Source of the DNA: Clostridium sp. CAG:288
GTDB taxonomy: Bacteria; Bacillota_I; Bacilli_A; RFN20; CAG-288
Assembly: GCA_000437395.1 (NCBI GenBank)
Contig: FR898170.1
Span: 1 to 51,774, forward strand
Direction: 5' to 3'
DNA length: 51,774 nucleotides
In this document: positions 1-51,774 of the stretch, one piece after another
How the letters are laid out: each line of letters opens with the position of its first letter
Position numbering within the stretch: the first letter of the stretch is position 1
Notes under the pieces: generated by a model
Seen by the model: only the letters and a program-made list of their open reading frames with translations
What the model was told of the DNA's origin: nothing
Databases searched by the model: none
Program-made: the position numbers and the translations under genes

Positions 1-101
1 TTAGTCGACCCCATAAAACCCCATAAGATTCAACAGAGCCCAAATTTTAATGCTTCCTTTATTTTTACAGGGTGCAAAAACCGTTTTTCTAGGAGGTAAA
101 T

Positions 102-1433
102 ATGAATACGAAATTATTATCTAAATGTTTATTGAGTGCTTGTTTGACATTTGCTTTAACTTCAACTGCTACATCTTGCGGCGGAAACAACGGTGGAAAC
201 AATGGCTCTAACAGTACTCCAATTACTGATTCAAGCGGTAACGTTTTAAAAGATGAAGAAATCTCTATTTGGTGGCCAAGTGGTAAAGCACTTCAAAAAA
301 TAATGAATAATGCCATTAGCGAATACACAACTTTACACCCAAATATTAAAGTTAAGGTCGTTAAGAAGGCTGGCTTAGATGTCTATGACGCTTATAAGCT
401 TGCTTTAAACGATAACAAGGCTAGACCTGATATTGCTATTTTGGACCATGTCTATGTTCAAGCATTAGCTCATGACAATCAATTAGCAGACTTATCTGAA
501 CTTGGTTCTGATGTAGATACAAAAGATATTTTCCCATCATCTGTCTATTCAGCTAACGTTTATAACAACAAAAACTATGGCTTACCTTTATCAGCTAACA
601 CAGTTATCTTGATGTATAACAAAGATATTTTAAAGCAAGCTGGATACGTTGATGCTAATGGTGAAGCCAAAGCACCAAAGACATATACAGAATTATTAGA
701 AGCTTGTGAAATGGTAAAGACTAATACTGATTACACACCTTTTGCTCAACCAATTAACAACTCGTTTGCAGCAATGGAATTTGCAAGCTATGTTGGTCGT
801 GTCGGTGGAAATATTGTATCGAGCGATTCTAAACAAGTTTTATTAGATAGTAAAGAAGTTAGAGAAGCTGTTGATGATTGGGTTAGCTTATCTAAATATG
901 CATCTCAAAACGAATATGAAGAAGGTAAGTTCTACACAGGCAAAATTGCCTTCATTGAAATGGGATCATGGAATATTTCAAAAGTTTCAGGTTCAACTTC
1001 AATATTTAATTGTGGATTTACTGAAATGGTTTCTATGAAAGAAAACGTTGAAAACTATTCTGGCTTAGGGCTTTATTCTTTCGTCGTTGCTAAAAAGTCT
1101 TCTCACACTCAAGCAGCATATGAGTTTGCTAAATACTTATCAACAAATAAAGAATTCCAAATGGCTTTTGCTCAAGAAAAGAACTTATTACCAGTTACTA
1201 ACGAATCATTAAATGATCCTTACTATACCAATGATGAAATCTTAAATGTATTCTCATCACAATTAAAGAAGGTTACTCCTCGTCCAGCTACACCAGCTTG
1301 GCCAACCTTAGAACAACAAATCGTTAATATGTTATTTAACTGCGTATCAAATCCAACAACTGATGGAATTGATTCAGCTATATCTTCAGCTCAAAAGAAA
1401 TCACAAGAAGCTACTGATCGTAAATTTAATTAG
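102..1433 (+). CDS. ABC transporter solute-binding lipoprotein (family-1 carbohydrate-binding type)
   Basis: 443-aa ORF; signal peptide plus lipobox ...LTSTATSCGGNNGG; aggagg RBS ~8 nt upstream; first gene of an SBP-permease-permease...ATPase cluster. Confidence 0.8.
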   Translation: MNTKLLSKCLLSACLTFALTSTATSCGGNNGGNNGSNSTPITDSSGNVLKDEEISIWWPSGKALQKIMNNAISEYTTLHPNIKVKVVKKAGLDVYDAYKLALNDNKARPDIAILDHVYVQALAHDNQLADLSELGSDVDTKDIFPSSVYSANVYNNKNYGLPLSANTVILMYNKDILKQAGYVDANGEAKAPKTYTELLEACEMVKTNTDYTPFAQPINNSFAAMEFASYVGRVGGNIVSSDSKQVLLDSKEVREAVDDWVSLSKYASQNEYEEGKFYTGKIAFIEMGSWNISKVSGSTSIFNCGFTEMVSMKENVENYSGLGLYSFVVAKKSSHTQAAYEFAKYLSTNKEFQMAFAQEKNLLPVTNESLNDPYYTNDEILNVFSSQLKKVTPRPATPAWPTLEQQIVNMLFNCVSNPTTDGIDSAISSAQKKSQEATDRKFN

Positions 1434-1444
1434 GAGTTTATTTT

Positions 1445-2359
1445 ATGGAGAATAAGCCTATTGTCGATTCTTTAAAAACAAAGAAGAAAAGGAATTTCTT
1501 TAAGAAAGATGAAAAGATAGCTTATGCATTACTCGCATTTCCTATATTCTGGTGGTGCATTTTCTTCTTATATGCTTTTGTAAAAGCAATTTTCTTCTCT
1601 TTTACAGATTTAGGTATCGACATTTCAATGATACATAAAATATCATTAGATAACTACGCTAGACTATTTACTGATGAAGTATTTGGAATAGCTTTAAGAA
1701 ACACATTAATTTGGACCTTAGCAACAACGTTCTTTAACAATTTATTTGGACTATTAATTGCTTATTTAATTACTAAGATGAAAAGAGGTCAAAAATTATT
1801 CTTAACGTTATTATTCTGGCCAACTTTGGTCTCTGCAGTTATTAGTTCTGATATTACAAAAGTAATTTTCTCACCATCTGATACTGGTATTATGAATACC
1901 ATCATTCAGTTCTTTGGTGGAAAACCATTAGCTTGGTATAACGATCCAAAACTATCGTTAATTACTTTAATGATTATTCCAACTTTATTGGGATTCTCAA
2001 CACAAATGATGATTTATTATGTCGCTATTAAAGGCATAAATAAAGATTATCTAGAAGCTGCTAAGGTTGATGGAGCCAGCAACTTCCAAATATTTAAATC
2101 TATTTACTTACCATTAATTACTAAAGCGTTAAACTATAACATTGTTTTATCGATAATTGGTGGAATTAGAGTAATTGGTCCAATGCAATTGGTCAGTAAT
2201 GGTGGACCGAATTATTCATCAACTTCAGTTATTCTTTACATGTATAACAACATGACTACTGAAATGGGTTATGCGTGTACGATTGGTGTTATAACAACTA
2301 TAGTTATATTGATATTAACTTTTATACAAACAAAGTTTACAGATAAAGAGGTAATGTAA
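1445..2359 (+). CDS. ABC transporter permease (MalF/UgpA-like)
   Basis: 304 aa, multiple hydrophobic TM segments; EAA-loop motif EAAKVDGASNFQIFKSIYLP; 12-nt spacing after SBP gene. Confidence 0.8.
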   Translation: MENKPIVDSLKTKKKRNFFKKDEKIAYALLAFPIFWWCIFFLYAFVKAIFFSFTDLGIDISMIHKISLDNYARLFTDEVFGIALRNTLIWTLATTFFNNLFGLLIAYLITKMKRGQKLFLTLLFWPTLVSAVISSDITKVIFSPSDTGIMNTIIQFFGGKPLAWYNDPKLSLITLMIIPTLLGFSTQMMIYYVAIKGINKDYLEAAKVDGASNFQIFKSIYLPLITKALNYNIVLSIIGGIRVIGPMQLVSNGGPNYSSTSVILYMYNNMTTEMGYACTIGVITTIVILILTFIQTKFTDKEVM

Positions 2360-2361
2360 TT

Positions 2362-3243
2362 ATGAAAAGAGAAAAAAGAGTACTTACATTACATGAAAAA
2401 GAGTTAAAAAGGGAAAAGAGAATTGGAATAATTGTTACTACTATAATTATTATTTTCTTATCAATTCTCTCATTAGCTCAAATCTTCCCATTCTATTTAC
2501 AAATAGTAACTTCGTTACAACCAACAGATTTTACACCGATAGATGGAAAAATTTATTTGTGGCCAGTTAAAATTTGCTTTGAAAACTATAAGACAGCCTT
2601 TATTGAAGGCGATTTGTTAGTTGGTTTAAAAAATACATTAATTGTTGCACTTGGATTTATTTTCTTATCAGGATTAATCATTCTTATTGTTGGTTATGTC
2701 TTAGCTAAAAAAGAATTTAGAGGTAAAAAGATTATCTCATTTATCCTAGTCTTAACAATGATGGTTCCAGGAGAAATGTTAATGGTTACTAACTTCCAAT
2801 TAGTTTCTAAATTAAACTGGACTTCTTCTTACGCATCGTTAATTTTGCCAGGTATTGTTAACGTTACTGGTATATTCCTAGTCAAATCCTTTATGGATAA
2901 CGTGCCTAACTCAGTATTGGAAGCTGCTAAATTAGATGGTGCAAACGAATTAACCATAATTCTAAAATTTGTATTGCCAATGGTTTTACCAGTTATGGCT
3001 ACTTATTTTATTCTTACCTTTGTAGCTCAATGGAACGACTACTTATGGCCAATGCTTGTTACTGGAGACGATGCTTTATTTACTATTCAATTAAAGCTTA
3101 TGTATTTCCAAAGTAATGGTGGCTTTGAAGAAACTGTTCTTCGTTCTGCTGCATTGATTACTACTTTAGTTCCTGTCGTTATTGTCTATTGTTGCTGCCA
3201 AAAACAATTCGTTGGTGGCTTAAATTTCTCAGGTGTTAAGTAA
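2362..3243 (+). CDS. ABC transporter permease (MalG/UgpE-like)
   Basis: 293 aa, TM-rich; EAA-loop motif EAAKLDGANELTIILKFVLP; 3-nt gap to preceding permease. Confidence 0.8.
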   Translation: MKREKRVLTLHEKELKREKRIGIIVTTIIIIFLSILSLAQIFPFYLQIVTSLQPTDFTPIDGKIYLWPVKICFENYKTAFIEGDLLVGLKNTLIVALGFIFLSGLIILIVGYVLAKKEFRGKKIISFILVLTMMVPGEMLMVTNFQLVSKLNWTSSYASLILPGIVNVTGIFLVKSFMDNVPNSVLEAAKLDGANELTIILKFVLPMVLPVMATYFILTFVAQWNDYLWPMLVTGDDALFTIQLKLMYFQSNGGFEETVLRSAALITTLVPVVIVYCCCQKQFVGGLNFSGVK

Positions 3244-5617
3244 TATGGAGGACAAAATGAAACACTTAAAATTCAAGAATTTACTCTTATTCGTAGCTAT
3301 TACTACTGGACTTGCAAGCTGTGGCGGAAACAATTCCAATACATCAAGTTCAACAAGTAACAGTGGAGGAGGTGAAACTCCTATCTCATCAAGTTCGACA
3401 AGCAGTTCTGGTTCGACTTTAGATTCATCAACTTCTTCAACAAATACAGGAGATACAGAACAAATGATTAAAGAAGGCGTTTATTATAGATCACCAAAAA
3501 TTGCTAGTAAGGTTTATGTCGTTGATGCTCGTAAGCTTACAAAAGCTGAAAGAATAATGTTAGTTTCTTTACAAGGAATTTTGGCTCAAGAAGAATCGAC
3601 AATTTACTTTAAAAATGTCGGTGAAGATAAAGAGTTCTTTGAACAAATTCAAAACAGTTCCACATTTGAAGTAATTTATGAAGATGATGCTTGGAAACTT
3701 GTTGATTTATTTAAAAACAAGATTAACTCTAAGAGATTTGTTTCGTTTACTTCTATTGATACATCAGGTTTTGCCTATGATTTATCTATTAACCACGCTG
3801 CCACAATTTCAGGTGTTGAAAAGTGGTTGATGGTTGAATCGACAATCGTTCCAAAAGCATTGGAACACGGATTGATTTTCGGTAAAGATGCCACTTCTTA
3901 TACTACTCGTAGCGTCTTTGAAGAATATAAAGATTATTTAAATCCACAATTTATTATTCACCAAAATCCAAGCAAAGTAGAATTAAGAGACTACGGTATT
4001 GCTGGTGCAGCTTTGTGTGTATACACAGACTATGAAAAGAACGATACTTCAATTTTCTCAGATATCGCTGACTGGGCAAATGAAAATGCTCCAATCATTG
4101 GTTGGACAGAAAACGAAATTAACTTCGTTTCAATGAACTCATTAAAATCATTAGTCACATTAGCTGCTGACTGGTCAAGTAACTTGAGTTTTGAATCTGC
4201 TTATCGTCCAGCAGATAAAATTACTAAAAAGAATTATGAAAATACAGAAGTTAAAGCTGAAAAAGGTAAACATTACGTTGCAATAGTCATGTCTGATGGC
4301 GATAACGTTCAATGGATGCAAAGAGGCTTTGCTAGTGATTCAAGATGGTATGGTTCTTCTAAGAGAGGACAATTCCCAATGACTTGGACAGTCTCTCCAG
4401 GCTTAGTCGATTTATCACCAGCTCTTCTTGAATCTGTCTATGAACGTGGTACAGCTAAAGATGATTTCATCGCTGGCCCAAGTGGATTAGGTTATGTCAA
4501 CATTGCTGAATATAACGAATCTTCATTAGAAGATTATGCAGCTAAAACGGCTGGATATTTAGAAAGAAGTGATATTACAAGTATTAACTTCTTAGATAAC
4601 TTCATTGATTCAGATAGACTTTCCTACTTTAGTCAATATAGTCAAGTACATGGCGGTATTTGGTCAGTAGGTAATATGTACTTAGAAGGTGAAGGCGGTG
4701 TTTATTGGTCTAACGACAAGCCATTCATTTCAGTCCGTGATACTTTATGGAGAATTCCAGGATCTTTAAGCAACGATTATTATGGTTACACAGAACGTGT
4801 TGCTCAAAGAATTAATGAATATTCAACTGATCCAACAAAGATTGAAGGTTATAGCGTAGTTTTATGTCACGCTTGGTCAATTGGAACAATGGAATATATT
4901 TCTAGATTTGTTCAACAATTGGATGATCACGTTGAACTTGTTACTGTAGATCAAATGGTCGATATGGTAGCTAAGAATGTCGCTCACGAAGATGTCGATA
5001 CTTTAGACGATATCAAGCCAAGTGATATTAAAGAATTATGTACTATTGATTCAACTCCTATCTATTACAAACAAATTAAAGATTATCCAACAACAGACTT
5101 AAGAGAATTCCACTTTAAGAACAAAGATGATTTAGGCGGTTGGAGCTTAAATTGTGGCGGACTTGAATATGATAAGTGCGCCTGGAACAACTGGTCTTCC
5201 GAAGGTACAGGTTCTATCTTATTAGATGGTTCTGATTTAGATGATAGAGAAGATGCTATTCCAAATTCCTATATCTATAACAAATTCGATTTAACATCAG
5301 CTGATAAATACTTCAAGATTAAAGTTAAAGGCGGTTCTAACGCTGATACAAACTTCAGAGTTATAGTCTTAGTTGAAGATGAAAGTGAAAAGAGCGGTGC
5401 TAAAACATATCACTTAACTGATGGTTATCCAGAAGGTGCACAAATTAATGAACATGGTTACTATTTACGTAAAGATGGTAGCAATGTTACTGAGTACACA
5501 TTCTCATTAGAAGCTTTTGCTGGAAAGCACGTTGCAATCTTAGTTGAACAAGATGATAACGGCGATGGTTCTGGCGAACAAATTTATATCGACTCAATTA
5601 TAATTGGAAATAATTAA
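3233..5617 (+). CDS. large surface lipoprotein of the sugar-uptake operon, function unknown (possible carbohydrate-active protein)
   Basis: 794 aa; lipobox LASCGGNNSNTSS; Ser/Thr-rich linker; overlaps upstream gene by 11 nt so co-transcribed with the ABC transporter; no catalytic motif confidently recognised. Confidence 0.5.
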   Translation: MLSNMEDKMKHLKFKNLLLFVAITTGLASCGGNNSNTSSSTSNSGGGETPISSSSTSSSGSTLDSSTSSTNTGDTEQMIKEGVYYRSPKIASKVYVVDARKLTKAERIMLVSLQGILAQEESTIYFKNVGEDKEFFEQIQNSSTFEVIYEDDAWKLVDLFKNKINSKRFVSFTSIDTSGFAYDLSINHAATISGVEKWLMVESTIVPKALEHGLIFGKDATSYTTRSVFEEYKDYLNPQFIIHQNPSKVELRDYGIAGAALCVYTDYEKNDTSIFSDIADWANENAPIIGWTENEINFVSMNSLKSLVTLAADWSSNLSFESAYRPADKITKKNYENTEVKAEKGKHYVAIVMSDGDNVQWMQRGFASDSRWYGSSKRGQFPMTWTVSPGLVDLSPALLESVYERGTAKDDFIAGPSGLGYVNIAEYNESSLEDYAAKTAGYLERSDITSINFLDNFIDSDRLSYFSQYSQVHGGIWSVGNMYLEGEGGVYWSNDKPFISVRDTLWRIPGSLSNDYYGYTERVAQRINEYSTDPTKIEGYSVVLCHAWSIGTMEYISRFVQQLDDHVELVTVDQMVDMVAKNVAHEDVDTLDDIKPSDIKELCTIDSTPIYYKQIKDYPTTDLREFHFKNKDDLGGWSLNCGGLEYDKCAWNNWSSEGTGSILLDGSDLDDREDAIPNSYIYNKFDLTSADKYFKIKVKGGSNADTNFRVIVLVEDESEKSGAKTYHLTDGYPEGAQINEHGYYLRKDGSNVTEYTFSLEAFAGKHVAILVEQDDNGDGSGEQIYIDSIIIGNN

Positions 5618-5639
5618 AAATAAATGAAAGGAGCTAATT

Positions 5640-8009
5640 ATGAAAAATAGCAAAAAAATCATTCCATTAGTAATTATGGCTAGTACTTTGTTATTTGGTT
5701 GTCAAAATAACAAAGAGTCATCTTCAAGTAGTAGTTCGTCGTCTTCTAATACTCCAATTTCTTCTAGTACTACACCTATCAGTAGTGTTAGTACACCTAG
5801 TAGTACTCCTACACCATCAAGTTCTTCTTCAACAATTGAGGCTACTAAATTAGCAGCTCCAGTTATTTCCAGAAACGATTTAATAGTCTCATGGGATAAA
5901 GTTCCAAATGCTGAAAAATATGAAGTTTATATCAATGGTGAACTTGATTCCACACAAATAATGAACAAATATGAAATACCTCTTACCGCAAGTGATATTC
6001 GTATTGTTGTCTATGCAATTTCAAGCAATGAATTATTCTTAAAATCTGATGCATCAAATGAACTTGCTTATAAGGCTCCAACATCACTTTCAGCCCCGGT
6101 TATTTCTATGACTGGAAACGTCGTTTCTTGGGCTGAAGTTGAAAATGCTAGAGAATATTCCGTTTATATTAACGGAGAATACATCACTCGTACAACTGAA
6201 ACATCATATACAATTAACAGCGCTGATTTAGGTGCTTATTCTATTTACGTTACAGCAAACTATGGTTCTTTAACAAGTGAACATTCTAACGTTCTTACAT
6301 ATAAGAACTTACCAGAAAAGATTTCTACAAGAACAACATATGATCGTGCTGCAATGTATGAAGATTTTGCTACAACTGGTGAAATTGATACTGGTGTCGG
6401 TGAAGGCTTCGATATGAAGAGCGGTTCTAAAGCAACATTTGCTCACGCTATCGATGAAACAACAAAGTTCTTAACAGTTTCAATTCGTGTTTTCCATCGT
6501 GATGGTGAAACATACCCAAGCTTCTCAGTTAAGGTTGACGGTGAAATTGTTAGAGCTGAAGGTGCAGACAAAGATACAGTTACAGTTGAAACAGATGCTA
6601 GCCAAACATTTGTCTATGACTTATCATCTAAAGTTGGTGAAACAGTATTTATTGAATTTGCCGAAGCTGCAGCTACACACTGCGTTTTAACACAAGTTAA
6701 ATTTATTGAAAGCATGGGAGCTAAACACTCTGATAACACTTCATGGGATCGTACAGGTTTATATGATGAATGGTACATGGAAGGTGAAATCAAAACTGGT
6801 GTCGGCGAAGGCTTAGACTTAGCAGGCTCTGGTAAAGCTTCTATTAAAGTAACACCAAAAGAAGAAACAAAACTCTTAAACGTTACTTTCAGACAATTTG
6901 AAAATCAAGATTCAGTTAAAGCTAGAGTTCAAGTTACAGTAAACGATAAAGTTATCCGTGCTACTGGAACAGATACAGATTACGCTGAAGGTGAAATTAA
7001 CGATACAAGATATGTCTTCTGTTATGACTTATCTGAATATGTCGGCAAAGAAGTTAAGATTACTATCGCATCTGTTGCTGAGACACAACACTGTGTTATC
7101 ACAGCTGTCCAAATGAAGAATGTCGACTCTTCTTCTCACCCAGTTATCGTTCCAGATGCTCCAGAAACTACTGATTGGAATAAAGCTTCTATTATCAGCG
7201 ACTGGACAATAAGTGGTGGTTATAACTCTGGTGTCGGTGAAGGATTCGATATGCAATCTGGTTGTACTATCTCTAAAGAACTTGCAGTTACAAGTGCTCA
7301 AAAATATTTAAACATCTCAGCACGTATGTTCGTTTCACAAGATACAGATCAACCTGAACTTGTCGTTAAAGTTAACGATACAATCGTCAAAGGTGTCGGT
7401 ATTGGTAACGACTATACAAGCGTTATCTTAAGCGATAAGGGATATGTCTATACATATGACTTATCTGCATATGTCGGCCAAACAGTAACTGTTTCAATTA
7501 ATCAAAGAAAGTCTGGTGTCAATCACTGTGTCGTTCAAAAGATTTCATTAAGCAGCACTGATGATCACACAATCTTTGCTCAACCAGAAGGCGTTAAACA
7601 ATTCTGGACTAAGGCTGATATTATTTCTGACTGGAATAGAACAGCTGGCAACTTCAACGAAGGTGTTGGAGAAGGCTATGATATGCAAGCAGGCTGTACA
7701 CTTGAAAAAGAAATTACAGTTACAGAAGATTGCAAGTATTTAAACATCCAAGTTCGTATGTTTAACGGTCAAGACACAAATAATCCACATCTCGCATTAA
7801 AAGTTGGTGACAGTTATGTCAAAGTTGTTGGTACAAACGACAATTATGCTAACATCCAAATTAGAGACGATGGTAGAGTTTATACATATGACTTATCAGC
7901 TTATGTTGGTCAAACTATTACAGTTACTTTAGTTCAAGAACAAGCTGAAGTAAACCACTGCGTCTTACAATTTATTTCATTACAAGGACAAGATATTCAC
8001 AATAACTAA
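5640..8009 (+). CDS. surface lipoprotein with two Fn3-like modules and four tandem ~125-aa repeat domains
   Basis: 789 aa; lipobox LLFGCQNN; poly-Ser/Thr linker; duplicated APVIS..VSW..V.NA..Y.VYINGE segments; four repeats each containing GVGEG(F/L/Y)D(M/L) and a distal HCV motif. Confidence 0.6.
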   Translation: MKNSKKIIPLVIMASTLLFGCQNNKESSSSSSSSSSNTPISSSTTPISSVSTPSSTPTPSSSSSTIEATKLAAPVISRNDLIVSWDKVPNAEKYEVYINGELDSTQIMNKYEIPLTASDIRIVVYAISSNELFLKSDASNELAYKAPTSLSAPVISMTGNVVSWAEVENAREYSVYINGEYITRTTETSYTINSADLGAYSIYVTANYGSLTSEHSNVLTYKNLPEKISTRTTYDRAAMYEDFATTGEIDTGVGEGFDMKSGSKATFAHAIDETTKFLTVSIRVFHRDGETYPSFSVKVDGEIVRAEGADKDTVTVETDASQTFVYDLSSKVGETVFIEFAEAAATHCVLTQVKFIESMGAKHSDNTSWDRTGLYDEWYMEGEIKTGVGEGLDLAGSGKASIKVTPKEETKLLNVTFRQFENQDSVKARVQVTVNDKVIRATGTDTDYAEGEINDTRYVFCYDLSEYVGKEVKITIASVAETQHCVITAVQMKNVDSSSHPVIVPDAPETTDWNKASIISDWTISGGYNSGVGEGFDMQSGCTISKELAVTSAQKYLNISARMFVSQDTDQPELVVKVNDTIVKGVGIGNDYTSVILSDKGYVYTYDLSAYVGQTVTVSINQRKSGVNHCVVQKISLSSTDDHTIFAQPEGVKQFWTKADIISDWNRTAGNFNEGVGEGYDMQAGCTLEKEITVTEDCKYLNIQVRMFNGQDTNNPHLALKVGDSYVKVVGTNDNYANIQIRDDGRVYTYDLSAYVGQTITVTLVQEQAEVNHCVLQFISLQGQDIHNN

Positions 8010-8045
8010 TTACTAATCTTATTAGTTCTAAATAAAGGAGAATTT

Positions 8046-9149
8046 ATGGCAACACTAAAATTTAACAATATATGCAAGGTTTATGGAAAAGATACTGTTG
8101 CAGTAAAAGATTTTAATTTAGAAGTAAAAGATCATGAGTTTATAGTCTTTGTTGGTCCATCTGGTTGTGGTAAATCGACGACATTAAGAATGTTAGCTGG
8201 CCTTGAAGAGATTTCTTCAGGCGAGCTATACATTGATGATGTTTTAATCAACGACGTGCAACCTAAAAAGCGTGATATAGCTATGGTTTTCCAAAGCTAC
8301 GCTTTATATCCACATATGACTGTATATGAAAATATGGCTTTTGCTTTAAAAATTAGAAAAATACCTAAGGCAGAAATTGATGAAAGAGTAAAAGAAGTTG
8401 CCTCTATTCTTGGCTTAACTGAGTACTTAAATAGAAAGCCAAAAGCTTTATCTGGTGGTCAATGTCAAAGAGTCGCTTTAGGCCGCGCTATTGTTAGAAG
8501 GCCAAAAGTATTCTTAATGGATGAGCCTTTATCAAATTTGGATGCTAAACTTCGTGTCACAATGCGTGAAGAGATTATTAGAATTCACGAAAAAGTCGGA
8601 GCTACAACTATCTACGTTACTCACGACCAAACTGAAGCTATGACAATGGCTTCAAGAATTGTCATTATGAAAACTGGTATCGTTCAACAAATAGGTACTC
8701 CAAAAGAAGTTTATTCCTATCCAGCTAATACTTTTGTCGCTCAATTTATCGGCTCACCATCAATGAATCTATTTAATGGCTCATACGATAATGGAAAGTT
8801 CACTTTTGATGGAACTAATTCGATAACAATTGATATTCCAAAAGAACATCAAGAAAAACTTAAAGATTATAGTGGAAAACAATTAATAGTTGGTATTCGT
8901 CCAGAAGATATATCTTTGGATCCAGCAATGCTTAAAAAATATAGTCACGATACTATTAGTATTGATTCTCAAGTTGTTGAATTATTAGGACATGACTTAG
9001 TTATTTATAGCGATGTTGATGGTCAAAAGATTATTGTTAAAACTTTAGCAGATTATGATATTAAAGCGCACCAAGATGTTAAAGTTGCAATCTGTATGAA
9101 TAAAATTCATTACTTTGATCCAGATACAACTAATCGAATTGAATTATAA
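8046..9149 (+). CDS. ABC transporter ATP-binding protein, MalK/MsmK family (sugar import ATPase)
   Basis: 367 aa; Walker A GPSGCGKST; ABC signature LSGGQCQRV; Walker B VFLMDEPLSNLD; C-terminal TOBE-like extension typical of MalK/MsiK. Confidence 0.85.
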   Translation: MATLKFNNICKVYGKDTVAVKDFNLEVKDHEFIVFVGPSGCGKSTTLRMLAGLEEISSGELYIDDVLINDVQPKKRDIAMVFQSYALYPHMTVYENMAFALKIRKIPKAEIDERVKEVASILGLTEYLNRKPKALSGGQCQRVALGRAIVRRPKVFLMDEPLSNLDAKLRVTMREEIIRIHEKVGATTIYVTHDQTEAMTMASRIVIMKTGIVQQIGTPKEVYSYPANTFVAQFIGSPSMNLFNGSYDNGKFTFDGTNSITIDIPKEHQEKLKDYSGKQLIVGIRPEDISLDPAMLKKYSHDTISIDSQVVELLGHDLVIYSDVDGQKIIVKTLADYDIKAHQDVKVAICMNKIHYFDPDTTNRIEL

Positions 9150-9212
9150 ATTACATATAACTCCCTCCTTTGGTTAACTTAAAAATAATAAATCGATTAG
9201 TTTTATAGATAA

Positions 9213-9251
9213 GCACCTAGTTTATACATATGTGTAGGCTAGGTGTTTTTG
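9213..9251 (+). terminator. rho-independent terminator after ABC ATPase gene
   Basis: stem cacctag(9214-9220)/ctaggtg(9239-9245) with internal palindrome acatatgt, followed by TTTTT. Confidence 0.6.
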
Positions 9252-9328
9252 TAATGTGTTGCAAAATAAAAAAACATACTCTATTGCAAATAATATTTAT
9301 GAATGATATTTTTGGTTAGAGGTAAAAA

Positions 9329-10123
9329 ATGAAATCATTTGAATCTGTAGGAACAATTTGTCTTAAAGGACAAAATAACTTTATTTATAAAATATGTAAA
9401 ATTACATATAGACTTTTTGAAGATGAATCTTTTGAATATGTTTTTGAACCTAATTATTTTCTAATTGATCTATTAGATTCTAAGTATTTTCAAGGAATTC
9501 CAGGACTTAATTTAGATTTAAAGAAACAAGAATATATCAGAAAGAATATTATTCCAACCTTTATTAGTGAAAGAGTACCTCAAAAGAATAGAGAAGATTT
9601 TTATGAGTTATTAGAAAAATTAAATATGAAATTTATGGATCCAATAGAATATTTAATTAGAACAGATGAACAGTATTTTGGTGATAATTTATTCGTTATT
9701 CCATATGAATCTAAAAAGAAGGTATTTATAAACAATATAAATGGTAATGAAACAAATATTTTTATAATGAAACAAATATTGGAAGCTATTTGTAATGGTG
9801 ATGATATAGTTATAAATAATGAATTAGTTTGTGACGATAATAGGAAAATTATTCACGTTATTTTAATGATTCTTTATACTAGATCCTATGAATTAAAAAA
9901 AGAAAATCAAAAAATAGGAATAGAAAAAGCTAAAAAAGCTGGTGTATATAGAGGTAGGAAACCTAAAGAAGTTGATAGAGAAAAATTAATGGAACTTCTA
10001 AGAGAAGTTGAAAGTAAGAAAATGACAGCTAAAGAAGCTGCTGCAATTTTAAATATAAGCATAGACAAATATTATAGATTAAAAAGACAAATAAATAAGT
10101 TTGGTAATACGTCAGCTTATTAA
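9329..10123 (+). CDS. DNA-binding protein with serine-recombinase (resolvase) C-terminal E-helix + HTH but no catalytic domain
   Basis: 264 aa; C-terminus ...YELKKENQKIGIEKAKKAGVYRGRKPK...TAKEAAAILNIS... resembles resolvase/invertase E-helix + GRKPK + HTH; N-terminal 180 aa lacks the Y.RVST..Q catalytic Ser motif. Confidence 0.45.
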   Translation: MKSFESVGTICLKGQNNFIYKICKITYRLFEDESFEYVFEPNYFLIDLLDSKYFQGIPGLNLDLKKQEYIRKNIIPTFISERVPQKNREDFYELLEKLNMKFMDPIEYLIRTDEQYFGDNLFVIPYESKKKVFINNINGNETNIFIMKQILEAICNGDDIVINNELVCDDNRKIIHVILMILYTRSYELKKENQKIGIEKAKKAGVYRGRKPKEVDREKLMELLREVESKKMTAKEAAAILNISIDKYYRLKRQINKFGNTSAY

Positions 10124-10171
10124 ACTAGTATTAATAAAGTCTGTTAATGTTATATATTAATCCAAAATAAA

Positions 10172-10213
10172 AATCCTTTTAAAGTTTTAACTCTTTAAAA
10201 GGATTAATTTTTT
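10172..10213. terminator. bidirectional rho-independent terminator
   Basis: stem atccttttaaag(10173-10184)/ctttaaaaggat(10193-10204), A-run upstream and T-run downstream; sits between convergent genes. Confidence 0.6.
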
Positions 10214-10223
10214 CAGGTATTAA

Positions 10224-11990
10224 TTAGATAATCTTAAAATCATCCATTGTAATTTGGGTTTCAATTTCGTTTAAGATATCCATTTCAGTACCAGTGAAAT
10301 CAACTTTAGGGGCATGGACGAATCGAGCTTCATAAGTATCTTCGTATTTTACACTAGATGAAGTTTGACCCATGGTTACAAATTTGCAATACATGAGTTT
10401 TCCATCTTCGATACTAAAGGTAAAGCTATCGATATTTTCAACTGATAAACCATTGCTTGTCTTTGAGTGGAGTTGGCCTTTGATTTCAAGTGATGTTCCT
10501 GATTTTGTGCCAGAGACAGATACATCGATTGTTGTTCCACTTTCAAATGTTGTTGATCCTAATGCGTATGTTGAAAAGCCTTCAAGTATAGAAGATATTT
10601 CACTCCAATATAATGGGTTAGCATCAAGGTATTCACGTGCACTTGTGAATGATGTTTTGGATGCGTATCCAAAGGCTGATGTAATATATTTAGTGAATTT
10701 TCCACCTCTAAATATACCGATACTTGTTGCTTTAGTAAATATACGATAAGGAGCTGGTGTTCCTGTTGGTTGATTTTCTGAATCAACTAATTGAATTGTT
10801 CCATTGTTATCAGTTATACCATTGTTATAAGCTATGATCTTACCTTCGAATTTTGCATCGCCGAACGTTGTTCTATCAGTCGTTGCAAAGTCGAATGCGT
10901 CGTGATAAATCATGGAGTAGTTTGTTTGTCTAACGTCGTTAGAATAAGCGTAGATGTTTTTGATAATTTCTAAAGCTGTTTCTTCATCGAGAGCTCCATC
11001 TTCTTTATCGCTGACATCGATAACTTCTTTTGGAGCGTTATGTATACTACTCTTGGATGGAATATCATCAAAAGTAAATACGACACCGTCAAAGTTTGTT
11101 TTATCACCGAATTTAAGATTTGTAATGTTGTATGAAGTTATTGATGATGTACCTATTTCATAATCTGTATCTAAACTATCTAAAAGGCTTCTAATTTTAT
11201 AATCGATACTGACAAATTCTTTTGTACTTGTTTCATAGTCGACTGAAAAGTTGATTATGATAGGTTTATAGTCATCTGCACCTGGGAAGACACATGATAA
11301 AGCATAGTGTTCAACTCCATCTTGAACTGTTGCATCGAAGACTGGAGTTTCATATCCATCATCGACAGGGAAATATTCAGTTGGATTATTAAAGGCATCT
11401 TTTATCGTGTCAATTATTGATAGATAGTTAAAATATGTATCGAATTGGTTGTAGTAATCAATTTCGTTACAATTAACGAATGATTGTTCATAAAGTGAGG
11501 TGCAAATAAAGTAATCGTAGATATAGTTTCCTTCTTGATATATTTGTCCATTGGCATAGTTTGTTTCAACTACTTTTGTTGTTTCAACGCCATCAAGTGA
11601 ATCGATAGTTATTTCATCGCTGATAAATTGATTGTTAAATAGTTGAAATTTATGCTTGGCTTGATAGTTAATTAAACCGGTTTGAATATTGCCACTGACA
11701 ATATATTTAGAGTTGTTATAAAAGTTATAAGCATATGAGCGATCAACAAAGTCATAAGATGTTACTTTGTCTTGATCTAATTCAGTTAAAAGTGAGACTA
11801 TTCTTTCTTTAGTAGGAGCAACAGTTGCTGAAGAAGATGAGGTGCTAGATATAGAAGAGGATGAAGGTGAAGAAATTACTGTTGAACTAGAAGTAGAGCT
11901 TGGTGTTGTTGAACTTGTGTTTTCACTTCCACAACCAGCAAGTACTAATAAAGCAGCAACTTGAGATAATACTAATAATTTTTTATTCAT
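10224..11990 (-). CDS. surface lipoprotein, function unknown
   Basis: 588 aa; signal peptide + lipobox LVLAGCGSEN; long Ser/Thr linker; no recognisable catalytic motifs. Confidence 0.6.
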   Translation of the reverse strand: MNKKLLVLSQVAALLVLAGCGSENTSSTTPSSTSSSTVISSPSSSSISSTSSSSATVAPTKERIVSLLTELDQDKVTSYDFVDRSYAYNFYNNSKYIVSGNIQTGLINYQAKHKFQLFNNQFISDEITIDSLDGVETTKVVETNYANGQIYQEGNYIYDYFICTSLYEQSFVNCNEIDYYNQFDTYFNYLSIIDTIKDAFNNPTEYFPVDDGYETPVFDATVQDGVEHYALSCVFPGADDYKPIIINFSVDYETSTKEFVSIDYKIRSLLDSLDTDYEIGTSSITSYNITNLKFGDKTNFDGVVFTFDDIPSKSSIHNAPKEVIDVSDKEDGALDEETALEIIKNIYAYSNDVRQTNYSMIYHDAFDFATTDRTTFGDAKFEGKIIAYNNGITDNNGTIQLVDSENQPTGTPAPYRIFTKATSIGIFRGGKFTKYITSAFGYASKTSFTSAREYLDANPLYWSEISSILEGFSTYALGSTTFESGTTIDVSVSGTKSGTSLEIKGQLHSKTSNGLSVENIDSFTFSIEDGKLMYCKFVTMGQTSSSVKYEDTYEARFVHAPKVDFTGTEMDILNEIETQITMDDFKII

Positions 11991-12004
11991 TTAAATCTAA
12001 TCTC

Positions 12005-14611
12005 CTATTTCTTGGCTTCAAAGATAAATGTTGTTAGTGGTGATTCATTACCAGTAGCAAAGTCATATTCAACATTATCTTCAACTGTGACGATATTAGC
12101 TGTAAAGCTTCCATCTTTATTAATATCATAGACGACATTTTGTTTGATGACAGGCATATAGCTTCTAATATAGTAGTCATAATCTTCGTTTGTGACATTA
12201 AATGATGTAAAGGTAATTGTGTTATTTGCTTCATCAATTACAACATCACAATTAACTATATATTTAAATTCAGTTAAATCTTCAACGACAAACTTAGCTT
12301 GTGTTCTTGAAGTAAATGTCAATTCGACTGAAGCAACATCTTCACTATTTAAGAAACTATCTTCGTAGCAAGAATATGTTGTTTTAAGCATAGTATCTAC
12401 TATGGTGCTTGTCTCTTGCTTTTTAGCGACGTTAATTGTTAATGTTGTTGAGACTTTATCATAAAGCGTACTTGTAACTGTTATTGTTGCTTTTCCTTCT
12501 TTATCACTAACAAAGCTATATGAACCGTCAGCTTTCTTTGTTAAGTTTCCCACGCCTTCTAAGGTGACGTTTACTTCTTGTGAAGCGGTACTTGGGCTAA
12601 CGGCAAAGGTAAGATTATCAATAGAAGTGCCAACTGTTGTTTCTAATTCTTCAGTGACGACTTTATCACCAACTTTAGCTGTTATAGCTGTAGGTAAGAC
12701 TGTATCGACATTAACGGTTATTTCGCGTTTTACTCTATTTTTTAAAGAGTAGACTGTTAAGACTGCAACGCCAGCACCTTCAATTTTAATTGATCGACAT
12801 TCATCAGTGATTGAGGCAACGTTTGGATTGCTTGTTTCATCGATAATTAACGAATCAATTCTACTGTCTGCAAATTTAGGAGCTTGATCTAAGTAACTGA
12901 TATAGTATGTTTCACCTATTTCGTATTTCTTTGCTTCATAGCCTTTTTTGTCAGCAAATACTGGTGTGTATGAAGTAAAGTATAAATTATCTGGATCATA
13001 TTCGTTTACTTCTTGGGTATTAAGTGAACCAAATGTTTGTTTATATTCGGTCATATACATTTCTTTAGCAACAGGATTCTCTTGTAATAACTTCTTTTCT
13101 GTGAAGTCAAACATAGTGTTATCGTAAACGTTTGAAACAACTTTAATACTAGTTAAAACTCCATCTGTATTAAATGTATATTCACCATGGTTATAGTACA
13201 CTTCACCTAAAGTAACTGATGTTGGATATGCTTCGATGAAGAATGTATCAGCTATTATTACATTATCTTTTTCGACTATCTTGAGGTTCGAAGCTGCACC
13301 ACCACCAAAGTATAAAGGTACTGATCCATAACCAATTGAGTTTTCATATAAGCCGTTAAAGTGCATTTTAGCAATGTCTGATAATCCTTCGTGGCTATTC
13401 ATAATAAGCGTTGTAGATTGTTTGATAGCTTTTTCACGTGTGATTTGTGTCTTGCTATCACTGACAGATTCAACAATAGCTTTTTTACTTGGAGCTACTA
13501 TGTGTTGTCCATTATCATAGACTTGGAACTCATAGTAGTTTCCATCATCGCTCATACCTTTAAATAAGTGCGATGTGCTTGTTGAATCATAGCTTTCACT
13601 TGAACCGTATGGTGTATAAGTTACTGATGTATCTGTATCACCAACCATATATCTATCGGTAGTATCTTTATAAATTTTGAACTTTGTTGATTGAACTGCA
13701 TCTGTTCTATTATCGTTAATATCTAAAGTATTAAAGTGAAGGTTAACATCGTATGTATTTACTGTTAACTTCTTTTCTTTTTCTATTGAAGAATCAAGTT
13801 TGGCGATAACTTCACTGACATCTTTCTCACCTGGATTGACAACTTTTAAATAGTATTCTTTCTTAAGGTTTGTTCCTTTAACTTTTAATGTTAAAACTAC
13901 ACTACCAGTCCTTTTAAGTGGAGTGAGAGTATTTGTACTTGAATCAAAAGAACAGCAGCCATCAACGCTAAATGAAGCTTCTAAGACGTTATCAGCCTCA
14001 TCTGTTGAATTAAATGAAACTGTTAATGGATAGCTTTGGCCTAATTCTAATTTATAGAATGTATTTTTATTTGAAACTATGGTTTCAACACTGCTATCGA
14101 AATCTGCTGTAAAACTAGTAACTGTAGAAGCGACAACATTAAATGTTATTGAATCGCTTAACTCACCATCATCACTTACAGCGTAAATTGTACAATCGCC
14201 AGTACTTCTAGCTGTTATTAAGCCGTTAAATGAGACAGAGGCAACACTTTCGTTAGATGATCTGTAGTTTACTAATTTGTTAGTGGCATTTTTAGGTAAG
14301 ACTTCGACGCTAAGTTGTAAAACTTGTCCAACTTTTAAAGTTGTGATTGATTTATCCGTGATTGATATTGATGTGACATGAATATCGCTATCGACTTGTG
14401 TTGAACTACTACTACTTGATGAGCTAGTAGAAGAACTACTTGTTGAAGACGAAACAATCGTAGTGCTACTTACACTACTTGTACTACTGCTAATAACACT
14501 GCTATCACTACTTGTTGTTGAAGAAGGAGTGGATGATGTTATATCACCTTTTCCTTGGCAACTAACTAGTGAGAAAAGCATAACGCTTAAAACTAAAATT
14601 TTCTTTTTCAT
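12005..14611 (-). CDS. large surface lipoprotein with bacterial Ig-like (Big_2-type) domain
   Basis: 868 aa; lipobox LVSCQGKG; Ser-rich linker; segment VTSISITDKSITTLKVGQVLQLSVEVLPKNATNKLVNYRSSNESVASVS..GLITARSTGDCTIYAV resembles Big_2 fold. Confidence 0.6.
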   Translation of the reverse strand: MKKKILVLSVMLFSLVSCQGKGDITSSTPSSTTSSDSSVISSSTSSVSSTTIVSSSTSSSSTSSSSSSSSTQVDSDIHVTSISITDKSITTLKVGQVLQLSVEVLPKNATNKLVNYRSSNESVASVSFNGLITARSTGDCTIYAVSDDGELSDSITFNVVASTVTSFTADFDSSVETIVSNKNTFYKLELGQSYPLTVSFNSTDEADNVLEASFSVDGCCSFDSSTNTLTPLKRTGSVVLTLKVKGTNLKKEYYLKVVNPGEKDVSEVIAKLDSSIEKEKKLTVNTYDVNLHFNTLDINDNRTDAVQSTKFKIYKDTTDRYMVGDTDTSVTYTPYGSSESYDSTSTSHLFKGMSDDGNYYEFQVYDNGQHIVAPSKKAIVESVSDSKTQITREKAIKQSTTLIMNSHEGLSDIAKMHFNGLYENSIGYGSVPLYFGGGAASNLKIVEKDNVIIADTFFIEAYPTSVTLGEVYYNHGEYTFNTDGVLTSIKVVSNVYDNTMFDFTEKKLLQENPVAKEMYMTEYKQTFGSLNTQEVNEYDPDNLYFTSYTPVFADKKGYEAKKYEIGETYYISYLDQAPKFADSRIDSLIIDETSNPNVASITDECRSIKIEGAGVAVLTVYSLKNRVKREITVNVDTVLPTAITAKVGDKVVTEELETTVGTSIDNLTFAVSPSTASQEVNVTLEGVGNLTKKADGSYSFVSDKEGKATITVTSTLYDKVSTTLTINVAKKQETSTIVDTMLKTTYSCYEDSFLNSEDVASVELTFTSRTQAKFVVEDLTEFKYIVNCDVVIDEANNTITFTSFNVTNEDYDYYIRSYMPVIKQNVVYDINKDGSFTANIVTVEDNVEYDFATGNESPLTTFIFEAKK

Positions 14612-14845
14612 AATTTACTTTCCCCTCGTAAAAGATATAAAAATTATTATTACATTATATGCTAGTTTCAATTTTATTTCAATGTTTGCAACAAAATATT
14701 CTTACAATTTTAACTCTATTAAAATATTCATTAATTGCTATTAAATTTGATTATTTTAAAATTATGATTTCTTTTTAATAGAAAATAAATGTATTTTATT
14801 TTTATATTTGTTTTAACTAATATTCTTTCTTTACTTAAACTTTAC

Positions 14846-14887
14846 ATATAAAAAGTACTCTATACCACATAAATGGTACAGAGTACT
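14846..14887 (-). terminator. rho-independent terminator for lipoprotein gene 14903..17218
   Basis: imperfect inverted repeat agtactctatacc/ggtacagagtact with T-run on the minus strand. Confidence 0.5.
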
Positions 14888-14902
14888 AAATTTATTTAAT
14901 AA

Positions 14903-17218
14903 TTAGTTTAAAACGTAAATGTGAATAAACTCGTATGATCCATCATCATCGACAACGTCAATTCTTAATTTGTCTGTTTCGTTAACAAATGTAATATTGT
15001 CTTCTGTTGTATAGCCTAATGTTAATAAATAAGCTTTATATTTTTGAGAATAATCTTCTGAATATGTGTCTGTGGCGATTATAAAATATGGTTTGTCTTC
15101 CCAGTCACATAAGTAGAAATCAGCAAAGTAGTGATCTCTATTGAACTCTTCATCGTTTAAATATGGAATCTTTTTAGCAATTTCTTCACCATATGCTTTA
15201 ACTAATTCATCATATGTATTTGCATCTTCTTCCCAAGTTAATCTATCGCCTGAACCTGAATCTAAAGCTGCAATGGCTTTATCTAAGTTTGCTCTCATTG
15301 TTCCGTTAAGTTCAACTGGGCTATAGTCAAATGTAACTTCTTCTGTACCACCGACATAGGCAAAGTTCATAGAAGAAATCTTATCATCAGTGATAGTCAT
15401 TTCTAAACTTGAAGGATCGACTGTTAATGGATTATAGATATCACCGATTGAACGTCCAATATTGATAATATCACCTGTTGTTGTAAGTTTACCATCTTTG
15501 AGATTTAAGATTTCGCTTGCGATTGAGTAGTTAGCGATATCTTTAAATGTTTTGCTTACTGGATTTTTATCTAATGTAATATTGTTCTTTTCATCGTAGG
15601 TAAAGCTATATATTTTTCCATTCTTAGAATAGTAGCCTTTACCTAAGGATTCCATATTGTTACTGGTTCCATCATCGCTATCGACGAGATATGTTCCCTT
15701 TAAGTAGAAATCGGAACCTTTAACTATTTTTGTAAATCTACTTTTTTCCCAGGCTGAGTCTTTTTCAATGCTTGTAAAGACTGAATCTTCTTGATTTAAG
15801 TAGGATAAGTAGCTCTTGATTTGTGCATCGTTTTCAGAAGCGACTTTCTTTTCAGCACCTGTTATGACATTTGGTGTTGCTGCAACTCTACTATCTGCAT
15901 AACGATAGAAGTAGTAACCTGTCAATCTATCCATCATAATTCCTGTTGAGAATATGAGTTGTGTTACTTTTCCGTCTTCAACTTTAACTTTGATTGATTC
16001 GACTGGCCATTCTAAGAACTTTTTGTGTTGAGTTATAGAATAAGCTAAATCTGATGCATTACTACCTAAATATGTATAGTATTCATCACCTTCGAATTTT
16101 CTAAATTTACTAAGTTCAAATCCGTCTTTGTTGACAAAGTTGAAGTCATCAACAACTGTTGTTGTTCTTTCTTCTTCAACTTCGTTTTTACCATTTACAC
16201 CTGTAATGATGAGTGTTCCATCTTCATCGATTTTTTCATATGTATATGAAGTTGAAACGTTATCTTCGTTAATATCTGTGATTCTAAAATAGTCATCATA
16301 GATATCTAAGTTTGAGAATCCTTGTCTTTCGATCGAAGTATATTCATCTAAGAAGATATTGTCATAGATTGCTGATGTGAAAGAGACGTTACCAAATAAG
16401 TTGTCTGCTTTATTATCGAGTGTTTCTGTTGGAACTACATAGCTATTTAAATAATCTTCAACAGCATCTAATTTTGATGTTCCGATATTTTCAATAAAGA
16501 CAATAGCACCTGTTTCTGGTGTATAGTAATCGTTTTTAGAACTATCAAATCCTTGTAATTCTACTACTAATTCATCTGCGGCAGTGTAGAAACGTAATCT
16601 CTTGATGCCTGTAAAGTCTAATTGGCTAGCAAAAGCTTCAACTAATACTTCATCTGTTGTGTAGATTTCGTTATTATCACCTGAGAATTCTATTTCTCTT
16701 GTTGTATCGAAATCTTTGAACTTATTGACATAGTCTAAGCTTGTTAATTCTTGACCTGTAAGTTCATCGTTAAATGTTTGTCCTTTAACGTTAACCTTAT
16801 TCTCACTTGTTATTTCAAAATTATAAGCGTATTTAGTGGTGGAGTAAGTCTCTAATAGCATAGAGCCAGTATTTAAATATGCTGTGTAGAAATAGTTTTT
16901 AGTAATAACATCTGTAAAGTTGACGTTATTTATTTCATAAGTTAAAGAGAAGTTTCCTTCTTTTAATTTAGCGACTGATGAAAGAATAAATTCTTTGAGT
17001 GATGGTCCAGTTACACTTGAAGCTGAACTAGATGTCGATGTTGTTAAACTGCTGCTGCTTGAACTTGATGAGATGACACTTGATGTGGAACTACTTGTGC
17101 TTATAGAACTACTGCTACTACTACTTGATGAGCTAGTAGAAGAAGTGTTTGAATTACCGCCACAACTTGTCACTAATAAGCCTAAGGCTAGCAAAGATAA
17201 AACTTTTGTTGCTTTCAT
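14903..17218 (-). CDS. surface lipoprotein, function unknown
   Basis: 771 aa; lipobox LVTSCGGNSNTSS (same SCGGN motif as the SBP lipoproteins); ~50-aa Ser-rich linker. Confidence 0.6.
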   Translation of the reverse strand: MKATKVLSLLALGLLVTSCGGNSNTSSTSSSSSSSSSSISTSSSTSSVISSSSSSSSLTTSTSSSASSVTGPSLKEFILSSVAKLKEGNFSLTYEINNVNFTDVITKNYFYTAYLNTGSMLLETYSTTKYAYNFEITSENKVNVKGQTFNDELTGQELTSLDYVNKFKDFDTTREIEFSGDNNEIYTTDEVLVEAFASQLDFTGIKRLRFYTAADELVVELQGFDSSKNDYYTPETGAIVFIENIGTSKLDAVEDYLNSYVVPTETLDNKADNLFGNVSFTSAIYDNIFLDEYTSIERQGFSNLDIYDDYFRITDINEDNVSTSYTYEKIDEDGTLIITGVNGKNEVEEERTTTVVDDFNFVNKDGFELSKFRKFEGDEYYTYLGSNASDLAYSITQHKKFLEWPVESIKVKVEDGKVTQLIFSTGIMMDRLTGYYFYRYADSRVAATPNVITGAEKKVASENDAQIKSYLSYLNQEDSVFTSIEKDSAWEKSRFTKIVKGSDFYLKGTYLVDSDDGTSNNMESLGKGYYSKNGKIYSFTYDEKNNITLDKNPVSKTFKDIANYSIASEILNLKDGKLTTTGDIINIGRSIGDIYNPLTVDPSSLEMTITDDKISSMNFAYVGGTEEVTFDYSPVELNGTMRANLDKAIAALDSGSGDRLTWEEDANTYDELVKAYGEEIAKKIPYLNDEEFNRDHYFADFYLCDWEDKPYFIIATDTYSEDYSQKYKAYLLTLGYTTEDNITFVNETDKLRIDVVDDDGSYEFIHIYVLN

Positions 17219-17535
17219 GATATTCCCCCTGATTTAATTTAAATTATCTTATTTCAAAAATAATGAATTCTTTATGGTGTTAATACTATCAAAAAGATAA
17301 TTTCTTTGCAATTATTAAACGTTAAAACAGCTTAAAAAGTAAAATAAAACTGTATATATTTAAATTTCTTTACTATTTCTTTAAAATTTGAAAGCTATTA
17401 TGAAATTGTAATTATTTTTAACGTATTGTGTAATAATAGCTTAAAATTATCTATAAATATGTAACAATATATTATATTTTACCAAACAAAAAGCAATTGA
17501 ACATTTAATTCAATTGCTTAAGATATTAAATATTA

Positions 17536-17937
17536 TTAGTAAAGATTATTTCTAGAAAATAGTAATACTCTGTTAAAACTGTCTTTATCAAAATTAGGCC
17601 TGGCATTTGGATTATAAATATCATTTTCTGTTAAAGTAAAAACACGAATTAATGAATTGATATCACAGCATTCTTTGTAATTTAACTTATTTAATTCCTT
17701 TTTATAATAAATATCTATTTTGATACTATTACCTACCATAAATTTATTTAAGTCATTTTCAGTTTCTATTGAAGACCTATGACTTTCATAATATATTTGT
17801 GCATATTCATTTAAGTGTTTGAATAAAAAAGGTTTATGGTAAAGTCTTCTTAATTTATCTGCTAATATTTTTGGATTAAATGCATATAAACTATCTAATT
17901 GTTCTTGTTTTATAGTTTTATACCAACCTGCTGACAT
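17536..17937 (-). CDS. hypothetical protein, last gene of WYL-like/ARH operon
   Basis: 133 aa; overlaps upstream ORF by 28 nt; no recognised motif. Confidence 0.4.
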   Translation of the reverse strand: MSAGWYKTIKQEQLDSLYAFNPKILADKLRRLYHKPFLFKHLNEYAQIYYESHRSSIETENDLNKFMVGNSIKIDIYYKKELNKLNYKECCDINSLIRVFTLTENDIYNPNARPNFDKDSFNRVLLFSRNNLY

Positions 17938-19268
17938 ATGTCTTTATCCTCCATTAATTTTTGAAAATATTCAGCTGCCATTAATATATAATTTCTATCA
18001 TTTGGAATAAATGAATAAAGTATGTTATAGAATAATGCTTTTAAGAATCTATCATTTAATGAAGAATCTTTATATTTTTTTCTAACTTCATATATCATGT
18101 CTTCGCCTTTAGTTATTTCTCTAATATAAGCATTTTCAAAAATTGTTCTTTCATATTGAATTACTGGTTTAAATTCAGTTGCTAATTTATACATTAATTT
18201 TTCTGGAACGTTATCATATTTTCTAAATATTAAATAACATATTACAGATAGTATTCTTTTTTTGCTAATTCCTACTAAATCGATATTTGAATAAACTGTA
18301 TTATAAACGGTTTCAATTCTTAATTTATTGATATTTTTTAAAACATATTCAATTTTATCGCTTGAATTTTCTGTTAATAGAATTTCTTTATCAGGTGTAT
18401 CACTTTGTATGGAGATTTCAAAAGCTTCATTGCATATTTTATTTAATGTTTTTTTATCGTCGACATTAAAAATAAATGGAAGAGTGTTTTGAATATGCGA
18501 GTTTATTACGTCTTTTAAAGTAGTTTTATTTTTAGAATTTTTACATTCGTTAATTACAGTTTTAGCTGCATATATGGCATATAAAGATTCTTTAAGTATT
18601 GCTACTCTTTCAATAGAAATATTACCAATTTTCCCCTCTATTAATTTTGTTAGTGTATAAATATATTTATTAATTTCTTCTTTAGAGGATTTTTTTAAGA
18701 TTTCAATTTGTTGTTTGGTTTTATCTACTAATTTTTTTAAATTAATTTTTAAAGACTTTTCTTCTAAATCAGTATTCTTAATAACCAAATATCTATCATC
18801 TTCATCAAGGTCGACAAACGATGGTGTTTTAATTATAAAATAAAATGTTTCCATTAATTGAAAGCAAATTGGATTATTGCTTTTTTCTATAAATGAGCCA
18901 GTTGTTGCCCAACAATACTTTAAGTTTTTAATTGATATATTTTTTATTTTGCTTTTAGTTATTAATGAAATTATATCGTATTGAGTGTCTTCAGAAGTCT
19001 TATCTATTAAGTCCAAATTTAAAGCTTCTGTTTTGTGCATCTTTTCTTCGTTTGTCATTAACGTATTATTTAATTGAGGGGCTAAGCAGTTATGAAAACT
19101 AATATCTAATTCTTTTGATAATCTTTCTAATAATTTGTTATTTGAGCAACCATATTCGCCGATTAGTAATACAGGCTTTTCTAAAGCTAATGCTGCTAAT
19201 AATACAGGTTCTTTATATTCTAAATTTTGGAAGTTGAGGGATTCTATAAATAATGAATTTCCTGGCAT
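17910..19268 (-). CDS. hypothetical protein with degenerate P-loop-like N-terminus
   Basis: 452 aa; N-terminal PVLLIGEYGCSNNKLLERL resembles a degenerate Walker A (no GKT/S); 12-nt spacing to ARH gene. Confidence 0.45.
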   Translation of the reverse strand: MPGNSLFIESLNFQNLEYKEPVLLAALALEKPVLLIGEYGCSNNKLLERLSKELDISFHNCLAPQLNNTLMTNEEKMHKTEALNLDLIDKTSEDTQYDIISLITKSKIKNISIKNLKYCWATTGSFIEKSNNPICFQLMETFYFIIKTPSFVDLDEDDRYLVIKNTDLEEKSLKINLKKLVDKTKQQIEILKKSSKEEINKYIYTLTKLIEGKIGNISIERVAILKESLYAIYAAKTVINECKNSKNKTTLKDVINSHIQNTLPFIFNVDDKKTLNKICNEAFEISIQSDTPDKEILLTENSSDKIEYVLKNINKLRIETVYNTVYSNIDLVGISKKRILSVICYLIFRKYDNVPEKLMYKLATEFKPVIQYERTIFENAYIREITKGEDMIYEVRKKYKDSSLNDRFLKALFYNILYSFIPNDRNYILMAAEYFQKLMEDKDICQQVGIKL

Positions 19269-19280
19269 ATATACTCCTTT

Positions 19281-20138
19281 TTAGTAATTCTTATTTTCAA
19301 ATTTTTTGCTATTAATTGTTTTATGTAATTTTAATATTAAATTAACGTACTCTTTATCTATGAAATAATACATGAACATATCTTCGAATTTTGAAACTTT
19401 ATTTTTTTGATAATAAGCTTCGGCAATAGCACCAGCCATAGCTCCTGTTGTGTCACAATCACCACCTATAGCAATACAGTTTTTAATAGCATCTTCTAAT
19501 CCATGGGAGATTAAAAAACAATATATTGCTTGTGGAACACTCCCTGGACATGTAGCTTCAAATCTATATGTTTTAACTAGAGTTTCAAAATCTAATCCTT
19601 TTATTTCAGGATAATAGTCATTTATCATTCTGTCTCTTATTTCTTTCTTTGAGTACCCTTTTCTAGCTAAATAAACACATAATGCAACAGCTTCTGCGCC
19701 TTTAAGTCCTTCTTTATGATTATGCGTTATTTCTGATACTGTTTTTGATAATATTTTTACTTCTTCTTCACTATTTGCAATCCAACCAACAGATGAGATT
19801 CTCATTGCAGAGCCATTTCCAAAAGAGTTATATGGCTTTCTATCTGGATTAAGACACCATCTAACAAACAAGTCGCCATAGCCGACAAACGGATGGTTTT
19901 TAAAAGTTAATACAAATTCGTTAGTTAAGTCTTTTTGAATTTTTTCTAATTCTTTTTGTGTGTATTTAATTGGATAGTGTTTTAATAAGACTTTGGCAAC
20001 AGCGATTGTTAAATATGAGTCATCTGTCATTTTATTGTTTGGATTAAATGCGTTGAATTTTTTGGTTTTAATTGGATTGAAATCATATTGTGATCCAACC
20101 ATATCACCTATTATTGCTCCTAACATATTTTTCTCCAA
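19281..20138 (-). CDS. ADP-ribosylglycohydrolase (ARH/DraG) family protein
   Basis: 285 aa; family motifs GAIIGDMVGS, TDDSYLTIAVA, GNGSAMRISSVGW, GGDCDTTGAMAGAIAEAYY (di-metal ARH fold). Confidence 0.75.
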   Translation of the reverse strand: MEKNMLGAIIGDMVGSQYDFNPIKTKKFNAFNPNNKMTDDSYLTIAVAKVLLKHYPIKYTQKELEKIQKDLTNEFVLTFKNHPFVGYGDLFVRWCLNPDRKPYNSFGNGSAMRISSVGWIANSEEEVKILSKTVSEITHNHKEGLKGAEAVALCVYLARKGYSKKEIRDRMINDYYPEIKGLDFETLVKTYRFEATCPGSVPQAIYCFLISHGLEDAIKNCIAIGGDCDTTGAMAGAIAEAYYQKNKVSKFEDMFMYYFIDKEYVNLILKLHKTINSKKFENKNY

Positions 20139-20172
20139 TCTAAAAGCATATTTATTTTTTTAGTTTTATACT

Positions 20173-21582
20173 TTATTTTAAATGTCTAGCATATCTTTTA
20201 ATAAAAAGTTTTTTACCATTAAAATCAGTGTTAGAATATGTCTTTTTTCTTTCTTCACCTTTATATGAACAAGTTTTTATAATTTCAATTTTTTCTCTAT
20301 CACTTAAATAATAGCGGTATTTTATGGCTTGTTCTAAATAGTATGAAGCTAATTCATTATTTAAAGAATCAGGTCCAACTATTTCAATATTTTGATTAAT
20401 CATGTCATCGGAAATAATCCAAGATTTAAGTGAATAGAAATTTATACGCATGTTTACTATTACTAGATTATTATCTGATTTATTCTTTCCTTCGATAGGT
20501 ATAAGATAAGACTGTTTTAATTTTGTGGGCATAATAAAAACTTTTGATACATGCACATCCTTATTTATTCTAAAATCAGCACATAGTTTATAGTTTAAAG
20601 GTGTTCCAAAATAACTTTCAAATGAGTTTTTTATGTATTCTAAATTTTTCTTTAAAAAATAGAAAGAACAATCAACAGCAGCCCCATTAGTAGGCAAGAT
20701 ATTTTGGTCAATATATTCATCTATTGTTCCAAAATGTTTTTTGTTGAATGGCGAAATATTATTAAACCATTGATTTATATCTCTGTCATCAGCCATATCT
20801 TCAATTAATATTTTGTCGTTAGATTCGAAAGGAATATCTAATAATTCAATAGGTTCACATATTATTTTTGGTTTTTCATTTCCTAATGTAGTTATTTGAA
20901 GGAGAATAGCCCAAGGTTTATTTTGATATTCCTTAATCTTATAAACTTTGTACCATTGTTTTGTAACTACTGTTTCTACATATTTATGATTTGTATTTTT
21001 GCTATTTTTAGCGTTTCTAAAATTAAAAACTGTTCTAGTGCTATTAATGCATATTAATTTGTTTTCTTTTAAAGCTTGATTAATAAGATTAATTTTTCTA
21101 TCACTTTCTTTATTAAATTTTTTTACGTTATTTGTTAAATTGCTAGCTTCTTTTAAATATCTATCTCGATTAAATCTATTTGCAAAGTTATCTAATATTC
21201 TTTCAATTAAGAAATCAGTGTCTTCATCAGCAGTATATTTGTCATTTTTAATAGCAGCGATGATTTTAATCACTTGCTCTTCTGATAAATAAAATTTTTG
21301 TTCTACATAATATTTTCCGCTATCAGTTGTTTCAATAATAAATGGAACCTTATCGGAAAATTTATCTGATATTTCTTTTAAAAAGTCTAAAGACTCTTTT
21401 ATTCTTTGTCTTTTTACTTCATTACCTGATGTTTTAGTAGAATCGTATTTTAGTCCAAATTCTGTGGCATACCGACATATTTTTTGTTGAGTTGCTGGAT
21501 GTTCTTCATCAGTAAAATTTAATAAATAGTCTAAAGTTATTAATAGTTCTATTCTATGTATTTGTTTATCTGTTAAAGCCAT
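20173..21582 (-). CDS. putative HTH-WYL-WCX type transcriptional regulator (BrxR/CapW-like), first gene of operon
   Basis: 469 aa; N-terminal wHTH-like segment; central KQWYKVYK...KPWAILLQI...IICEPIELLDI reminiscent of a WYL domain; C-terminal NIEIVGPDSLNNELASYYLEQAIKY resembles the WCX domain ending V.VLEP..LR; assignment by eye only. Confidence 0.3.
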   Translation of the reverse strand: MALTDKQIHRIELLITLDYLLNFTDEEHPATQQKICRYATEFGLKYDSTKTSGNEVKRQRIKESLDFLKEISDKFSDKVPFIIETTDSGKYYVEQKFYLSEEQVIKIIAAIKNDKYTADEDTDFLIERILDNFANRFNRDRYLKEASNLTNNVKKFNKESDRKINLINQALKENKLICINSTRTVFNFRNAKNSKNTNHKYVETVVTKQWYKVYKIKEYQNKPWAILLQITTLGNEKPKIICEPIELLDIPFESNDKILIEDMADDRDINQWFNNISPFNKKHFGTIDEYIDQNILPTNGAAVDCSFYFLKKNLEYIKNSFESYFGTPLNYKLCADFRINKDVHVSKVFIMPTKLKQSYLIPIEGKNKSDNNLVIVNMRINFYSLKSWIISDDMINQNIEIVGPDSLNNELASYYLEQAIKYRYYLSDREKIEIIKTCSYKGEERKKTYSNTDFNGKKLFIKRYARHLK

Positions 21583-21643
21583 CTTAAAACTCCTCTTTAT
21601 ATTTAATATTATACATTTTATTATTTAAGATTTTAATTATATT

Positions 21644-21844
21644 TTATTTGTTGATAATATAAACTTCGAAATCTTTATTGCATCTTTTGCATCTGTGTTT
21701 ACCCATAGATTTTCTAGTATTTCTATTAACTACAGTTCTATATTTGATATATTCGTTGACATGACCACAATATGGACATCTTGCATACCATTTAACATCA
21801 GTATCACTAGTTTGCTCTACAATTGCGTTTTCTGCAAAAATCAT
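21644..21844 (-). CDS. small zinc-ribbon protein
   Basis: 66 aa; CPYCGH...CKRCN four-Cys motif. Confidence 0.4.
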   Translation of the reverse strand: MIFAENAIVEQTSDTDVKWYARCPYCGHVNEYIKYRTVVNRNTRKSMGKHRCKRCNKDFEVYIINK

Positions 21845-22002
21845 ATTATTTTATCCTCCATAATTTTGTTTTTCCTAGGAACAATTACTATTATAGAGAA
21901 AAATTATATATAATTGTGAAAATGGTTACTTTTGTACTAATATAAGAACAAAATATATGATTTTATAATGGCAAATGAATAAAATTATAAGCTGTACTAA
22001 AT

Positions 22003-22329
22003 CTATAATTTATTATATTTAGTAGAAACACCTTTGGCTTTTGACACTGGATATTTCTTCTTTGTTTTTTCTAATTTATCTAAGACAATTTCATGTATGT
22101 CTAAATCTAACTTTGAAGCCATTTGGATGCAATAGTTAATAACATCTGCTAACTCTTCTTTAACTGCATTAATGTCATAATTATCATCAGACCATTGGAA
22201 GCATTCTAAAAGTTCATTAGCTTCTATTGAAATAGATTTAGCTAAATTACCTAGTGAATGGAATTGATCCCAATCTCTTTCTGTTACAAACTCGTCAATT
22301 TTATTTTTTAAATCAACTAATGAATCCAT
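22003..22329 (-). CDS. MazG-like nucleotide pyrophosphohydrolase (small all-alpha NTP-PPase)
   Basis: 108 aa; EANELLE...EELADVINY motif pair typical of MazG/YpjD-type proteins. Confidence 0.6.
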   Translation of the reverse strand: MDSLVDLKNKIDEFVTERDWDQFHSLGNLAKSISIEANELLECFQWSDDNYDINAVKEELADVINYCIQMASKLDLDIHEIVLDKLEKTKKKYPVSKAKGVSTKYNKL

Positions 22330-22422
22330 GGCAAAATCCTCTTTTACTTAAATTTACTATTAGTAATTCTACTATAAAAATAAATTAATAAGTAAAATTA
22401 TTAAGTGGTTTCAGCAAATATT

Positions 22423-24771
22423 TTATTTCATATTTAATTTAACTTTTCTAATAATTGAATTAAAATTTTCCCATCCACCAGTAGATAAATTATAATCGTG
22501 ATAATTTTTACCTATAAATATATAGAACTGTGAGCCTTGTTTAACAACAATTCCACCAATGACCTTAGGTGCTTTCCCGCGATTTGAATTAGTATTTGAA
22601 ATAAAATCAGCTAATGCGTTTGATTTAGTTATTGTATCTTCAATTCTTAAATTTATTGGTTTTGTGTCAAAAATGCCTACAGTTCCATCTTTAAATTTAA
22701 CAATAAAATCTGGCTGAAAAGTATTCATTCCGTTATTGTATGATATGCCAAAATTAATTTTCATAAGTTCGGCTCCATTTTCCCAATACCATTCAACTTC
22801 TTCTTGAATATCCAAATATGCTAAAAAGTCTCTTTCAAGATTATTATCAGGATTATTATTTTCATCTTTTAAAACGAATAGTGGGTGATATAAAGATTTT
22901 ATAGCTGGAATTAATTCTGTATGTGTTTCTAATGAGTATGGTCTTGTTTCATCGATTTTAAAATGATATTTTTCACCTTTTCTTCCAGCTTCTGTAGAAA
23001 GTAATTCTCTAAAATTACGAGTTGCTTCAGATAAAATTTCAGAGAAAATGTTCTTATTATTAACAACTAATTTCATAATGCATTTAACCTTATCAGAACG
23101 AGGAAAAACGTTGTAAAAAATACTAAAAGCATTAATTATTGCTGAATTGATAGGTGATTTGGATCTTACATAAGCTAATCCATTCAAATTTTCTTTAATT
23201 AAGGAATTATAAGATGCTTGTATATCGTTTTCAGACATTTTAACTATTGCAGAATCATTAAATATACTTTCATCTTTATCTACATCAGTCGAATTAATTC
23301 TTGTTTCTTCAATAATTTCATCAGAAGCAATTAATGTTAGATTCATACCTTTTTCTATTAATTTACAACTAAGACTATCAACTAATGGTGGATATTTATC
23401 ACTATCTTTTAATTCAAAAAACCTCATAAATGATTTTAAAAAGAAATCATTAAATCGTGAATCTGCAGAGTTATAATCTCCTTGTCTAGATCTATAAAAA
23501 GAAGTTAATTGAGTTTGCTCCCATACAATATTTCTATTATAAGGTTCTATCATTTTTGAAAATTCTGTTTTAATTTTATTTGGATTATATGTATCTGATT
23601 TTCTTTCAAAAGTTGCTAAATTGGTAAAAATATATGCATTATCTAATAAATAATCATTATAAGAATGCGCTTCAGCAGTTCGAAGAATCCTTCCTATGGT
23701 TTGTATCTCAAATGTTTCAGATTTTCCATCTCTAAACTTTATTAAAATATGAGCTCTTGGGCAATCCCATCCAGTAGCTACTGAAGTTTTAAAAACTAAA
23801 TATTCAGTAATATCATTATTCTTTTTTATTGCTTGTTTATCAAAATTTGCTTTATTGTCACACCAAAATTTTAGTTTGCCATTATCTTCTGTAATATCTC
23901 TATCTCTTAAGAAATCAGTAATAACAAGTTTTTTTGCTTCTCCTTCATCAACATTTGGAATTTGAATTAATACTAATGGATTAACAGGTATGCCTAATTC
24001 TTTATATCTAGAAATAATTTGATTTCTTTTTTCAAATCCTTTTTCTAAAATTAATATTTCACTATCTTTTTCTGCTAATGATAAATCTATTTTAGATATA
24101 CCTTCATTAACAAATACGTCTTCTTTTATCATTCCTTCATCTATAACTTTTTGTGGTTCTATCTCAACATCGATATGATCACTGAGTGGTGTGGCTGACA
24201 TTTCTATAGTTATATTAGGAATAATTATAGTTTCTCTAAATTCATGAATTCGTGCTTTTTGTGATGAGCCAATATGGGATTCATCAACAACAAGAATTAC
24301 TTTTGTGCCATTTTTCTTTGTTTGTTCAATTACATCAATAAAGTTCATTCCTTCTTGGTCTTTCATCAAATTATTAGCCCATTTATCAGTTTCTCTGTCT
24401 TTTTGAATAAGTTTTTCCCAGTTAATGAAAACAATTTCTTTATTTTTTATAAATCTTCTTGAACCAAAGAAGTCGTCTTCGAGTAATGAGCATACAGGAT
24501 TTCCTCCTAAATATTTTTTTACAGCTTCTAATGATTGCTTATGAAGTTCTCCTTTTCCAGGGCAAGCCCAAATTACGCAAAAATTTATTTCGTTATTTTC
24601 CTCTGCAATTTCTTCAAAAACAGAGGAAGCCATAAATGTTTTTCCTGATCCAGTAGGGGCTTTAAAAATTATTGATTTTTTATTCTTTGCATTTAAATAA
24701 TTGTTTATATATTCTTTTAATTCATCGACAGCATCTCGTTGATATGGTTTTAATGAGAAAATCATGTTCAT
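22423..24771 (-). CDS. res: Type III restriction enzyme, Res subunit (SF2 helicase + endonuclease)
   Basis: 782 aa; helicase motif I KAPTGSGKTF, motif II LVVDESH; immediately downstream of and overlapping (ATGA) the mod gene. Confidence 0.75.
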   Translation of the reverse strand: MNMIFSLKPYQRDAVDELKEYINNYLNAKNKKSIIFKAPTGSGKTFMASSVFEEIAEENNEINFCVIWACPGKGELHKQSLEAVKKYLGGNPVCSLLEDDFFGSRRFIKNKEIVFINWEKLIQKDRETDKWANNLMKDQEGMNFIDVIEQTKKNGTKVILVVDESHIGSSQKARIHEFRETIIIPNITIEMSATPLSDHIDVEIEPQKVIDEGMIKEDVFVNEGISKIDLSLAEKDSEILILEKGFEKRNQIISRYKELGIPVNPLVLIQIPNVDEGEAKKLVITDFLRDRDITEDNGKLKFWCDNKANFDKQAIKKNNDITEYLVFKTSVATGWDCPRAHILIKFRDGKSETFEIQTIGRILRTAEAHSYNDYLLDNAYIFTNLATFERKSDTYNPNKIKTEFSKMIEPYNRNIVWEQTQLTSFYRSRQGDYNSADSRFNDFFLKSFMRFFELKDSDKYPPLVDSLSCKLIEKGMNLTLIASDEIIEETRINSTDVDKDESIFNDSAIVKMSENDIQASYNSLIKENLNGLAYVRSKSPINSAIINAFSIFYNVFPRSDKVKCIMKLVVNNKNIFSEILSEATRNFRELLSTEAGRKGEKYHFKIDETRPYSLETHTELIPAIKSLYHPLFVLKDENNNPDNNLERDFLAYLDIQEEVEWYWENGAELMKINFGISYNNGMNTFQPDFIVKFKDGTVGIFDTKPINLRIEDTITKSNALADFISNTNSNRGKAPKVIGGIVVKQGSQFYIFIGKNYHDYNLSTGGWENFNSIIRKVKLNMK

Positions 24772-26537
24772 TCACCTCTTTTTATTTCTTCAACAATTTC
24801 TTTATAAATTTCATATATTTTAGATGGTATTGGTTTAATGATTACATCTTTATCATTAATTAATGTTGGATCGACATCATTGTTTGAAGAATAAATATAA
24901 ACAATTTTTGATCCAATTGTTTTTAAAATTCTTTGTTTGAATTCATCAAACTTTTCTTTTGAATAGTAATCATTAAATATAAATAAATGTTTATTTTTTG
25001 ATTTGTAATGTGATGAATAATCATTTCTTTCAACTTCTTCAAAAATATTTTCCGCTATACACAAAAGTCCATCAACTTTTTCTACTAAACTATATCGTGC
25101 TTGCTCAGTGTTGTTTTCATCCTTAACAAAATCTGTTTTAAAATAAAATAAATTATTTGGTAAACCTTCACTATATTTTGTTGCATCAGGCCTAATTCCA
25201 CTTATGACTGTTTTTAATCGAGGATAAGTTACGCCAGTGCAAATATTATTTTCATTATTAGTGCATAGAATAAATTTACGATGACCGCCATCTTCTTTAT
25301 TTAGCTCCATTACTGCTTGTCCAGTTGTTCCAGAACCAGCAAAAAAATCAAGGACTGTAAAATTGTTATTATGTTGTTTTAAATCGTAATTATAATATAA
25401 ACTTAATAAATATTTTATCAATGAAACTGGTTTAGGATAAGAAAATATATTTTGTGTAATTATATTACTTAATTCGTTACTACCCTCTTCATTTACACCT
25501 ACTTTTGTTTTAAATCTGTTGATTGAACATAAAGGGTTATTAGTATTTGTAAAAATTAATTGTTTTGGAGATTCATTTGTTGTTTTTCCTAAATGGTAAA
25601 CTGTTCTAATTGCAAAACCATCAGATTTAATCCAAAATGTTGTTCCTTTGTTTATTTCTTCATCAATTGTTTTTTGCGACCATCTAGATTTGAATTTTAA
25701 AATTAGATCATTTGCATTTAGACTATTCTTAATTATGACAGGTTTTATAAGAAGATATGATTCATTCTTAGAAGTTTTATATGTTCCATCTTTTAAATTA
25801 AATTTAACTGTTCCTTTTTTGAATGTTAATATGTTTTCTTTATTGCTTGCGTTAAATAATGGCGCATCTATTAAATCAGTTTTAACTTTCTCAACTAATA
25901 ATTCTTTTAAAGATCCATTATCGCTATTAAATAACTTCTTAGCGTAACATAAAATATATTCGCAATTAGAATAGTAATTTATCTTTTGTCTTCCAAAATG
26001 TTGTGTTTTTTCCCAACAAAAGTTTGTTATGAAATTATTTTCACCAAAAATAGAATCACACAAGAGCTTTAAATTTGCTTGTTCTTTATCATCAATAGAA
26101 ATAAAAATTATACCATCTTTTTTCAATAGTTCTTTTGCAAGCACAAGTCTTTTTGATATCATATTTAGCCACTTTGAATGTCTATAACAATCTTCTTTAT
26201 CGACAAATTTATCGTTATAAGAAAAATCATTATGCCCTGTGTTATACGGAGGATCAATGTAAATAATATCAATAGTTTCTTTAGCCACAAAATTTAGAGC
26301 AGTCAAAGCATGATAATTGTCGCCTTCAATAAGAATATTATTTTCTCCTTCATTACATATTATTTTTTTATCTTCTTCTTGAACTAATAAAGGAATATTA
26401 TTTTCACAATGTAAAACAACATCTTCTTTTGTATCTTCTTTATCCCATACTAATCCATATTTGTTTAGAAATTTCAATTTAGATTCTAATTCAATTATTC
26501 TTTTTTCTAAATCTTCGTAGCTTTTTTTCTTATCCAT
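24768..26537 (-). CDS. mod: Type III restriction-modification N6-adenine DNA methyltransferase, Mod subunit
   Basis: 589 aa; motif IV IYIDPPYNTG precedes motif I VLDFFAGSGTTG (beta-class order typical of Type III Mod); no separate specificity gene. Confidence 0.8.
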   Translation of the reverse strand: MDKKKSYEDLEKRIIELESKLKFLNKYGLVWDKEDTKEDVVLHCENNIPLLVQEEDKKIICNEGENNILIEGDNYHALTALNFVAKETIDIIYIDPPYNTGHNDFSYNDKFVDKEDCYRHSKWLNMISKRLVLAKELLKKDGIIFISIDDKEQANLKLLCDSIFGENNFITNFCWEKTQHFGRQKINYYSNCEYILCYAKKLFNSDNGSLKELLVEKVKTDLIDAPLFNASNKENILTFKKGTVKFNLKDGTYKTSKNESYLLIKPVIIKNSLNANDLILKFKSRWSQKTIDEEINKGTTFWIKSDGFAIRTVYHLGKTTNESPKQLIFTNTNNPLCSINRFKTKVGVNEEGSNELSNIITQNIFSYPKPVSLIKYLLSLYYNYDLKQHNNNFTVLDFFAGSGTTGQAVMELNKEDGGHRKFILCTNNENNICTGVTYPRLKTVISGIRPDATKYSEGLPNNLFYFKTDFVKDENNTEQARYSLVEKVDGLLCIAENIFEEVERNDYSSHYKSKNKHLFIFNDYYSKEKFDEFKQRILKTIGSKIVYIYSSNNDVDPTLINDKDVIIKPIPSKIYEIYKEIVEEIKRGE

Positions 26538-26558
26538 TTATATTATTGCTCCATTTTT

Positions 26559-26667
26559 GTACACCTTTAAAAACTTCTAAAAATGGACAAATTTTGACTA
26601 AAAAATGAAGATTTAATGAGAATTTATGCTATAATTTTAAATATGAACTAGGTACTATAAGGTGTAC
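26559..26667. repeat. 9-bp inverted repeat pair (gtacacctt / aaggtgtac) in the mod-recombinase divergent intergenic region; possible recombinase site or operator
   Basis: gtacacctt at 26559-26567 and its exact reverse complement at 26659-26667; second copy sits in a local palindrome ggtac..gtacc. Confidence 0.3.
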
Positions 26668-26709
26668 CTTTATAAACTACCAATAATAATTGAAATTTGA
26701 CTTTATAAC

Positions 26710-27348
26710 TTGTTTTTAAGCATATATACGCATACGGAGGTAAAGCACATGAAGTATGCATATGTTAGAGTATCAACAGCATCGCAAAACATAGATAGAC
26801 AGATGGAAGAAATGTTTAGACAAGATATTGAATTCAAAAATATCTTTATCGATTATCAATCTGGTAAAGATTTTGAAAGAAAAAATTATCAAAAGTTAAT
26901 AAAGAGATTAAAAAAAGATGATCTATTAGTTATTAAATCAATAGATCGCCTTGGTAGAGATTATAATATGATTTTAGATGAGTGGAAAAAGATAACTAAA
27001 ATAATTGAAGCAGATATTATGGTTATTGATATGCCTTTATTAGATACACGTGTTGAAGGTAAGAATTTAGTTGGTAAGTTTATAAGTGATATTGTTTTAC
27101 AAGTATTATCTTTTGTTGCTCAGAATGAACGTGAAAATATAAAACAAAGGCAAGCGGAAGGTATTAGAATAGCTAAAGCTAAAGGAGTTCATATGGGAAG
27201 ACCTAATTATGTTTTACCTAATAATTATGAACATGTTATAAATAAATATATTAAACGTGAAATTAATAACAAAGAAGCTCAACAATTATTAAATATGTCT
27301 AGAGGAACGTTCTTTAAATATTTAAAAATATATAAAGAAAAAAGATAA
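26710..27348 (+). CDS. serine site-specific recombinase (resolvase/invertase family)
   Basis: 212 aa; N-terminal catalytic motif MKYAYVRVSTASQNIDRQ; DRLGRD box; C-terminal HTH. Confidence 0.8.
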   Translation: MFLSIYTHTEVKHMKYAYVRVSTASQNIDRQMEEMFRQDIEFKNIFIDYQSGKDFERKNYQKLIKRLKKDDLLVIKSIDRLGRDYNMILDEWKKITKIIEADIMVIDMPLLDTRVEGKNLVGKFISDIVLQVLSFVAQNERENIKQRQAEGIRIAKAKGVHMGRPNYVLPNNYEHVINKYIKREINNKEAQQLLNMSRGTFFKYLKIYKEKR

Positions 27349-27380
27349 CCTAATATGCTATAGGTTATCTTGTTAACATT
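27343..27380. terminator. bidirectional terminator between convergent recombinase and DUF4276-like genes
   Basis: 10-bp stem agataaccta/taggttatct overlapping the recombinase stop codon, followed by T-rich tract. Confidence 0.55.
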
Positions 27381-27909
27381 TTATTATTTCTTTTAAAGTT
27401 AGTTGATTCTTTTGATGTACTTTTCCACGTTTAGAAATATATATATTAATTAATTCTATTATCTCATCATTTGACATTTTTGAAAAATAATCAGTTATAA
27501 ACTCAGATTGTTTTTTATATTTTTTGTTTTTCTTCCGATAAAATTCATTAGCTTTTATTCCAGTATTAGCTTTGGAAAATTCTGCATAATAATTTTCTTT
27601 TAAAATAAATAATATTTCAAATTCTGGTAAAGTACATATATCATATTTGGCTTTTATTTTTTGTGGCAATACAATTTTAGGAGTTTTTAAAGTGTCAGAA
27701 AGCTTATCCCCTACTCTATAAATAGTGACATTATCGTTTGGACTTAGCATCAAAATATTAGCCAAAACTTCTCCTTCAATTTTACGGCATTGTTTAATTT
27801 CGCCAGTTAGTAATTCTTTTTTATCAAATTTTAATAGACCTTTTTCTAAGACGACATTAAGAAATGCTAACTCGCTATTTCCTTCAGTCATTATTAATAT
27901 GTAAGTCAT
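27373..27909 (-). CDS. DUF4276/RloB-like (TOPRIM-like) partner of AAA ATPase
   Basis: 178 aa; N-terminal ILIMTEGNSELAFLNVVL matches the EG.sE start of DUF4276/RloB families; overlaps ATPase gene by 26 nt. Confidence 0.4.
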   Translation of the reverse strand: MTYILIMTEGNSELAFLNVVLEKGLLKFDKKELLTGEIKQCRKIEGEVLANILMLSPNDNVTIYRVGDKLSDTLKTPKIVLPQKIKAKYDICTLPEFEILFILKENYYAEFSKANTGIKANEFYRKKNKKYKKQSEFITDYFSKMSNDEIIELINIYISKRGKVHQKNQLTLKEIIKC

Positions 27910-29065
27910 TAATAATCAATTCCTTAACATTTAGTAATTGCTCATAGTTAAATGATGTGTTAAATACATTGTTATCAAACTGATTGCTCTTTGATAATTC
28001 AGTTCTTACATCGTAATCAGAATATAAATTTTTAACATTAACATATCCATTTTCTTTATGAGTAATAAATATATTATCTCTTCTGCTTAGAGAATCTAAT
28101 ATTTCTGTATAGTGTGTACTAAAAATAAGTTTGGCACCTTTTGAATTTATATTTTTACTGTTAAATATAAATAATAAATTCTTAACTAAATTTTTGTGAA
28201 AACAATTTTCTATTTCATCAACAATAAATACTTTTCCGTATTTTAAAGCGTTTATACTTCTTACATATAATTCTACGCCTCTGAATGTTCCTGAGGATAA
28301 AATAGATAACAATTCAAGTTTAGAAATAATTATTTCTTTTTCATTTATTCTTTTAAATTTAACTAAATCAGAATTATCACAAATTATATATTCAATACTT
28401 TCATCAAGTAGTTTTATGATGGATGAAACTAATTCTTTATCGCAACTATTTAAGCTAGCAAAAAAAGTATTTCTAACAATATTTCCGTCAAAGTTAACAA
28501 TGTTGTTATTGCTAAATTCATCAACGCTTATTTTATCTCCAGTAATTTTGGCAATTGCTGAAGTATCTAATAATGATGATTTTAGTATTTCACTTTCATC
28601 AACACCATTAGTATTTAATAAGTCTAAATTTACTATTCCTCGTGCTTTATTGTATTCTAGCTTTATTAATTTCTCATTAGTAATTGGAGAATAGATATTT
28701 GCTATTGAAAGTTTATCTATTTCAATTTTATTAAATGTGCAACTATAGTTATATAAGAATCCTTCTAAATAAAAAACTATATTTAAATCTATGCTATCCT
28801 TTTTAAATTCACGTGGAATAAATTCCCATCTACCTGTTTGTAAGAATAATAAAGTTTTAAGAACTAAAGAAAGTGCAGTTGATTTTCCTGATGAGTTTCC
28901 ACCAACAAAAGCAATACTTCTAAAAGTATTTAATCCTTTATCTATTTCTTCAATTTCACTTAGTTTATCTTTTTGGTATACTCTTGTTCTTGTTGTAAAA
29001 TCCAATTCAAAGTTATCTTCTAACAATTTAAAACCACTTGCTTTTACCTTTAATAACTCTAACAT
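27884..29065 (-). CDS. AAA-family ATPase of the ABC/OLD-like (AAA_15/AAA_21) type
   Basis: 393 aa; Walker A FVGGNSSGKST near N-terminus; distal Walker B/D-loop-like VFIVDEIENCFH; architecture typical of RloA/PARIS-AriA/Septu-PtuA-like ATPases. Confidence 0.7.
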   Translation of the reverse strand: MLELLKVKASGFKLLEDNFELDFTTRTRVYQKDKLSEIEEIDKGLNTFRSIAFVGGNSSGKSTALSLVLKTLLFLQTGRWEFIPREFKKDSIDLNIVFYLEGFLYNYSCTFNKIEIDKLSIANIYSPITNEKLIKLEYNKARGIVNLDLLNTNGVDESEILKSSLLDTSAIAKITGDKISVDEFSNNNIVNFDGNIVRNTFFASLNSCDKELVSSIIKLLDESIEYIICDNSDLVKFKRINEKEIIISKLELLSILSSGTFRGVELYVRSINALKYGKVFIVDEIENCFHKNLVKNLLFIFNSKNINSKGAKLIFSTHYTEILDSLSRRDNIFITHKENGYVNVKNLYSDYDVRTELSKSNQFDNNVFNTSFNYEQLLNVKELIINDLHINND

Positions 29066-29321
29066 AAAATTGCTCTCCTTGCGCGCATAATTATATCAAA
29101 TAAATTTAGAATAATCAATCACTAAAACATATTTTTTGTTTTAATGATTATAAATAGTATATGTTTTCTTTACTATTTCTATTAATATAAGAGACTATTT
29201 TACTTTAAAATTTAATATTTTCTTACAACTTATATAAATTATTTTTTATTTTTATATGATATATTTATTATTGTAAACAATAGATATTAGTTATTTAAAC
29301 TATATCTTTTGGAGAATAAAT

Positions 29322-30047
29322 ATGGAAGAAGAAATAAAAAAACTATATGAGATTATAAACGATAGTAAAAGAATTGTTTTCTTTTCTGGTGCTGGCGTTT
29401 CAGTTAGTTCAGGCATTCCTGATTTTAGAGGTGAACATGGTATATATAAATATGCTCCAGAAGAAATGATTTCACATCATTTCTTTTTAGAACATACTAA
29501 AGAATTTTTTGATTTTTACCTCAAACACTTGGTATTTTTAGATGCTAATGAAAATGAATGTCATAAAGCTATAGCTTATTTAGAAAAAGTTGGTAAAGTT
29601 GAAGCAGTTGTTACCCAGAATATTGATGGGTTACATCAAAAAGCTGGATCTAAAAAGGTTATAGAATTACATGGAAGTATTCATAGAAATCACTGTATGA
29701 AATGTCATAAGTTTTACGATATAAAAGATATGAAGTTTACCCCTATTCCATATTGTTCTTGTGGCGGTATTATTAAACCTGATGTAGTTTTATATGAAGA
29801 AAGTTTAAATGAAGAAGATATTACTAATACAATTAGAGCTATAAGCTCTTGCGATACTCTTATTGTTATAGGTACTTCTTTAAGTGTTTATCCTGCAGCT
29901 TCGTTTATTGATTTCTTTAGAGGTAAACACCTTGTTGTCATTAATTTAGGACAAACTAGAAATAGAGTAGATGCTGAACTAATTATTGATGGTAAAGTTG
30001 AAAATTACTTAAATATGGAAAATATAAGAAAATATTTAAAAAAATGA
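29322..30047 (+). CDS. cobB: NAD-dependent protein deacylase, Sir2 (sirtuin) family
   Basis: 241 aa; GAGVSVSSGIPDFRG NAD-binding motif, TQNIDGLH, Cys4 zinc ribbon CMKCHK...CSCGG, catalytic H in IELHGS. Confidence 0.8.
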   Translation: MEEEIKKLYEIINDSKRIVFFSGAGVSVSSGIPDFRGEHGIYKYAPEEMISHHFFLEHTKEFFDFYLKHLVFLDANENECHKAIAYLEKVGKVEAVVTQNIDGLHQKAGSKKVIELHGSIHRNHCMKCHKFYDIKDMKFTPIPYCSCGGIIKPDVVLYEESLNEEDITNTIRAISSCDTLIVIGTSLSVYPAASFIDFFRGKHLVVINLGQTRNRVDAELIIDGKVENYLNMENIRKYLKK

Positions 30048-30074
30048 GTTAGCGTAGTGCTAACTCACTTTTTA
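30045..30074. terminator. bidirectional terminator between sirtuin and SPFH genes
   Basis: 9-bp stem tgagttagc/gctaactca, loop gtagt, then CTTTTT. Confidence 0.6.
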
Positions 30075-30080
30075 TAAAAA

Positions 30081-31205
30081 CTACTCTTTATTATTCCTTT
30101 TAGAAGTTAAAGATGAAGTTAATTGAGTTAAAATATCTCCACCAGTTGAAAGGTTGATATTTCCAACTTTTTCACATATTCTCTCAACATATTCAAGTTC
30201 TTTGAGCTTGTATAATGTTTCGTTTTCATCCATTAATCTAGCTGTATTTAAAAGAGATCTTGTTGAAGCAACTTCTTCTCTACGAGAGATAACATTGGCT
30301 TGAGCTTTCTTTTCTGCTACTAAAACAGTGTTCATGATATCTCTTATCTCACCTGGAAGAATAATATCTTTGACGGATACACTCTCGATATCAAGATATA
30401 GTTCTTTGCCTTTTTCTTTAATAGTGTCTGATAAGAATTTAGATACTTCGTTTTTAGTAGCTAAAATGGTATCAAACGTTTTATCGCCAACGTATTCCCT
30501 TAAAGCTAATTGAATAGCGACGTATAATTGATTCTTATAGTCGTCTATTTCTGTAGCTGCTTTAATATAGTCAGTAATTTTATAATTACAAACACAATTG
30601 ATTCGTAAGGTTACTTTGTCGCTAGTTAAAATCTCTTGTCCGACAACATCTTGTTGTACTAAACAAGTCTTCATTTTTATAACTTCAACAGGACTTTCTT
30701 TACTCTTTAAGTAATAATATTCGCCTGGATTGAGAGTTTTTATAAACTTTTCTTTAATGAATAACAATCCAATTTCCTTTTTAGAAATAGAATAGTAATC
30801 AAAGCAATCGTCTAATTCAAAGCAATCATAAAGATATTCTGGAAAGTCTTCAGGCAATTCTGGATTGGATAAATCGAGTGTTAAGAATGTATTTTCACGA
30901 TCGATATTCCAAAAGAAATGTTTACCTGGATAAACGATATTTGCAAAATTACCGTTGACAAAATGAAGTGTTAACTCACCTGATTTTGCAATTACTTTTG
31001 TGACTAATTTATTAAAATTTTCGTCTGAAGTAAAGATACTTATATCAGTATCTTCGTTTTCAACTTTGATTTCATCATCTGAAATTTTAGCAAGCTCAAA
31101 AGATTTACCACCAATAGTGGAATACTTACCTGCATCGACCATTTTAATAAACTTTCCTTTCTTAAATAAGAAACCTTTAAAACCTTCTTTAACTAATACT
31201 TTCAT
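30081..31205 (-). CDS. SPFH/band-7 (stomatin-prohibitin-flotillin-like) domain protein
   Basis: 374 aa; core QDVVGQEILTSDKVTLRINCVCNYKITD fits the SPFH Q..TKDNV.V.VDAVV.YRV.D pattern; C-terminal coiled-coil-like tail. Confidence 0.5.
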   Translation of the reverse strand: MKVLVKEGFKGFLFKKGKFIKMVDAGKYSTIGGKSFELAKISDDEIKVENEDTDISIFTSDENFNKLVTKVIAKSGELTLHFVNGNFANIVYPGKHFFWNIDRENTFLTLDLSNPELPEDFPEYLYDCFELDDCFDYYSISKKEIGLLFIKEKFIKTLNPGEYYYLKSKESPVEVIKMKTCLVQQDVVGQEILTSDKVTLRINCVCNYKITDYIKAATEIDDYKNQLYVAIQLALREYVGDKTFDTILATKNEVSKFLSDTIKEKGKELYLDIESVSVKDIILPGEIRDIMNTVLVAEKKAQANVISRREEVASTRSLLNTARLMDENETLYKLKELEYVERICEKVGNINLSTGGDILTQLTSSLTSKRNNKE

Positions 31206-31566
31206 AAAATCCTCCTAATTAAATAAAATATATATTAATCCACTCCCTTAATGGAAAAATATCAAAAAAAAAATAATCCTTTATAAAAACTAAGCGGTTA
31301 TTGATTTAGTAGTAACGCTTTAAAGCGGATATGCTAGATATTGGCTTTGATTAATTGCTACGATATCCTCGCAAAGCAAAGCCTAGTTTTTATTGCTTAG
31401 TATAATTAATTAACTAATGTTAAATAATTATTAAGCTAGGATTATTTAATAGTGATCGAAGTGCCAGTTAATTTTAACAGCCTGAAATGATCATAGAATT
31501 GTGACAAAATTCTTTAAGATTAATGTGTTTTTGTTTCCATAACCGTTGGATAATAATCTTTATTTT

Positions 31567-31593
31567 TGATTATTATGTTGGAATCGAACCAAC
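31567..31593 (-). other. isolated tRNA 3'-end fragment (T-arm GTTGG-TTCGATT-CCAAC + acceptor 3' strand), no 5' half; candidate integrase att core
   Basis: minus-strand reads GTTGGTTCGATTCCAACATAATAAT containing canonical GGTTCGATTCC T-loop with perfect 5-bp stem; no D-arm, anticodon arm or matching acceptor 5' strand in the next 90 nt. Confidence 0.45.
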
Positions 31594-31905
31594 TAATGAG
31601 CTTTTAGATTAACAATTGCACAAAGAGTAAAGATAGTTACTCTTCTAAGCACATAAAATTCAGTATGCACTTTGGTATACCTTGTGTACTGTGATTTATG
31701 TTTGAAAAATCCACCTTATCGAATGTTATATGCTTCTACTAATATATAAACAAAATTCAACAATGTCAATATATTTTGAAAAAAATGTCTAATTAAATTA
31801 GAAACTTCAAAATATTAAATAAAAAAGATAATGATACAAGACTAATCATTATCCATATTAATAACTTTATCAGCCATAAATTTAATTTTATATTTACTTA
31901 AAATT

Positions 31906-32088
31906 TTATTTTTGGTCTTTAATTTTATTATTAGTTTTTTCCAATGCGTCTAATTCATCAAGCTCTTTTCTATATTTTCCTAGCATAATAATTCTATGTT
32001 TAAGCTCTGTAAAAGTCATTATTCTATCTTGACATCCACCAACGAATAAAGCTGCCATATCTTTTTCAATTTCTTCTCTTGTTCTCAT
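31906..32088 (-). CDS. hypothetical small protein
   Basis: 60-aa ORF in intergenic space, charged/helical composition. Confidence 0.3.
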   Translation of the reverse strand: MRTREEIEKDMAALFVGGCQDRIMTFTELKHRIIMLGKYRKELDELDALEKTNNKIKDQK

Positions 32089-32206
32089 CAGTAATTACCT
32101 TCTTAAATGGTTGAATATGTGTTTCATAATTCGTTTAAAGTAAAATTTTTGTAACTTAAAAACTTATTAAGTTTTTAAAGCTATAAATTAATTTTCTAAA
32201 TATAAA

Positions 32207-32563
32207 TTACCAGTCGTTAAGTGTATATCTTTTAAAACTTTTAAACTTGCTTACATCGAAAGCAAAAATGTATTTAAACTTTACATATGGAGTATTAGGC
32301 ATAAATATATCCAAAGGAGAACATTCAGTTTTTGGATCTACTATTTCTTCACAGTCAACATAAGTTTTACATCCCATGGTGCAATCACCATCTTCAATAT
32401 CTTCATATTCATAAACATTATCAAAATAAGTAATATCCATTAGCTCAAAATCAACATCGTCAATTTTAACTTCTCTTCCAACATACTTAGACATAATTTC
32501 TTCAACATCTTTTTCTTCTAAAATTTTGTAAGTAGTTGTAGTAATGACTTTCTTTTCGATCAT
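32207..32563 (-). CDS. hypothetical protein
   Basis: 118-aa acidic protein; aggag-like RBS upstream. Confidence 0.4.
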   Translation of the reverse strand: MIEKKVITTTTYKILEEKDVEEIMSKYVGREVKIDDVDFELMDITYFDNVYEYEDIEDGDCTMGCKTYVDCEEIVDPKTECSPLDIFMPNTPYVKFKYIFAFDVSKFKSFKRYTLNDW

Positions 32564-32847
32564 ATTTTTTACCTCTTTTGCTTATACTTATATTTTAAAT
32601 GTTGCTTGTTATTATTTGTAATAATTATCAAAAGTGTGCATGTATGAATACATTTATAGCTAAATACTATCTTTATAATTTGTTTAAATATATGTTTCAT
32701 AAATAATATCTTTAATTTTTCTCAAATCATTATTATTTATCTTTAACATGTTGATAACAAATTAAAAAGGCAGAAAACAGTGATAAATACTGAGTTTCTG
32801 CCTATAATTTTTGTTTATAGTTTCCAAAAGTTTAATATGTAAGCTAT

Positions 32848-33054
32848 TTACTTCTTAACTTTCCAAGCGCCTGTAAATAATCCTTTTTCAAGTGGAATTT
32901 GTTGGCCACAACTTGGACATAAAACATATCCTTCAAATTCGATTGAATTTCCTGAATATGCATATGGATTGATATCAGTGACATCAATTTCCAATTTTGC
33001 ATTACAGCTTGGGCACTTACATTTAATACCTTTACCTTCTTTTAAGACTTTCAT
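32848..33054 (-). CDS. small zinc-ribbon protein
   Basis: 68 aa; two CPSC motifs (CPSCNAKL...CPSCGQQ); 4-nt gap to upstream gene. Confidence 0.4.
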   Translation of the reverse strand: MKVLKEGKGIKCKCPSCNAKLEIDVTDINPYAYSGNSIEFEGYVLCPSCGQQIPLEKGLFTGAWKVKK

Positions 33055-33058
33055 TTCC

Positions 33059-33838
33059 TTATTCTCCTTTTAATATCTTAAATCCAATATCTGGATTGAG
33101 ATCCAATTCTTTAAATACTCTCTTAAGTATGTCATCTTTATTAGAAATACTAGAATCATTTTTAAGTGTATTATAGAGCTCTATTTCATCGTTACGCAAA
33201 TAGTTAAGTACAGTTTTTCCAAGTGGTATGAATTCACTTTCTTTTAATGATTCCATTTGTTGTTTCCACTTATATGCTTGTTCACATTGTTTTTGTTCTT
33301 TTTCATATAAATGTGCATACTTTGAACGAATAATATTTGCATAGTACCCACGCATTGTAATTGTTCCGTCTTCTGTAACCATGTCGTAATTATAAACAAC
33401 TTTGCCATTAATTACTTTTTCAATTTTAGCATCGACATAATTAACATTTTTCATTATTAAACCAATTCCCATGCGAGATGAAGTCCAGAAATTGTTAATG
33501 ATTAAATATAAAACATCGTATTCTTTGTTATAGTTATCTTCTTGTGATTTGAACACATTATAAAAAGAGCTATAGTGTTTTCTTAAATCGTCATCTTTAT
33601 TAATTGAAAAATATGGATAACTATTTTTCTTATAATAAAAGTTTCCATCAGATAGACTAAAAAAATTGTAAGCTTCATTAATAGATATTCCTAATCTATA
33701 AGATATATAATTTGCAAAACTAGCTGTCTCTTCTTCGAGTTTTTTTGAGAGATTTTCATGTGCTATTATAGAGTCTCTTAGATCAATATCCCACTGAGTA
33801 TAGCGTTTGAATAAATTAATATAATTTTCTTCTTCCAT
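33059..33838 (-). CDS. hypothetical protein
   Basis: 259 aa, no recognised motif; co-oriented and tightly linked to zinc-ribbon gene. Confidence 0.5.
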   Translation of the reverse strand: MEEENYINLFKRYTQWDIDLRDSIIAHENLSKKLEEETASFANYISYRLGISINEAYNFFSLSDGNFYYKKNSYPYFSINKDDDLRKHYSSFYNVFKSQEDNYNKEYDVLYLIINNFWTSSRMGIGLIMKNVNYVDAKIEKVINGKVVYNYDMVTEDGTITMRGYYANIIRSKYAHLYEKEQKQCEQAYKWKQQMESLKESEFIPLGKTVLNYLRNDEIELYNTLKNDSSISNKDDILKRVFKELDLNPDIGFKILKGE

Positions 33839-34044
33839 AATACCCCATTAATAGAATTTAACTCTAAATAATATGTTTTCAAAAATATTTAAGCCTGACC
33901 TGCTTTAAAATTACTTTTGATTTATTTAAATTATAGCATAATTATTTTTTAATACATATTTTTGTTGCTTATATTATTAGAGATAAAATTCTATTTTTAA
34001 TATTTTTTATGATTACTATCGTTATAAAATTCAGTTTTTAATCA

Positions 34045-34140
34045 ATGAATTGTAAACAACTTGTAAAGAAATTAAAATTTATCAAAAAAGTGAGCAAAAA
34101 CATATGAAATCTTACGGTTATATATAGTGAAGGGGCAAAT
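34045..34140 (+). repeat. dispersed intergenic repeat, copy 1 (full length)
   Basis: tgaattgtaaacaacttgtaaagaaattaaaatttatcaaaaaagtgagcaaaaacatatgaaatcttacggttatatatagtgaaggggcaaat; near-identical to copy 2. Confidence 0.8.
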
Positions 34141-34282
34141 AATAGGGGGTTATAATTAAATCAAGTAAGTTATATCTTTGTTTTATTTGTAATTAAAGAT
34201 AATAAAAATAGAACAATTTATCTCTAATAAGTGTTTATTTTTTACAAAAATATAATATAATATAAACAGAAGGAGGTACGTT

Positions 34283-35329
34283 ATGATTAGTAAAAATATT
34301 AAGTATTATCGTTTAATAAAATCAATGAGTAAAAAGGATTTAGCAGAAGCTGTCAATGTTACTCCAATGGCTATATCAAATTATGAAAGTGGCAAAAGAA
34401 AACCTGAAATCGATATTTTGAAAAAAATAGCTAATGTTTTAGGGGTTCGTGTAGTTGATTTCCTTACTGTAAGAAATGAAAACATTCAGTTTAGTCATAA
34501 TGAATTTAGAAAGAGTTCCTCCTTACCTAAAAATACCCAAGAATATATTTTTGAAAGTATAGAAGAATACTTTAGTCGCTTTATGGATGCGGTTGAAATA
34601 TTAGGAGGAGATGTTTTACCTAATTTTCCAAAATGCCATTATTTAGAGATAACTAAAGATGTTGAAAAAGATGCTTTAAACCTTAGAAGATATTTAGGAT
34701 TTGCTGATAATGGACCTATAGATGATTTAATTGGTAGCCTAGAAAATAAAGGCTTTTTAGTTTTATTAAAAGAAATTGATGATGATAAATTTTCTGGTAT
34801 TAATGGATTTGTAAATAATCATCCATATATTATGTTAAATAAAAAAATGACTATTGAACGTAACAGATCAACTATCGCACATGAATTAACTCATCTTATG
34901 TTTAATTGGGATAATGTTGATATGAACGAAAAAGAAATTGAAAACTATGCAACTGCTATTGGTGGAGCTTTCTTGTTTCCAAAAGAAGATGCCATAAGAG
35001 AACTAGGAGTTCATCGTAAATCTGTCAGTAAAGATATGATATTAGTTGCTACTGAATATGGTATCTCAATGTTTTTATTAGCTAAAAGAGCTGAAATTTT
35101 AAAAATAATATCTGAATCTTCTTCAAGAAAATTTTATATTTTGGCATCAGAAAAAGGCTGGAGAAAAAATGAGCCAAGTCGTATTGAAAAATTAGAAAGA
35201 CCTATATTATTTGAGCAACTTGTCTATAGAGCAATTAACGAAAATGAGATTAGTATTCAACGTGGAGCAGAGTTACTTAAAAAGCCTTATGATGAAGTAG
35301 CTAATGATTGCCTTTTTGATAATAAATAA
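34283..35329 (+). CDS. XRE-family HTH fused to ImmA/IrrE-type zinc metallopeptidase (COG2856-like)
   Basis: 348 aa; N-terminal HTH YYRLIKSMSKKDLAEAVNVTPMAISNYESGKRKP; HExxH motif TIAHELTHLMF. Confidence 0.75.
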   Translation: MISKNIKYYRLIKSMSKKDLAEAVNVTPMAISNYESGKRKPEIDILKKIANVLGVRVVDFLTVRNENIQFSHNEFRKSSSLPKNTQEYIFESIEEYFSRFMDAVEILGGDVLPNFPKCHYLEITKDVEKDALNLRRYLGFADNGPIDDLIGSLENKGFLVLLKEIDDDKFSGINGFVNNHPYIMLNKKMTIERNRSTIAHELTHLMFNWDNVDMNEKEIENYATAIGGAFLFPKEDAIRELGVHRKSVSKDMILVATEYGISMFLLAKRAEILKIISESSSRKFYILASEKGWRKNEPSRIEKLERPILFEQLVYRAINENEISIQRGAELLKKPYDEVANDCLFDNK

Positions 35330-35334
35330 TATAT

Positions 35335-35874
35335 ATGGAATTTATTAGTAGTGATACAAATGTTTGGATTGATTTTTGCACAATAGATAAACTCTATTTA
35401 CCTTTTAAGTTACCATATACATATATCATGAATAATGATGCAATTGAGGATGAATTATTAAATCCAAAAGATTTAAAAGATCAATTAATACAATTAGGAC
35501 TTAAAGAAGTTGAATTAGATATTGATGAATTATTCCTGGCTGAAGAATATGGATGCAAATATAAAAAGCTATCTATATATGATAGAATCGCTTTAGCTAT
35601 AGCAAAAAATCGCCATATTTTATTATTAACAGGCGATTTAAACTTAAGAAAAGCTGCACAGAAAGAATCAGTAGAAATAATAGGAACACTAGGAATACTA
35701 GATAGACTATTTGGATATAACTATATAACTGAAGCTGAATTCGATGAATGCATAAGAAAATTAAAAGATCTAAATTTTGTCAGTGATATTAGATTACCTG
35801 CAAATGAATTAGAAGAAAGACTGACAATAAGAAAAAAAGAAGAAATAAAGACTAATTTCAAAGTTGCCATTTAA
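35335..35874 (+). CDS. PIN-domain protein (putative nuclease partner of HTH-ImmA protein)
   Basis: 179 aa; N-terminal SSDTNVWIDF (first PIN Asp), later HILLLTGD (T.D motif); 5-nt gap after ImmA-like gene. Confidence 0.55.
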   Translation: MEFISSDTNVWIDFCTIDKLYLPFKLPYTYIMNNDAIEDELLNPKDLKDQLIQLGLKEVELDIDELFLAEEYGCKYKKLSIYDRIALAIAKNRHILLLTGDLNLRKAAQKESVEIIGTLGILDRLFGYNYITEAEFDECIRKLKDLNFVSDIRLPANELEERLTIRKKEEIKTNFKVAI

Positions 35875-35898
35875 TATTATGCTAATATGTAATTAATT

Positions 35899-35937
35899 AA
35901 AAAGGCAAAATTGATATTTAATTTTGCCTATATATTT
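35899..35937. terminator. bidirectional terminator between convergent PIN and 136-aa genes
   Basis: stem aggcaaaatt/aattttgcct, loop gatattt, flanked by A-run and T-run. Confidence 0.55.
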
Positions 35938-35940
35938 GTT

Positions 35941-36351
35941 CTATTTAATCCATTTACCATTTTTTAAGTCAATAAATTGATGTAATTTCATTTTTGCCTT
36001 AAAATCATTACCATATTCACCGTTCAAAGTTTGTTCATCTGTTTTAAAAGAAATATCATAATACCTTCCATTTTTTGTTTTTGGAATTAAATTATTTTCT
36101 AAGAAGAAATTAATTACTTTTCTATGTGCATTTAAATTGTCATATTCTATATAAAAACAGGCCACGCCATCATTATCATTTGTATGTTTACACGTATCAA
36201 CAATATTTTCTTCTATAGCTTTTTTACAAATTTTAGATATAAAGTCTTTATTATTAAAGAAATACATCCATTTTCCAATTTTATTAGTGTTATGATTAGT
36301 CCAATTATCACTAATATAAAATATATAACCTCTTAAATTTAAAGTTTTCAT
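35941..36351 (-). CDS. hypothetical protein (partner of mini-RNase III-like gene)
   Basis: 136 aa; overlaps upstream gene by 4 nt (operon); no recognised motif. Confidence 0.45.
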   Translation of the reverse strand: MKTLNLRGYIFYISDNWTNHNTNKIGKWMYFFNNKDFISKICKKAIEENIVDTCKHTNDNDGVACFYIEYDNLNAHRKVINFFLENNLIPKTKNGRYYDISFKTDEQTLNGEYGNDFKAKMKLHQFIDLKNGKWIK

Positions 36352-36830
36352 TGTTTTCTCTCTTTTTTATCAATATAATTCATCCAGCTACATATCAATT
36401 CTTTTAATTTATAAAGATTACCTGTGTTTATATAAATAGCAGCAATTATAGCTTCAACACATGTAGCTATATATTTGCACTTATTTCCTTTTTTAGATTT
36501 ATTTTTTTCATAGTCATAATTATTAACTCTATTACCATCAGTTTTAATCTTTTTTATAAGATCATATTTTTCAGCAATTAACACTAGAGCTTTGTTAGAT
36601 TCATATTTTTTCTTTTCTTCTGTAGGTTTTTCAATTTTATTATCATATAGAATTTCCATTATGCACATTTTTAAAATAGCATCACCATATGTTGCTAATT
36701 CAAAATTAGTTTTATTTTTAGGCAAATTTTCATGATGTTCTTTACTGTATACACTCTTATATGATTTATCAGTAAGAGCATACTCAATTAATTCGTTATC
36801 TTTCATTATCCATTCTTCAAATAAGTCCAT
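36348..36830 (-). CDS. mini-RNase III-like protein (RNase III catalytic domain only, no dsRBD)
   Basis: 160 aa; ELATYGDAILKMCIMEILY matches RNase III signature E.LEFLGDA(V/I)L and Mini-III LAYIGDAIFEV; second catalytic segment ATCVEAIIAAIYINTG matches ..EAL.GAIYLD.G. Confidence 0.55.
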   Translation of the reverse strand: MDLFEEWIMKDNELIEYALTDKSYKSVYSKEHHENLPKNKTNFELATYGDAILKMCIMEILYDNKIEKPTEEKKKYESNKALVLIAEKYDLIKKIKTDGNRVNNYDYEKNKSKKGNKCKYIATCVEAIIAAIYINTGNLYKLKELICSWMNYIDKKERKQ

Positions 36831-37074
36831 GCTTTATCCTCCTTTAATTGCATTCGTCATTTGTTCATTCATTTCTTTAACTTTTAGCTCAATTGTATCT
36901 ATACCAACTTAATAACCTCCAATTAACTATATTATAAAATAATTAACGACAAAAAATGGATGTTATCGTTCGAGGATTTTCGACAATTATATATAAAATA
37001 AAGACACATTTAAGTTAAATATAGTTATGATTTTACTTTTGTTGAAATGAATAATTTGATACGCTAATTGGAGC

Positions 37075-37172
37075 TGAATTGTAAATAACTTGTAAAGAAA
37101 TTAAAATTTATCAAAAAAGTGAGCAAAAACATATGAAATCTTACGGTTATATATAGTGAAAGGGGATAAATA
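37075..37172 (+). repeat. dispersed intergenic repeat, copy 2 (full length)
   Basis: tgaattgtaaataacttgtaaagaaattaaaatttatcaaaaaagtgagcaaaaacatatgaaatcttacggttatatatagtgaaaggggataaat. Confidence 0.8.
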
Positions 37173-37357
37173 TAGAAAAATATGATTATTCATATTAATT
37201 ATTAAGTTCCATCTTCTAAATATAACCTCCATCTTATGAACTTGTTAATATTTATTCCTCTTCAAACCTCCTTTTGATAATAAGACCCATAAGTTTTCCA
37301 ATTAACATGGTGCCACTTATGGGTTTTATTGTTTTATTCAACAACCTATAAAATATG

Positions 37358-37442
37358 TTCAATTGTAAAAAATTTAAAATTTATCAAAAAAGTGAGCAAA
37401 AACACATGAAATCTTATGGTTATATATAGTGAAGGGGGAAAG
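37358..37442 (+). repeat. dispersed intergenic repeat, copy 3 (lacks internal ~13 nt of copies 1-2)
   Basis: ttcaattgtaaaaaatttaaaatttatcaaaaaagtgagcaaaaacacatgaaatcttatggttatatatagtgaagggggaaag. Confidence 0.75.
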
Positions 37443-37495
37443 ATTAATCTTTTTACAAATTTAGTTTCGTAATTTGTTCATAAATAATTAGAATA

Positions 37496-38137
37496 TTATA
37501 CTTTGATTTTTCTATGAGTATTAATTTTTTCTAGCATTTTTTTGAAAGTCTCTATTTTTTTATCACCTTTTCCGAAAAAATCTAAAGCACTACATTTTAT
37601 AGTTTCTTCTTTATTTTCTAAAAGATACATGTATATATATGGATTTTCATAGAAATCTTTGTAAATAAAGCTTAATTGTTTTTCAAATAGTAAAAATGAA
37701 TTATTGTTATATACAGCTCCATTTGATTTCCCATATTCACATAGTTTTATAAACTTTGATGAATATAAATTTGTGATAAAGCGATTCATTATTTCTTTTT
37801 TATCTTCTCCAATTGAGTGTACAGATTCAAGTTTACTTTTATACCAGATATGATAATATATTGAATCAATTATTTTAGTTATATCTTTGAATCCAATTAT
37901 TTCTTTTGAAAACGATAATAATAAATTATTTATATAAATTAAATCTCCATCTGAAAGGACTTTAGGATTATAAGTAAACATATCATTTTCATTTACATTA
38001 AAATTAGAATCGGCATATTTAACTTCTGGAAATCCAAATAAATTTCTATCTTGAATAATTGCTGGCCAAATATCAGGACAATCTAATTCGAGTATTTTGT
38101 TCGATCGCATATCAAATACATTTTGATGATTATACAT
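37496..38137 (-). CDS. hypothetical protein
   Basis: 213 aa; directly abuts (no gap) the upstream DUF4238-like gene; no recognised motif. Confidence 0.45.
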   Translation of the reverse strand: MYNHQNVFDMRSNKILELDCPDIWPAIIQDRNLFGFPEVKYADSNFNVNENDMFTYNPKVLSDGDLIYINNLLLSFSKEIIGFKDITKIIDSIYYHIWYKSKLESVHSIGEDKKEIMNRFITNLYSSKFIKLCEYGKSNGAVYNNNSFLLFEKQLSFIYKDFYENPYIYMYLLENKEETIKCSALDFFGKGDKKIETFKKMLEKINTHRKIKV

Positions 38138-38944
38138 TTAAAAAAAAGGATTAATCATTACAATGCTTCTTTTCGAATTCAAAACGAATATATTGTAATT
38201 TTCGTACATTACGATGCAATTGGCAAAATGTTCAACATATTGACTTTGATTTTCTTTAAATATTTTATGGTACAAATATGAATATTTAGATAGATCTAGA
38301 CCATTTGTAATCATATGAAATCCTTCATATTCGCTACACATTCCACAATCAGATAAAATAAATTCTTTATTATCTGGAGTATCCCAAAATGCGATATATG
38401 ATTTTAAAAAAGGTAACGCCCAAGCAATCATTTCTTTTGTAGCTAAAGGATTATTAGCCATTTCTGAAATATTTGTAGCTTGAGCAAAAACTGTTAATGC
38501 ACGATGAAATAATTCTTTATTATTAAGATTTAATGAATCTGATGAAGGTAGATTTTTATAATCATCATAAAAATTAATGTATTTTTCGGAACGTTTTTTG
38601 AAACTTGTTTTTAGTAGTTTAGAAAAACAATCTTCATCTAAAGTCCTTATGCTGCAAATAAGCATATATCTTTTAAGCAATTCTATTTCCACTCTAGATA
38701 ATTCTATTGTATCTTTTTCTAATATTTTTTGGTCAAGTAAATTAGAAATTCTACTTTCAATATTAAAATTCATTAATTTTTCAATTTCTTTAGTATAAAT
38801 ATCATTTTTATAGAAAACGTTTTTGGATTTTTTGTTCGCTGCTATTTGCTCTTTTTCGATATCAAAAATATTTATAGGGTTAGAAAACCTTTTTATAATT
38901 AGTTGAGAAACATAATGATTTTTCATTTGCAATCCTCCTGCCAT
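38138..38944 (-). CDS. DUF4238-like protein
   Basis: 268 aa; N-terminal KNHYVSQLIIKRFSNP resembles the HY.PQ.YL+.F start of DUF4238, a family common in defense islands. Confidence 0.4.
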   Translation of the reverse strand: MAGGLQMKNHYVSQLIIKRFSNPINIFDIEKEQIAANKKSKNVFYKNDIYTKEIEKLMNFNIESRISNLLDQKILEKDTIELSRVEIELLKRYMLICSIRTLDEDCFSKLLKTSFKKRSEKYINFYDDYKNLPSSDSLNLNNKELFHRALTVFAQATNISEMANNPLATKEMIAWALPFLKSYIAFWDTPDNKEFILSDCGMCSEYEGFHMITNGLDLSKYSYLYHKIFKENQSQYVEHFANCIVMYENYNIFVLNSKRSIVMINPFF

Positions 38945-39104
38945 GTTTATTAAACAAAATTAATTTATATAATTTATTATGAATTAATTCAAATATATTT
39001 TCAATATCTATCAATTAATAATTATTAGCTTCCTATTCGATTAAGATCTTATTTGAGTAACTTTTACTATAAAATATTAGAACTATAAATTTATATTCAA
39101 ATAA

Positions 39105-39136
39105 AAAAGGAAGACCTTTTAGTCTTCCCTTTTTTG
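39105..39136. terminator. bidirectional rho-independent terminator
   Basis: aaaaaaggaagac-ctttta-gtcttcccttttttg; stem ggaagac/gtcttcc flanked by A-run and T-run. Confidence 0.6.
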
Positions 39137-39277
39137 TGCAAGCCCGCTTGCCTCGCTTACTATAATAAAAATTATAATAATCTAATACACCCGATCTCTC
39201 GGTGCACTACCTTTATGGTCAAAATTATAGCATTTATTTTTAATATATCAAGTTTATTAAAATTATAAATGAAATGC

Positions 39278-39352
39278 AAATAAATTAAAATTTGTTAAAA
39301 AAGTGAGCAAAACTAGTGAGAATTTTACGGTTATATATAGTAAAGGGGAAAA
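39278..39352 (+). repeat. dispersed intergenic repeat, copy 4 (divergent, 5'-truncated); abuts stop codon of gene 39353..39835
   Basis: aaataaattaaaatttgttaaaaaagtgagcaaaactagtgagaattttacggttatatatagtaaaggggaaaatt. Confidence 0.7.
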
Positions 39353-39835
39353 TTACTCAAAAGCCATATCTCCATTTTTTAAATATTCATAATAATCGTC
39401 TTCATCATAGTTGATTATTTCATATTTTTCGTTTTCTAATCTTTTTATTAACTTTTCAAATTCAGCTTTTTTCATCCAATATAGATTTCCATCATTGTAT
39501 TTTCTACTATAATAATCTTCTTTGATAATCATATATTGTTTTTTACTATCGTTGACTAAAACAATGAATTTGGAATAAAGATATACATCTCTTACCATAA
39601 AGTAATAAGCTTTAAATTCTTTTCTTTGTTGCCACAACTCATCACAGAATTTAAATCCTTTAATATAGTTTTCGATTGGAGTATTATCTTCATTATTAAG
39701 ATAATATTCTTCTTTAAAAAAAGACATACCATCTAAGTAATCTGAGATAATAAAAGTTATTAGTTCTTCAACTAGATTCAAGCTACTTTTTTGTTTTTGA
39801 TGAGAATCCACCATTAAGTATCCAACCATAAACAC
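39353..39835 (-). CDS. hypothetical protein (possibly the C-terminal part of a disrupted longer gene)
   Basis: 160 aa; upstream 200 nt contains a short in-frame ORF (ATG at 40039, RBS ggagg) ending at TAG 39938 and an overlapping open frame, suggesting frameshift/nonsense disruption. Confidence 0.4.
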   Translation of the reverse strand: MFMVGYLMVDSHQKQKSSLNLVEELITFIISDYLDGMSFFKEEYYLNNEDNTPIENYIKGFKFCDELWQQRKEFKAYYFMVRDVYLYSKFIVLVNDSKKQYMIIKEDYYSRKYNDGNLYWMKKAEFEKLIKRLENEKYEIINYDEDDYYEYLKNGDMAFE

Positions 39836-40255
39836 AAAACCAATGTGCTAAAGTTTGATCATCCCATTCTTTATTAATATATTTATTAAAAGCTTTAACA
39901 ATAGAATCATAACTATAGTATTTAATGAATGGATCTTCTAAATCGTATTTACTTTTCTTCGATTAGCTGGATTAAAATTAAAATCTTCCTTTTCACATGT
40001 TAAATTACAAATGCTTTCAAATAATTTCTTATTAAACATATTTTATACCTCCTTGACACTAATTTTTAACGACAACACTATTTTATAATAAACTGAGTGT
40101 ATTAAGGAATAATAAAATAAGTTTTGTTTTCAATGATAATGATATTTAGTCGATAATTACCTACATTTTCAGCCGATAAAAACTACATAATTTACTGATA
40201 ATTACACTAAGCTTTTATTTTAATTATTCGTCTAAGTTCAAGAAAATCAGCATAG

Positions 40256-41923
40256 TTATTTTAAAGTTCTAATTAGCAAATCTCCTAAAATTGAAAGAGA
40301 AAAATAAAATAAAATTATCACATCATTGTAATTTGTTTTTTCATACTTATCATTTCTATTATGCATTTGAATATTTCTAATATTTTTTCCTGGCTTTTTT
40401 TCTTTTGGAATACTTGGATTTAATTCGTAAGATAAATAATACTCTAAATAATAGCGTAATCCCTTTGAAATGTCTTTTAATTCATGATTTGAATCTAGAA
40501 TTTGAGCTAAAGTAATTAAATCTGAATCAATAAATAGAGAGTTTCCGACTTCTTTTATTAAAACATTTCTTAAAATTTTTTCAATCAATCCGCAAAGAAT
40601 GAGACAGCTTCCATTTTCTAAAGCCTTTATTAAAGGCGTATCACTACTGTGATTTTTATATATCGATAATATATTATTTATTATTTCATAAATTCCTAAA
40701 TATTCAGAAACAATTTTAACATCATTATTAAAATAATTTTGTTCTACTGCATTACTTATATTTACCAAATAAAGAGAAAAATCCAATGCTAATTTTTTAT
40801 CACTTAAAATATAGTTCAAAATATGACAATATACATCTAGAAATAAAAACATATTATTTTGTTTAAAATACGGATATTTCTCACTTCTTGGATTGTCATA
40901 TTCTTCAACAATTTCAGAAAAAATACTTTTCTGCTCTACATCAAAAATACTATCACAATTATTTACAAAAGTGTTATTTTTCAAACTATGAGTAATTTTT
41001 AAAAATTTAATTGAATCTGTTTCTTTTTCTAAACTATTTATAAAAGGCTGCAATGATATTGGCCCATATTCAATATGCTCACTATGTTTACGAAGATATT
41101 CATTTAAAGCGGTATCTATTTTATTCTTGTATGAAATGAAATCATTATAACATGGCAATTTAAAAATTCTTGCTAATTTTAAATACTTGTTTAATAAAGT
41201 AGCTGACTGAATTAGTATTTCTTTGTCGCTATCAATTTTTCTTTGTTTAATTGCATTTAGTGCTCTATTACAAATAAAAGAAGCTTTTTCTCTTAAAAAC
41301 TCTTTATGATAATTTCCGTTTGTTTTACATAAAAAACTTAAATATATTTGGTCATCAAACGTTTTAGATGATTCCAAGCCATTAAATAATGATTTAAAAT
41401 TTTCTTCTTTTTCAGCCTTTGAATAATAGTTTTTGCATATTTCAAAATTTGAAATCAAAGTTGTAGGTATATTTTTTTCTAAAAATAAAAACACATTTTC
41501 GTTAATTGTCTTAGAAAATTTATTATAAATTAAATCCAATATAATATTTTGAATTCTATAAAATCTAACTTCAGTATGATTATCTTTATTAAAAATATTA
41601 CCATAATTATTATTGATGTAAGAAATAAATGATTTATTATTGAGGATTATATTTTCGAAAATTTTAATAATTTTATTTTTTATTTCAGTTGAAATGTTAA
41701 ATTTGTTGATATCTTTAATAAATCTTTTTACTGATTGTATCCATATATATTGATAAAATGAATAAAAATCATTAACTTCACAGTCCAATGAAGTTATATT
41801 TTCCTCTAATGAATCTAAATTTGCTATTATGTTATTAATAAATGTACTAGCAGTAAAGTCATTACTACTAAAATAATTAATCTCAGGTAAAATATCTTTA
41901 TGGTTTTTGATATAACATGACAT
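40256..41923 (-). CDS. hypothetical protein with C-terminal Rx4H (HEPN-like) motif
   Basis: 555 aa, Asn/Lys/Ile-rich; C-terminal GKNIRNIQMHNRND contains R-x4-H as in HEPN nucleases; otherwise unrecognised. Confidence 0.45.
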   Translation of the reverse strand: MSCYIKNHKDILPEINYFSSNDFTASTFINNIIANLDSLEENITSLDCEVNDFYSFYQYIWIQSVKRFIKDINKFNISTEIKNKIIKIFENIILNNKSFISYINNNYGNIFNKDNHTEVRFYRIQNIILDLIYNKFSKTINENVFLFLEKNIPTTLISNFEICKNYYSKAEKEENFKSLFNGLESSKTFDDQIYLSFLCKTNGNYHKEFLREKASFICNRALNAIKQRKIDSDKEILIQSATLLNKYLKLARIFKLPCYNDFISYKNKIDTALNEYLRKHSEHIEYGPISLQPFINSLEKETDSIKFLKITHSLKNNTFVNNCDSIFDVEQKSIFSEIVEEYDNPRSEKYPYFKQNNMFLFLDVYCHILNYILSDKKLALDFSLYLVNISNAVEQNYFNNDVKIVSEYLGIYEIINNILSIYKNHSSDTPLIKALENGSCLILCGLIEKILRNVLIKEVGNSLFIDSDLITLAQILDSNHELKDISKGLRYYLEYYLSYELNPSIPKEKKPGKNIRNIQMHNRNDKYEKTNYNDVIILFYFSLSILGDLLIRTLK

Positions 41924-42615
41924 TTATAATATTCCTCCGATGTAATAGATATATTTCTATTAGTTCGTACCAATATTAGCATTTTTTCTACTAAAGATTT
42001 TAATTCATGCAATTATTTTATAAGTGCTAGCATCATAAATCTTTGTACTATCAAGTGTTTCATTTAAACATTCTCATAATATTACCCCATACATTGATAA
42101 TATTCTATGTTTGACTAAAGAAATGAGTTATCTATAGTATCAGAACTATAGAACCAATTATTCTAATTCCGTAACCTAATATATAATTTCTTCAACCTAT
42201 GAGACTATGTTCAACTTGATTTCATTAATAATTAGAAAGAATCTACGAAGTACATGCATTTACTTATGTATATTTTACCATATAATGATAAAAAGGCCAT
42301 AATGTTAACTTAAATGATACTTTTATAATAACTTATTTGTTAGAATGAACATTCATTAATATATAAAAAAGTTTAAAATGTTCATCATAAGTAAAAGAAG
42401 CAAAAAAATGTATTAGAGTTTGTTATTTCGACCTTACGGTAGAAATTGAATTATCATAAAAGTGCAAAACATTATGTTACATCAAAAAAGCCCAGCACTT
42501 TCATACTGGACTAATAAAATTCTACACTGGCAAAGAAGAGTCATTTTGATACAAAGTGAATACCCCCTATGTTTTCGATAAAAAGTAATTTGTCTCATCA
42601 TTTAATACTTTTAAA

Positions 42616-43221
42616 TTAAAGTTTTTTTATATCACCAAAATTATTAATAGACATTGTTTGGTCATCAGAAGTTGAAAACTGATGTTGTGCTAAAATTTGT
42701 GAAACAGGAAGATATTTCTTTAATGAATAATCTTCCATATAATTAAGAACATCTGTCAAAGTATTCAAATTTACATTTAGCGGACCTTTATCATATGAGT
42801 AACGCCAATCAATAAAATAATTTTTAATTCCAGCCAAAAAATCTCTTAATGTTTTATTTGAATATTTATATTTTGATTTGCTATATAAATTTTCAAGATC
42901 TGTTGTATATGTTGAATTTAATCTATTTAATTCATCGTACAAATCATCAAGACTATGTCCCTTCATGTGTTCTCCTAATAATGTCGAATTGTTGAATGAA
43001 TTAATTACTAATAAAAACTTTAAATATAACTCTAATGAAAAACATCCATTAGTTCCGAGGACTGACATACCATAACCATCTTGAGCCCAACTCTCGCATC
43101 CCTCTTTGCTTATCATTGAATTGTATATAATAAAAAATGAGTTTCTAAATCCTTGCGCACATGCTTGAAGTCTAATTATTTTTTCGTTTGTGACAGTTAT
43201 ATATACTGTTGTTCTTGCCAT
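42616..43221 (-). CDS. hypothetical protein
   Basis: 201 aa; no recognised motif. Confidence 0.45.
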   Translation of the reverse strand: MARTTVYITVTNEKIIRLQACAQGFRNSFFIIYNSMISKEGCESWAQDGYGMSVLGTNGCFSLELYLKFLLVINSFNNSTLLGEHMKGHSLDDLYDELNRLNSTYTTDLENLYSKSKYKYSNKTLRDFLAGIKNYFIDWRYSYDKGPLNVNLNTLTDVLNYMEDYSLKKYLPVSQILAQHQFSTSDDQTMSINNFGDIKKL

Positions 43222-43286
43222 ATACTTTATCCCCTTATAATTTTTTAATAATTTTATATTTTTGATTCTAATCTTTTAATTACTTT

Positions 43287-43712
43287 TTACGTTAATAATA
43301 CAAAAAATAAATATCCATTAGTTTTTTCTTTTGAAGGTATCTCATCTTTTAATGATAATTCAATTTCACCAGCAGTTAATTCTTCAAAAAATATCGAATC
43401 TTTTTCGACAAGTTTAAAATTAAAAGCATTTCTTAGTTTATCAAAATATGAAAATAATTCACTGTCGTTCAGACCTCTATAGAATAGACTAATAGACAAT
43501 GAGTTGTATTTTGCGTAGCTTAATATCGAAATTTGTAGGTCTTCACAATAGCAACTCGTAAAATTTGATAAAAGTTGTTCATCTGAATATACTTTATTTT
43601 CCAACATATTAATAATACTTCTAATTTCATATTTATTAATAAAAGATGACTGATTCCAACAAATTATCATATCCATGCTCATTTTTTGAAAACTTTTTCT
43701 GAACATCAACAT
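43287..43712 (-). CDS. hypothetical protein (upstream overlapping frame suggests possible disruption)
   Basis: 141 aa; an alternative frame just upstream (43713-43800) encodes MTKKKLIENGYKDELNYVLINSNFYNVDVQKK... running into this ORF. Confidence 0.35.
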   Translation of the reverse strand: MLMFRKSFQKMSMDMIICWNQSSFINKYEIRSIINMLENKVYSDEQLLSNFTSCYCEDLQISILSYAKYNSLSISLFYRGLNDSELFSYFDKLRNAFNFKLVEKDSIFFEELTAGEIELSLKDEIPSKEKTNGYLFFVLLT

Positions 43713-44054
43713 TATAAAAATTGCTATTTATTAAAACATAATTTAGTTCATCTTTATATCCATTTTCAATAAGTTTCTTTTTTGTCATTGAAATCCAAAA
43801 TTAGTTGTTATCAATCGCTATAACAAAATGGCCTTCTTTTAAAAGTACCAGGGTGGATTCTACCCGTTCCACAACCAACTTATATAATTCTAGATTCCTT
43901 CTTAATGTTTTTAGCAAAACGAGCATAAACACCTACTTTTGTAAAAAAATTGGCATCTTTATCCCATCCCTTTGCATAATATTGATGATTCATATATCTA
44001 CCTCCAACATATTTATCACTATAATTAATATTTCAAAATTACTTAATGTTTATT

Positions 44055-44678
44055 TCAGTTTAAAGATTGTTCTATAACTATTATCTTTTTAGATTTACCA
44101 CCAAACATTTTAATTACAATTTGTTCAGATATAGCTTTATTCAATTTATTTATATCGTTATATTCTATTCCAAAATATTTAACTAATTCTTCTACAGTTT
44201 TTCCTTTATATAGTTTTGTAATTTTATGTAACTTTTTGTCAAATTCTGTAAAACTATCTATCTTATCAGGCAAAATTTCTAGTTTTTTCTCAAAATGATT
44301 TTGAACAATAGATGTTACAACTGACCTCTTTAATCTAAATCTTGGTGAGTTGGGCCACTTAGGTGCCGTATCAACATACATCAGTTTATCTCTAAGTTCA
44401 GATGAGATTCTAGAATATTGAGATTCAGGATTTTTATAGTTCTTCTGAATTTCTTTTATAAAATCTCTAACAATTTCCCAGTCAGACTGTAACCTATTTG
44501 TATCTTCATCATTAAATTCATGTAGTTCATAACTTTTTAGATAAAACTTTGCATAATCTTTAGCATCAACTGTTATGTATGTTAGATGCATACAAGTACC
44601 CATGCACTTATTGAGTAAAGAAATAATCTCATCATATGTGAAGAGATGGTCATTAGGCAATCCATATTTATTTTCCAT
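44055..44678 (-). CDS. hypothetical protein
   Basis: 207 aa; no recognised motif. Confidence 0.45.
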   Translation of the reverse strand: MENKYGLPNDHLFTYDEIISLLNKCMGTCMHLTYITVDAKDYAKFYLKSYELHEFNDEDTNRLQSDWEIVRDFIKEIQKNYKNPESQYSRISSELRDKLMYVDTAPKWPNSPRFRLKRSVVTSIVQNHFEKKLEILPDKIDSFTEFDKKLHKITKLYKGKTVEELVKYFGIEYNDINKLNKAISEQIVIKMFGGKSKKIIVIEQSLN

Positions 44679-44732
44679 AATGTCGTCTACTTTTCATTAT
44701 CGATGATTTTTTCAATTTCAACACCAAGAGTT

Positions 44733-45143
44733 TCAATAATTCCACAAACTTACATTTTCATAAACATTGTCATCAATACAATTAATGTTTCCTATACTAC
44801 TTTTTGCATATCTTCCAGCTCTTCCGGAAACATTAAGAATATCTATTTCTGATAACTTATTTGTCGTTGGTCCGTTGTTTAAACTTGTAAAAATTAAATT
44901 ACTAGCATTTGTGTTTACCCCCTCGGTAAATGCAGTAGTAACAATTAGAGTTTTTAGTTCGTCTTTATTGTAAAGGTTAACTATTTCTTTCTTTATATAT
45001 CTAGGTAAAGGAGCAACGTAAATTCCAATTCCTTTTTTAAGGAAGTTATTATTTTCCACAATTTTCTTTTTTAACAAAGCAATGCTTACAATGATAATTA
45101 CAAAAATCAGTAAAATGTAGATTAATACAAGAATACATTTCAA
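44733..45143 (-). pseudogene. SF2 helicase C-terminal fragment (motifs V-VI) fused to a hydrophobic N-terminus; probable gene remnant
   Basis: 136 aa; LIVTTAFTEGVN (motif V-like) and ILNVSGRAGRYAKSSIG (motif VI Q..GRaGR); no motifs I-IV present. Confidence 0.4.
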
Positions 45144-45198
45144 TCACCTCAGGCATCATTATATATTTTTATAAATATAAATATCGGGCCTTTAAGCG

Positions 45199-45235
45199 AA
45201 AATAAAAACATCAGCTAAATTAATAACTGATGTTT
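45199..45235 (-). terminator. rho-independent terminator (minus strand)
   Basis: stem aacatcag/ctgatgtt (45207-45214 / 45228-45235) with T-run on minus strand. Confidence 0.5.
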
Positions 45236-45246
45236 CAATCACTCTA

Positions 45247-45447
45247 GTTAGTTAGAGTACTATGTAAAATTTGTAAATTTAGGAAATTATCAGCTTTTGG
45301 TATATATCCTGAACGCCATTTGTAGATTGTTTTTTCATTAACATCTAGTATAATTGCCATTTCATAATAAGAATACTTAGCTACCAAATCTCCTAATAAT
45401 TGAATTACAATTTTACGTGTTTATTCCTTTGATATTAAATCAAACAT
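45247..45447 (-). pseudogene. small transposase/resolvase-like HTH gene interrupted by in-frame TAA after codon 8
   Basis: hand translation: MFDLISKE*TRKIVIQLLGDLVAKYSYYEMAIILDVNEKTIYKWRSGYIPKADNFLNLQ...; aggagg RBS upstream of ATG at 45447; HTH ..EMAIILDVNEKTIYKWRSG typical of IS/recombinase N-terminal domains. Confidence 0.3.
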
Positions 45448-45527
45448 TGTAACAACCTCCTCTGGTCAAACCAGAACGGTCAACAATCAGAAAATTGTTA
45501 CAAAATTATTATATCACTTTTTATGCG

Positions 45528-46193
45528 TTATTGAAACCTTATTCCAAAATGTTTTAATGTATCAACTACTGCTTCATTTAATAATTGATAAGATTTCTTT
45601 TTATTTGGTTCAACATCATCTTTATGATCATGTCGTTTCTTTTTATATACTTTACGAAGATAATCCCACATTTCAGGGCCTTCAATTAAATTTAATCTTT
45701 CATGATAATTTTTCATATCTTTTCTTATAGCCCATTCATAATCTTCATTATTCGCGTTATTAGTGTTTTTTTTATTATAAAGAATATAAAAATTGTCATC
45801 GTCATCATAAGTTGTGATAATGATATCAAATCCATATCCTTTATTATTGTTTTTTGTAGTCAATGCTTGCGTACTATCTTCACAAAAACTAAATCCTTTT
45901 GGTTTGAATTTATCAAATGCGTTTCTAAATATATCTTTAAATTTTTTACAATCTTTATTCCAATTATAATTACTAGGTATCGATTGCATTACAATTTGAA
46001 AATCTAAATCAAAATAATCTTCATTACATTTTCTAATAACCATGTTTCTACTTTCGCTACCTATAGGAGAATATGAGAATGTAATTTTATAATTCTTTTT
46101 TATATATTTTTGAACACTGCCGATCCAGTTATTAAATGTTTCTCTGGGACCAATTAATTCCTTTTTATTTACGTAATCACACACAAATATCAA
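45528..46193 (-). CDS. pol-beta-superfamily nucleotidyltransferase-like protein (MNT/SMODS-like)
   Basis: 221 aa; IGSESRNMVIRKCNEDYFDLDFQIV fits hG[GS]-x9-13-Dh[DE]h; downstream acidic IIITTYDDDDNFY as third catalytic-Asp region; overlaps upstream Abi_2-like gene by 4 nt. Confidence 0.4.
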   Translation of the reverse strand: MIFVCDYVNKKELIGPRETFNNWIGSVQKYIKKNYKITFSYSPIGSESRNMVIRKCNEDYFDLDFQIVMQSIPSNYNWNKDCKKFKDIFRNAFDKFKPKGFSFCEDSTQALTTKNNNKGYGFDIIITTYDDDDNFYILYNKKNTNNANNEDYEWAIRKDMKNYHERLNLIEGPEMWDYLRKVYKKKRHDHKDDVEPNKKKSYQLLNEAVVDTLKHFGIRFQ

Positions 46194-46894
46194 TCCTCCT
46201 TATATAATAAGAACTTATAATAAGCACTAGCTATATTATCTTTCGTCTTTTTGTTTAGCACTTTAAGATTATTTAGACATCCATCTTTATAATCAGTTGG
46301 TAACATATCAACTAATGCATCTATTCCCTTTAATGTTTCTTCCACTGTTGATTCAAAATTAAAATCAAATAATAGTGGCGAATGATGCATAACTCTATTT
46401 CTTAAAGTTATGATTGTGTCTAACTTATCGGTATCATAATTATGAGAATCATATTCTTTAACAAATGACACCAAATCACCAAAATTTAAAGCAAACATCT
46501 TGTAAAAATTAGTTATTTCATCAACAGGATTATTCTTTATTACACATTTAGGTAATCCCTTAAAATAATGATATTCAGTTTTCTTTAATTCAACATCTGG
46601 ATCAAAATCAAATCTTAATAAAATATCATTTCTAATATATTCTTCTAACGTTCCTAAATATTTGAATAATACATCTTTTATTGCTTTATCAAGGATAATA
46701 AATGAATTGACATCGCTAAACTTAACATTAGAATCAACCTCATTCAAAGTTTCAAAAATAATTCTATATTGTTGAACACCTCGAATTTTAGAGTACTTTT
46801 CAAATGTTCGTTTATTATCATTATTAAGTTTTTCAATAAACTCCTTAAATTCCATATTATTCCTCCAATGTATCAAGTTGCACTCAAATGACAA
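46190..46894 (-). CDS. Abi_2 (AbiD/AbiF)-like HEPN-family protein
   Basis: 234 aa; ITLRNRVMHHSPLLFD matches the RN..AHH (R-x4-H) signature of Abi_2/HEPN abortive-infection proteins. Confidence 0.45.
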   Translation of the reverse strand: MSFECNLIHWRNNMEFKEFIEKLNNDNKRTFEKYSKIRGVQQYRIIFETLNEVDSNVKFSDVNSFIILDKAIKDVLFKYLGTLEEYIRNDILLRFDFDPDVELKKTEYHYFKGLPKCVIKNNPVDEITNFYKMFALNFGDLVSFVKEYDSHNYDTDKLDTIITLRNRVMHHSPLLFDFNFESTVEETLKGIDALVDMLPTDYKDGCLNNLKVLNKKTKDNIASAYYKFLLYKED

Positions 46895-46973
46895 CTTTTA
46901 GCAAGTTTCCGTAAGCTATTGCATTATTCATCCATTTTAAGGCAACAATAACTTCAGTTATTAACACTTCTTA

Positions 46974-47954
46974 TTACGACTGTATATTCTTAGATGCGGG
47001 TAATAAAATAAATGGTTTCATTTTTAGAAGCTTAACTAATTCATTTAACCAAATATTAATTTTATCTCTATTATCTTTCTTAGAAATCATTTTTAAAAAG
47101 GTATTATATTTATTTTTTAGCGTTGGTCCATCCATTTCTGAAATTGTAGTTTTAATTATATCAAACGAACAAAAAGAATTATTATTATTAAGCTCATATA
47201 TCGTTTTTGTCTCAAAATCATTAATCTTAATATCTTTTCTAGAACAACGAAGTCTTATTTCAGATGATAATAATACCCAAGGCAATCCATTATTATTTAT
47301 TGGTGTTACCTCTTTTACCAATTCATCATTAACATAAATTTCTTCTTTTATTAAATTTGAACCAGTTTCTATATCTTTTATTCCAAGATTTTCGCATGAT
47401 GAATCACTTGAATATGTCGAAATAAATTTAATATTATTCATAGACATATAATAAACAATACCAAATACCTCAGATAATAATGATTCTGGAATATTATTAA
47501 TTGTAACCTTACGATTCCATAATTTTAATTGTTCAACAGAATATAAAGCCCAATAATTATATAAATTAATTGCAAAATATAATTTATAGCCATTTTTATT
47601 AGCCCAATCAACTCTACTTTCAAAATTCCCGTTTGATATGCAATATTCTTCTTTAGTTGTTGACTTAATCTCAACCATTATTTTTTCATCATTTTTTAAT
47701 ATAATGATTGCATCACATGACTTTTCTCCAACATTCGAAGTAAATTCCTCATCTATTGGAATAATTTCTTTGCATGTATTACATATATATAAATTACCAA
47801 TAAATTCATATTCACGCTCAAGGCCTTTTATTCTTCCCTCAAAATTATTAGAATCAACACCTAATCCAGTTAAAATGTTATTAAATTGTTCCGATGTTAT
47901 TTCTTCTTTAAGTGCTTTCAATGCTTTAATTAATTCTATGCTTGGTTCATTCAT
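46974..47954 (-). CDS. PD-(D/E)xK nuclease-fold protein
   Basis: 326 aa; CDAIIILKNDEKIMVEIKST gives D...(E)xK arrangement typical of restriction-endonuclease-like nucleases. Confidence 0.4.
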   Translation of the reverse strand: MNEPSIELIKALKALKEEITSEQFNNILTGLGVDSNNFEGRIKGLEREYEFIGNLYICNTCKEIIPIDEEFTSNVGEKSCDAIIILKNDEKIMVEIKSTTKEEYCISNGNFESRVDWANKNGYKLYFAINLYNYWALYSVEQLKLWNRKVTINNIPESLLSEVFGIVYYMSMNNIKFISTYSSDSSCENLGIKDIETGSNLIKEEIYVNDELVKEVTPINNNGLPWVLLSSEIRLRCSRKDIKINDFETKTIYELNNNNSFCSFDIIKTTISEMDGPTLKNKYNTFLKMISKKDNRDKINIWLNELVKLLKMKPFILLPASKNIQS

Positions 47955-47980
47955 TATGCCACACTCCTACTTTTTATTTT

Positions 47981-48505
47981 CTATTTAAGATTTAATGTAA
48001 TTGTAACAGTATCTTCTTCGCCTAATAACTCAACTAATTCAGTTTTAGTTAAATTAATATGACCTAATTTAGTATAAGACAATGTATTAGATCCATAAAA
48101 AAATACTATTTGGTTAGATTGATATAGACATATATCTCCAGCATTAGTTGTAATACTACTATCATTGGATTTAATAGTGCTCCCTAATGAACCAACCTGT
48201 TCAAATCCACCATATTGATGGAGTTCTATTGTTAATCCATCTTTAGCAAGTTTCTTTAATTCTTTAACTGAATCATTATCCATCCAATAAACATCAACAT
48301 CGCTACTATCTAGGGTTAAAACCAATGTTTTAGATAAATATGATTCATCTTCTTTAGGTTCGTCACTAGGTGATGTATTATCAGAAGGAATTATTGTTGG
48401 TGAGATATCATTGGTTGGTGGTGTTGAAGAATTATCATTTTTGCCACAAGCTGACAACGAGAAGACTAATATTAAAGTTACTAGTAATGTTATTAGTTTT
48501 TTCAT
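47981..48505 (-). CDS. small lipoprotein
   Basis: 174 aa; lipobox FSLSACGKNDNSS; Ser/Thr/Pro-rich linker. Confidence 0.5.
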   Translation of the reverse strand: MKKLITLLVTLILVFSLSACGKNDNSSTPPTNDISPTIIPSDNTSPSDEPKEDESYLSKTLVLTLDSSDVDVYWMDNDSVKELKKLAKDGLTIELHQYGGFEQVGSLGSTIKSNDSSITTNAGDICLYQSNQIVFFYGSNTLSYTKLGHINLTKTELVELLGEEDTVTITLNLK

Positions 48506-48513
48506 ATATTCAC

Positions 48514-49485
48514 CTAATGAGACTTTTTAAATCCTTTTTTAGTATTCGCATCAAAACCTATCTTCCAAAAACCCATATCAAGCATTTTCATTTGAGGATA
48601 AGGCAATCCTTCAACACACATTTTAGCTCTTGTCTCCTCTAATTTACTATAATTAGATTCATAAAAATCAACTAACGCTAATATTGATTTAGTATTAAAT
48701 CTTTTTATGCCTATATTTTCTCTCGATAATCCATCTTTGAAATATCTATCATATGCTGGACAGCATCCTAGAACACCCATTAATACCTTTGTTACTAGTG
48801 TTTCAGAAACATCCTGTAATATTTCTTCTTCCTTTACTTCTTTTCTAATCTTGTCATAATAATTAGAGATAAAATCAACTAGTTCGAATAAAAGATTCAT
48901 AGTATCTTTATTCTTATATTGAAAACATTCAATTCCAAATAGAATGTCATATTTGTGATTTAGAACTTCTTTTATGATAGGAATATGAATTCTATAATCC
49001 TTCTGCAATAAAAATGATGATCCTCTATACATTCCCCAACTTGCTAAATAGAAAGATAAATGTAAACTTAAATAAATATAGTCTGGATTATCATTTTTTC
49101 TTGCATCATGAAACACTTTATAATTATGCTCCCAAGAGCGAAACCTTCCGTATTCATCAACTCTTAATTCATTATAAAAATCAGTTGATGCTGTTATTAT
49201 TTTTTCTATAGTCTCAGGATTGTAAGTTTTTCTATTTAAAGCATCATTATCTATGTTTAATGAAGCCTCTTTACCGTTTAAAATTGAATTTATTTTTCGT
49301 TCTAAATCATTGGTGATTCTATTTTTGAACATATTATCAGTCCAACCATAATCTCGAAGAAATCTTCTACAAATTTCTTTTCTATTATCAATAGGAAGTC
49401 CATCAATTCTTGCAATCATAGGCCCGCCTGTGTATGGATTTATAGAAATATAGTATTCAATTTCATCAACTATAAACTTATTCAT
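48514..49485 (-). CDS. hypothetical protein
   Basis: 323 aa; 8-nt gap to downstream lipoprotein gene and 9-nt gap to upstream DUF3800-like gene (operon). Confidence 0.45.
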   Translation of the reverse strand: MNKFIVDEIEYYISINPYTGGPMIARIDGLPIDNRKEICRRFLRDYGWTDNMFKNRITNDLERKINSILNGKEASLNIDNDALNRKTYNPETIEKIITASTDFYNELRVDEYGRFRSWEHNYKVFHDARKNDNPDYIYLSLHLSFYLASWGMYRGSSFLLQKDYRIHIPIIKEVLNHKYDILFGIECFQYKNKDTMNLLFELVDFISNYYDKIRKEVKEEEILQDVSETLVTKVLMGVLGCCPAYDRYFKDGLSRENIGIKRFNTKSILALVDFYESNYSKLEETRAKMCVEGLPYPQMKMLDMGFWKIGFDANTKKGFKKSH

Positions 49486-49494
49486 AGAAACCTC

Positions 49495-50682
49495 CTATTC
49501 TTCAAGCATTTTTATAAATAAAGTGAATCTAGCTTCGATAAAAAGCGGATTAGTCTTCTTAAACATCATATGAGACACATTATCAGATACAGTCATTAAA
49601 TCTGCAAAAGTTTTTAATGTTTTAAAAGCTTCGCTGTTTTTATCTAATCCTGTAATAAAGGCAAATATAGCCATTTCGTCATTGTGACTCAAAAAATTAT
49701 ATAATCTTGCAACAAAGCCACAAATAACATCACAAATTTGTATCTCTCTACTAGTTTTTGAATCCAAGAAATGAACATCTAATTTATTTTCATAATCATC
49801 ATCAAATTCACCCATTTGTTTAGTAATTGAAGCTTCATTATCAAAATATTTTTTGTCTTTAATTTCAATCATTCTTGAAAGATAATTAGAAAACACATCA
49901 CTTGATATAACATATGGTTCATTATCTTCTAAAAAAATCAAATTTGATTTATCTCTTTTGGCTTTAATAATTTGTCTTAATAATTCTTTTGTAAAATTCT
50001 CAATATCATCTGGATCATACTTTTCATAATTATAAGTATATAAATCTAATACATCTCTAATAAAATTATTTACTTTATTCTTAGGGACATTTGGAAATTC
50101 ATATTTTACTAATAACGCATGTAATTCATCATAATCTTGATATAAAACTTCCGTCATATCACTTTGAAGTTGTTTATAATACATAAGTGCAGCAAATTGA
50201 TTTGCATCATTTTCTTCTATTAGAGAATCTAGAATATCAGTTAACGCAAAGTGCATATAATGTAAAACATCAAAATGAATTAAAATATTGTTATTAAGAA
50301 GATATTCAAAAAACTTTCTCAATCTTGATTGATTAATTGCCTCTAAGAAATTATTATGCTTAAAAGCAAAGAAATTAAACTTAGCATCAACTGGGGTTTG
50401 TCTTGCTCCAACATATTTTAATAAATCATTAAAATCTAGTGTATTTTTTATTGCAATCCCACCAAGAACAAAATATAAGTTTTCTAAGTCTGCATTATTG
50501 TCTTTATCATAGCCTATAATCCCTTTTTTTATATTATTGCTCTCATCAAAATAAAAAATGTGGTTTATATTTAATGATGGAATATTCAGCTTTTCAATAT
50601 TTTCTTTATATGAATTTATGAAATCATCTAATTTAGTCATTGAAAGAATCACCTCTTTCTTTAAGGCTAAACTCTTTATCAC
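49495..50682 (-). CDS. DUF3800-like protein
   Basis: 395 aa; N-terminal IFYFDESNN...LYFVLGGIAI matches the DESG + FVLGG start of DUF3800. Confidence 0.4.
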   Translation of the reverse strand: MIKSLALKKEVILSMTKLDDFINSYKENIEKLNIPSLNINHIFYFDESNNIKKGIIGYDKDNNADLENLYFVLGGIAIKNTLDFNDLLKYVGARQTPVDAKFNFFAFKHNNFLEAINQSRLRKFFEYLLNNNILIHFDVLHYMHFALTDILDSLIEENDANQFAALMYYKQLQSDMTEVLYQDYDELHALLVKYEFPNVPKNKVNNFIRDVLDLYTYNYEKYDPDDIENFTKELLRQIIKAKRDKSNLIFLEDNEPYVISSDVFSNYLSRMIEIKDKKYFDNEASITKQMGEFDDDYENKLDVHFLDSKTSREIQICDVICGFVARLYNFLSHNDEMAIFAFITGLDKNSEAFKTLKTFADLMTVSDNVSHMMFKKTNPLFIEARFTLFIKMLEE

Positions 50683-50770
50683 TTTCAGTAAGTTTAATAA
50701 TTTCTATATTTTTTTCATTAGCTATTCTAAACAGCTCTTCGTATTCATTAGATTTTGTATCAACCTTACA

Positions 50771-51592
50771 TCATACATAAATCTTTGTAATTTTAGTAGG
50801 CATTGTATATAGACTCAATTCTTCTAATTTAGAAACTCCATCATTACTTGGGGATAAGATACATCTAACCTCTACTTCATATTGCCAATCTAATGACTTA
50901 ACAATAAATGGTTTAGATATACATCTTATTAGTCCTTTATCATTAACATCAGCTTCTTCGTTTGATAGCATATATCCAAGCACTCTTCTTGTAGTATCTT
51001 CTAAATCGAATTTGCATCTTTTCTTAGAATACTTAACATCAAGAAGCTCCTTATCAGGTCTATCAAATTCAATACATATGCCTTTATGTTTGTCTCCATA
51101 ATGTAACCACATTAGAATGGAATCATATCGTTTACTAAAGCATGAAATTAAAGCGTTATTTCGCACTTCTTTTACTTTTTGAATAATTTCACTAGTAAAT
51201 TTCTCTTTCAATTCATCAAAAGAATTTTCACCATTTTTAGCAGCATATCTAACTATCCATCTAGTTAATGTTTGAGCACCAGGAATAGAGTCATAATACT
51301 TATTCTTTTTTGATAATTTCAAATTAAGATTAATACCAAATCTATCCCACTTCATAATAAGCTTTGTTAAAAAGCCAATTTTAATATTCTTATTATTTAA
51401 CAACTTCAAAAATACTTGAATTAAATAGTACTCAACTACTATAGAAATTGATTTTTCAATATCGGTATCATCAAAATCTATAACACTATCAAAAGGATCA
51501 TTATAGTTTTGTGGGTTATTAAGTGCAACAGCATTACTTTCTAATATCTTAATTGCACTTTTTAATGATATATACTTGTATATTTTTTCCAC
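50771..51592 (-). CDS. DUF2971-like protein
   Basis: 273 aa; N-terminal IYKYISLKSAIKILESNAVALNNPQNYNDPFD matches DUF2971 signature LYKY.s...al.iL.n..l.fs.p..fNDPfE. Confidence 0.45.
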   Translation of the reverse strand: MEKIYKYISLKSAIKILESNAVALNNPQNYNDPFDSVIDFDDTDIEKSISIVVEYYLIQVFLKLLNNKNIKIGFLTKLIMKWDRFGINLNLKLSKKNKYYDSIPGAQTLTRWIVRYAAKNGENSFDELKEKFTSEIIQKVKEVRNNALISCFSKRYDSILMWLHYGDKHKGICIEFDRPDKELLDVKYSKKRCKFDLEDTTRRVLGYMLSNEEADVNDKGLIRCISKPFIVKSLDWQYEVEVRCILSPSNDGVSKLEELSLYTMPTKITKIYV

Positions 51593-51774
51593 ACTAAATG
51601 ACTCCTTTCTTTTGCTTTGGAATTATTTTAATCATTTCTCTATAAAATTAACAAAAAAAGAAATAAAAAACGTTACACATATTATATCACAATTCCATTA
51701 TAACTTCTTCTATTTAGAAGAAAAAACTTACTATAATTGTTATTATGAGAAGGTTGGCCAGACCATCAAAACAA

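Follow-up and report, generated by a model that had tools for sequence, protein, structure and literature searches.

A predicted, highly divergent WYL-type regulator heads an ADP-ribosylglycohydrolase cassette in a defense island of a gut Bacilli species

Introduction

Operons centered on an ADP-ribosylglycohydrolase (ARH, also ARG), free of any ADP-ribosyltransferase (ART) and headed by a WYL or Nudix regulator, were predicted by Iyer, Burroughs, Anantharaman and Aravind to act in anti-viral counter-ADP-ribosylation (Iyer et al., 2022, section 3.8; PMC9503650). The mechanism proposed for these ARG-centric systems is the removal of ADP-ribosylation driven by an invader. A WYL or Nudix one-component regulator is found in ~42% of the systems and a coupled phosphatase in ~55%, and they also carry a peptide-binding chaperone, for example a vWA protein; the ARG-phosphatase coupling was described in the same study (PMC9503650). 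They have been reported from Actinobacteria, Planctomycetes and Proteobacteria (PMC9503650). A literature search found no experimental test of any ARG-centric system.

Two further groups are relevant here. Regulators of the BrxR family have been described at the head of variable defense cargo (PMC9122601). Inactive enzyme domains recur in the MoxR-vWA ternary conflict systems, where they serve as sensors or decoys (Kaur et al., 2020; PMC7159879).

Here we analyze a minus-strand operon in a 51,774-nucleotide stretch of DNA (the window). Among known systems, the operon most closely matches the ARG-centric counter-ADP-ribosylation systems. A sequence-only reading of this DNA had put the operon forward as an undescribed module; this wording is too strong because the 2022 study already predicted, computationally, a system of this kind. 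What is new is a variant in gut Bacilli with a regulator that databases do not recognize.

Results

Layout of the operon

The operon consists of four minus-strand ORFs, with coordinates and short spacings as first read: in gene order, the first two gaps measure 34 nt and 12 nt, and the last two genes overlap by 28 nt. A further small ORF lies upstream and a single terminator lies downstream.

21644..21844, minus strand: 66-aa zinc-ribbon ORF with two CxxC pairs and its own GGAGG ribosome-binding site
20173..21582, minus strand: 469-aa divergent WYL-type transcription factor (domains assigned at the fold level)
19281..20126, minus strand: ADP-ribosylglycohydrolase (ARH/ARG/DraG superfamily), 281 aa, predicted active (PF03747 and motifs)
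17910..19268, minus strand: degenerate MoxR-type AAA+ protein, 452 aa, a predicted pseudo-ATPase (homology to AAA_5/AAA_3/bpMoxR proteins)
17536..17937, minus strand: 133-aa small partner of the MoxR-type protein, without a solved-fold match
17491..17519, minus strand: intrinsic terminator closing the operon (12-bp stem, 5-nt loop, T-run)

The ORF for the ARH (19281-20138, minus strand) encodes 285 aa from a TTG start, and the gene calls of the public contigs use the ATG at 20126 (281 aa), which is preceded by a GGAG-type ribosome-binding site. The coding frames of all four genes are free of stops, whereas the remaining five frames of the same stretches contain 9-81 stops each. Within 17300-22500 the hairpin at 17491-17519, directly 3' of the last gene, is the sole terminator-like site, and no intergenic terminator was predicted inside the operon. 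Promoter-like and inverted-repeat matches in the AT-rich spacer upstream of the regulator occurred at chance level, leaving an operator indistinguishable from background.

The transcription unit probably starts with the 66-aa ORF. This ORF is still joined to the 469-aa gene in a strain variant (L002) in which the neighboring block of Type III restriction-modification (R-M) and MazG genes is replaced. It was not found upstream of other members of the regulator family, and it resembles the Lar restriction-alleviation family only weakly (20.3 bits, below the 39.6 cutoff). Every copy of the exact four-gene arrangement comes from one species-level lineage, at no less than 99.3% identity and with few substitutions.

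The surrounding genes bear out the earlier placement of the operon in a defense setting: the locus belongs to a large defense island in the genome of an uncultured Bacilli species from the human gut. The GC-content breakpoint that had been noted is real, falling from ~0.31-0.34 at 15-17 kb to 0.22-0.25 at 17-19 kb, and low GC persists to the window end. A Type III Mod/Res pair is present at 22423-26537 (Pfam N6_N4_Mtase, 2.8e-33; ResIII, 2.2e-19) as proposed, although it does not adjoin the operon: a MazG-like gene and the previously unlisted 66-aa ORF intervene.

A divergent WYL-type regulator with variable cargo

Judging from its predicted structure, the 469-aa protein is a highly divergent HTH-WYL-WCX transcription factor. 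The model comprises an N-terminal winged helix-turn-helix (wHTH; residues 1-96), a helical linker (101-172), a WYL-like beta-barrel of the Sm/SH3-like type (175-261) and a WCX-like alpha/beta domain (~300-420). Its top structural matches are DriD and PafBC, which are ssDNA-sensing activators, and defense repressors rank behind them. The WYL assignment rests on predicted structure because no HMM recognizes WYL in this protein: it matched no Pfam family at E≤0.1, no WYL model in PADLOC, NCBIfam or PHROGs at E≤1 and no HTH model in any of the four collections, contrary to the expectation that WYL and HTH domains would be found by HMM. Among ten further family members, nine had no Pfam match at E≤0.01 and the tenth gave only weak P-loop matches, within a C-terminal extension. 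Likewise, a profile built from 31 members retrieved nothing from the PDB sequences at E≤1.

The regulator family is so far restricted to gut and rumen Bacilli-type MAGs. The gene directly downstream lies on the same strand in ~24 of the 26 loci where it is visible, and these next-downstream genes belong to at least 10 unrelated families. Among the neighbors are an FtsH-like AAA-protease that resembles IetA, PDC-S01 ATPases, GajB-like helicases, PDC-M26A and HipA. The idea of a WYL regulator heading defense cargo is upheld by the predicted fold and by the variable, defense-like cargo behind the family, but not by HMMs.

The ARH and its linkage to the regulator

The second gene, already read as an ARH/DraG-family enzyme, matches PF03747 at 1.8e-33 (116.9 bits against a curated cutoff of 26.2). 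The GD, TDD, THNH and GGDxDT motifs are all present and are invariant throughout its subclade; the protein is a genuine ADP-ribosylglycohydrolase and is predicted to be catalytically intact and active.

Close relatives of this ARH (62-68% identity to the window copy) lie ~0-4 kb downstream of family regulators in four other independent loci, on the same strand (L023, L028, L135/L136 and L138/L139); a more distant case is L101. For the regulators themselves, identity is just 36-43%. Of ~14 genome loci with sufficient sequence downstream, 2 showed the linkage, as did 2 of 3 additional loci. It is frequent and not obligate: no regulator-family member occurs in the ~10.6 kb covered around the ARH of L047, 1.7 kb of which is upstream of the ARH, or within 8 kb on either side of that of L048. 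A HAD phosphatase gene (HAD_SAK_2) precedes the ARH in L023 (62 nt gap) and L028 (overlap), and a calcineurin-like phosphoesterase gene does so in L048. In the wider ARH clade, 13 of 88 loci carry an ARH-HsdM fusion within a Type I R-M operon and one carries a fusion to SIR2; these fusions place the wider clade in conflict systems.

Profile searches with Pfam, NCBIfam, PADLOC and PHROGs found no ART, macrodomain, TIR or Sir2 gene in the operon, in agreement with what had been read from the sequence. The suggestion of toxin reversal or immunity finds no support in the same result, since the locus encodes no toxin or ART and hence nothing there to reverse. An ARH could also serve as antidote to an ADP-ribosyltransferase toxin that another part of the genome encodes or that competitors deliver. 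Such enzymes fill this role in DraG/DraT, Tri1/Tre1 and the ARH-type DarG3 of DarHTG. We consider this reading very unlikely here: antitoxins normally adjoin their toxins, no ART, DarT, Sir2 or TIR gene turned up in the operon or in any related cluster that was inspected, and the ARH scores far under the equivalog cutoffs for DraG (TIGR02662, 51 against 337) and Tri1 (NF041672, 24 against 490).

Of all profiles, the one that the ARH matches best represents a phage family (phrog_6572, 8.7e-47), and relatives occur on 8 viral contigs. Together with a serine recombinase close by, adjoining a strain-variable cassette, and with orphan antitoxin-like enzymes known from phages (PMC11825919), these matches could point to counter-defense cargo of a mobile element, in which the ARH would neutralize a host ADP-ribosylating defense such as DarT or CmdT. 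The viral ARHs, however, reach only 37-43% identity across most of their length, and IMG/VR, GenBank phages and plasmids yielded no member of the regulator family. A search of the window for phage structural genes and for replication or conjugation genes came up empty. We therefore hold this origin to be very unlikely.

A housekeeping or stress role draws on both genes. The regulator could be an activator of a DNA-damage regulon, as the ranking of DriD and PafBC over defense repressors would suggest, and the ARH could clear O-acyl-ADP-ribose (OAADPr) or endogenous ADP-ribosylation arising from a CobB-type sirtuin. Among PDB entries the ARH is closest to ARH3 enzymes (7e-14), which hydrolyze OAADPr (PMC9503650), the clade includes the SIR2 fusion, and the closest Sir2 gene in the window does encode a CobB-type deacylase (29322-30047). 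This gene, however, is 9 kb off on the opposite strand and is split in strain L002. Gene order around the ARH subclade is not conserved, and the regulator family is limited to variable islands with toxin-antitoxin, R-M and PADLOC-type neighbors, in which the cargo changes from genome to genome. Such a role appears unlikely.

A truncated MoxR-type module

The degenerate P-loop noted earlier in the 452-aa protein is explained by descent from a MoxR-type AAA+ ATPase. Homology extends across 81-97% of its length to proteins carrying AAA_5/AAA_3/bpMoxR, with 21-31% identity, while the five closest relatives are ~60-74% identical among themselves. The Walker A motif of the relatives, GKHGSAKS, is here GEYGCSNN, and Walker B, FIDELNRT, is NLDLIDKT; there is also a 13-aa deletion, and DPALADRF has become CFQLMETF. 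With both Walker motifs lost, the protein is predicted to be catalytically dead. The 133-aa protein has a confident predicted model, which matched no solved fold.

In the relatives, these two genes belong to a four-gene module that encodes a MoxR-type protein, a small protein, an HExxH-metallopeptidase/vWA protein and a MetK-like protein. The MoxR-type/small pair of L025, L043 and L044 always occurs with the peptidase-vWA and MetK-like genes, neither of which was found in the window, even as a remnant. Because the native module is separate and two of its genes are missing here, we read the operon as a mosaic of a regulator, an ARH and a truncated MoxR-vWA module. The last two genes, once proposed as partners of the ARH, thus trace to another system.

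The alternative is one integrated four-gene system, in which the dead MoxR-type protein, together with the 133-aa protein, would have taken on a non-catalytic job as sensor or adaptor and would recruit the ARH to its targets or gate it. This possibility is unlikely, although several features speak for it. The window genes are tightly spaced (12-nt gap, 28-nt overlap) under a single terminator, and both degenerate genes retain long stop-free frames at 23-24% GC, where the other frames contain 9-65 stops. Residues that are invariant in the family and non-catalytic survive in the 452-aa protein, and inactive sensors or decoys have precedent in MoxR-vWA systems (PMC7159879). Furthermore, L023 carries ARH, MoxR-type and small genes in the window order. 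This is, however, the only other locus in which the four genes co-occur, and there they sit with a vWA-metallopeptidase inside a larger eight-gene cluster, which argues against the four genes as one module. The MoxR-type/small pair comes with no detected ARH in L043, none within 2.4 kb upstream in L025 and none on the downstream side in L044. Conversely, the ARH subclade and regulator occur without the last two genes in L028, L135 and L138, and the arrangement itself is known from a single species-level lineage. The more specific proposal of a gut Bacilli-specific, inducible de-ADP-ribosylation immunity of four or five components, with a WYL-type sensor and the dead MoxR-type protein and 133-aa protein as a unit serving the ARH, strikes us as distinctly unlikely.

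Discussion

We lean, by somewhat better than even chances, toward a regulated cassette in a defense island that combines a WYL-type regulator, a stand-alone ARH as cargo and a leftover MoxR-type pair. By analogy with DriD, PafBC, BrxR and CapW, the regulator would probably bind as a dimer to the region of its own promoter, and its activity may switch when the WYL domain binds a ligand derived from infection or damage, such as ssDNA or an ADP-ribose-related nucleotide. In any anti-phage effect, the ARH would most likely strip ADP-ribose that an invader's transferase had put on host macromolecules, or destroy an ADP-ribose-derived molecule; we propose invader-made ADP-ribosylation as the target because no ADP-ribosyltransferase is encoded alongside. 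The last two genes would be a MoxR-type ATPase and small subunit that are not ARH partners by origin. In this species their module appears to have lost the peptidase-vWA and MetK-like genes as well as both ATPase motifs, and the two ORFs may be kept intact as non-catalytic accessories or as relics yet to break.

No major concept is altered by this locus, since its components and logic are already known from comparative genomics. If our reading is true, a regulator family invisible to current HMMs marks defense cargo in abundant uncultured gut and rumen Bacilli, and a profile of the family would be a guide to new defense genes, given that several large downstream proteins have no annotation. 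The pairing of a regulator with one enzyme would also offer a compact natural test of the 2022 prediction that sets stand-alone ARG hydrolases against phage ADP-ribosyltransferases. Further candidates exposed by the analysis are the intact module of MoxR, small-protein, metallopeptidase-vWA and MetK-like genes, and the ARH-HsdM fusions in Type I R-M operons.

Among the systems compared, DraG (with DraT), Tri1 (with Tre1) and DarG3 (of DarHTG) have the superfamily and metal-binding motifs in common with the window ARH but differ in having a cognate transferase. The regulator has the same fold-level layout as the WYL factors DriD, PafBC, BrxR, CapW and WYL1, that is, a wHTH, a WYL beta-barrel and a WCX-like C-terminus, and it heads variable, co-directional defense-type cargo like the BrxR family. 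Unlike those factors, members of its family are ~430-470 aa long rather than ~290-330 aa, possess a ~70-residue helical linker and insertions and in some cases carry extra C-terminal P-loop-like extensions, and the window regulator has no detectable sequence similarity to the WYL or HTH models of Pfam, NCBIfam and PADLOC or to PDB sequences.

The 452-aa protein shares a MoxR-type AAA+ origin with the MoxR-vWA ternary conflict systems (Kaur et al., 2020; PMC7159879). Its relatives pair with a vWA-metallopeptidase fusion and a small third component, and FtsH-like AAA-proteases are likewise common in their neighborhoods. Active Walker A and B motifs and a vWA partner, which characterize these systems, are present in the relatives and absent from the window. 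The 133-aa component is too small for an iSTAND or beta-propeller component, and no description of the MetK-like fourth gene of the relatives was found in Kaur et al., 2020 (PMC7159879).

As for the ARG-centric systems, the window operon likewise has an ARG/ARH without a coupled ART or sirtuin, and a WYL one-component regulator that is recognizable at the fold level only. It differs in its host, a low-GC gut Bacilli species outside the phyla reported so far, and in carrying neither a phosphatase nor a vWA-type chaperone. Pfam and PADLOC revealed neither an ARPP nor a TY-chaperone in the operon, and its only chaperone-type part is the apparently dead MoxR protein with its small partner. Relatives of the operon, however, do add HAD or calcineurin-like phosphatases and vWA/AAA+ chaperone-type genes, and the ARG-centric systems and this locus have in common variable, accreted modules and rapid evolution.

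Organization of the operon

All four minus-strand ORFs that a sequence-only reading had proposed as one operon are present as placed. They are listed below with a small zinc-ribbon ORF missing from that reading and the sole terminator-like hairpin between 17300 and 22500.

Features of the operon and its flanks
17491-17519, terminator-like hairpin, immediately 3′ of the 133-residue gene
17536-17937, minus, 133-residue ORF
17910-19268, minus, 452-residue ORF
19281-20138, minus, ADP-ribosylglycohydrolase (ARH) ORF of 285 residues; gene callers on public contigs start at the ATG at 20126, giving 281 residues
20173-21582, minus, 469-residue ORF (head gene)
21644-21844, minus, 66-residue ORF with two CxxC pairs (zinc ribbon), 61 nt upstream of the 469-residue gene

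The ATG at 20126 is preceded by a GGAG-type ribosome-binding site. From the head gene onward the spacings are 34 or 46 nt, then 12 nt, then a 28-nt overlap, and the coding frames are free of stops, whereas the other five frames of this 23–30% GC DNA hold 9–81. Promoter-like hexamers at the operon did not exceed their frequency in shuffled sequence, operator and promoter matches upstream of the regulator gene were no better than in shuffled sequence, and Rfam returned no match across the whole window.

The head gene is predicted to encode a divergent WYL-type regulator

The head gene had been read as a WYL-type regulator. By profile searches this did not hold: the 469-residue protein showed no HTH, WYL or WCX match in Pfam, NCBIfam, PADLOC or PHROGs. 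Among ten other members of its family (the homologues of this protein) scanned against Pfam, nine gave no match and the tenth nothing beyond weak P-loop matches, confined to a C-terminal extension, and a profile of 31 family sequences matched no PDB sequence. By predicted fold, however, the assignment was upheld. Modeled with AlphaFold2 from the family alignment (mean pLDDT 83.5), the protein displays a winged helix (residues 1–96), a helical linker, a beta-rich domain (175–261) and an alpha/beta domain (approximately 300–420). The best 23 Foldseek matches to this model were all WYL regulators, with E-values of 4.6e-7 for DriD, 5.5e-6 for PafBC, 1.9e-4 for WYL1, 7.8e-3 for CapW and 1.3e-2 for BrxR. 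We conclude from the modeled fold that the protein is probably a regulator of HTH-WYL-WCX type whose sequence has diverged beyond the reach of current profiles.

Several longer family members (P0018, P0029, P0033, P0035, P0038, P0041, P0046, P0050 and P0051) carry C-terminal extensions of 100–200 residues. That of P0029 (599 residues) is P-loop NTPase-like, with weak AAA_16 and AAA_22 matches.

The regulator family sits with variable cargo

The family comprises 56 clusters at 90% identity, none of them annotated. Species-representative genomes hold 30 loci, mostly in gut or rumen ‘Bacilli bacterium’ MAGs, with a few in bins under other names. No member was found in IMG/VR, GenBank phages or PLSDB plasmids; because of this absence from phage and plasmid collections, we disfavor counter-defense by a mobile element, which is a highly improbable account of the operon.

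The gene 3′ of the regulator is co-directional in about 24 of the 26 loci where it is visible, often after a gap of 10–130 nt, and this first cargo gene belongs to many unrelated families. They include a soluble FtsH-like AAA+/M41 protease with similarity to IetA, PDC-S01-type AAA_14/DUF4143 ATPases, LRR proteins and LRR-UvrD fusions, large proteins whose sole match is a weak one to DNA_pol3_alpha, and several proteins lacking any annotation. Adjoining the loci are HipA/HipB-like modules, a GajB-like helicase and a PDC-M26A-like protein. In sitting with varied defense-type cargo the family resembles the BrxR family, which is described as co-localizing with diverse defense systems (PMC9122601).

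The large proteins with weak DNA_pol3_alpha similarity span 400–1500 residues (e.g. L014:11361-12581, L016:2745-4673, L025:11427-13364 and L032:3538-8109) and had no PADLOC match. At least six loci of the regulator family contain a gene for such a protein; it sits immediately 3′ of the regulator in L014, L016 and L025 at the least.

ARH is another recurrent cargo. ARHs of the subclade closest to the window enzyme (61–68% identical to it) lie 3′ of a regulator and co-directional with it in L023, L028, L135/L136 and L138/L139, and a more distant regulator-ARH pair occurs in L101. The regulators at these ARH-linked loci are just 36–43% identical to the window regulator. In total, about 4 of the 17 sampled loci, plus the window, show the linkage; no regulator was detected beside the subclade ARH of L047 (1.7 kb upstream) or L048 (8 kb on each side). 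The association is therefore real, and not obligate.

The ARH and its wider clade

The ARH/DraG-family call was borne out (PF03747, 1.8e-33), and the enzyme also matches the phage family phrog_6572 (8.7e-47). Its closest solved relatives are ARH3 enzymes, and it retains intact GD, TDD, THNH and GGDxDT motifs, which do not vary across the subclade. It scores far below the cutoffs of the DraG and Tri1 equivalog models. Because of these scores and the lack of a transferase, a DraG/Tri1/DarG-type antidote was set aside as the main reading. An antidote to an ART toxin encoded remotely is very unlikely, as this account comes without any toxin. Given that no transferase is present, the ARH would most plausibly act on ADP-ribosylation imposed from outside.

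The wider clade shares the N-terminus MLGAIIGDxVGSxYEF, has more than 541 metagenome matches and appears repeatedly in conflict contexts. ARH-HsdM fusions within Type I R-M operons account for 13 of the 88 ARH-clade loci; clade members also lie beside a calcineurin-like phosphoesterase plus HNH, or beside a UDG-like gene. In L023 and L028, a gene for FtsK-gamma plus a HAD_SAK_2 phosphatase lies directly 5′ of the ARH.

The ARH-HsdM fusion proteins are about 805 residues long, with ADP_ribosyl_GH at 1–233 followed by HsdM_N and N6_Mtase; one is encoded at L125:657-3077, and the others are in L061, L080, L086, L092, L102, L105, L107, L113, L115, L117, L122 and L124. Each is followed 3′ by a second, plain hsdM, hsdS and, where the contig is long enough, hsdR. 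To our knowledge, fusion of an ADP-ribosylhydrolase to a Type I methylase subunit has not been described. The wider clade also contains an ARH-SIR2 fusion (L087:1189-2754) and an ARH-DUF6508 fusion (L051:4786-6372).

The last two genes are a remnant of a MoxR-vWA module

Neither the 452-residue nor the 133-residue protein matched Pfam, PADLOC, NCBIfam or PHROGs. The 452-residue protein is, however, homologous over 81–97% of its length to proteins bearing AAA_5, AAA_3 and bpMoxR domains, and alignment with these relatives substantiates the degenerate P-loop suggested earlier.

Motifs of the 452-residue protein and its relatives
Walker A: GKHGSAKS in relatives, GEYGCSNN in the window copy
Stretch after Walker A: present in relatives, 13 residues deleted in the window copy
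Walker B: FIDELNRT in relatives, NLDLIDKT in the window copy
Conserved motif: DPALADRF in relatives, CFQLMETF in the window copy

It is 21–31% identical to its relatives, the closest five of which are about 60–74% identical to one another, and judged by these motifs it appears to be a pseudo-ATPase on a long branch. Within-species copies of the degenerate genes differ by at most 4 codon changes per gene.

In four relatives (L023:14815-19065, L025:2387-6756, L043:1104-5360 and L044:97-4379), an active MoxR-type AAA+ gene and a gene for a protein of about 140 residues are followed 3′ by two more. The first encodes a protein of about 440 residues that has a zincin motif (HELYHxxLGH) in its N-terminal part and a MIDAS motif (DVSGS) in its C-terminal part, a putative metallopeptidase-vWA that we read from its motifs because the only profile match, to VWA_CoxE, is faint. 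The product of the second is MetK-like but divergent (132 bits against a metK cutoff of 309) and could be an effector or a decoy. The layout is that of MoxR-vWA-centric conflict systems (PMC7159879; PMC12839542), and the four L023 proteins had no significant match in PADLOC 2.0; the intact module is a candidate conflict system. No trace of the peptidase-vWA, MetK-like, FtsH-like or HAD genes was detected in the window by tblastn. Together with the lost ATPase motifs, the missing peptidase-vWA and MetK-like genes argue that the window pair is a truncated, catalytically dead module remnant.

All four window families recur in window order in L023 only, within a larger cluster (regulator, FtsH-like, HAD, ARH, MoxR, small protein, peptidase-vWA, MetK-like). 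A model in which all four genes form one system, the inactive ATPase and its small partner serving as adaptors, would accord with the intact ORFs, their tight spacing and the shared order in L023. It is nonetheless unlikely, as the parts are independently distributed. Set beside the L023-type cluster, the window operon appears reduced, and its parts are best grouped into three: a regulator of WYL type, the ARH as that regulator’s recurrent cargo, and a MoxR-vWA relic.

A defense-island-like setting

Proteins identical to those of the operon occur on 15–16 human-gut metagenome contigs, and all copies share at least 99.3% DNA identity and therefore represent one species-level lineage. The GC breakpoint claimed at the operon is a real step at about 17.3 kb; low GC runs on to the window end, so it is not confined to the operon. 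Upstream lie a MazG-like gene, a Type III Res/Mod pair and a serine recombinase, then an AAA_21 ATPase with a small (178-residue) partner, a CobB-type Sir2 and a Band_7 gene. The next 20 kb contain DUF2971, DUF3800, DUF4238, a faint Abi_2, an RNase III-like gene and PIN/DUF3368 with an HTH-M78 partner. These surroundings are a defense-island-like region. A housekeeping role, in which the ARH would clear OAADPr, tied to the nearby CobB and under a DriD-like stress activator, fits this context and the variable cargo poorly and is quite unlikely.

In strain copy L002, a Dam-like methylase and a DUF7226 gene replace the Mod-Res-MazG block, which looks like a cassette swap beside the recombinase. 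The 66-residue ORF and the four genes are unchanged despite the swap; hence these five form the unit, from which the R-M system stands apart as its own cassette. The 66-residue ORF has no counterpart upstream of other regulator-family members and is specific to the operon’s own lineage; its similarity to Lar-family restriction-alleviation proteins is weak and sub-threshold (20.3 bits against a cutoff of 39.6).

The swapped segment, between the serine recombinase and the 66-residue ORF, spans 21845-26709 in the window and 5251-6535 in L002. From 27373 to 51592 the window is a long stretch of 22–29% GC, dense in defense-associated and unknown genes including Cyclophil_like2, and its gene content is not the same on contigs L045 and L046. 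Two very large genes just below the GC step (12005-17218, minus) encode lipoprotein-like products of 868 and 771 residues with long Ser/Thr-rich N-terminal linkers; the 771-residue gene has an internal stop in one copy (L009).

Comparison with predicted ARG-centric systems

The observation made from the sequence alone is confirmed, and its interpretation as a WYL-headed, ARH-centered defense or toxin-reversal operon is supported in part. Control by the 469-residue protein, the ligand it would sense, the substrate of the ARH and any resistance to phage are inferences. An ARG (ADP-ribosylglycohydrolase) without an ART, acting on ADP-ribosylation imposed from outside, is the logic predicted for ‘ARG-centric’ systems by Iyer et al., 2022 (PMC9503650, section 3.8), a class for which we found no experimental test in the literature. 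Such systems carry a WYL/Nudix regulator in about 42% of cases and a phosphatase in about 55%; further components are chaperones, vWA among them, and effectors that vary (PMC9503650). The locus belongs to this predicted kind of system, with a regulator family unrecognized by current databases and a partly decayed cargo.

What the first reader, a model, noticed from the sequence alone, without database searches (positions are those of the whole stretch)
34045..39352. Family of four ~75-95 bp direct repeats punctuating small gene modules (cassette-array-like organisation)
Near-identical sequences (core taaaatttatcaaaaaagtgagcaaaaacatatgaaatcttacggttatatatagtgaagggg) occur at 34045-34140, 37075-37172, 37358-37442 and 39278-39352, all in the same orientation. 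Copies 1 and 2 are ~97% identical over ~95 nt; copy 3 carries an internal ~13-nt deletion (one unit of a ttgtaaa duplication); copy 4 is more diverged. Copy 4 abuts the stop codon of minus-strand gene 39353..39835, and copy 3 lies 54 nt 3' of the 38944->37496 gene pair. Copies 2 and 3 flank a gene-less 185-nt segment. The intervening modules (HTH-ImmA/PIN, mini-RNase III pair, DUF4238 pair, 160-aa gene) are unrelated to one another. The repeats are too long and too irregularly spaced for CRISPR. Orientation is constant on the DNA rather than relative to genes, which argues against a simple shared promoter and for recombination sites (integron attC-like or shufflon-like cassette boundaries), a mobile intergenic repeat, or a common 3' UTR/RNA element.
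Basis: seen in the sequence. Interest (0 to 1): 0.7.

Follow-up and report, generated by a model that had tools for sequence, protein, structure and literature searches.

The report
Repeated promoter-like module bounding defence cassettes
A roughly 90-base unstructured DNA module, most likely a portable promoter, is scattered through the genome of an uncultured low-GC human-gut bacterium and marks the points where anti-phage gene modules are swapped, gained or lost between strains.

Summary
Four direct copies of a 76-90 nt repeat (R) lie on the + strand at 34046-34136, 37074-37165, 37348-37438 and 39259-39348, where chance predicts none.

R is not local. The same element occurs at least 10 times per ~1 Mb in human-gut metagenome contigs of this lineage, in about 35 flank contexts and in both chromosomal orientations.

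R has no hairpin or dyad symmetry, so it is neither attC-like nor a structured RNA. Its anatomy is:
- one to three phased TTGTAAA boxes;
- an invariant block, AAAAAGTGAGCAAAA;
- a 16-nt spacer of free sequence and fixed length;
- an invariant block, CTTACGGTTATATATAGTGAAGGGG.

Similarity stops at about the point where transcription would start.

R sits directly upstream of two sigma-factor genes, of the Rosmer-like RmrA gene and of a TerB-like gene. In most arrays, however, it faces the 3' end of a convergent defence module.

Strain comparison shows that R-bounded units are inserted, deleted and exchanged (R versus R-186 nt-R alleles; different modules at one locus).

Best reading: a propagated, probably alternative-sigma-dependent promoter module whose copies act as portable homology for cassette shuffling. 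A dedicated integron-like recombination system is not excluded, but no evidence supports it.

The parts
34046..34136 (+). R copy 1 (two-box form). TTGTAAA boxes at 34050-34056 and 34061-34067. Block A, AAAAAAGTGAGCAAAAAC, at 34084-34101. Variable spacer at about 34102-34110. Block B, CTTACGGTTATATATAGTGAAGGGG, at 34111-34135. Candidate -35 GCAAAA at 34094-34099, -10 GTTATA at 34117-34122, inferred start about 34127-34130.
   Evidence: block structure
37074..37165 (+). R copy 2 (two-box form), 98% identical to copy 1. Its left flank is the upstream region of the mini-RNase III module.
   Evidence: in other strains the same left flank is joined to four different right flanks
37166..37357 (+). 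The 'gene-less segment'. The first ~100 nt are the decayed 3' end of a family-cl0 gene. The next ~70 nt hold a + strand hairpin plus T-run (37285-37324, then TTTTATTGTTTT). The whole 186-192 nt plus one R behaves as an insertion/deletion unit between strains.
   Evidence: blastn; sequences; presence/absence alleles (window vs L046 and window vs L027)
37348..37438 (+). R copy 3 (one-box form), followed at once by a short hairpin, AAAGATTAATCTTT+TT, and then the 3' end of the DUF4238 gene.
39259..39348 (+). R copy 4, a diverged subfamily (degenerate boxes, spacer CTAGTGAGAATT, TAGTAAAGGGG). It is always linked to this type of cl0 gene, whose stop codon lies 4 nt away.
   Evidence: same variant in L018, L026, L043, L051, L059, L068
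34283..35874 (+). Module 1a: a Rosmer-like pair. HTH + M78 peptidase (RmrA-like, 34283-35329) and a PIN-domain protein (35335-35874), co-directional with R1, which ends 146 nt upstream. A bidirectional terminator lies at 35903-35929.
   Evidence: Pfam; PADLOC RmrA 6e-41; terminator; homology to other strains ends at 35463
35941..36830 (-). Module 1b: a mini-RNase III gene (36348-36830) plus a 136-aa partner of unknown family (35941-36351). In L062, L011 and L037 the mini-III gene is instead followed by TIR and caspase genes.
37496..38944 (-). Module 2: a single DUF4238 gene inactivated by a TAA at 38138-38140. It converges on R3.
   Evidence: 98% identical intact copy at L076 1985-3433
39353..39835 (-). 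Module 3: an N-terminally truncated member of orphan family cl0 (full length 213-228 aa, normally preceded by the 289-aa orphan cl3). It converges on R4.
   Evidence: clustering; no Pfam, NCBIfam, PHROG or PADLOC hit

Best explanation
R is a portable regulatory module covering about -85 to +10 of a rightward promoter. It consists of one to three phased TTGTAAA boxes (a likely activator site), an A-tract/GTGAGCAAAA block at the -35 position, a 16-17 nt spacer of free sequence, and a CTTACGGTTATATATAG block carrying the -10 (GTTATA or TATATA). Transcription would start in TAGTGAAGGGG. R does not fit the housekeeping promoter of this organism, so it is probably read by an alternative sigma factor. 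One candidate is the lineage-specific 180-aa sigma-like protein whose own gene R precedes.

The module has been copied to many intergenic sites. Because the copies are 80-100% identical, recombination between them deletes, inserts and exchanges the DNA lying between copies. The agent is most simply RecA-type homologous recombination and gene conversion. This produces the strain-variable, cassette-like arrays of anti-phage modules.

In arrays the promoter usually points into the 3' end of the neighbouring convergent module. There it would make antisense or colliding transcripts rather than mRNA.

Shown: the repeat family, its anatomy, its lack of structure, its genome-wide spread, its position in front of sigma genes, and strain-to-strain gain, loss and exchange at R. 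Inferred: promoter activity and start site, the sigma factor involved, homologous rather than site-specific recombination, and any antisense role.
For: 1. Two invariant blocks are separated by a spacer whose sequence varies (at least 18 alleles) but whose length is 16 nt in 58 of 59 flank combinations. Conservation drops to background right after GTGAAGGGG and left of AATTGTAAAC.
2. Long and short variants differ by a 10-nt indel between the boxes and Block A, one helical turn, which keeps the boxes on the same face of the helix.
3. R lies on the same strand 42 nt before the ATG (RBS AAAGGAGG) of a sigma-like gene (HTH_16 + Sigma70_r4, TIGR02937 6e-8) in 7 loci. It also lies before the 80%-identical homologue in a second species, where Block A is unchanged while the 5' UTR has diverged.
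4. In L007 an ECF sigma gene starts 6 nt after R's GGGGAG. The left neighbour is divergent, so R is the only place its promoter can be.
5. R also precedes the RmrA-like gene (143-146 nt, 8 loci) and a TerB-like operon (maps).
6. With a start at TAG|TG, GTTATA falls at -12 to -7. GTTATA is the -10 of BotR-type sigma factors, and the SRQ motif that marks that group (PMC4031146) is present in the 180-aa protein as ISRQKV.
7. This organism's ordinary promoters look different: TTGCAT-17-TGATATATT and ATGCTATAAT.
8. Recombination at R: the window's single R1 corresponds to R-186 nt-R in L027, and the window's R2-186 nt-R3 corresponds to a single R in L046. The same left flank is joined to 3-4 different right flanks and vice versa. 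One locus carries five different module sets. Patchy sharing of spacer and end variants among copies at orthologous sites points to gene conversion.
Against: There are no expression data. The -35 position reads GCAAAA, not the TTTACA recognised by TcdR-group sigma factors, and there is no TTGACA-like hexamer. By consensus scan, therefore, only the two-box long variant scores as a sigma-70-type promoter (TTGTAA-17-TAAAAT), and that arrangement is absent from copies 3 and 4.

A regulon normally shows diverged promoters that share only short motifs. Here all ~110 copies are complete 76-90 nt units, which looks more like a copied element.

In about 12 of 19 distinct contexts the next gene downstream is convergent, often only 3-57 nt away. 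That is odd for a promoter unless antisense transcription is the point.

Not every module junction in the window is an R: homology with L026 and L018 begins at 39066, about 200 nt left of copy 4.
Confidence: 0.5

Rival explanations
1. R is the recombination site of a dedicated, integron-like cassette system. A site-specific recombinase excises R-bounded modules as circles and reinserts them at other R copies, and R's promoter-like features are secondary.
For: The geometry matches integron cassettes. Copies in an array are co-oriented, the genes are mostly on one strand, and R abuts the stop codon of the preceding gene by 3-57 nt. R versus R-unit-R alleles are what Campbell-type insertion of a circle carrying one R would give. 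Cassettes are defence genes and vary between strains. A small serine recombinase (26710-27348, Resolvase 7e-23, nearest NCBIfam model Mpi invertase) lies 7 kb from the array, and its family recurs near arrays in L062 and L020.
Against: R has no dyad symmetry, no inverted-repeat arms and no hairpin on either strand. No recombinase gene is consistently adjacent to arrays in about 570 kb of flanks, and the most common neighbours (cl0, cl3) are orphans with no recombinase signature. The resolvase sits next to a type III restriction-modification pair, not next to an R. Some R subfamilies share a further ~35-60 nt of left flank, so the element's edge is not fixed. R also stands alone in core intergenic regions, including upstream of a sigma gene conserved across species. 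Some junctions lie outside R.
Confidence: 0.12
2. R is a non-autonomous mobile element (MITE/REP-like), or the end of a transposon, that spreads by transposition and only incidentally flanks genes.
For: R has high copy number, near-identity between copies, both chromosomal orientations and intergenic location, and assemblies break at it. A tight 98-100% identical subgroup, 'R + 100 nt', occurs in at least 6 different contexts, which suggests recent spread.
Against: There are no terminal inverted repeats, no hairpin and no target-site duplication visible at the flanks. No transposase family is associated with it. It has no match in phage, plasmid or viral collections. Conservation is block-wise, with a free spacer, rather than uniform.
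Confidence: 0.1
3. R acts on the minus strand, either as a shared 3' UTR/RNA element of the cassette mRNAs or as a leftward promoter. Its left end, ATTGTA, reads TACAAT on the minus strand, and the boxes read TTTACA.
For: In arrays R lies between the stop of one minus-strand gene and the start of the next. In L020 the next start codon is only 26 nt beyond R's left end. TACAAT and TTTACA hexamers are present on the minus strand (sequence).
Against: The minus-strand RNA is even less structured (z +0.5 to +1.6). The hexamers are not at a workable spacing from each other, and any -10 partner of TTTACA would fall outside R in non-conserved sequence. Several left neighbours have their own canonical promoter (TGCTATAAT for 33059-33838 and for the small RNA at 39224-39251). 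In L007 a minus-strand terminator follows R on the left. In core contexts no minus-strand gene precedes R.
Confidence: 0.12
4. The four copies are only the product of a recent local segmental duplication.
For: Copies 1 and 2 are 98% identical.
Against: Flanks differ immediately on both sides of every copy. The family is genome-wide and shared by several strains and at least two or three species-level bins.
Confidence: 0.01

Closest known systems
Putative mobile promoters / promoter propagation (Matus-Garcia, Nijveen & van Passel 2012, PMC3488235)
   Same: A 50-100 nt intergenic sequence of at least 80% identity is found upstream of non-homologous genes within one genome and shared by related genomes. 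It has no IS or MITE features.
   Different: Most copies here do not precede a co-directional gene but face the 3' end of a convergent module. Copies are organised in co-oriented arrays that delimit strain-variable defence modules. The module looks like an alternative-sigma promoter with upstream boxes.
Integron gene-cassette arrays and attC sites (including the Vibrio cholerae repeats of chromosomal integrons)
   Same: Co-oriented repeats of similar length separate unrelated, mostly promoter-poor accessory or defence genes. The repeat abuts the stop codon, and content varies between strains.
   Different: R has no imperfect-palindrome structure, and its sequence rather than its fold is conserved. 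No intI/attI/Pc platform was found. R also occurs singly all over the chromosome, and some junctions are not at R.
Promoters of TcdR/BotR/TetR/UviA-type (group 5) sigma factors of clostridia (PMC4031146; PMC10223161)
   Same: A small (~180 aa) sigma factor with an SRQ motif in region 4.2, whose gene is preceded by the promoter type it may read. The -10 is GTTATA. The sigma is associated with accessory or conflict loci.
   Different: The -35 position of R is GCAAAA, not TTTACA. The sigma-like protein matches only general sigma-70 models weakly (TIGR02937 6e-8, below its cut-off). Nothing has been tested experimentally.
3'-overlapping antisense RNAs of Bacillus type I toxin-antitoxin loci (txpA/RatA, bsrG/SR4; from general knowledge)
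   Same: A convergent promoter is placed so that its transcript overlaps the 3' end of the neighbouring gene. RNase III-family genes are present nearby.
   Different: The targets here are ordinary-sized defence proteins, not small membrane toxins. One and the same promoter module is reused for many unrelated targets. No antisense RNA has been shown.

Membership tests
Integron attC site | Imperfect inverted repeats (R''-L'' / L'-R') that fold the single strand into a hairpin with extrahelical bases | tested here: not met
   Single-strand folds of all four copies on both strands give z between -1.0 and +1.6. RNAalifold of 14 diverse copies gives -1.45 kcal/mol and no compensatory pair. No internal inverted repeat is shared by the copies.
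Integron attC site | Structure conserved while sequence is free to vary between cassettes | tested here: not met
   The opposite holds: 76-90 nt of sequence are 78-100% conserved over about 110 copies.
Integron attC site | A platform with an intI tyrosine recombinase, attI and Pc at one end of the array | tested here: inconclusive
   No integrase-family hit appeared among the ORFs scanned around arrays, but not every ORF of every locus was scanned and no complete genome was available.
Integron attC site | Co-oriented cassettes, each an ORF followed closely by the site | tested here: met
   In arrays R copies are all direct and lie 3-57 nt after the stop of the preceding minus-strand gene.
Putative mobile promoter (PMP) | A 50-100 nt intergenic sequence, at least 80% identical, upstream of non-homologous genes in one genome | tested here: met
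   R lies on the same strand upstream of a sigma-like gene, an ECF sigma gene, an RmrA-like gene and a TerB-like gene. There are at least 8-11 exact-pattern copies per long contig set.
Putative mobile promoter (PMP) | Actual promoter activity | not testable with these tools
   The evidence is positional only: in L007 R is the only available place for the promoter of the downstream sigma gene.
TcdR-group (group 5) sigma-dependent promoter | -10 element GTTATA (BotR type) at the correct distance from the start | tested here: met
   GTTATA is invariant in Block B. It falls at -12 to -7 if transcription starts at TAG|TG, just ahead of the SD-like AAGGGG used by the L007 gene (motif from PMC4031146).
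TcdR-group (group 5) sigma-dependent promoter | -35 element TTTACA | tested here: not met
   Seventeen nt upstream of GTTATA the sequence is GCAAAA. TTTACA occurs only on the opposite strand, in the boxes.
TcdR-group (group 5) sigma-dependent promoter | A cognate small sigma factor with the SRQ motif in region 4.2 | tested here: inconclusive
   The 180-aa protein downstream of R has ...LNISRQKVSRIL... and Sigma70_r4 (1e-4), HTH_16 (4e-7) and TIGR02937 (6e-8, below cut-off). The best PDB hit is an RNA polymerase sigma factor at E = 0.003.
MITE / REP-type intergenic repeat | Terminal inverted repeats or a palindromic hairpin; target-site duplication | tested here: not met
Shufflon / invertible-promoter system | Sites in inverted orientation, with inversion alleles between strains | tested here: not met
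   All copies within every array are direct. Each of the ~35 contexts was seen in one orientation only.
Known RNA family (Rfam 15) | A covariance-model match | tested here: not met
   No match at gathering score in the whole window, and none at E <= 1 in 33900-39500.

The most novel reading that the evidence does not exclude
R is the recognition site of a so far unknown cassette-capture system in a Gram-positive (Bacilli-class) gut bacterium. It would be a functional analogue of an integron that uses an unstructured, sequence-conserved, ~80-bp double-stranded site and a non-IntI recombinase, for example the nearby Mpi-like serine recombinase or the orphan cl3/cl0 pair. Each site would also carry an outward promoter that controls the neighbouring defence cassette by antisense transcription.
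Probability: 0.1. Interest if true: 0.85.

Novelty: new variant of a known kind. Interest (0 to 1): 0.5.

Why it matters
Defence islands are known to be mosaic, but how modules are exchanged is rarely visible. Here a single conserved ~90-bp module marks many of the exchange points. This gives a concrete and testable handle on how an uncultured gut bacterium reshuffles Rosmer-, AbiD/KAP-, TIR/caspase/mini-RNase III-, DUF4238- and orphan-type modules.

If R is a promoter for a dedicated sigma factor, dozens of unrelated defence modules would be under one common sense or antisense control. That would be a new regulatory layer for anti-phage systems.

R can also be used as a search key. Everything found between two R copies is a candidate defence gene, which includes several orphan families seen here.

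Tried and rejected
- Known RNAs: Rfam at gathering score and at E <= 1, and tRNA/tmRNA, found nothing.
- Structured RNA or attC: single folds, an alignment fold and an inverted-repeat scan found no structure.
- First pattern search: it used the wrong spacing (18 N) and found nothing. It was corrected.
- rRNA promoter idea: tandem R copies sit ahead of about 1 kb without ORFs in L014 and L052. Rfam found only two convergent tRNAs and no rRNA.
- T7-like single-subunit RNA polymerase promoter: ACG..T...TATAG.GA resembles the T7 consensus, but this is a resemblance from memory only. No such polymerase was seen, so the idea was dropped.
- The 185-nt segment as a small-RNA gene: its first 100 nt turned out to be the 3' end of a cl0 gene, so it is better read as a decayed cassette. 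Its + strand terminator is real.
- Mobile-element origin: no match in viral contigs, plasmids or phages.
- Function of the commonest cassette (cl3 + cl0): no Pfam, NCBIfam, PHROG or PADLOC family. cl3 has no homologues outside the lineage. A single-sequence AlphaFold model had pLDDT 41 and was unusable.
- Systematic terminator search downstream of R: only a few contexts were positive, which is not decisive.
- Literature: searches for integron-like defence cassettes and for PF12645 found nothing relevant.
- Crossover mapping inside R: there are too few informative polymorphisms, and orthologous loci are not independent.

Full report
**1. The observation**

The window contains one family of four direct repeats on the + strand:
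- 34046-34135 (reference copy);
- 37075-37164 (98% identical);
- 37348-37437 (82% without gaps);
- 39259-39348 (78%).

A 43-column pattern spanning the two best-conserved blocks matches exactly these four places and none of 100 shuffles. A profile built from about 74 related copies finds no fifth copy in the window.

Three details need correction.
- Copy 3 is not a deletion derivative. The one-box form is a regular variant of the family, and copies 1 and 2 carry an extra TTGTAAA box.
- The 'DUF4238 pair' is one gene cut by an AAA->TAA change at 38138-38140. It is intact in L076, and the same split is seen in L078.
- Only 36348-36830 is an RNase III-domain gene.

**2. Anatomy of the repeat (R)**

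I aligned about 80 distinct copies. From left to right, R consists of:
- one to three boxes of the type (A)TTGTAAA, spaced 11-12 nt apart;
- a linker that exists in a long form and in a form 10 nt shorter;
- Block A, AAAAAAGTGAGCAAAA(A)C;
- a spacer with at least 18 different sequences but a Block A-Block B distance of 16 nt in 58 of 59 flank combinations;
- Block B, CTTACGGTTATATATAGTGAAGGGG.

Similarity to other copies falls to background immediately after GGGG and to the left of AATTGTAAAC. Part of Blocks A and B was fixed by the search pattern. However, the neighbouring unforced positions are equally conserved. In 571 kb of fetched DNA only about seven copies deviate from the pattern, each by a single base.

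R has no secondary structure on either strand:
- z-scores lie between -1.0 and +1.6;
- the consensus fold of 14 diverse copies is -1.45 kcal/mol with no covariation;
- the copies share no internal inverted repeat.

There is no Rfam match, even at E <= 1, and no tRNA.

**3. Distribution**

An exact-pattern scan returned:
- 2 loci in the one-genome-per-species collection, a 'Bacilli bacterium' bin and an 'uncultured Clostridiales' bin;
- 74 loci in metagenome contigs, of which every one that names its source is labelled human-gut metagenome;
- none in viral contigs.

BLAST against plasmids and phages also found nothing.

Single long contigs carry many copies at distant positions and in both orientations. 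Examples are a 540-kb contig with copies at 148, 270-280, 288-298, 432-445 and 476-486 kb, and a 798-kb contig with copies at seven places. Assemblies often break inside R. The window itself corresponds to a 52.5-kb contig seen in three samples (L078).

R is therefore a dispersed, lineage-specific repeat of an uncultured, ~25-30% GC gut bacterium (composition). It is not a local duplication.

**4. What lies next to R**

Using R's own orientation, I found about 35 different right flanks.

A co-directional gene follows in a minority of contexts:
- a 180-aa sigma-like protein, with R ending 42 nt before the ATG and an RBS AAAGGAGG, in 7 loci;
- an ECF sigma gene whose GTG lies 6 nt after R's GGGGAG (L007);
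- the RmrA-like HTH-M78 gene (143-146 nt, 8 loci, including window copy 1);
- a TerB-like operon.

In roughly 12 of 19 distinct contexts the next gene is convergent, and its stop codon is often only 3-57 nt from R.

Within arrays all R copies are co-oriented, and the genes between them are mostly on the other strand. The modules are typical conflict or defence genes:
- a Rosmer-like RmrA + PIN pair;
- AbiD + a KAP NTPase (PDC-S49);
- mini-RNase III with TIR and caspase genes;
- DUF4238;
- HTH-rich operons;
- a methylase-LRR protein;
- several orphan families.

The wider window from about 17 to 51 kb is a defence island. It holds a type III restriction-modification pair, a serine recombinase, an AAA_21 protein, SIR2, SPFH, Abi_2, DUF3800 and DUF2971 genes. 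Only its 34-39.4 kb part contains R.

**5. Evidence that R marks recombination joints**

- Next to the 259-aa gene 33059-33838, the window has a single R1. L027 has R-186 nt-R at the same place. The two homology blocks overlap by exactly one R (window 34058-34145).
- The reverse holds at a second site. The window has R2-186 nt-R3 where L046 has one R between the mini-RNase III flank and the DUF4238 gene.
- The same locus carries different module sets in the window, L062, L027+L076, L006 and L058.
- One left flank (the upstream region of the mini-RNase III module) is joined through R to four different right flanks. One right flank is joined to three different left flanks.
- At orthologous sites in different strains the spacer and end variants of R differ in a patchy way, as expected from gene conversion among copies.

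Two facts argue against a sharply defined element. Some subfamilies share a further 35-60 nt of left flank. And the boundary between the DUF4238 module and the copy-4 block lies about 200 nt to the left of copy 4, not inside it.

The 'gene-less' 192 nt between copies 2 and 3 is a decayed cassette. Its first ~100 nt are the 3' end of a cl0 gene. The rest carries a + strand hairpin with a T-run.

**6. What R most likely is**

The architecture is that of a complete promoter region. It has phased upstream boxes, a one-turn indel that keeps them in phase, and two invariant blocks at a fixed distance with a free spacer. Conservation ends where transcription would begin.

The strongest positional argument is L007. 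The sigma gene there uses the last bases of R as its ribosome-binding site, and its left neighbour is divergent, so its promoter has to be inside R.

The arrangement upstream of the 180-aa sigma-like gene is kept in a second species, where the protein is 80% identical. There Block A is unchanged while the 5' UTR has diverged, and that contig too breaks inside the repeat.

If transcription starts at TAG|TG, the -10 hexamer is GTTATA and the -35 position is GCAAAA. This organism's ordinary promoters look different: TTGCAT-17-TGATATATT before tRNA genes, and ATGCTATAAT before 33059-33838, the resolvase gene and a small RNA. An alternative sigma factor is therefore likely.

GTTATA is the -10 reported for BotR-type, TcdR-group sigma factors, and an SRQ motif in region 4.2 marks that group (PMC4031146). 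The 180-aa protein has ISRQKV. However, the TTTACA -35 of that group is missing. I therefore treat the link as a lead, not as family membership.

Because the copies are near-identical, ordinary homologous recombination is enough to explain the deletions, insertions and exchanges observed. No recombinase was found consistently next to arrays.

**7. What the promoter would do in arrays**

This part is inference. R points into the 3' end of the neighbouring module, often with no room for a terminator. Its transcripts would be antisense to, or collide with, those of the defence genes. That would put many unrelated modules under one common control.

This is geometrically similar to the 3'-overlapping antisense RNAs of Bacillus type I toxin-antitoxin loci (general knowledge). 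No RNA data are available to test it.

**8. Rivals**

- A dedicated integron-like system fits the geometry. It lacks the defining attC structure and any consistent recombinase (confidence 0.12).
- A MITE-like mobile repeat fits the copy number. R has no inverted ends or target duplications (0.10).
- A minus-strand function, as a 3' UTR element or a leftward promoter using TACAAT/TTTACA, is possible for some copies, for example the gene that starts 26 nt from R in L020. It does not explain the core contexts or the block conservation (0.12).
- A simple segmental duplication is refuted.

**9. Comparison with what is known, and verdict**

The closest described category is the 'putative mobile promoter', a 50-100 nt, >=80% identical promoter region found in front of unrelated genes (PMC3488235).

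R differs from that category in two ways. It forms co-oriented arrays that delimit strain-variable defence modules, and it mostly faces convergent genes. It works like an integron array at the level of gene-content variation, but it fails the membership test for attC.

I rate it a new variant of a known kind. It is real, lineage-specific and useful as a marker of defence cassettes. Its mechanism is inferred but unproven. Interest 0.5.

Noticed in passing
window 39095-39251, minus strand: A probable unannotated small RNA gene lies just left of repeat copy 4. It has a near-consensus promoter (TTGATA-16-TATAAT with an upstream TG, 39251-39224). About 118 nt fold into four hairpins (MFE -42.2 kcal/mol, z = -7.0), and the last hairpin is an intrinsic terminator (39128-39109 plus T-run). 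Ten copies occur in two different contexts. The core is invariant and the terminator stem carries compensatory changes. There is no Rfam match.
   Followed up: partly
window 37496-38944 (-): The DUF4238 'gene pair' is a single 482-codon gene inactivated by one AAA->TAA substitution at a T/A homopolymer junction (38138-38140). The same stop is present in the independent assembly L078. The gene is intact in L076.
   Followed up: yes
L010 1355-1897 (also L008, L012, L019, L041, L063, L067, L077): A lineage-restricted 180-aa sigma-like protein (HTH_16 + Sigma70 region 4, with an ISRQKV motif as in TcdR-group sigma factors) sits directly upstream of the conserved rsmB-rlmN-PP2C-kinase-rsgA-rpe operon. 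It is always preceded by the repeat.
   Followed up: partly
window 22423-27348: A type III restriction-modification pair (Res 22423-24771, Mod 24768-26537) lies next to a 212-aa serine recombinase whose best NCBIfam model is the Mpi 'master invertase' family. This could be a phase-variable restriction system. No inverted repeats were examined.
   Followed up: no
window 30137-32722: This segment carries an SPFH/Band-7 gene and three small ORFs. It is an insertion relative to L062 and L027, which have a 92-aa ORF there. The junctions are not at a repeat copy.
   Followed up: partly
window 34283-35874 vs L006, L027, L072: The RmrA-like antitoxin/regulator gene is 98% conserved between strains, but homology ends at 35463, inside the PIN gene. 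In other strains the partner is replaced and an AbiD + KAP-NTPase pair follows. This suggests toxin swapping within a Rosmer-like system.
   Followed up: partly
window 35941-36830 vs L062 9431-11706, L011, L037: The mini-RNase III gene is linked to a 136-aa orphan in the window. In other strains it is linked to a 128-aa protein, a ThsB-like TIR protein and a caspase-family protease. A second mini-RNase III family (cl50) sits in an operon with two HTH proteins. These are candidate defence systems built around mini-III.
   Followed up: no
L020 1591-3111, and 9 other loci: The commonest R-bounded module is a pair of orphan proteins (cl3, 289 aa; cl0, 213-228 aa) with no family in Pfam, NCBIfam, PHROGs or PADLOC and no homologues outside this lineage. 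Decayed 3' ends of cl0 are scattered with the repeat.
   Followed up: partly
window 5640-8009 (+): A 789-aa ORF without any Pfam domain contains four to five diverged internal repeats with a 432-nt period (about 144 aa). It is probably a repetitive surface protein in a sugar-uptake/glycosidase operon.
   Followed up: no
L052 5100-6590 (also L014, L035, L003, L049): Two repeat copies about 370 nt apart are followed by about 1 kb with no ORF of 50 aa or more on either strand. The region contains several hairpins and ends at two convergent tRNA genes. It may hold further non-coding RNA genes.
   Followed up: no
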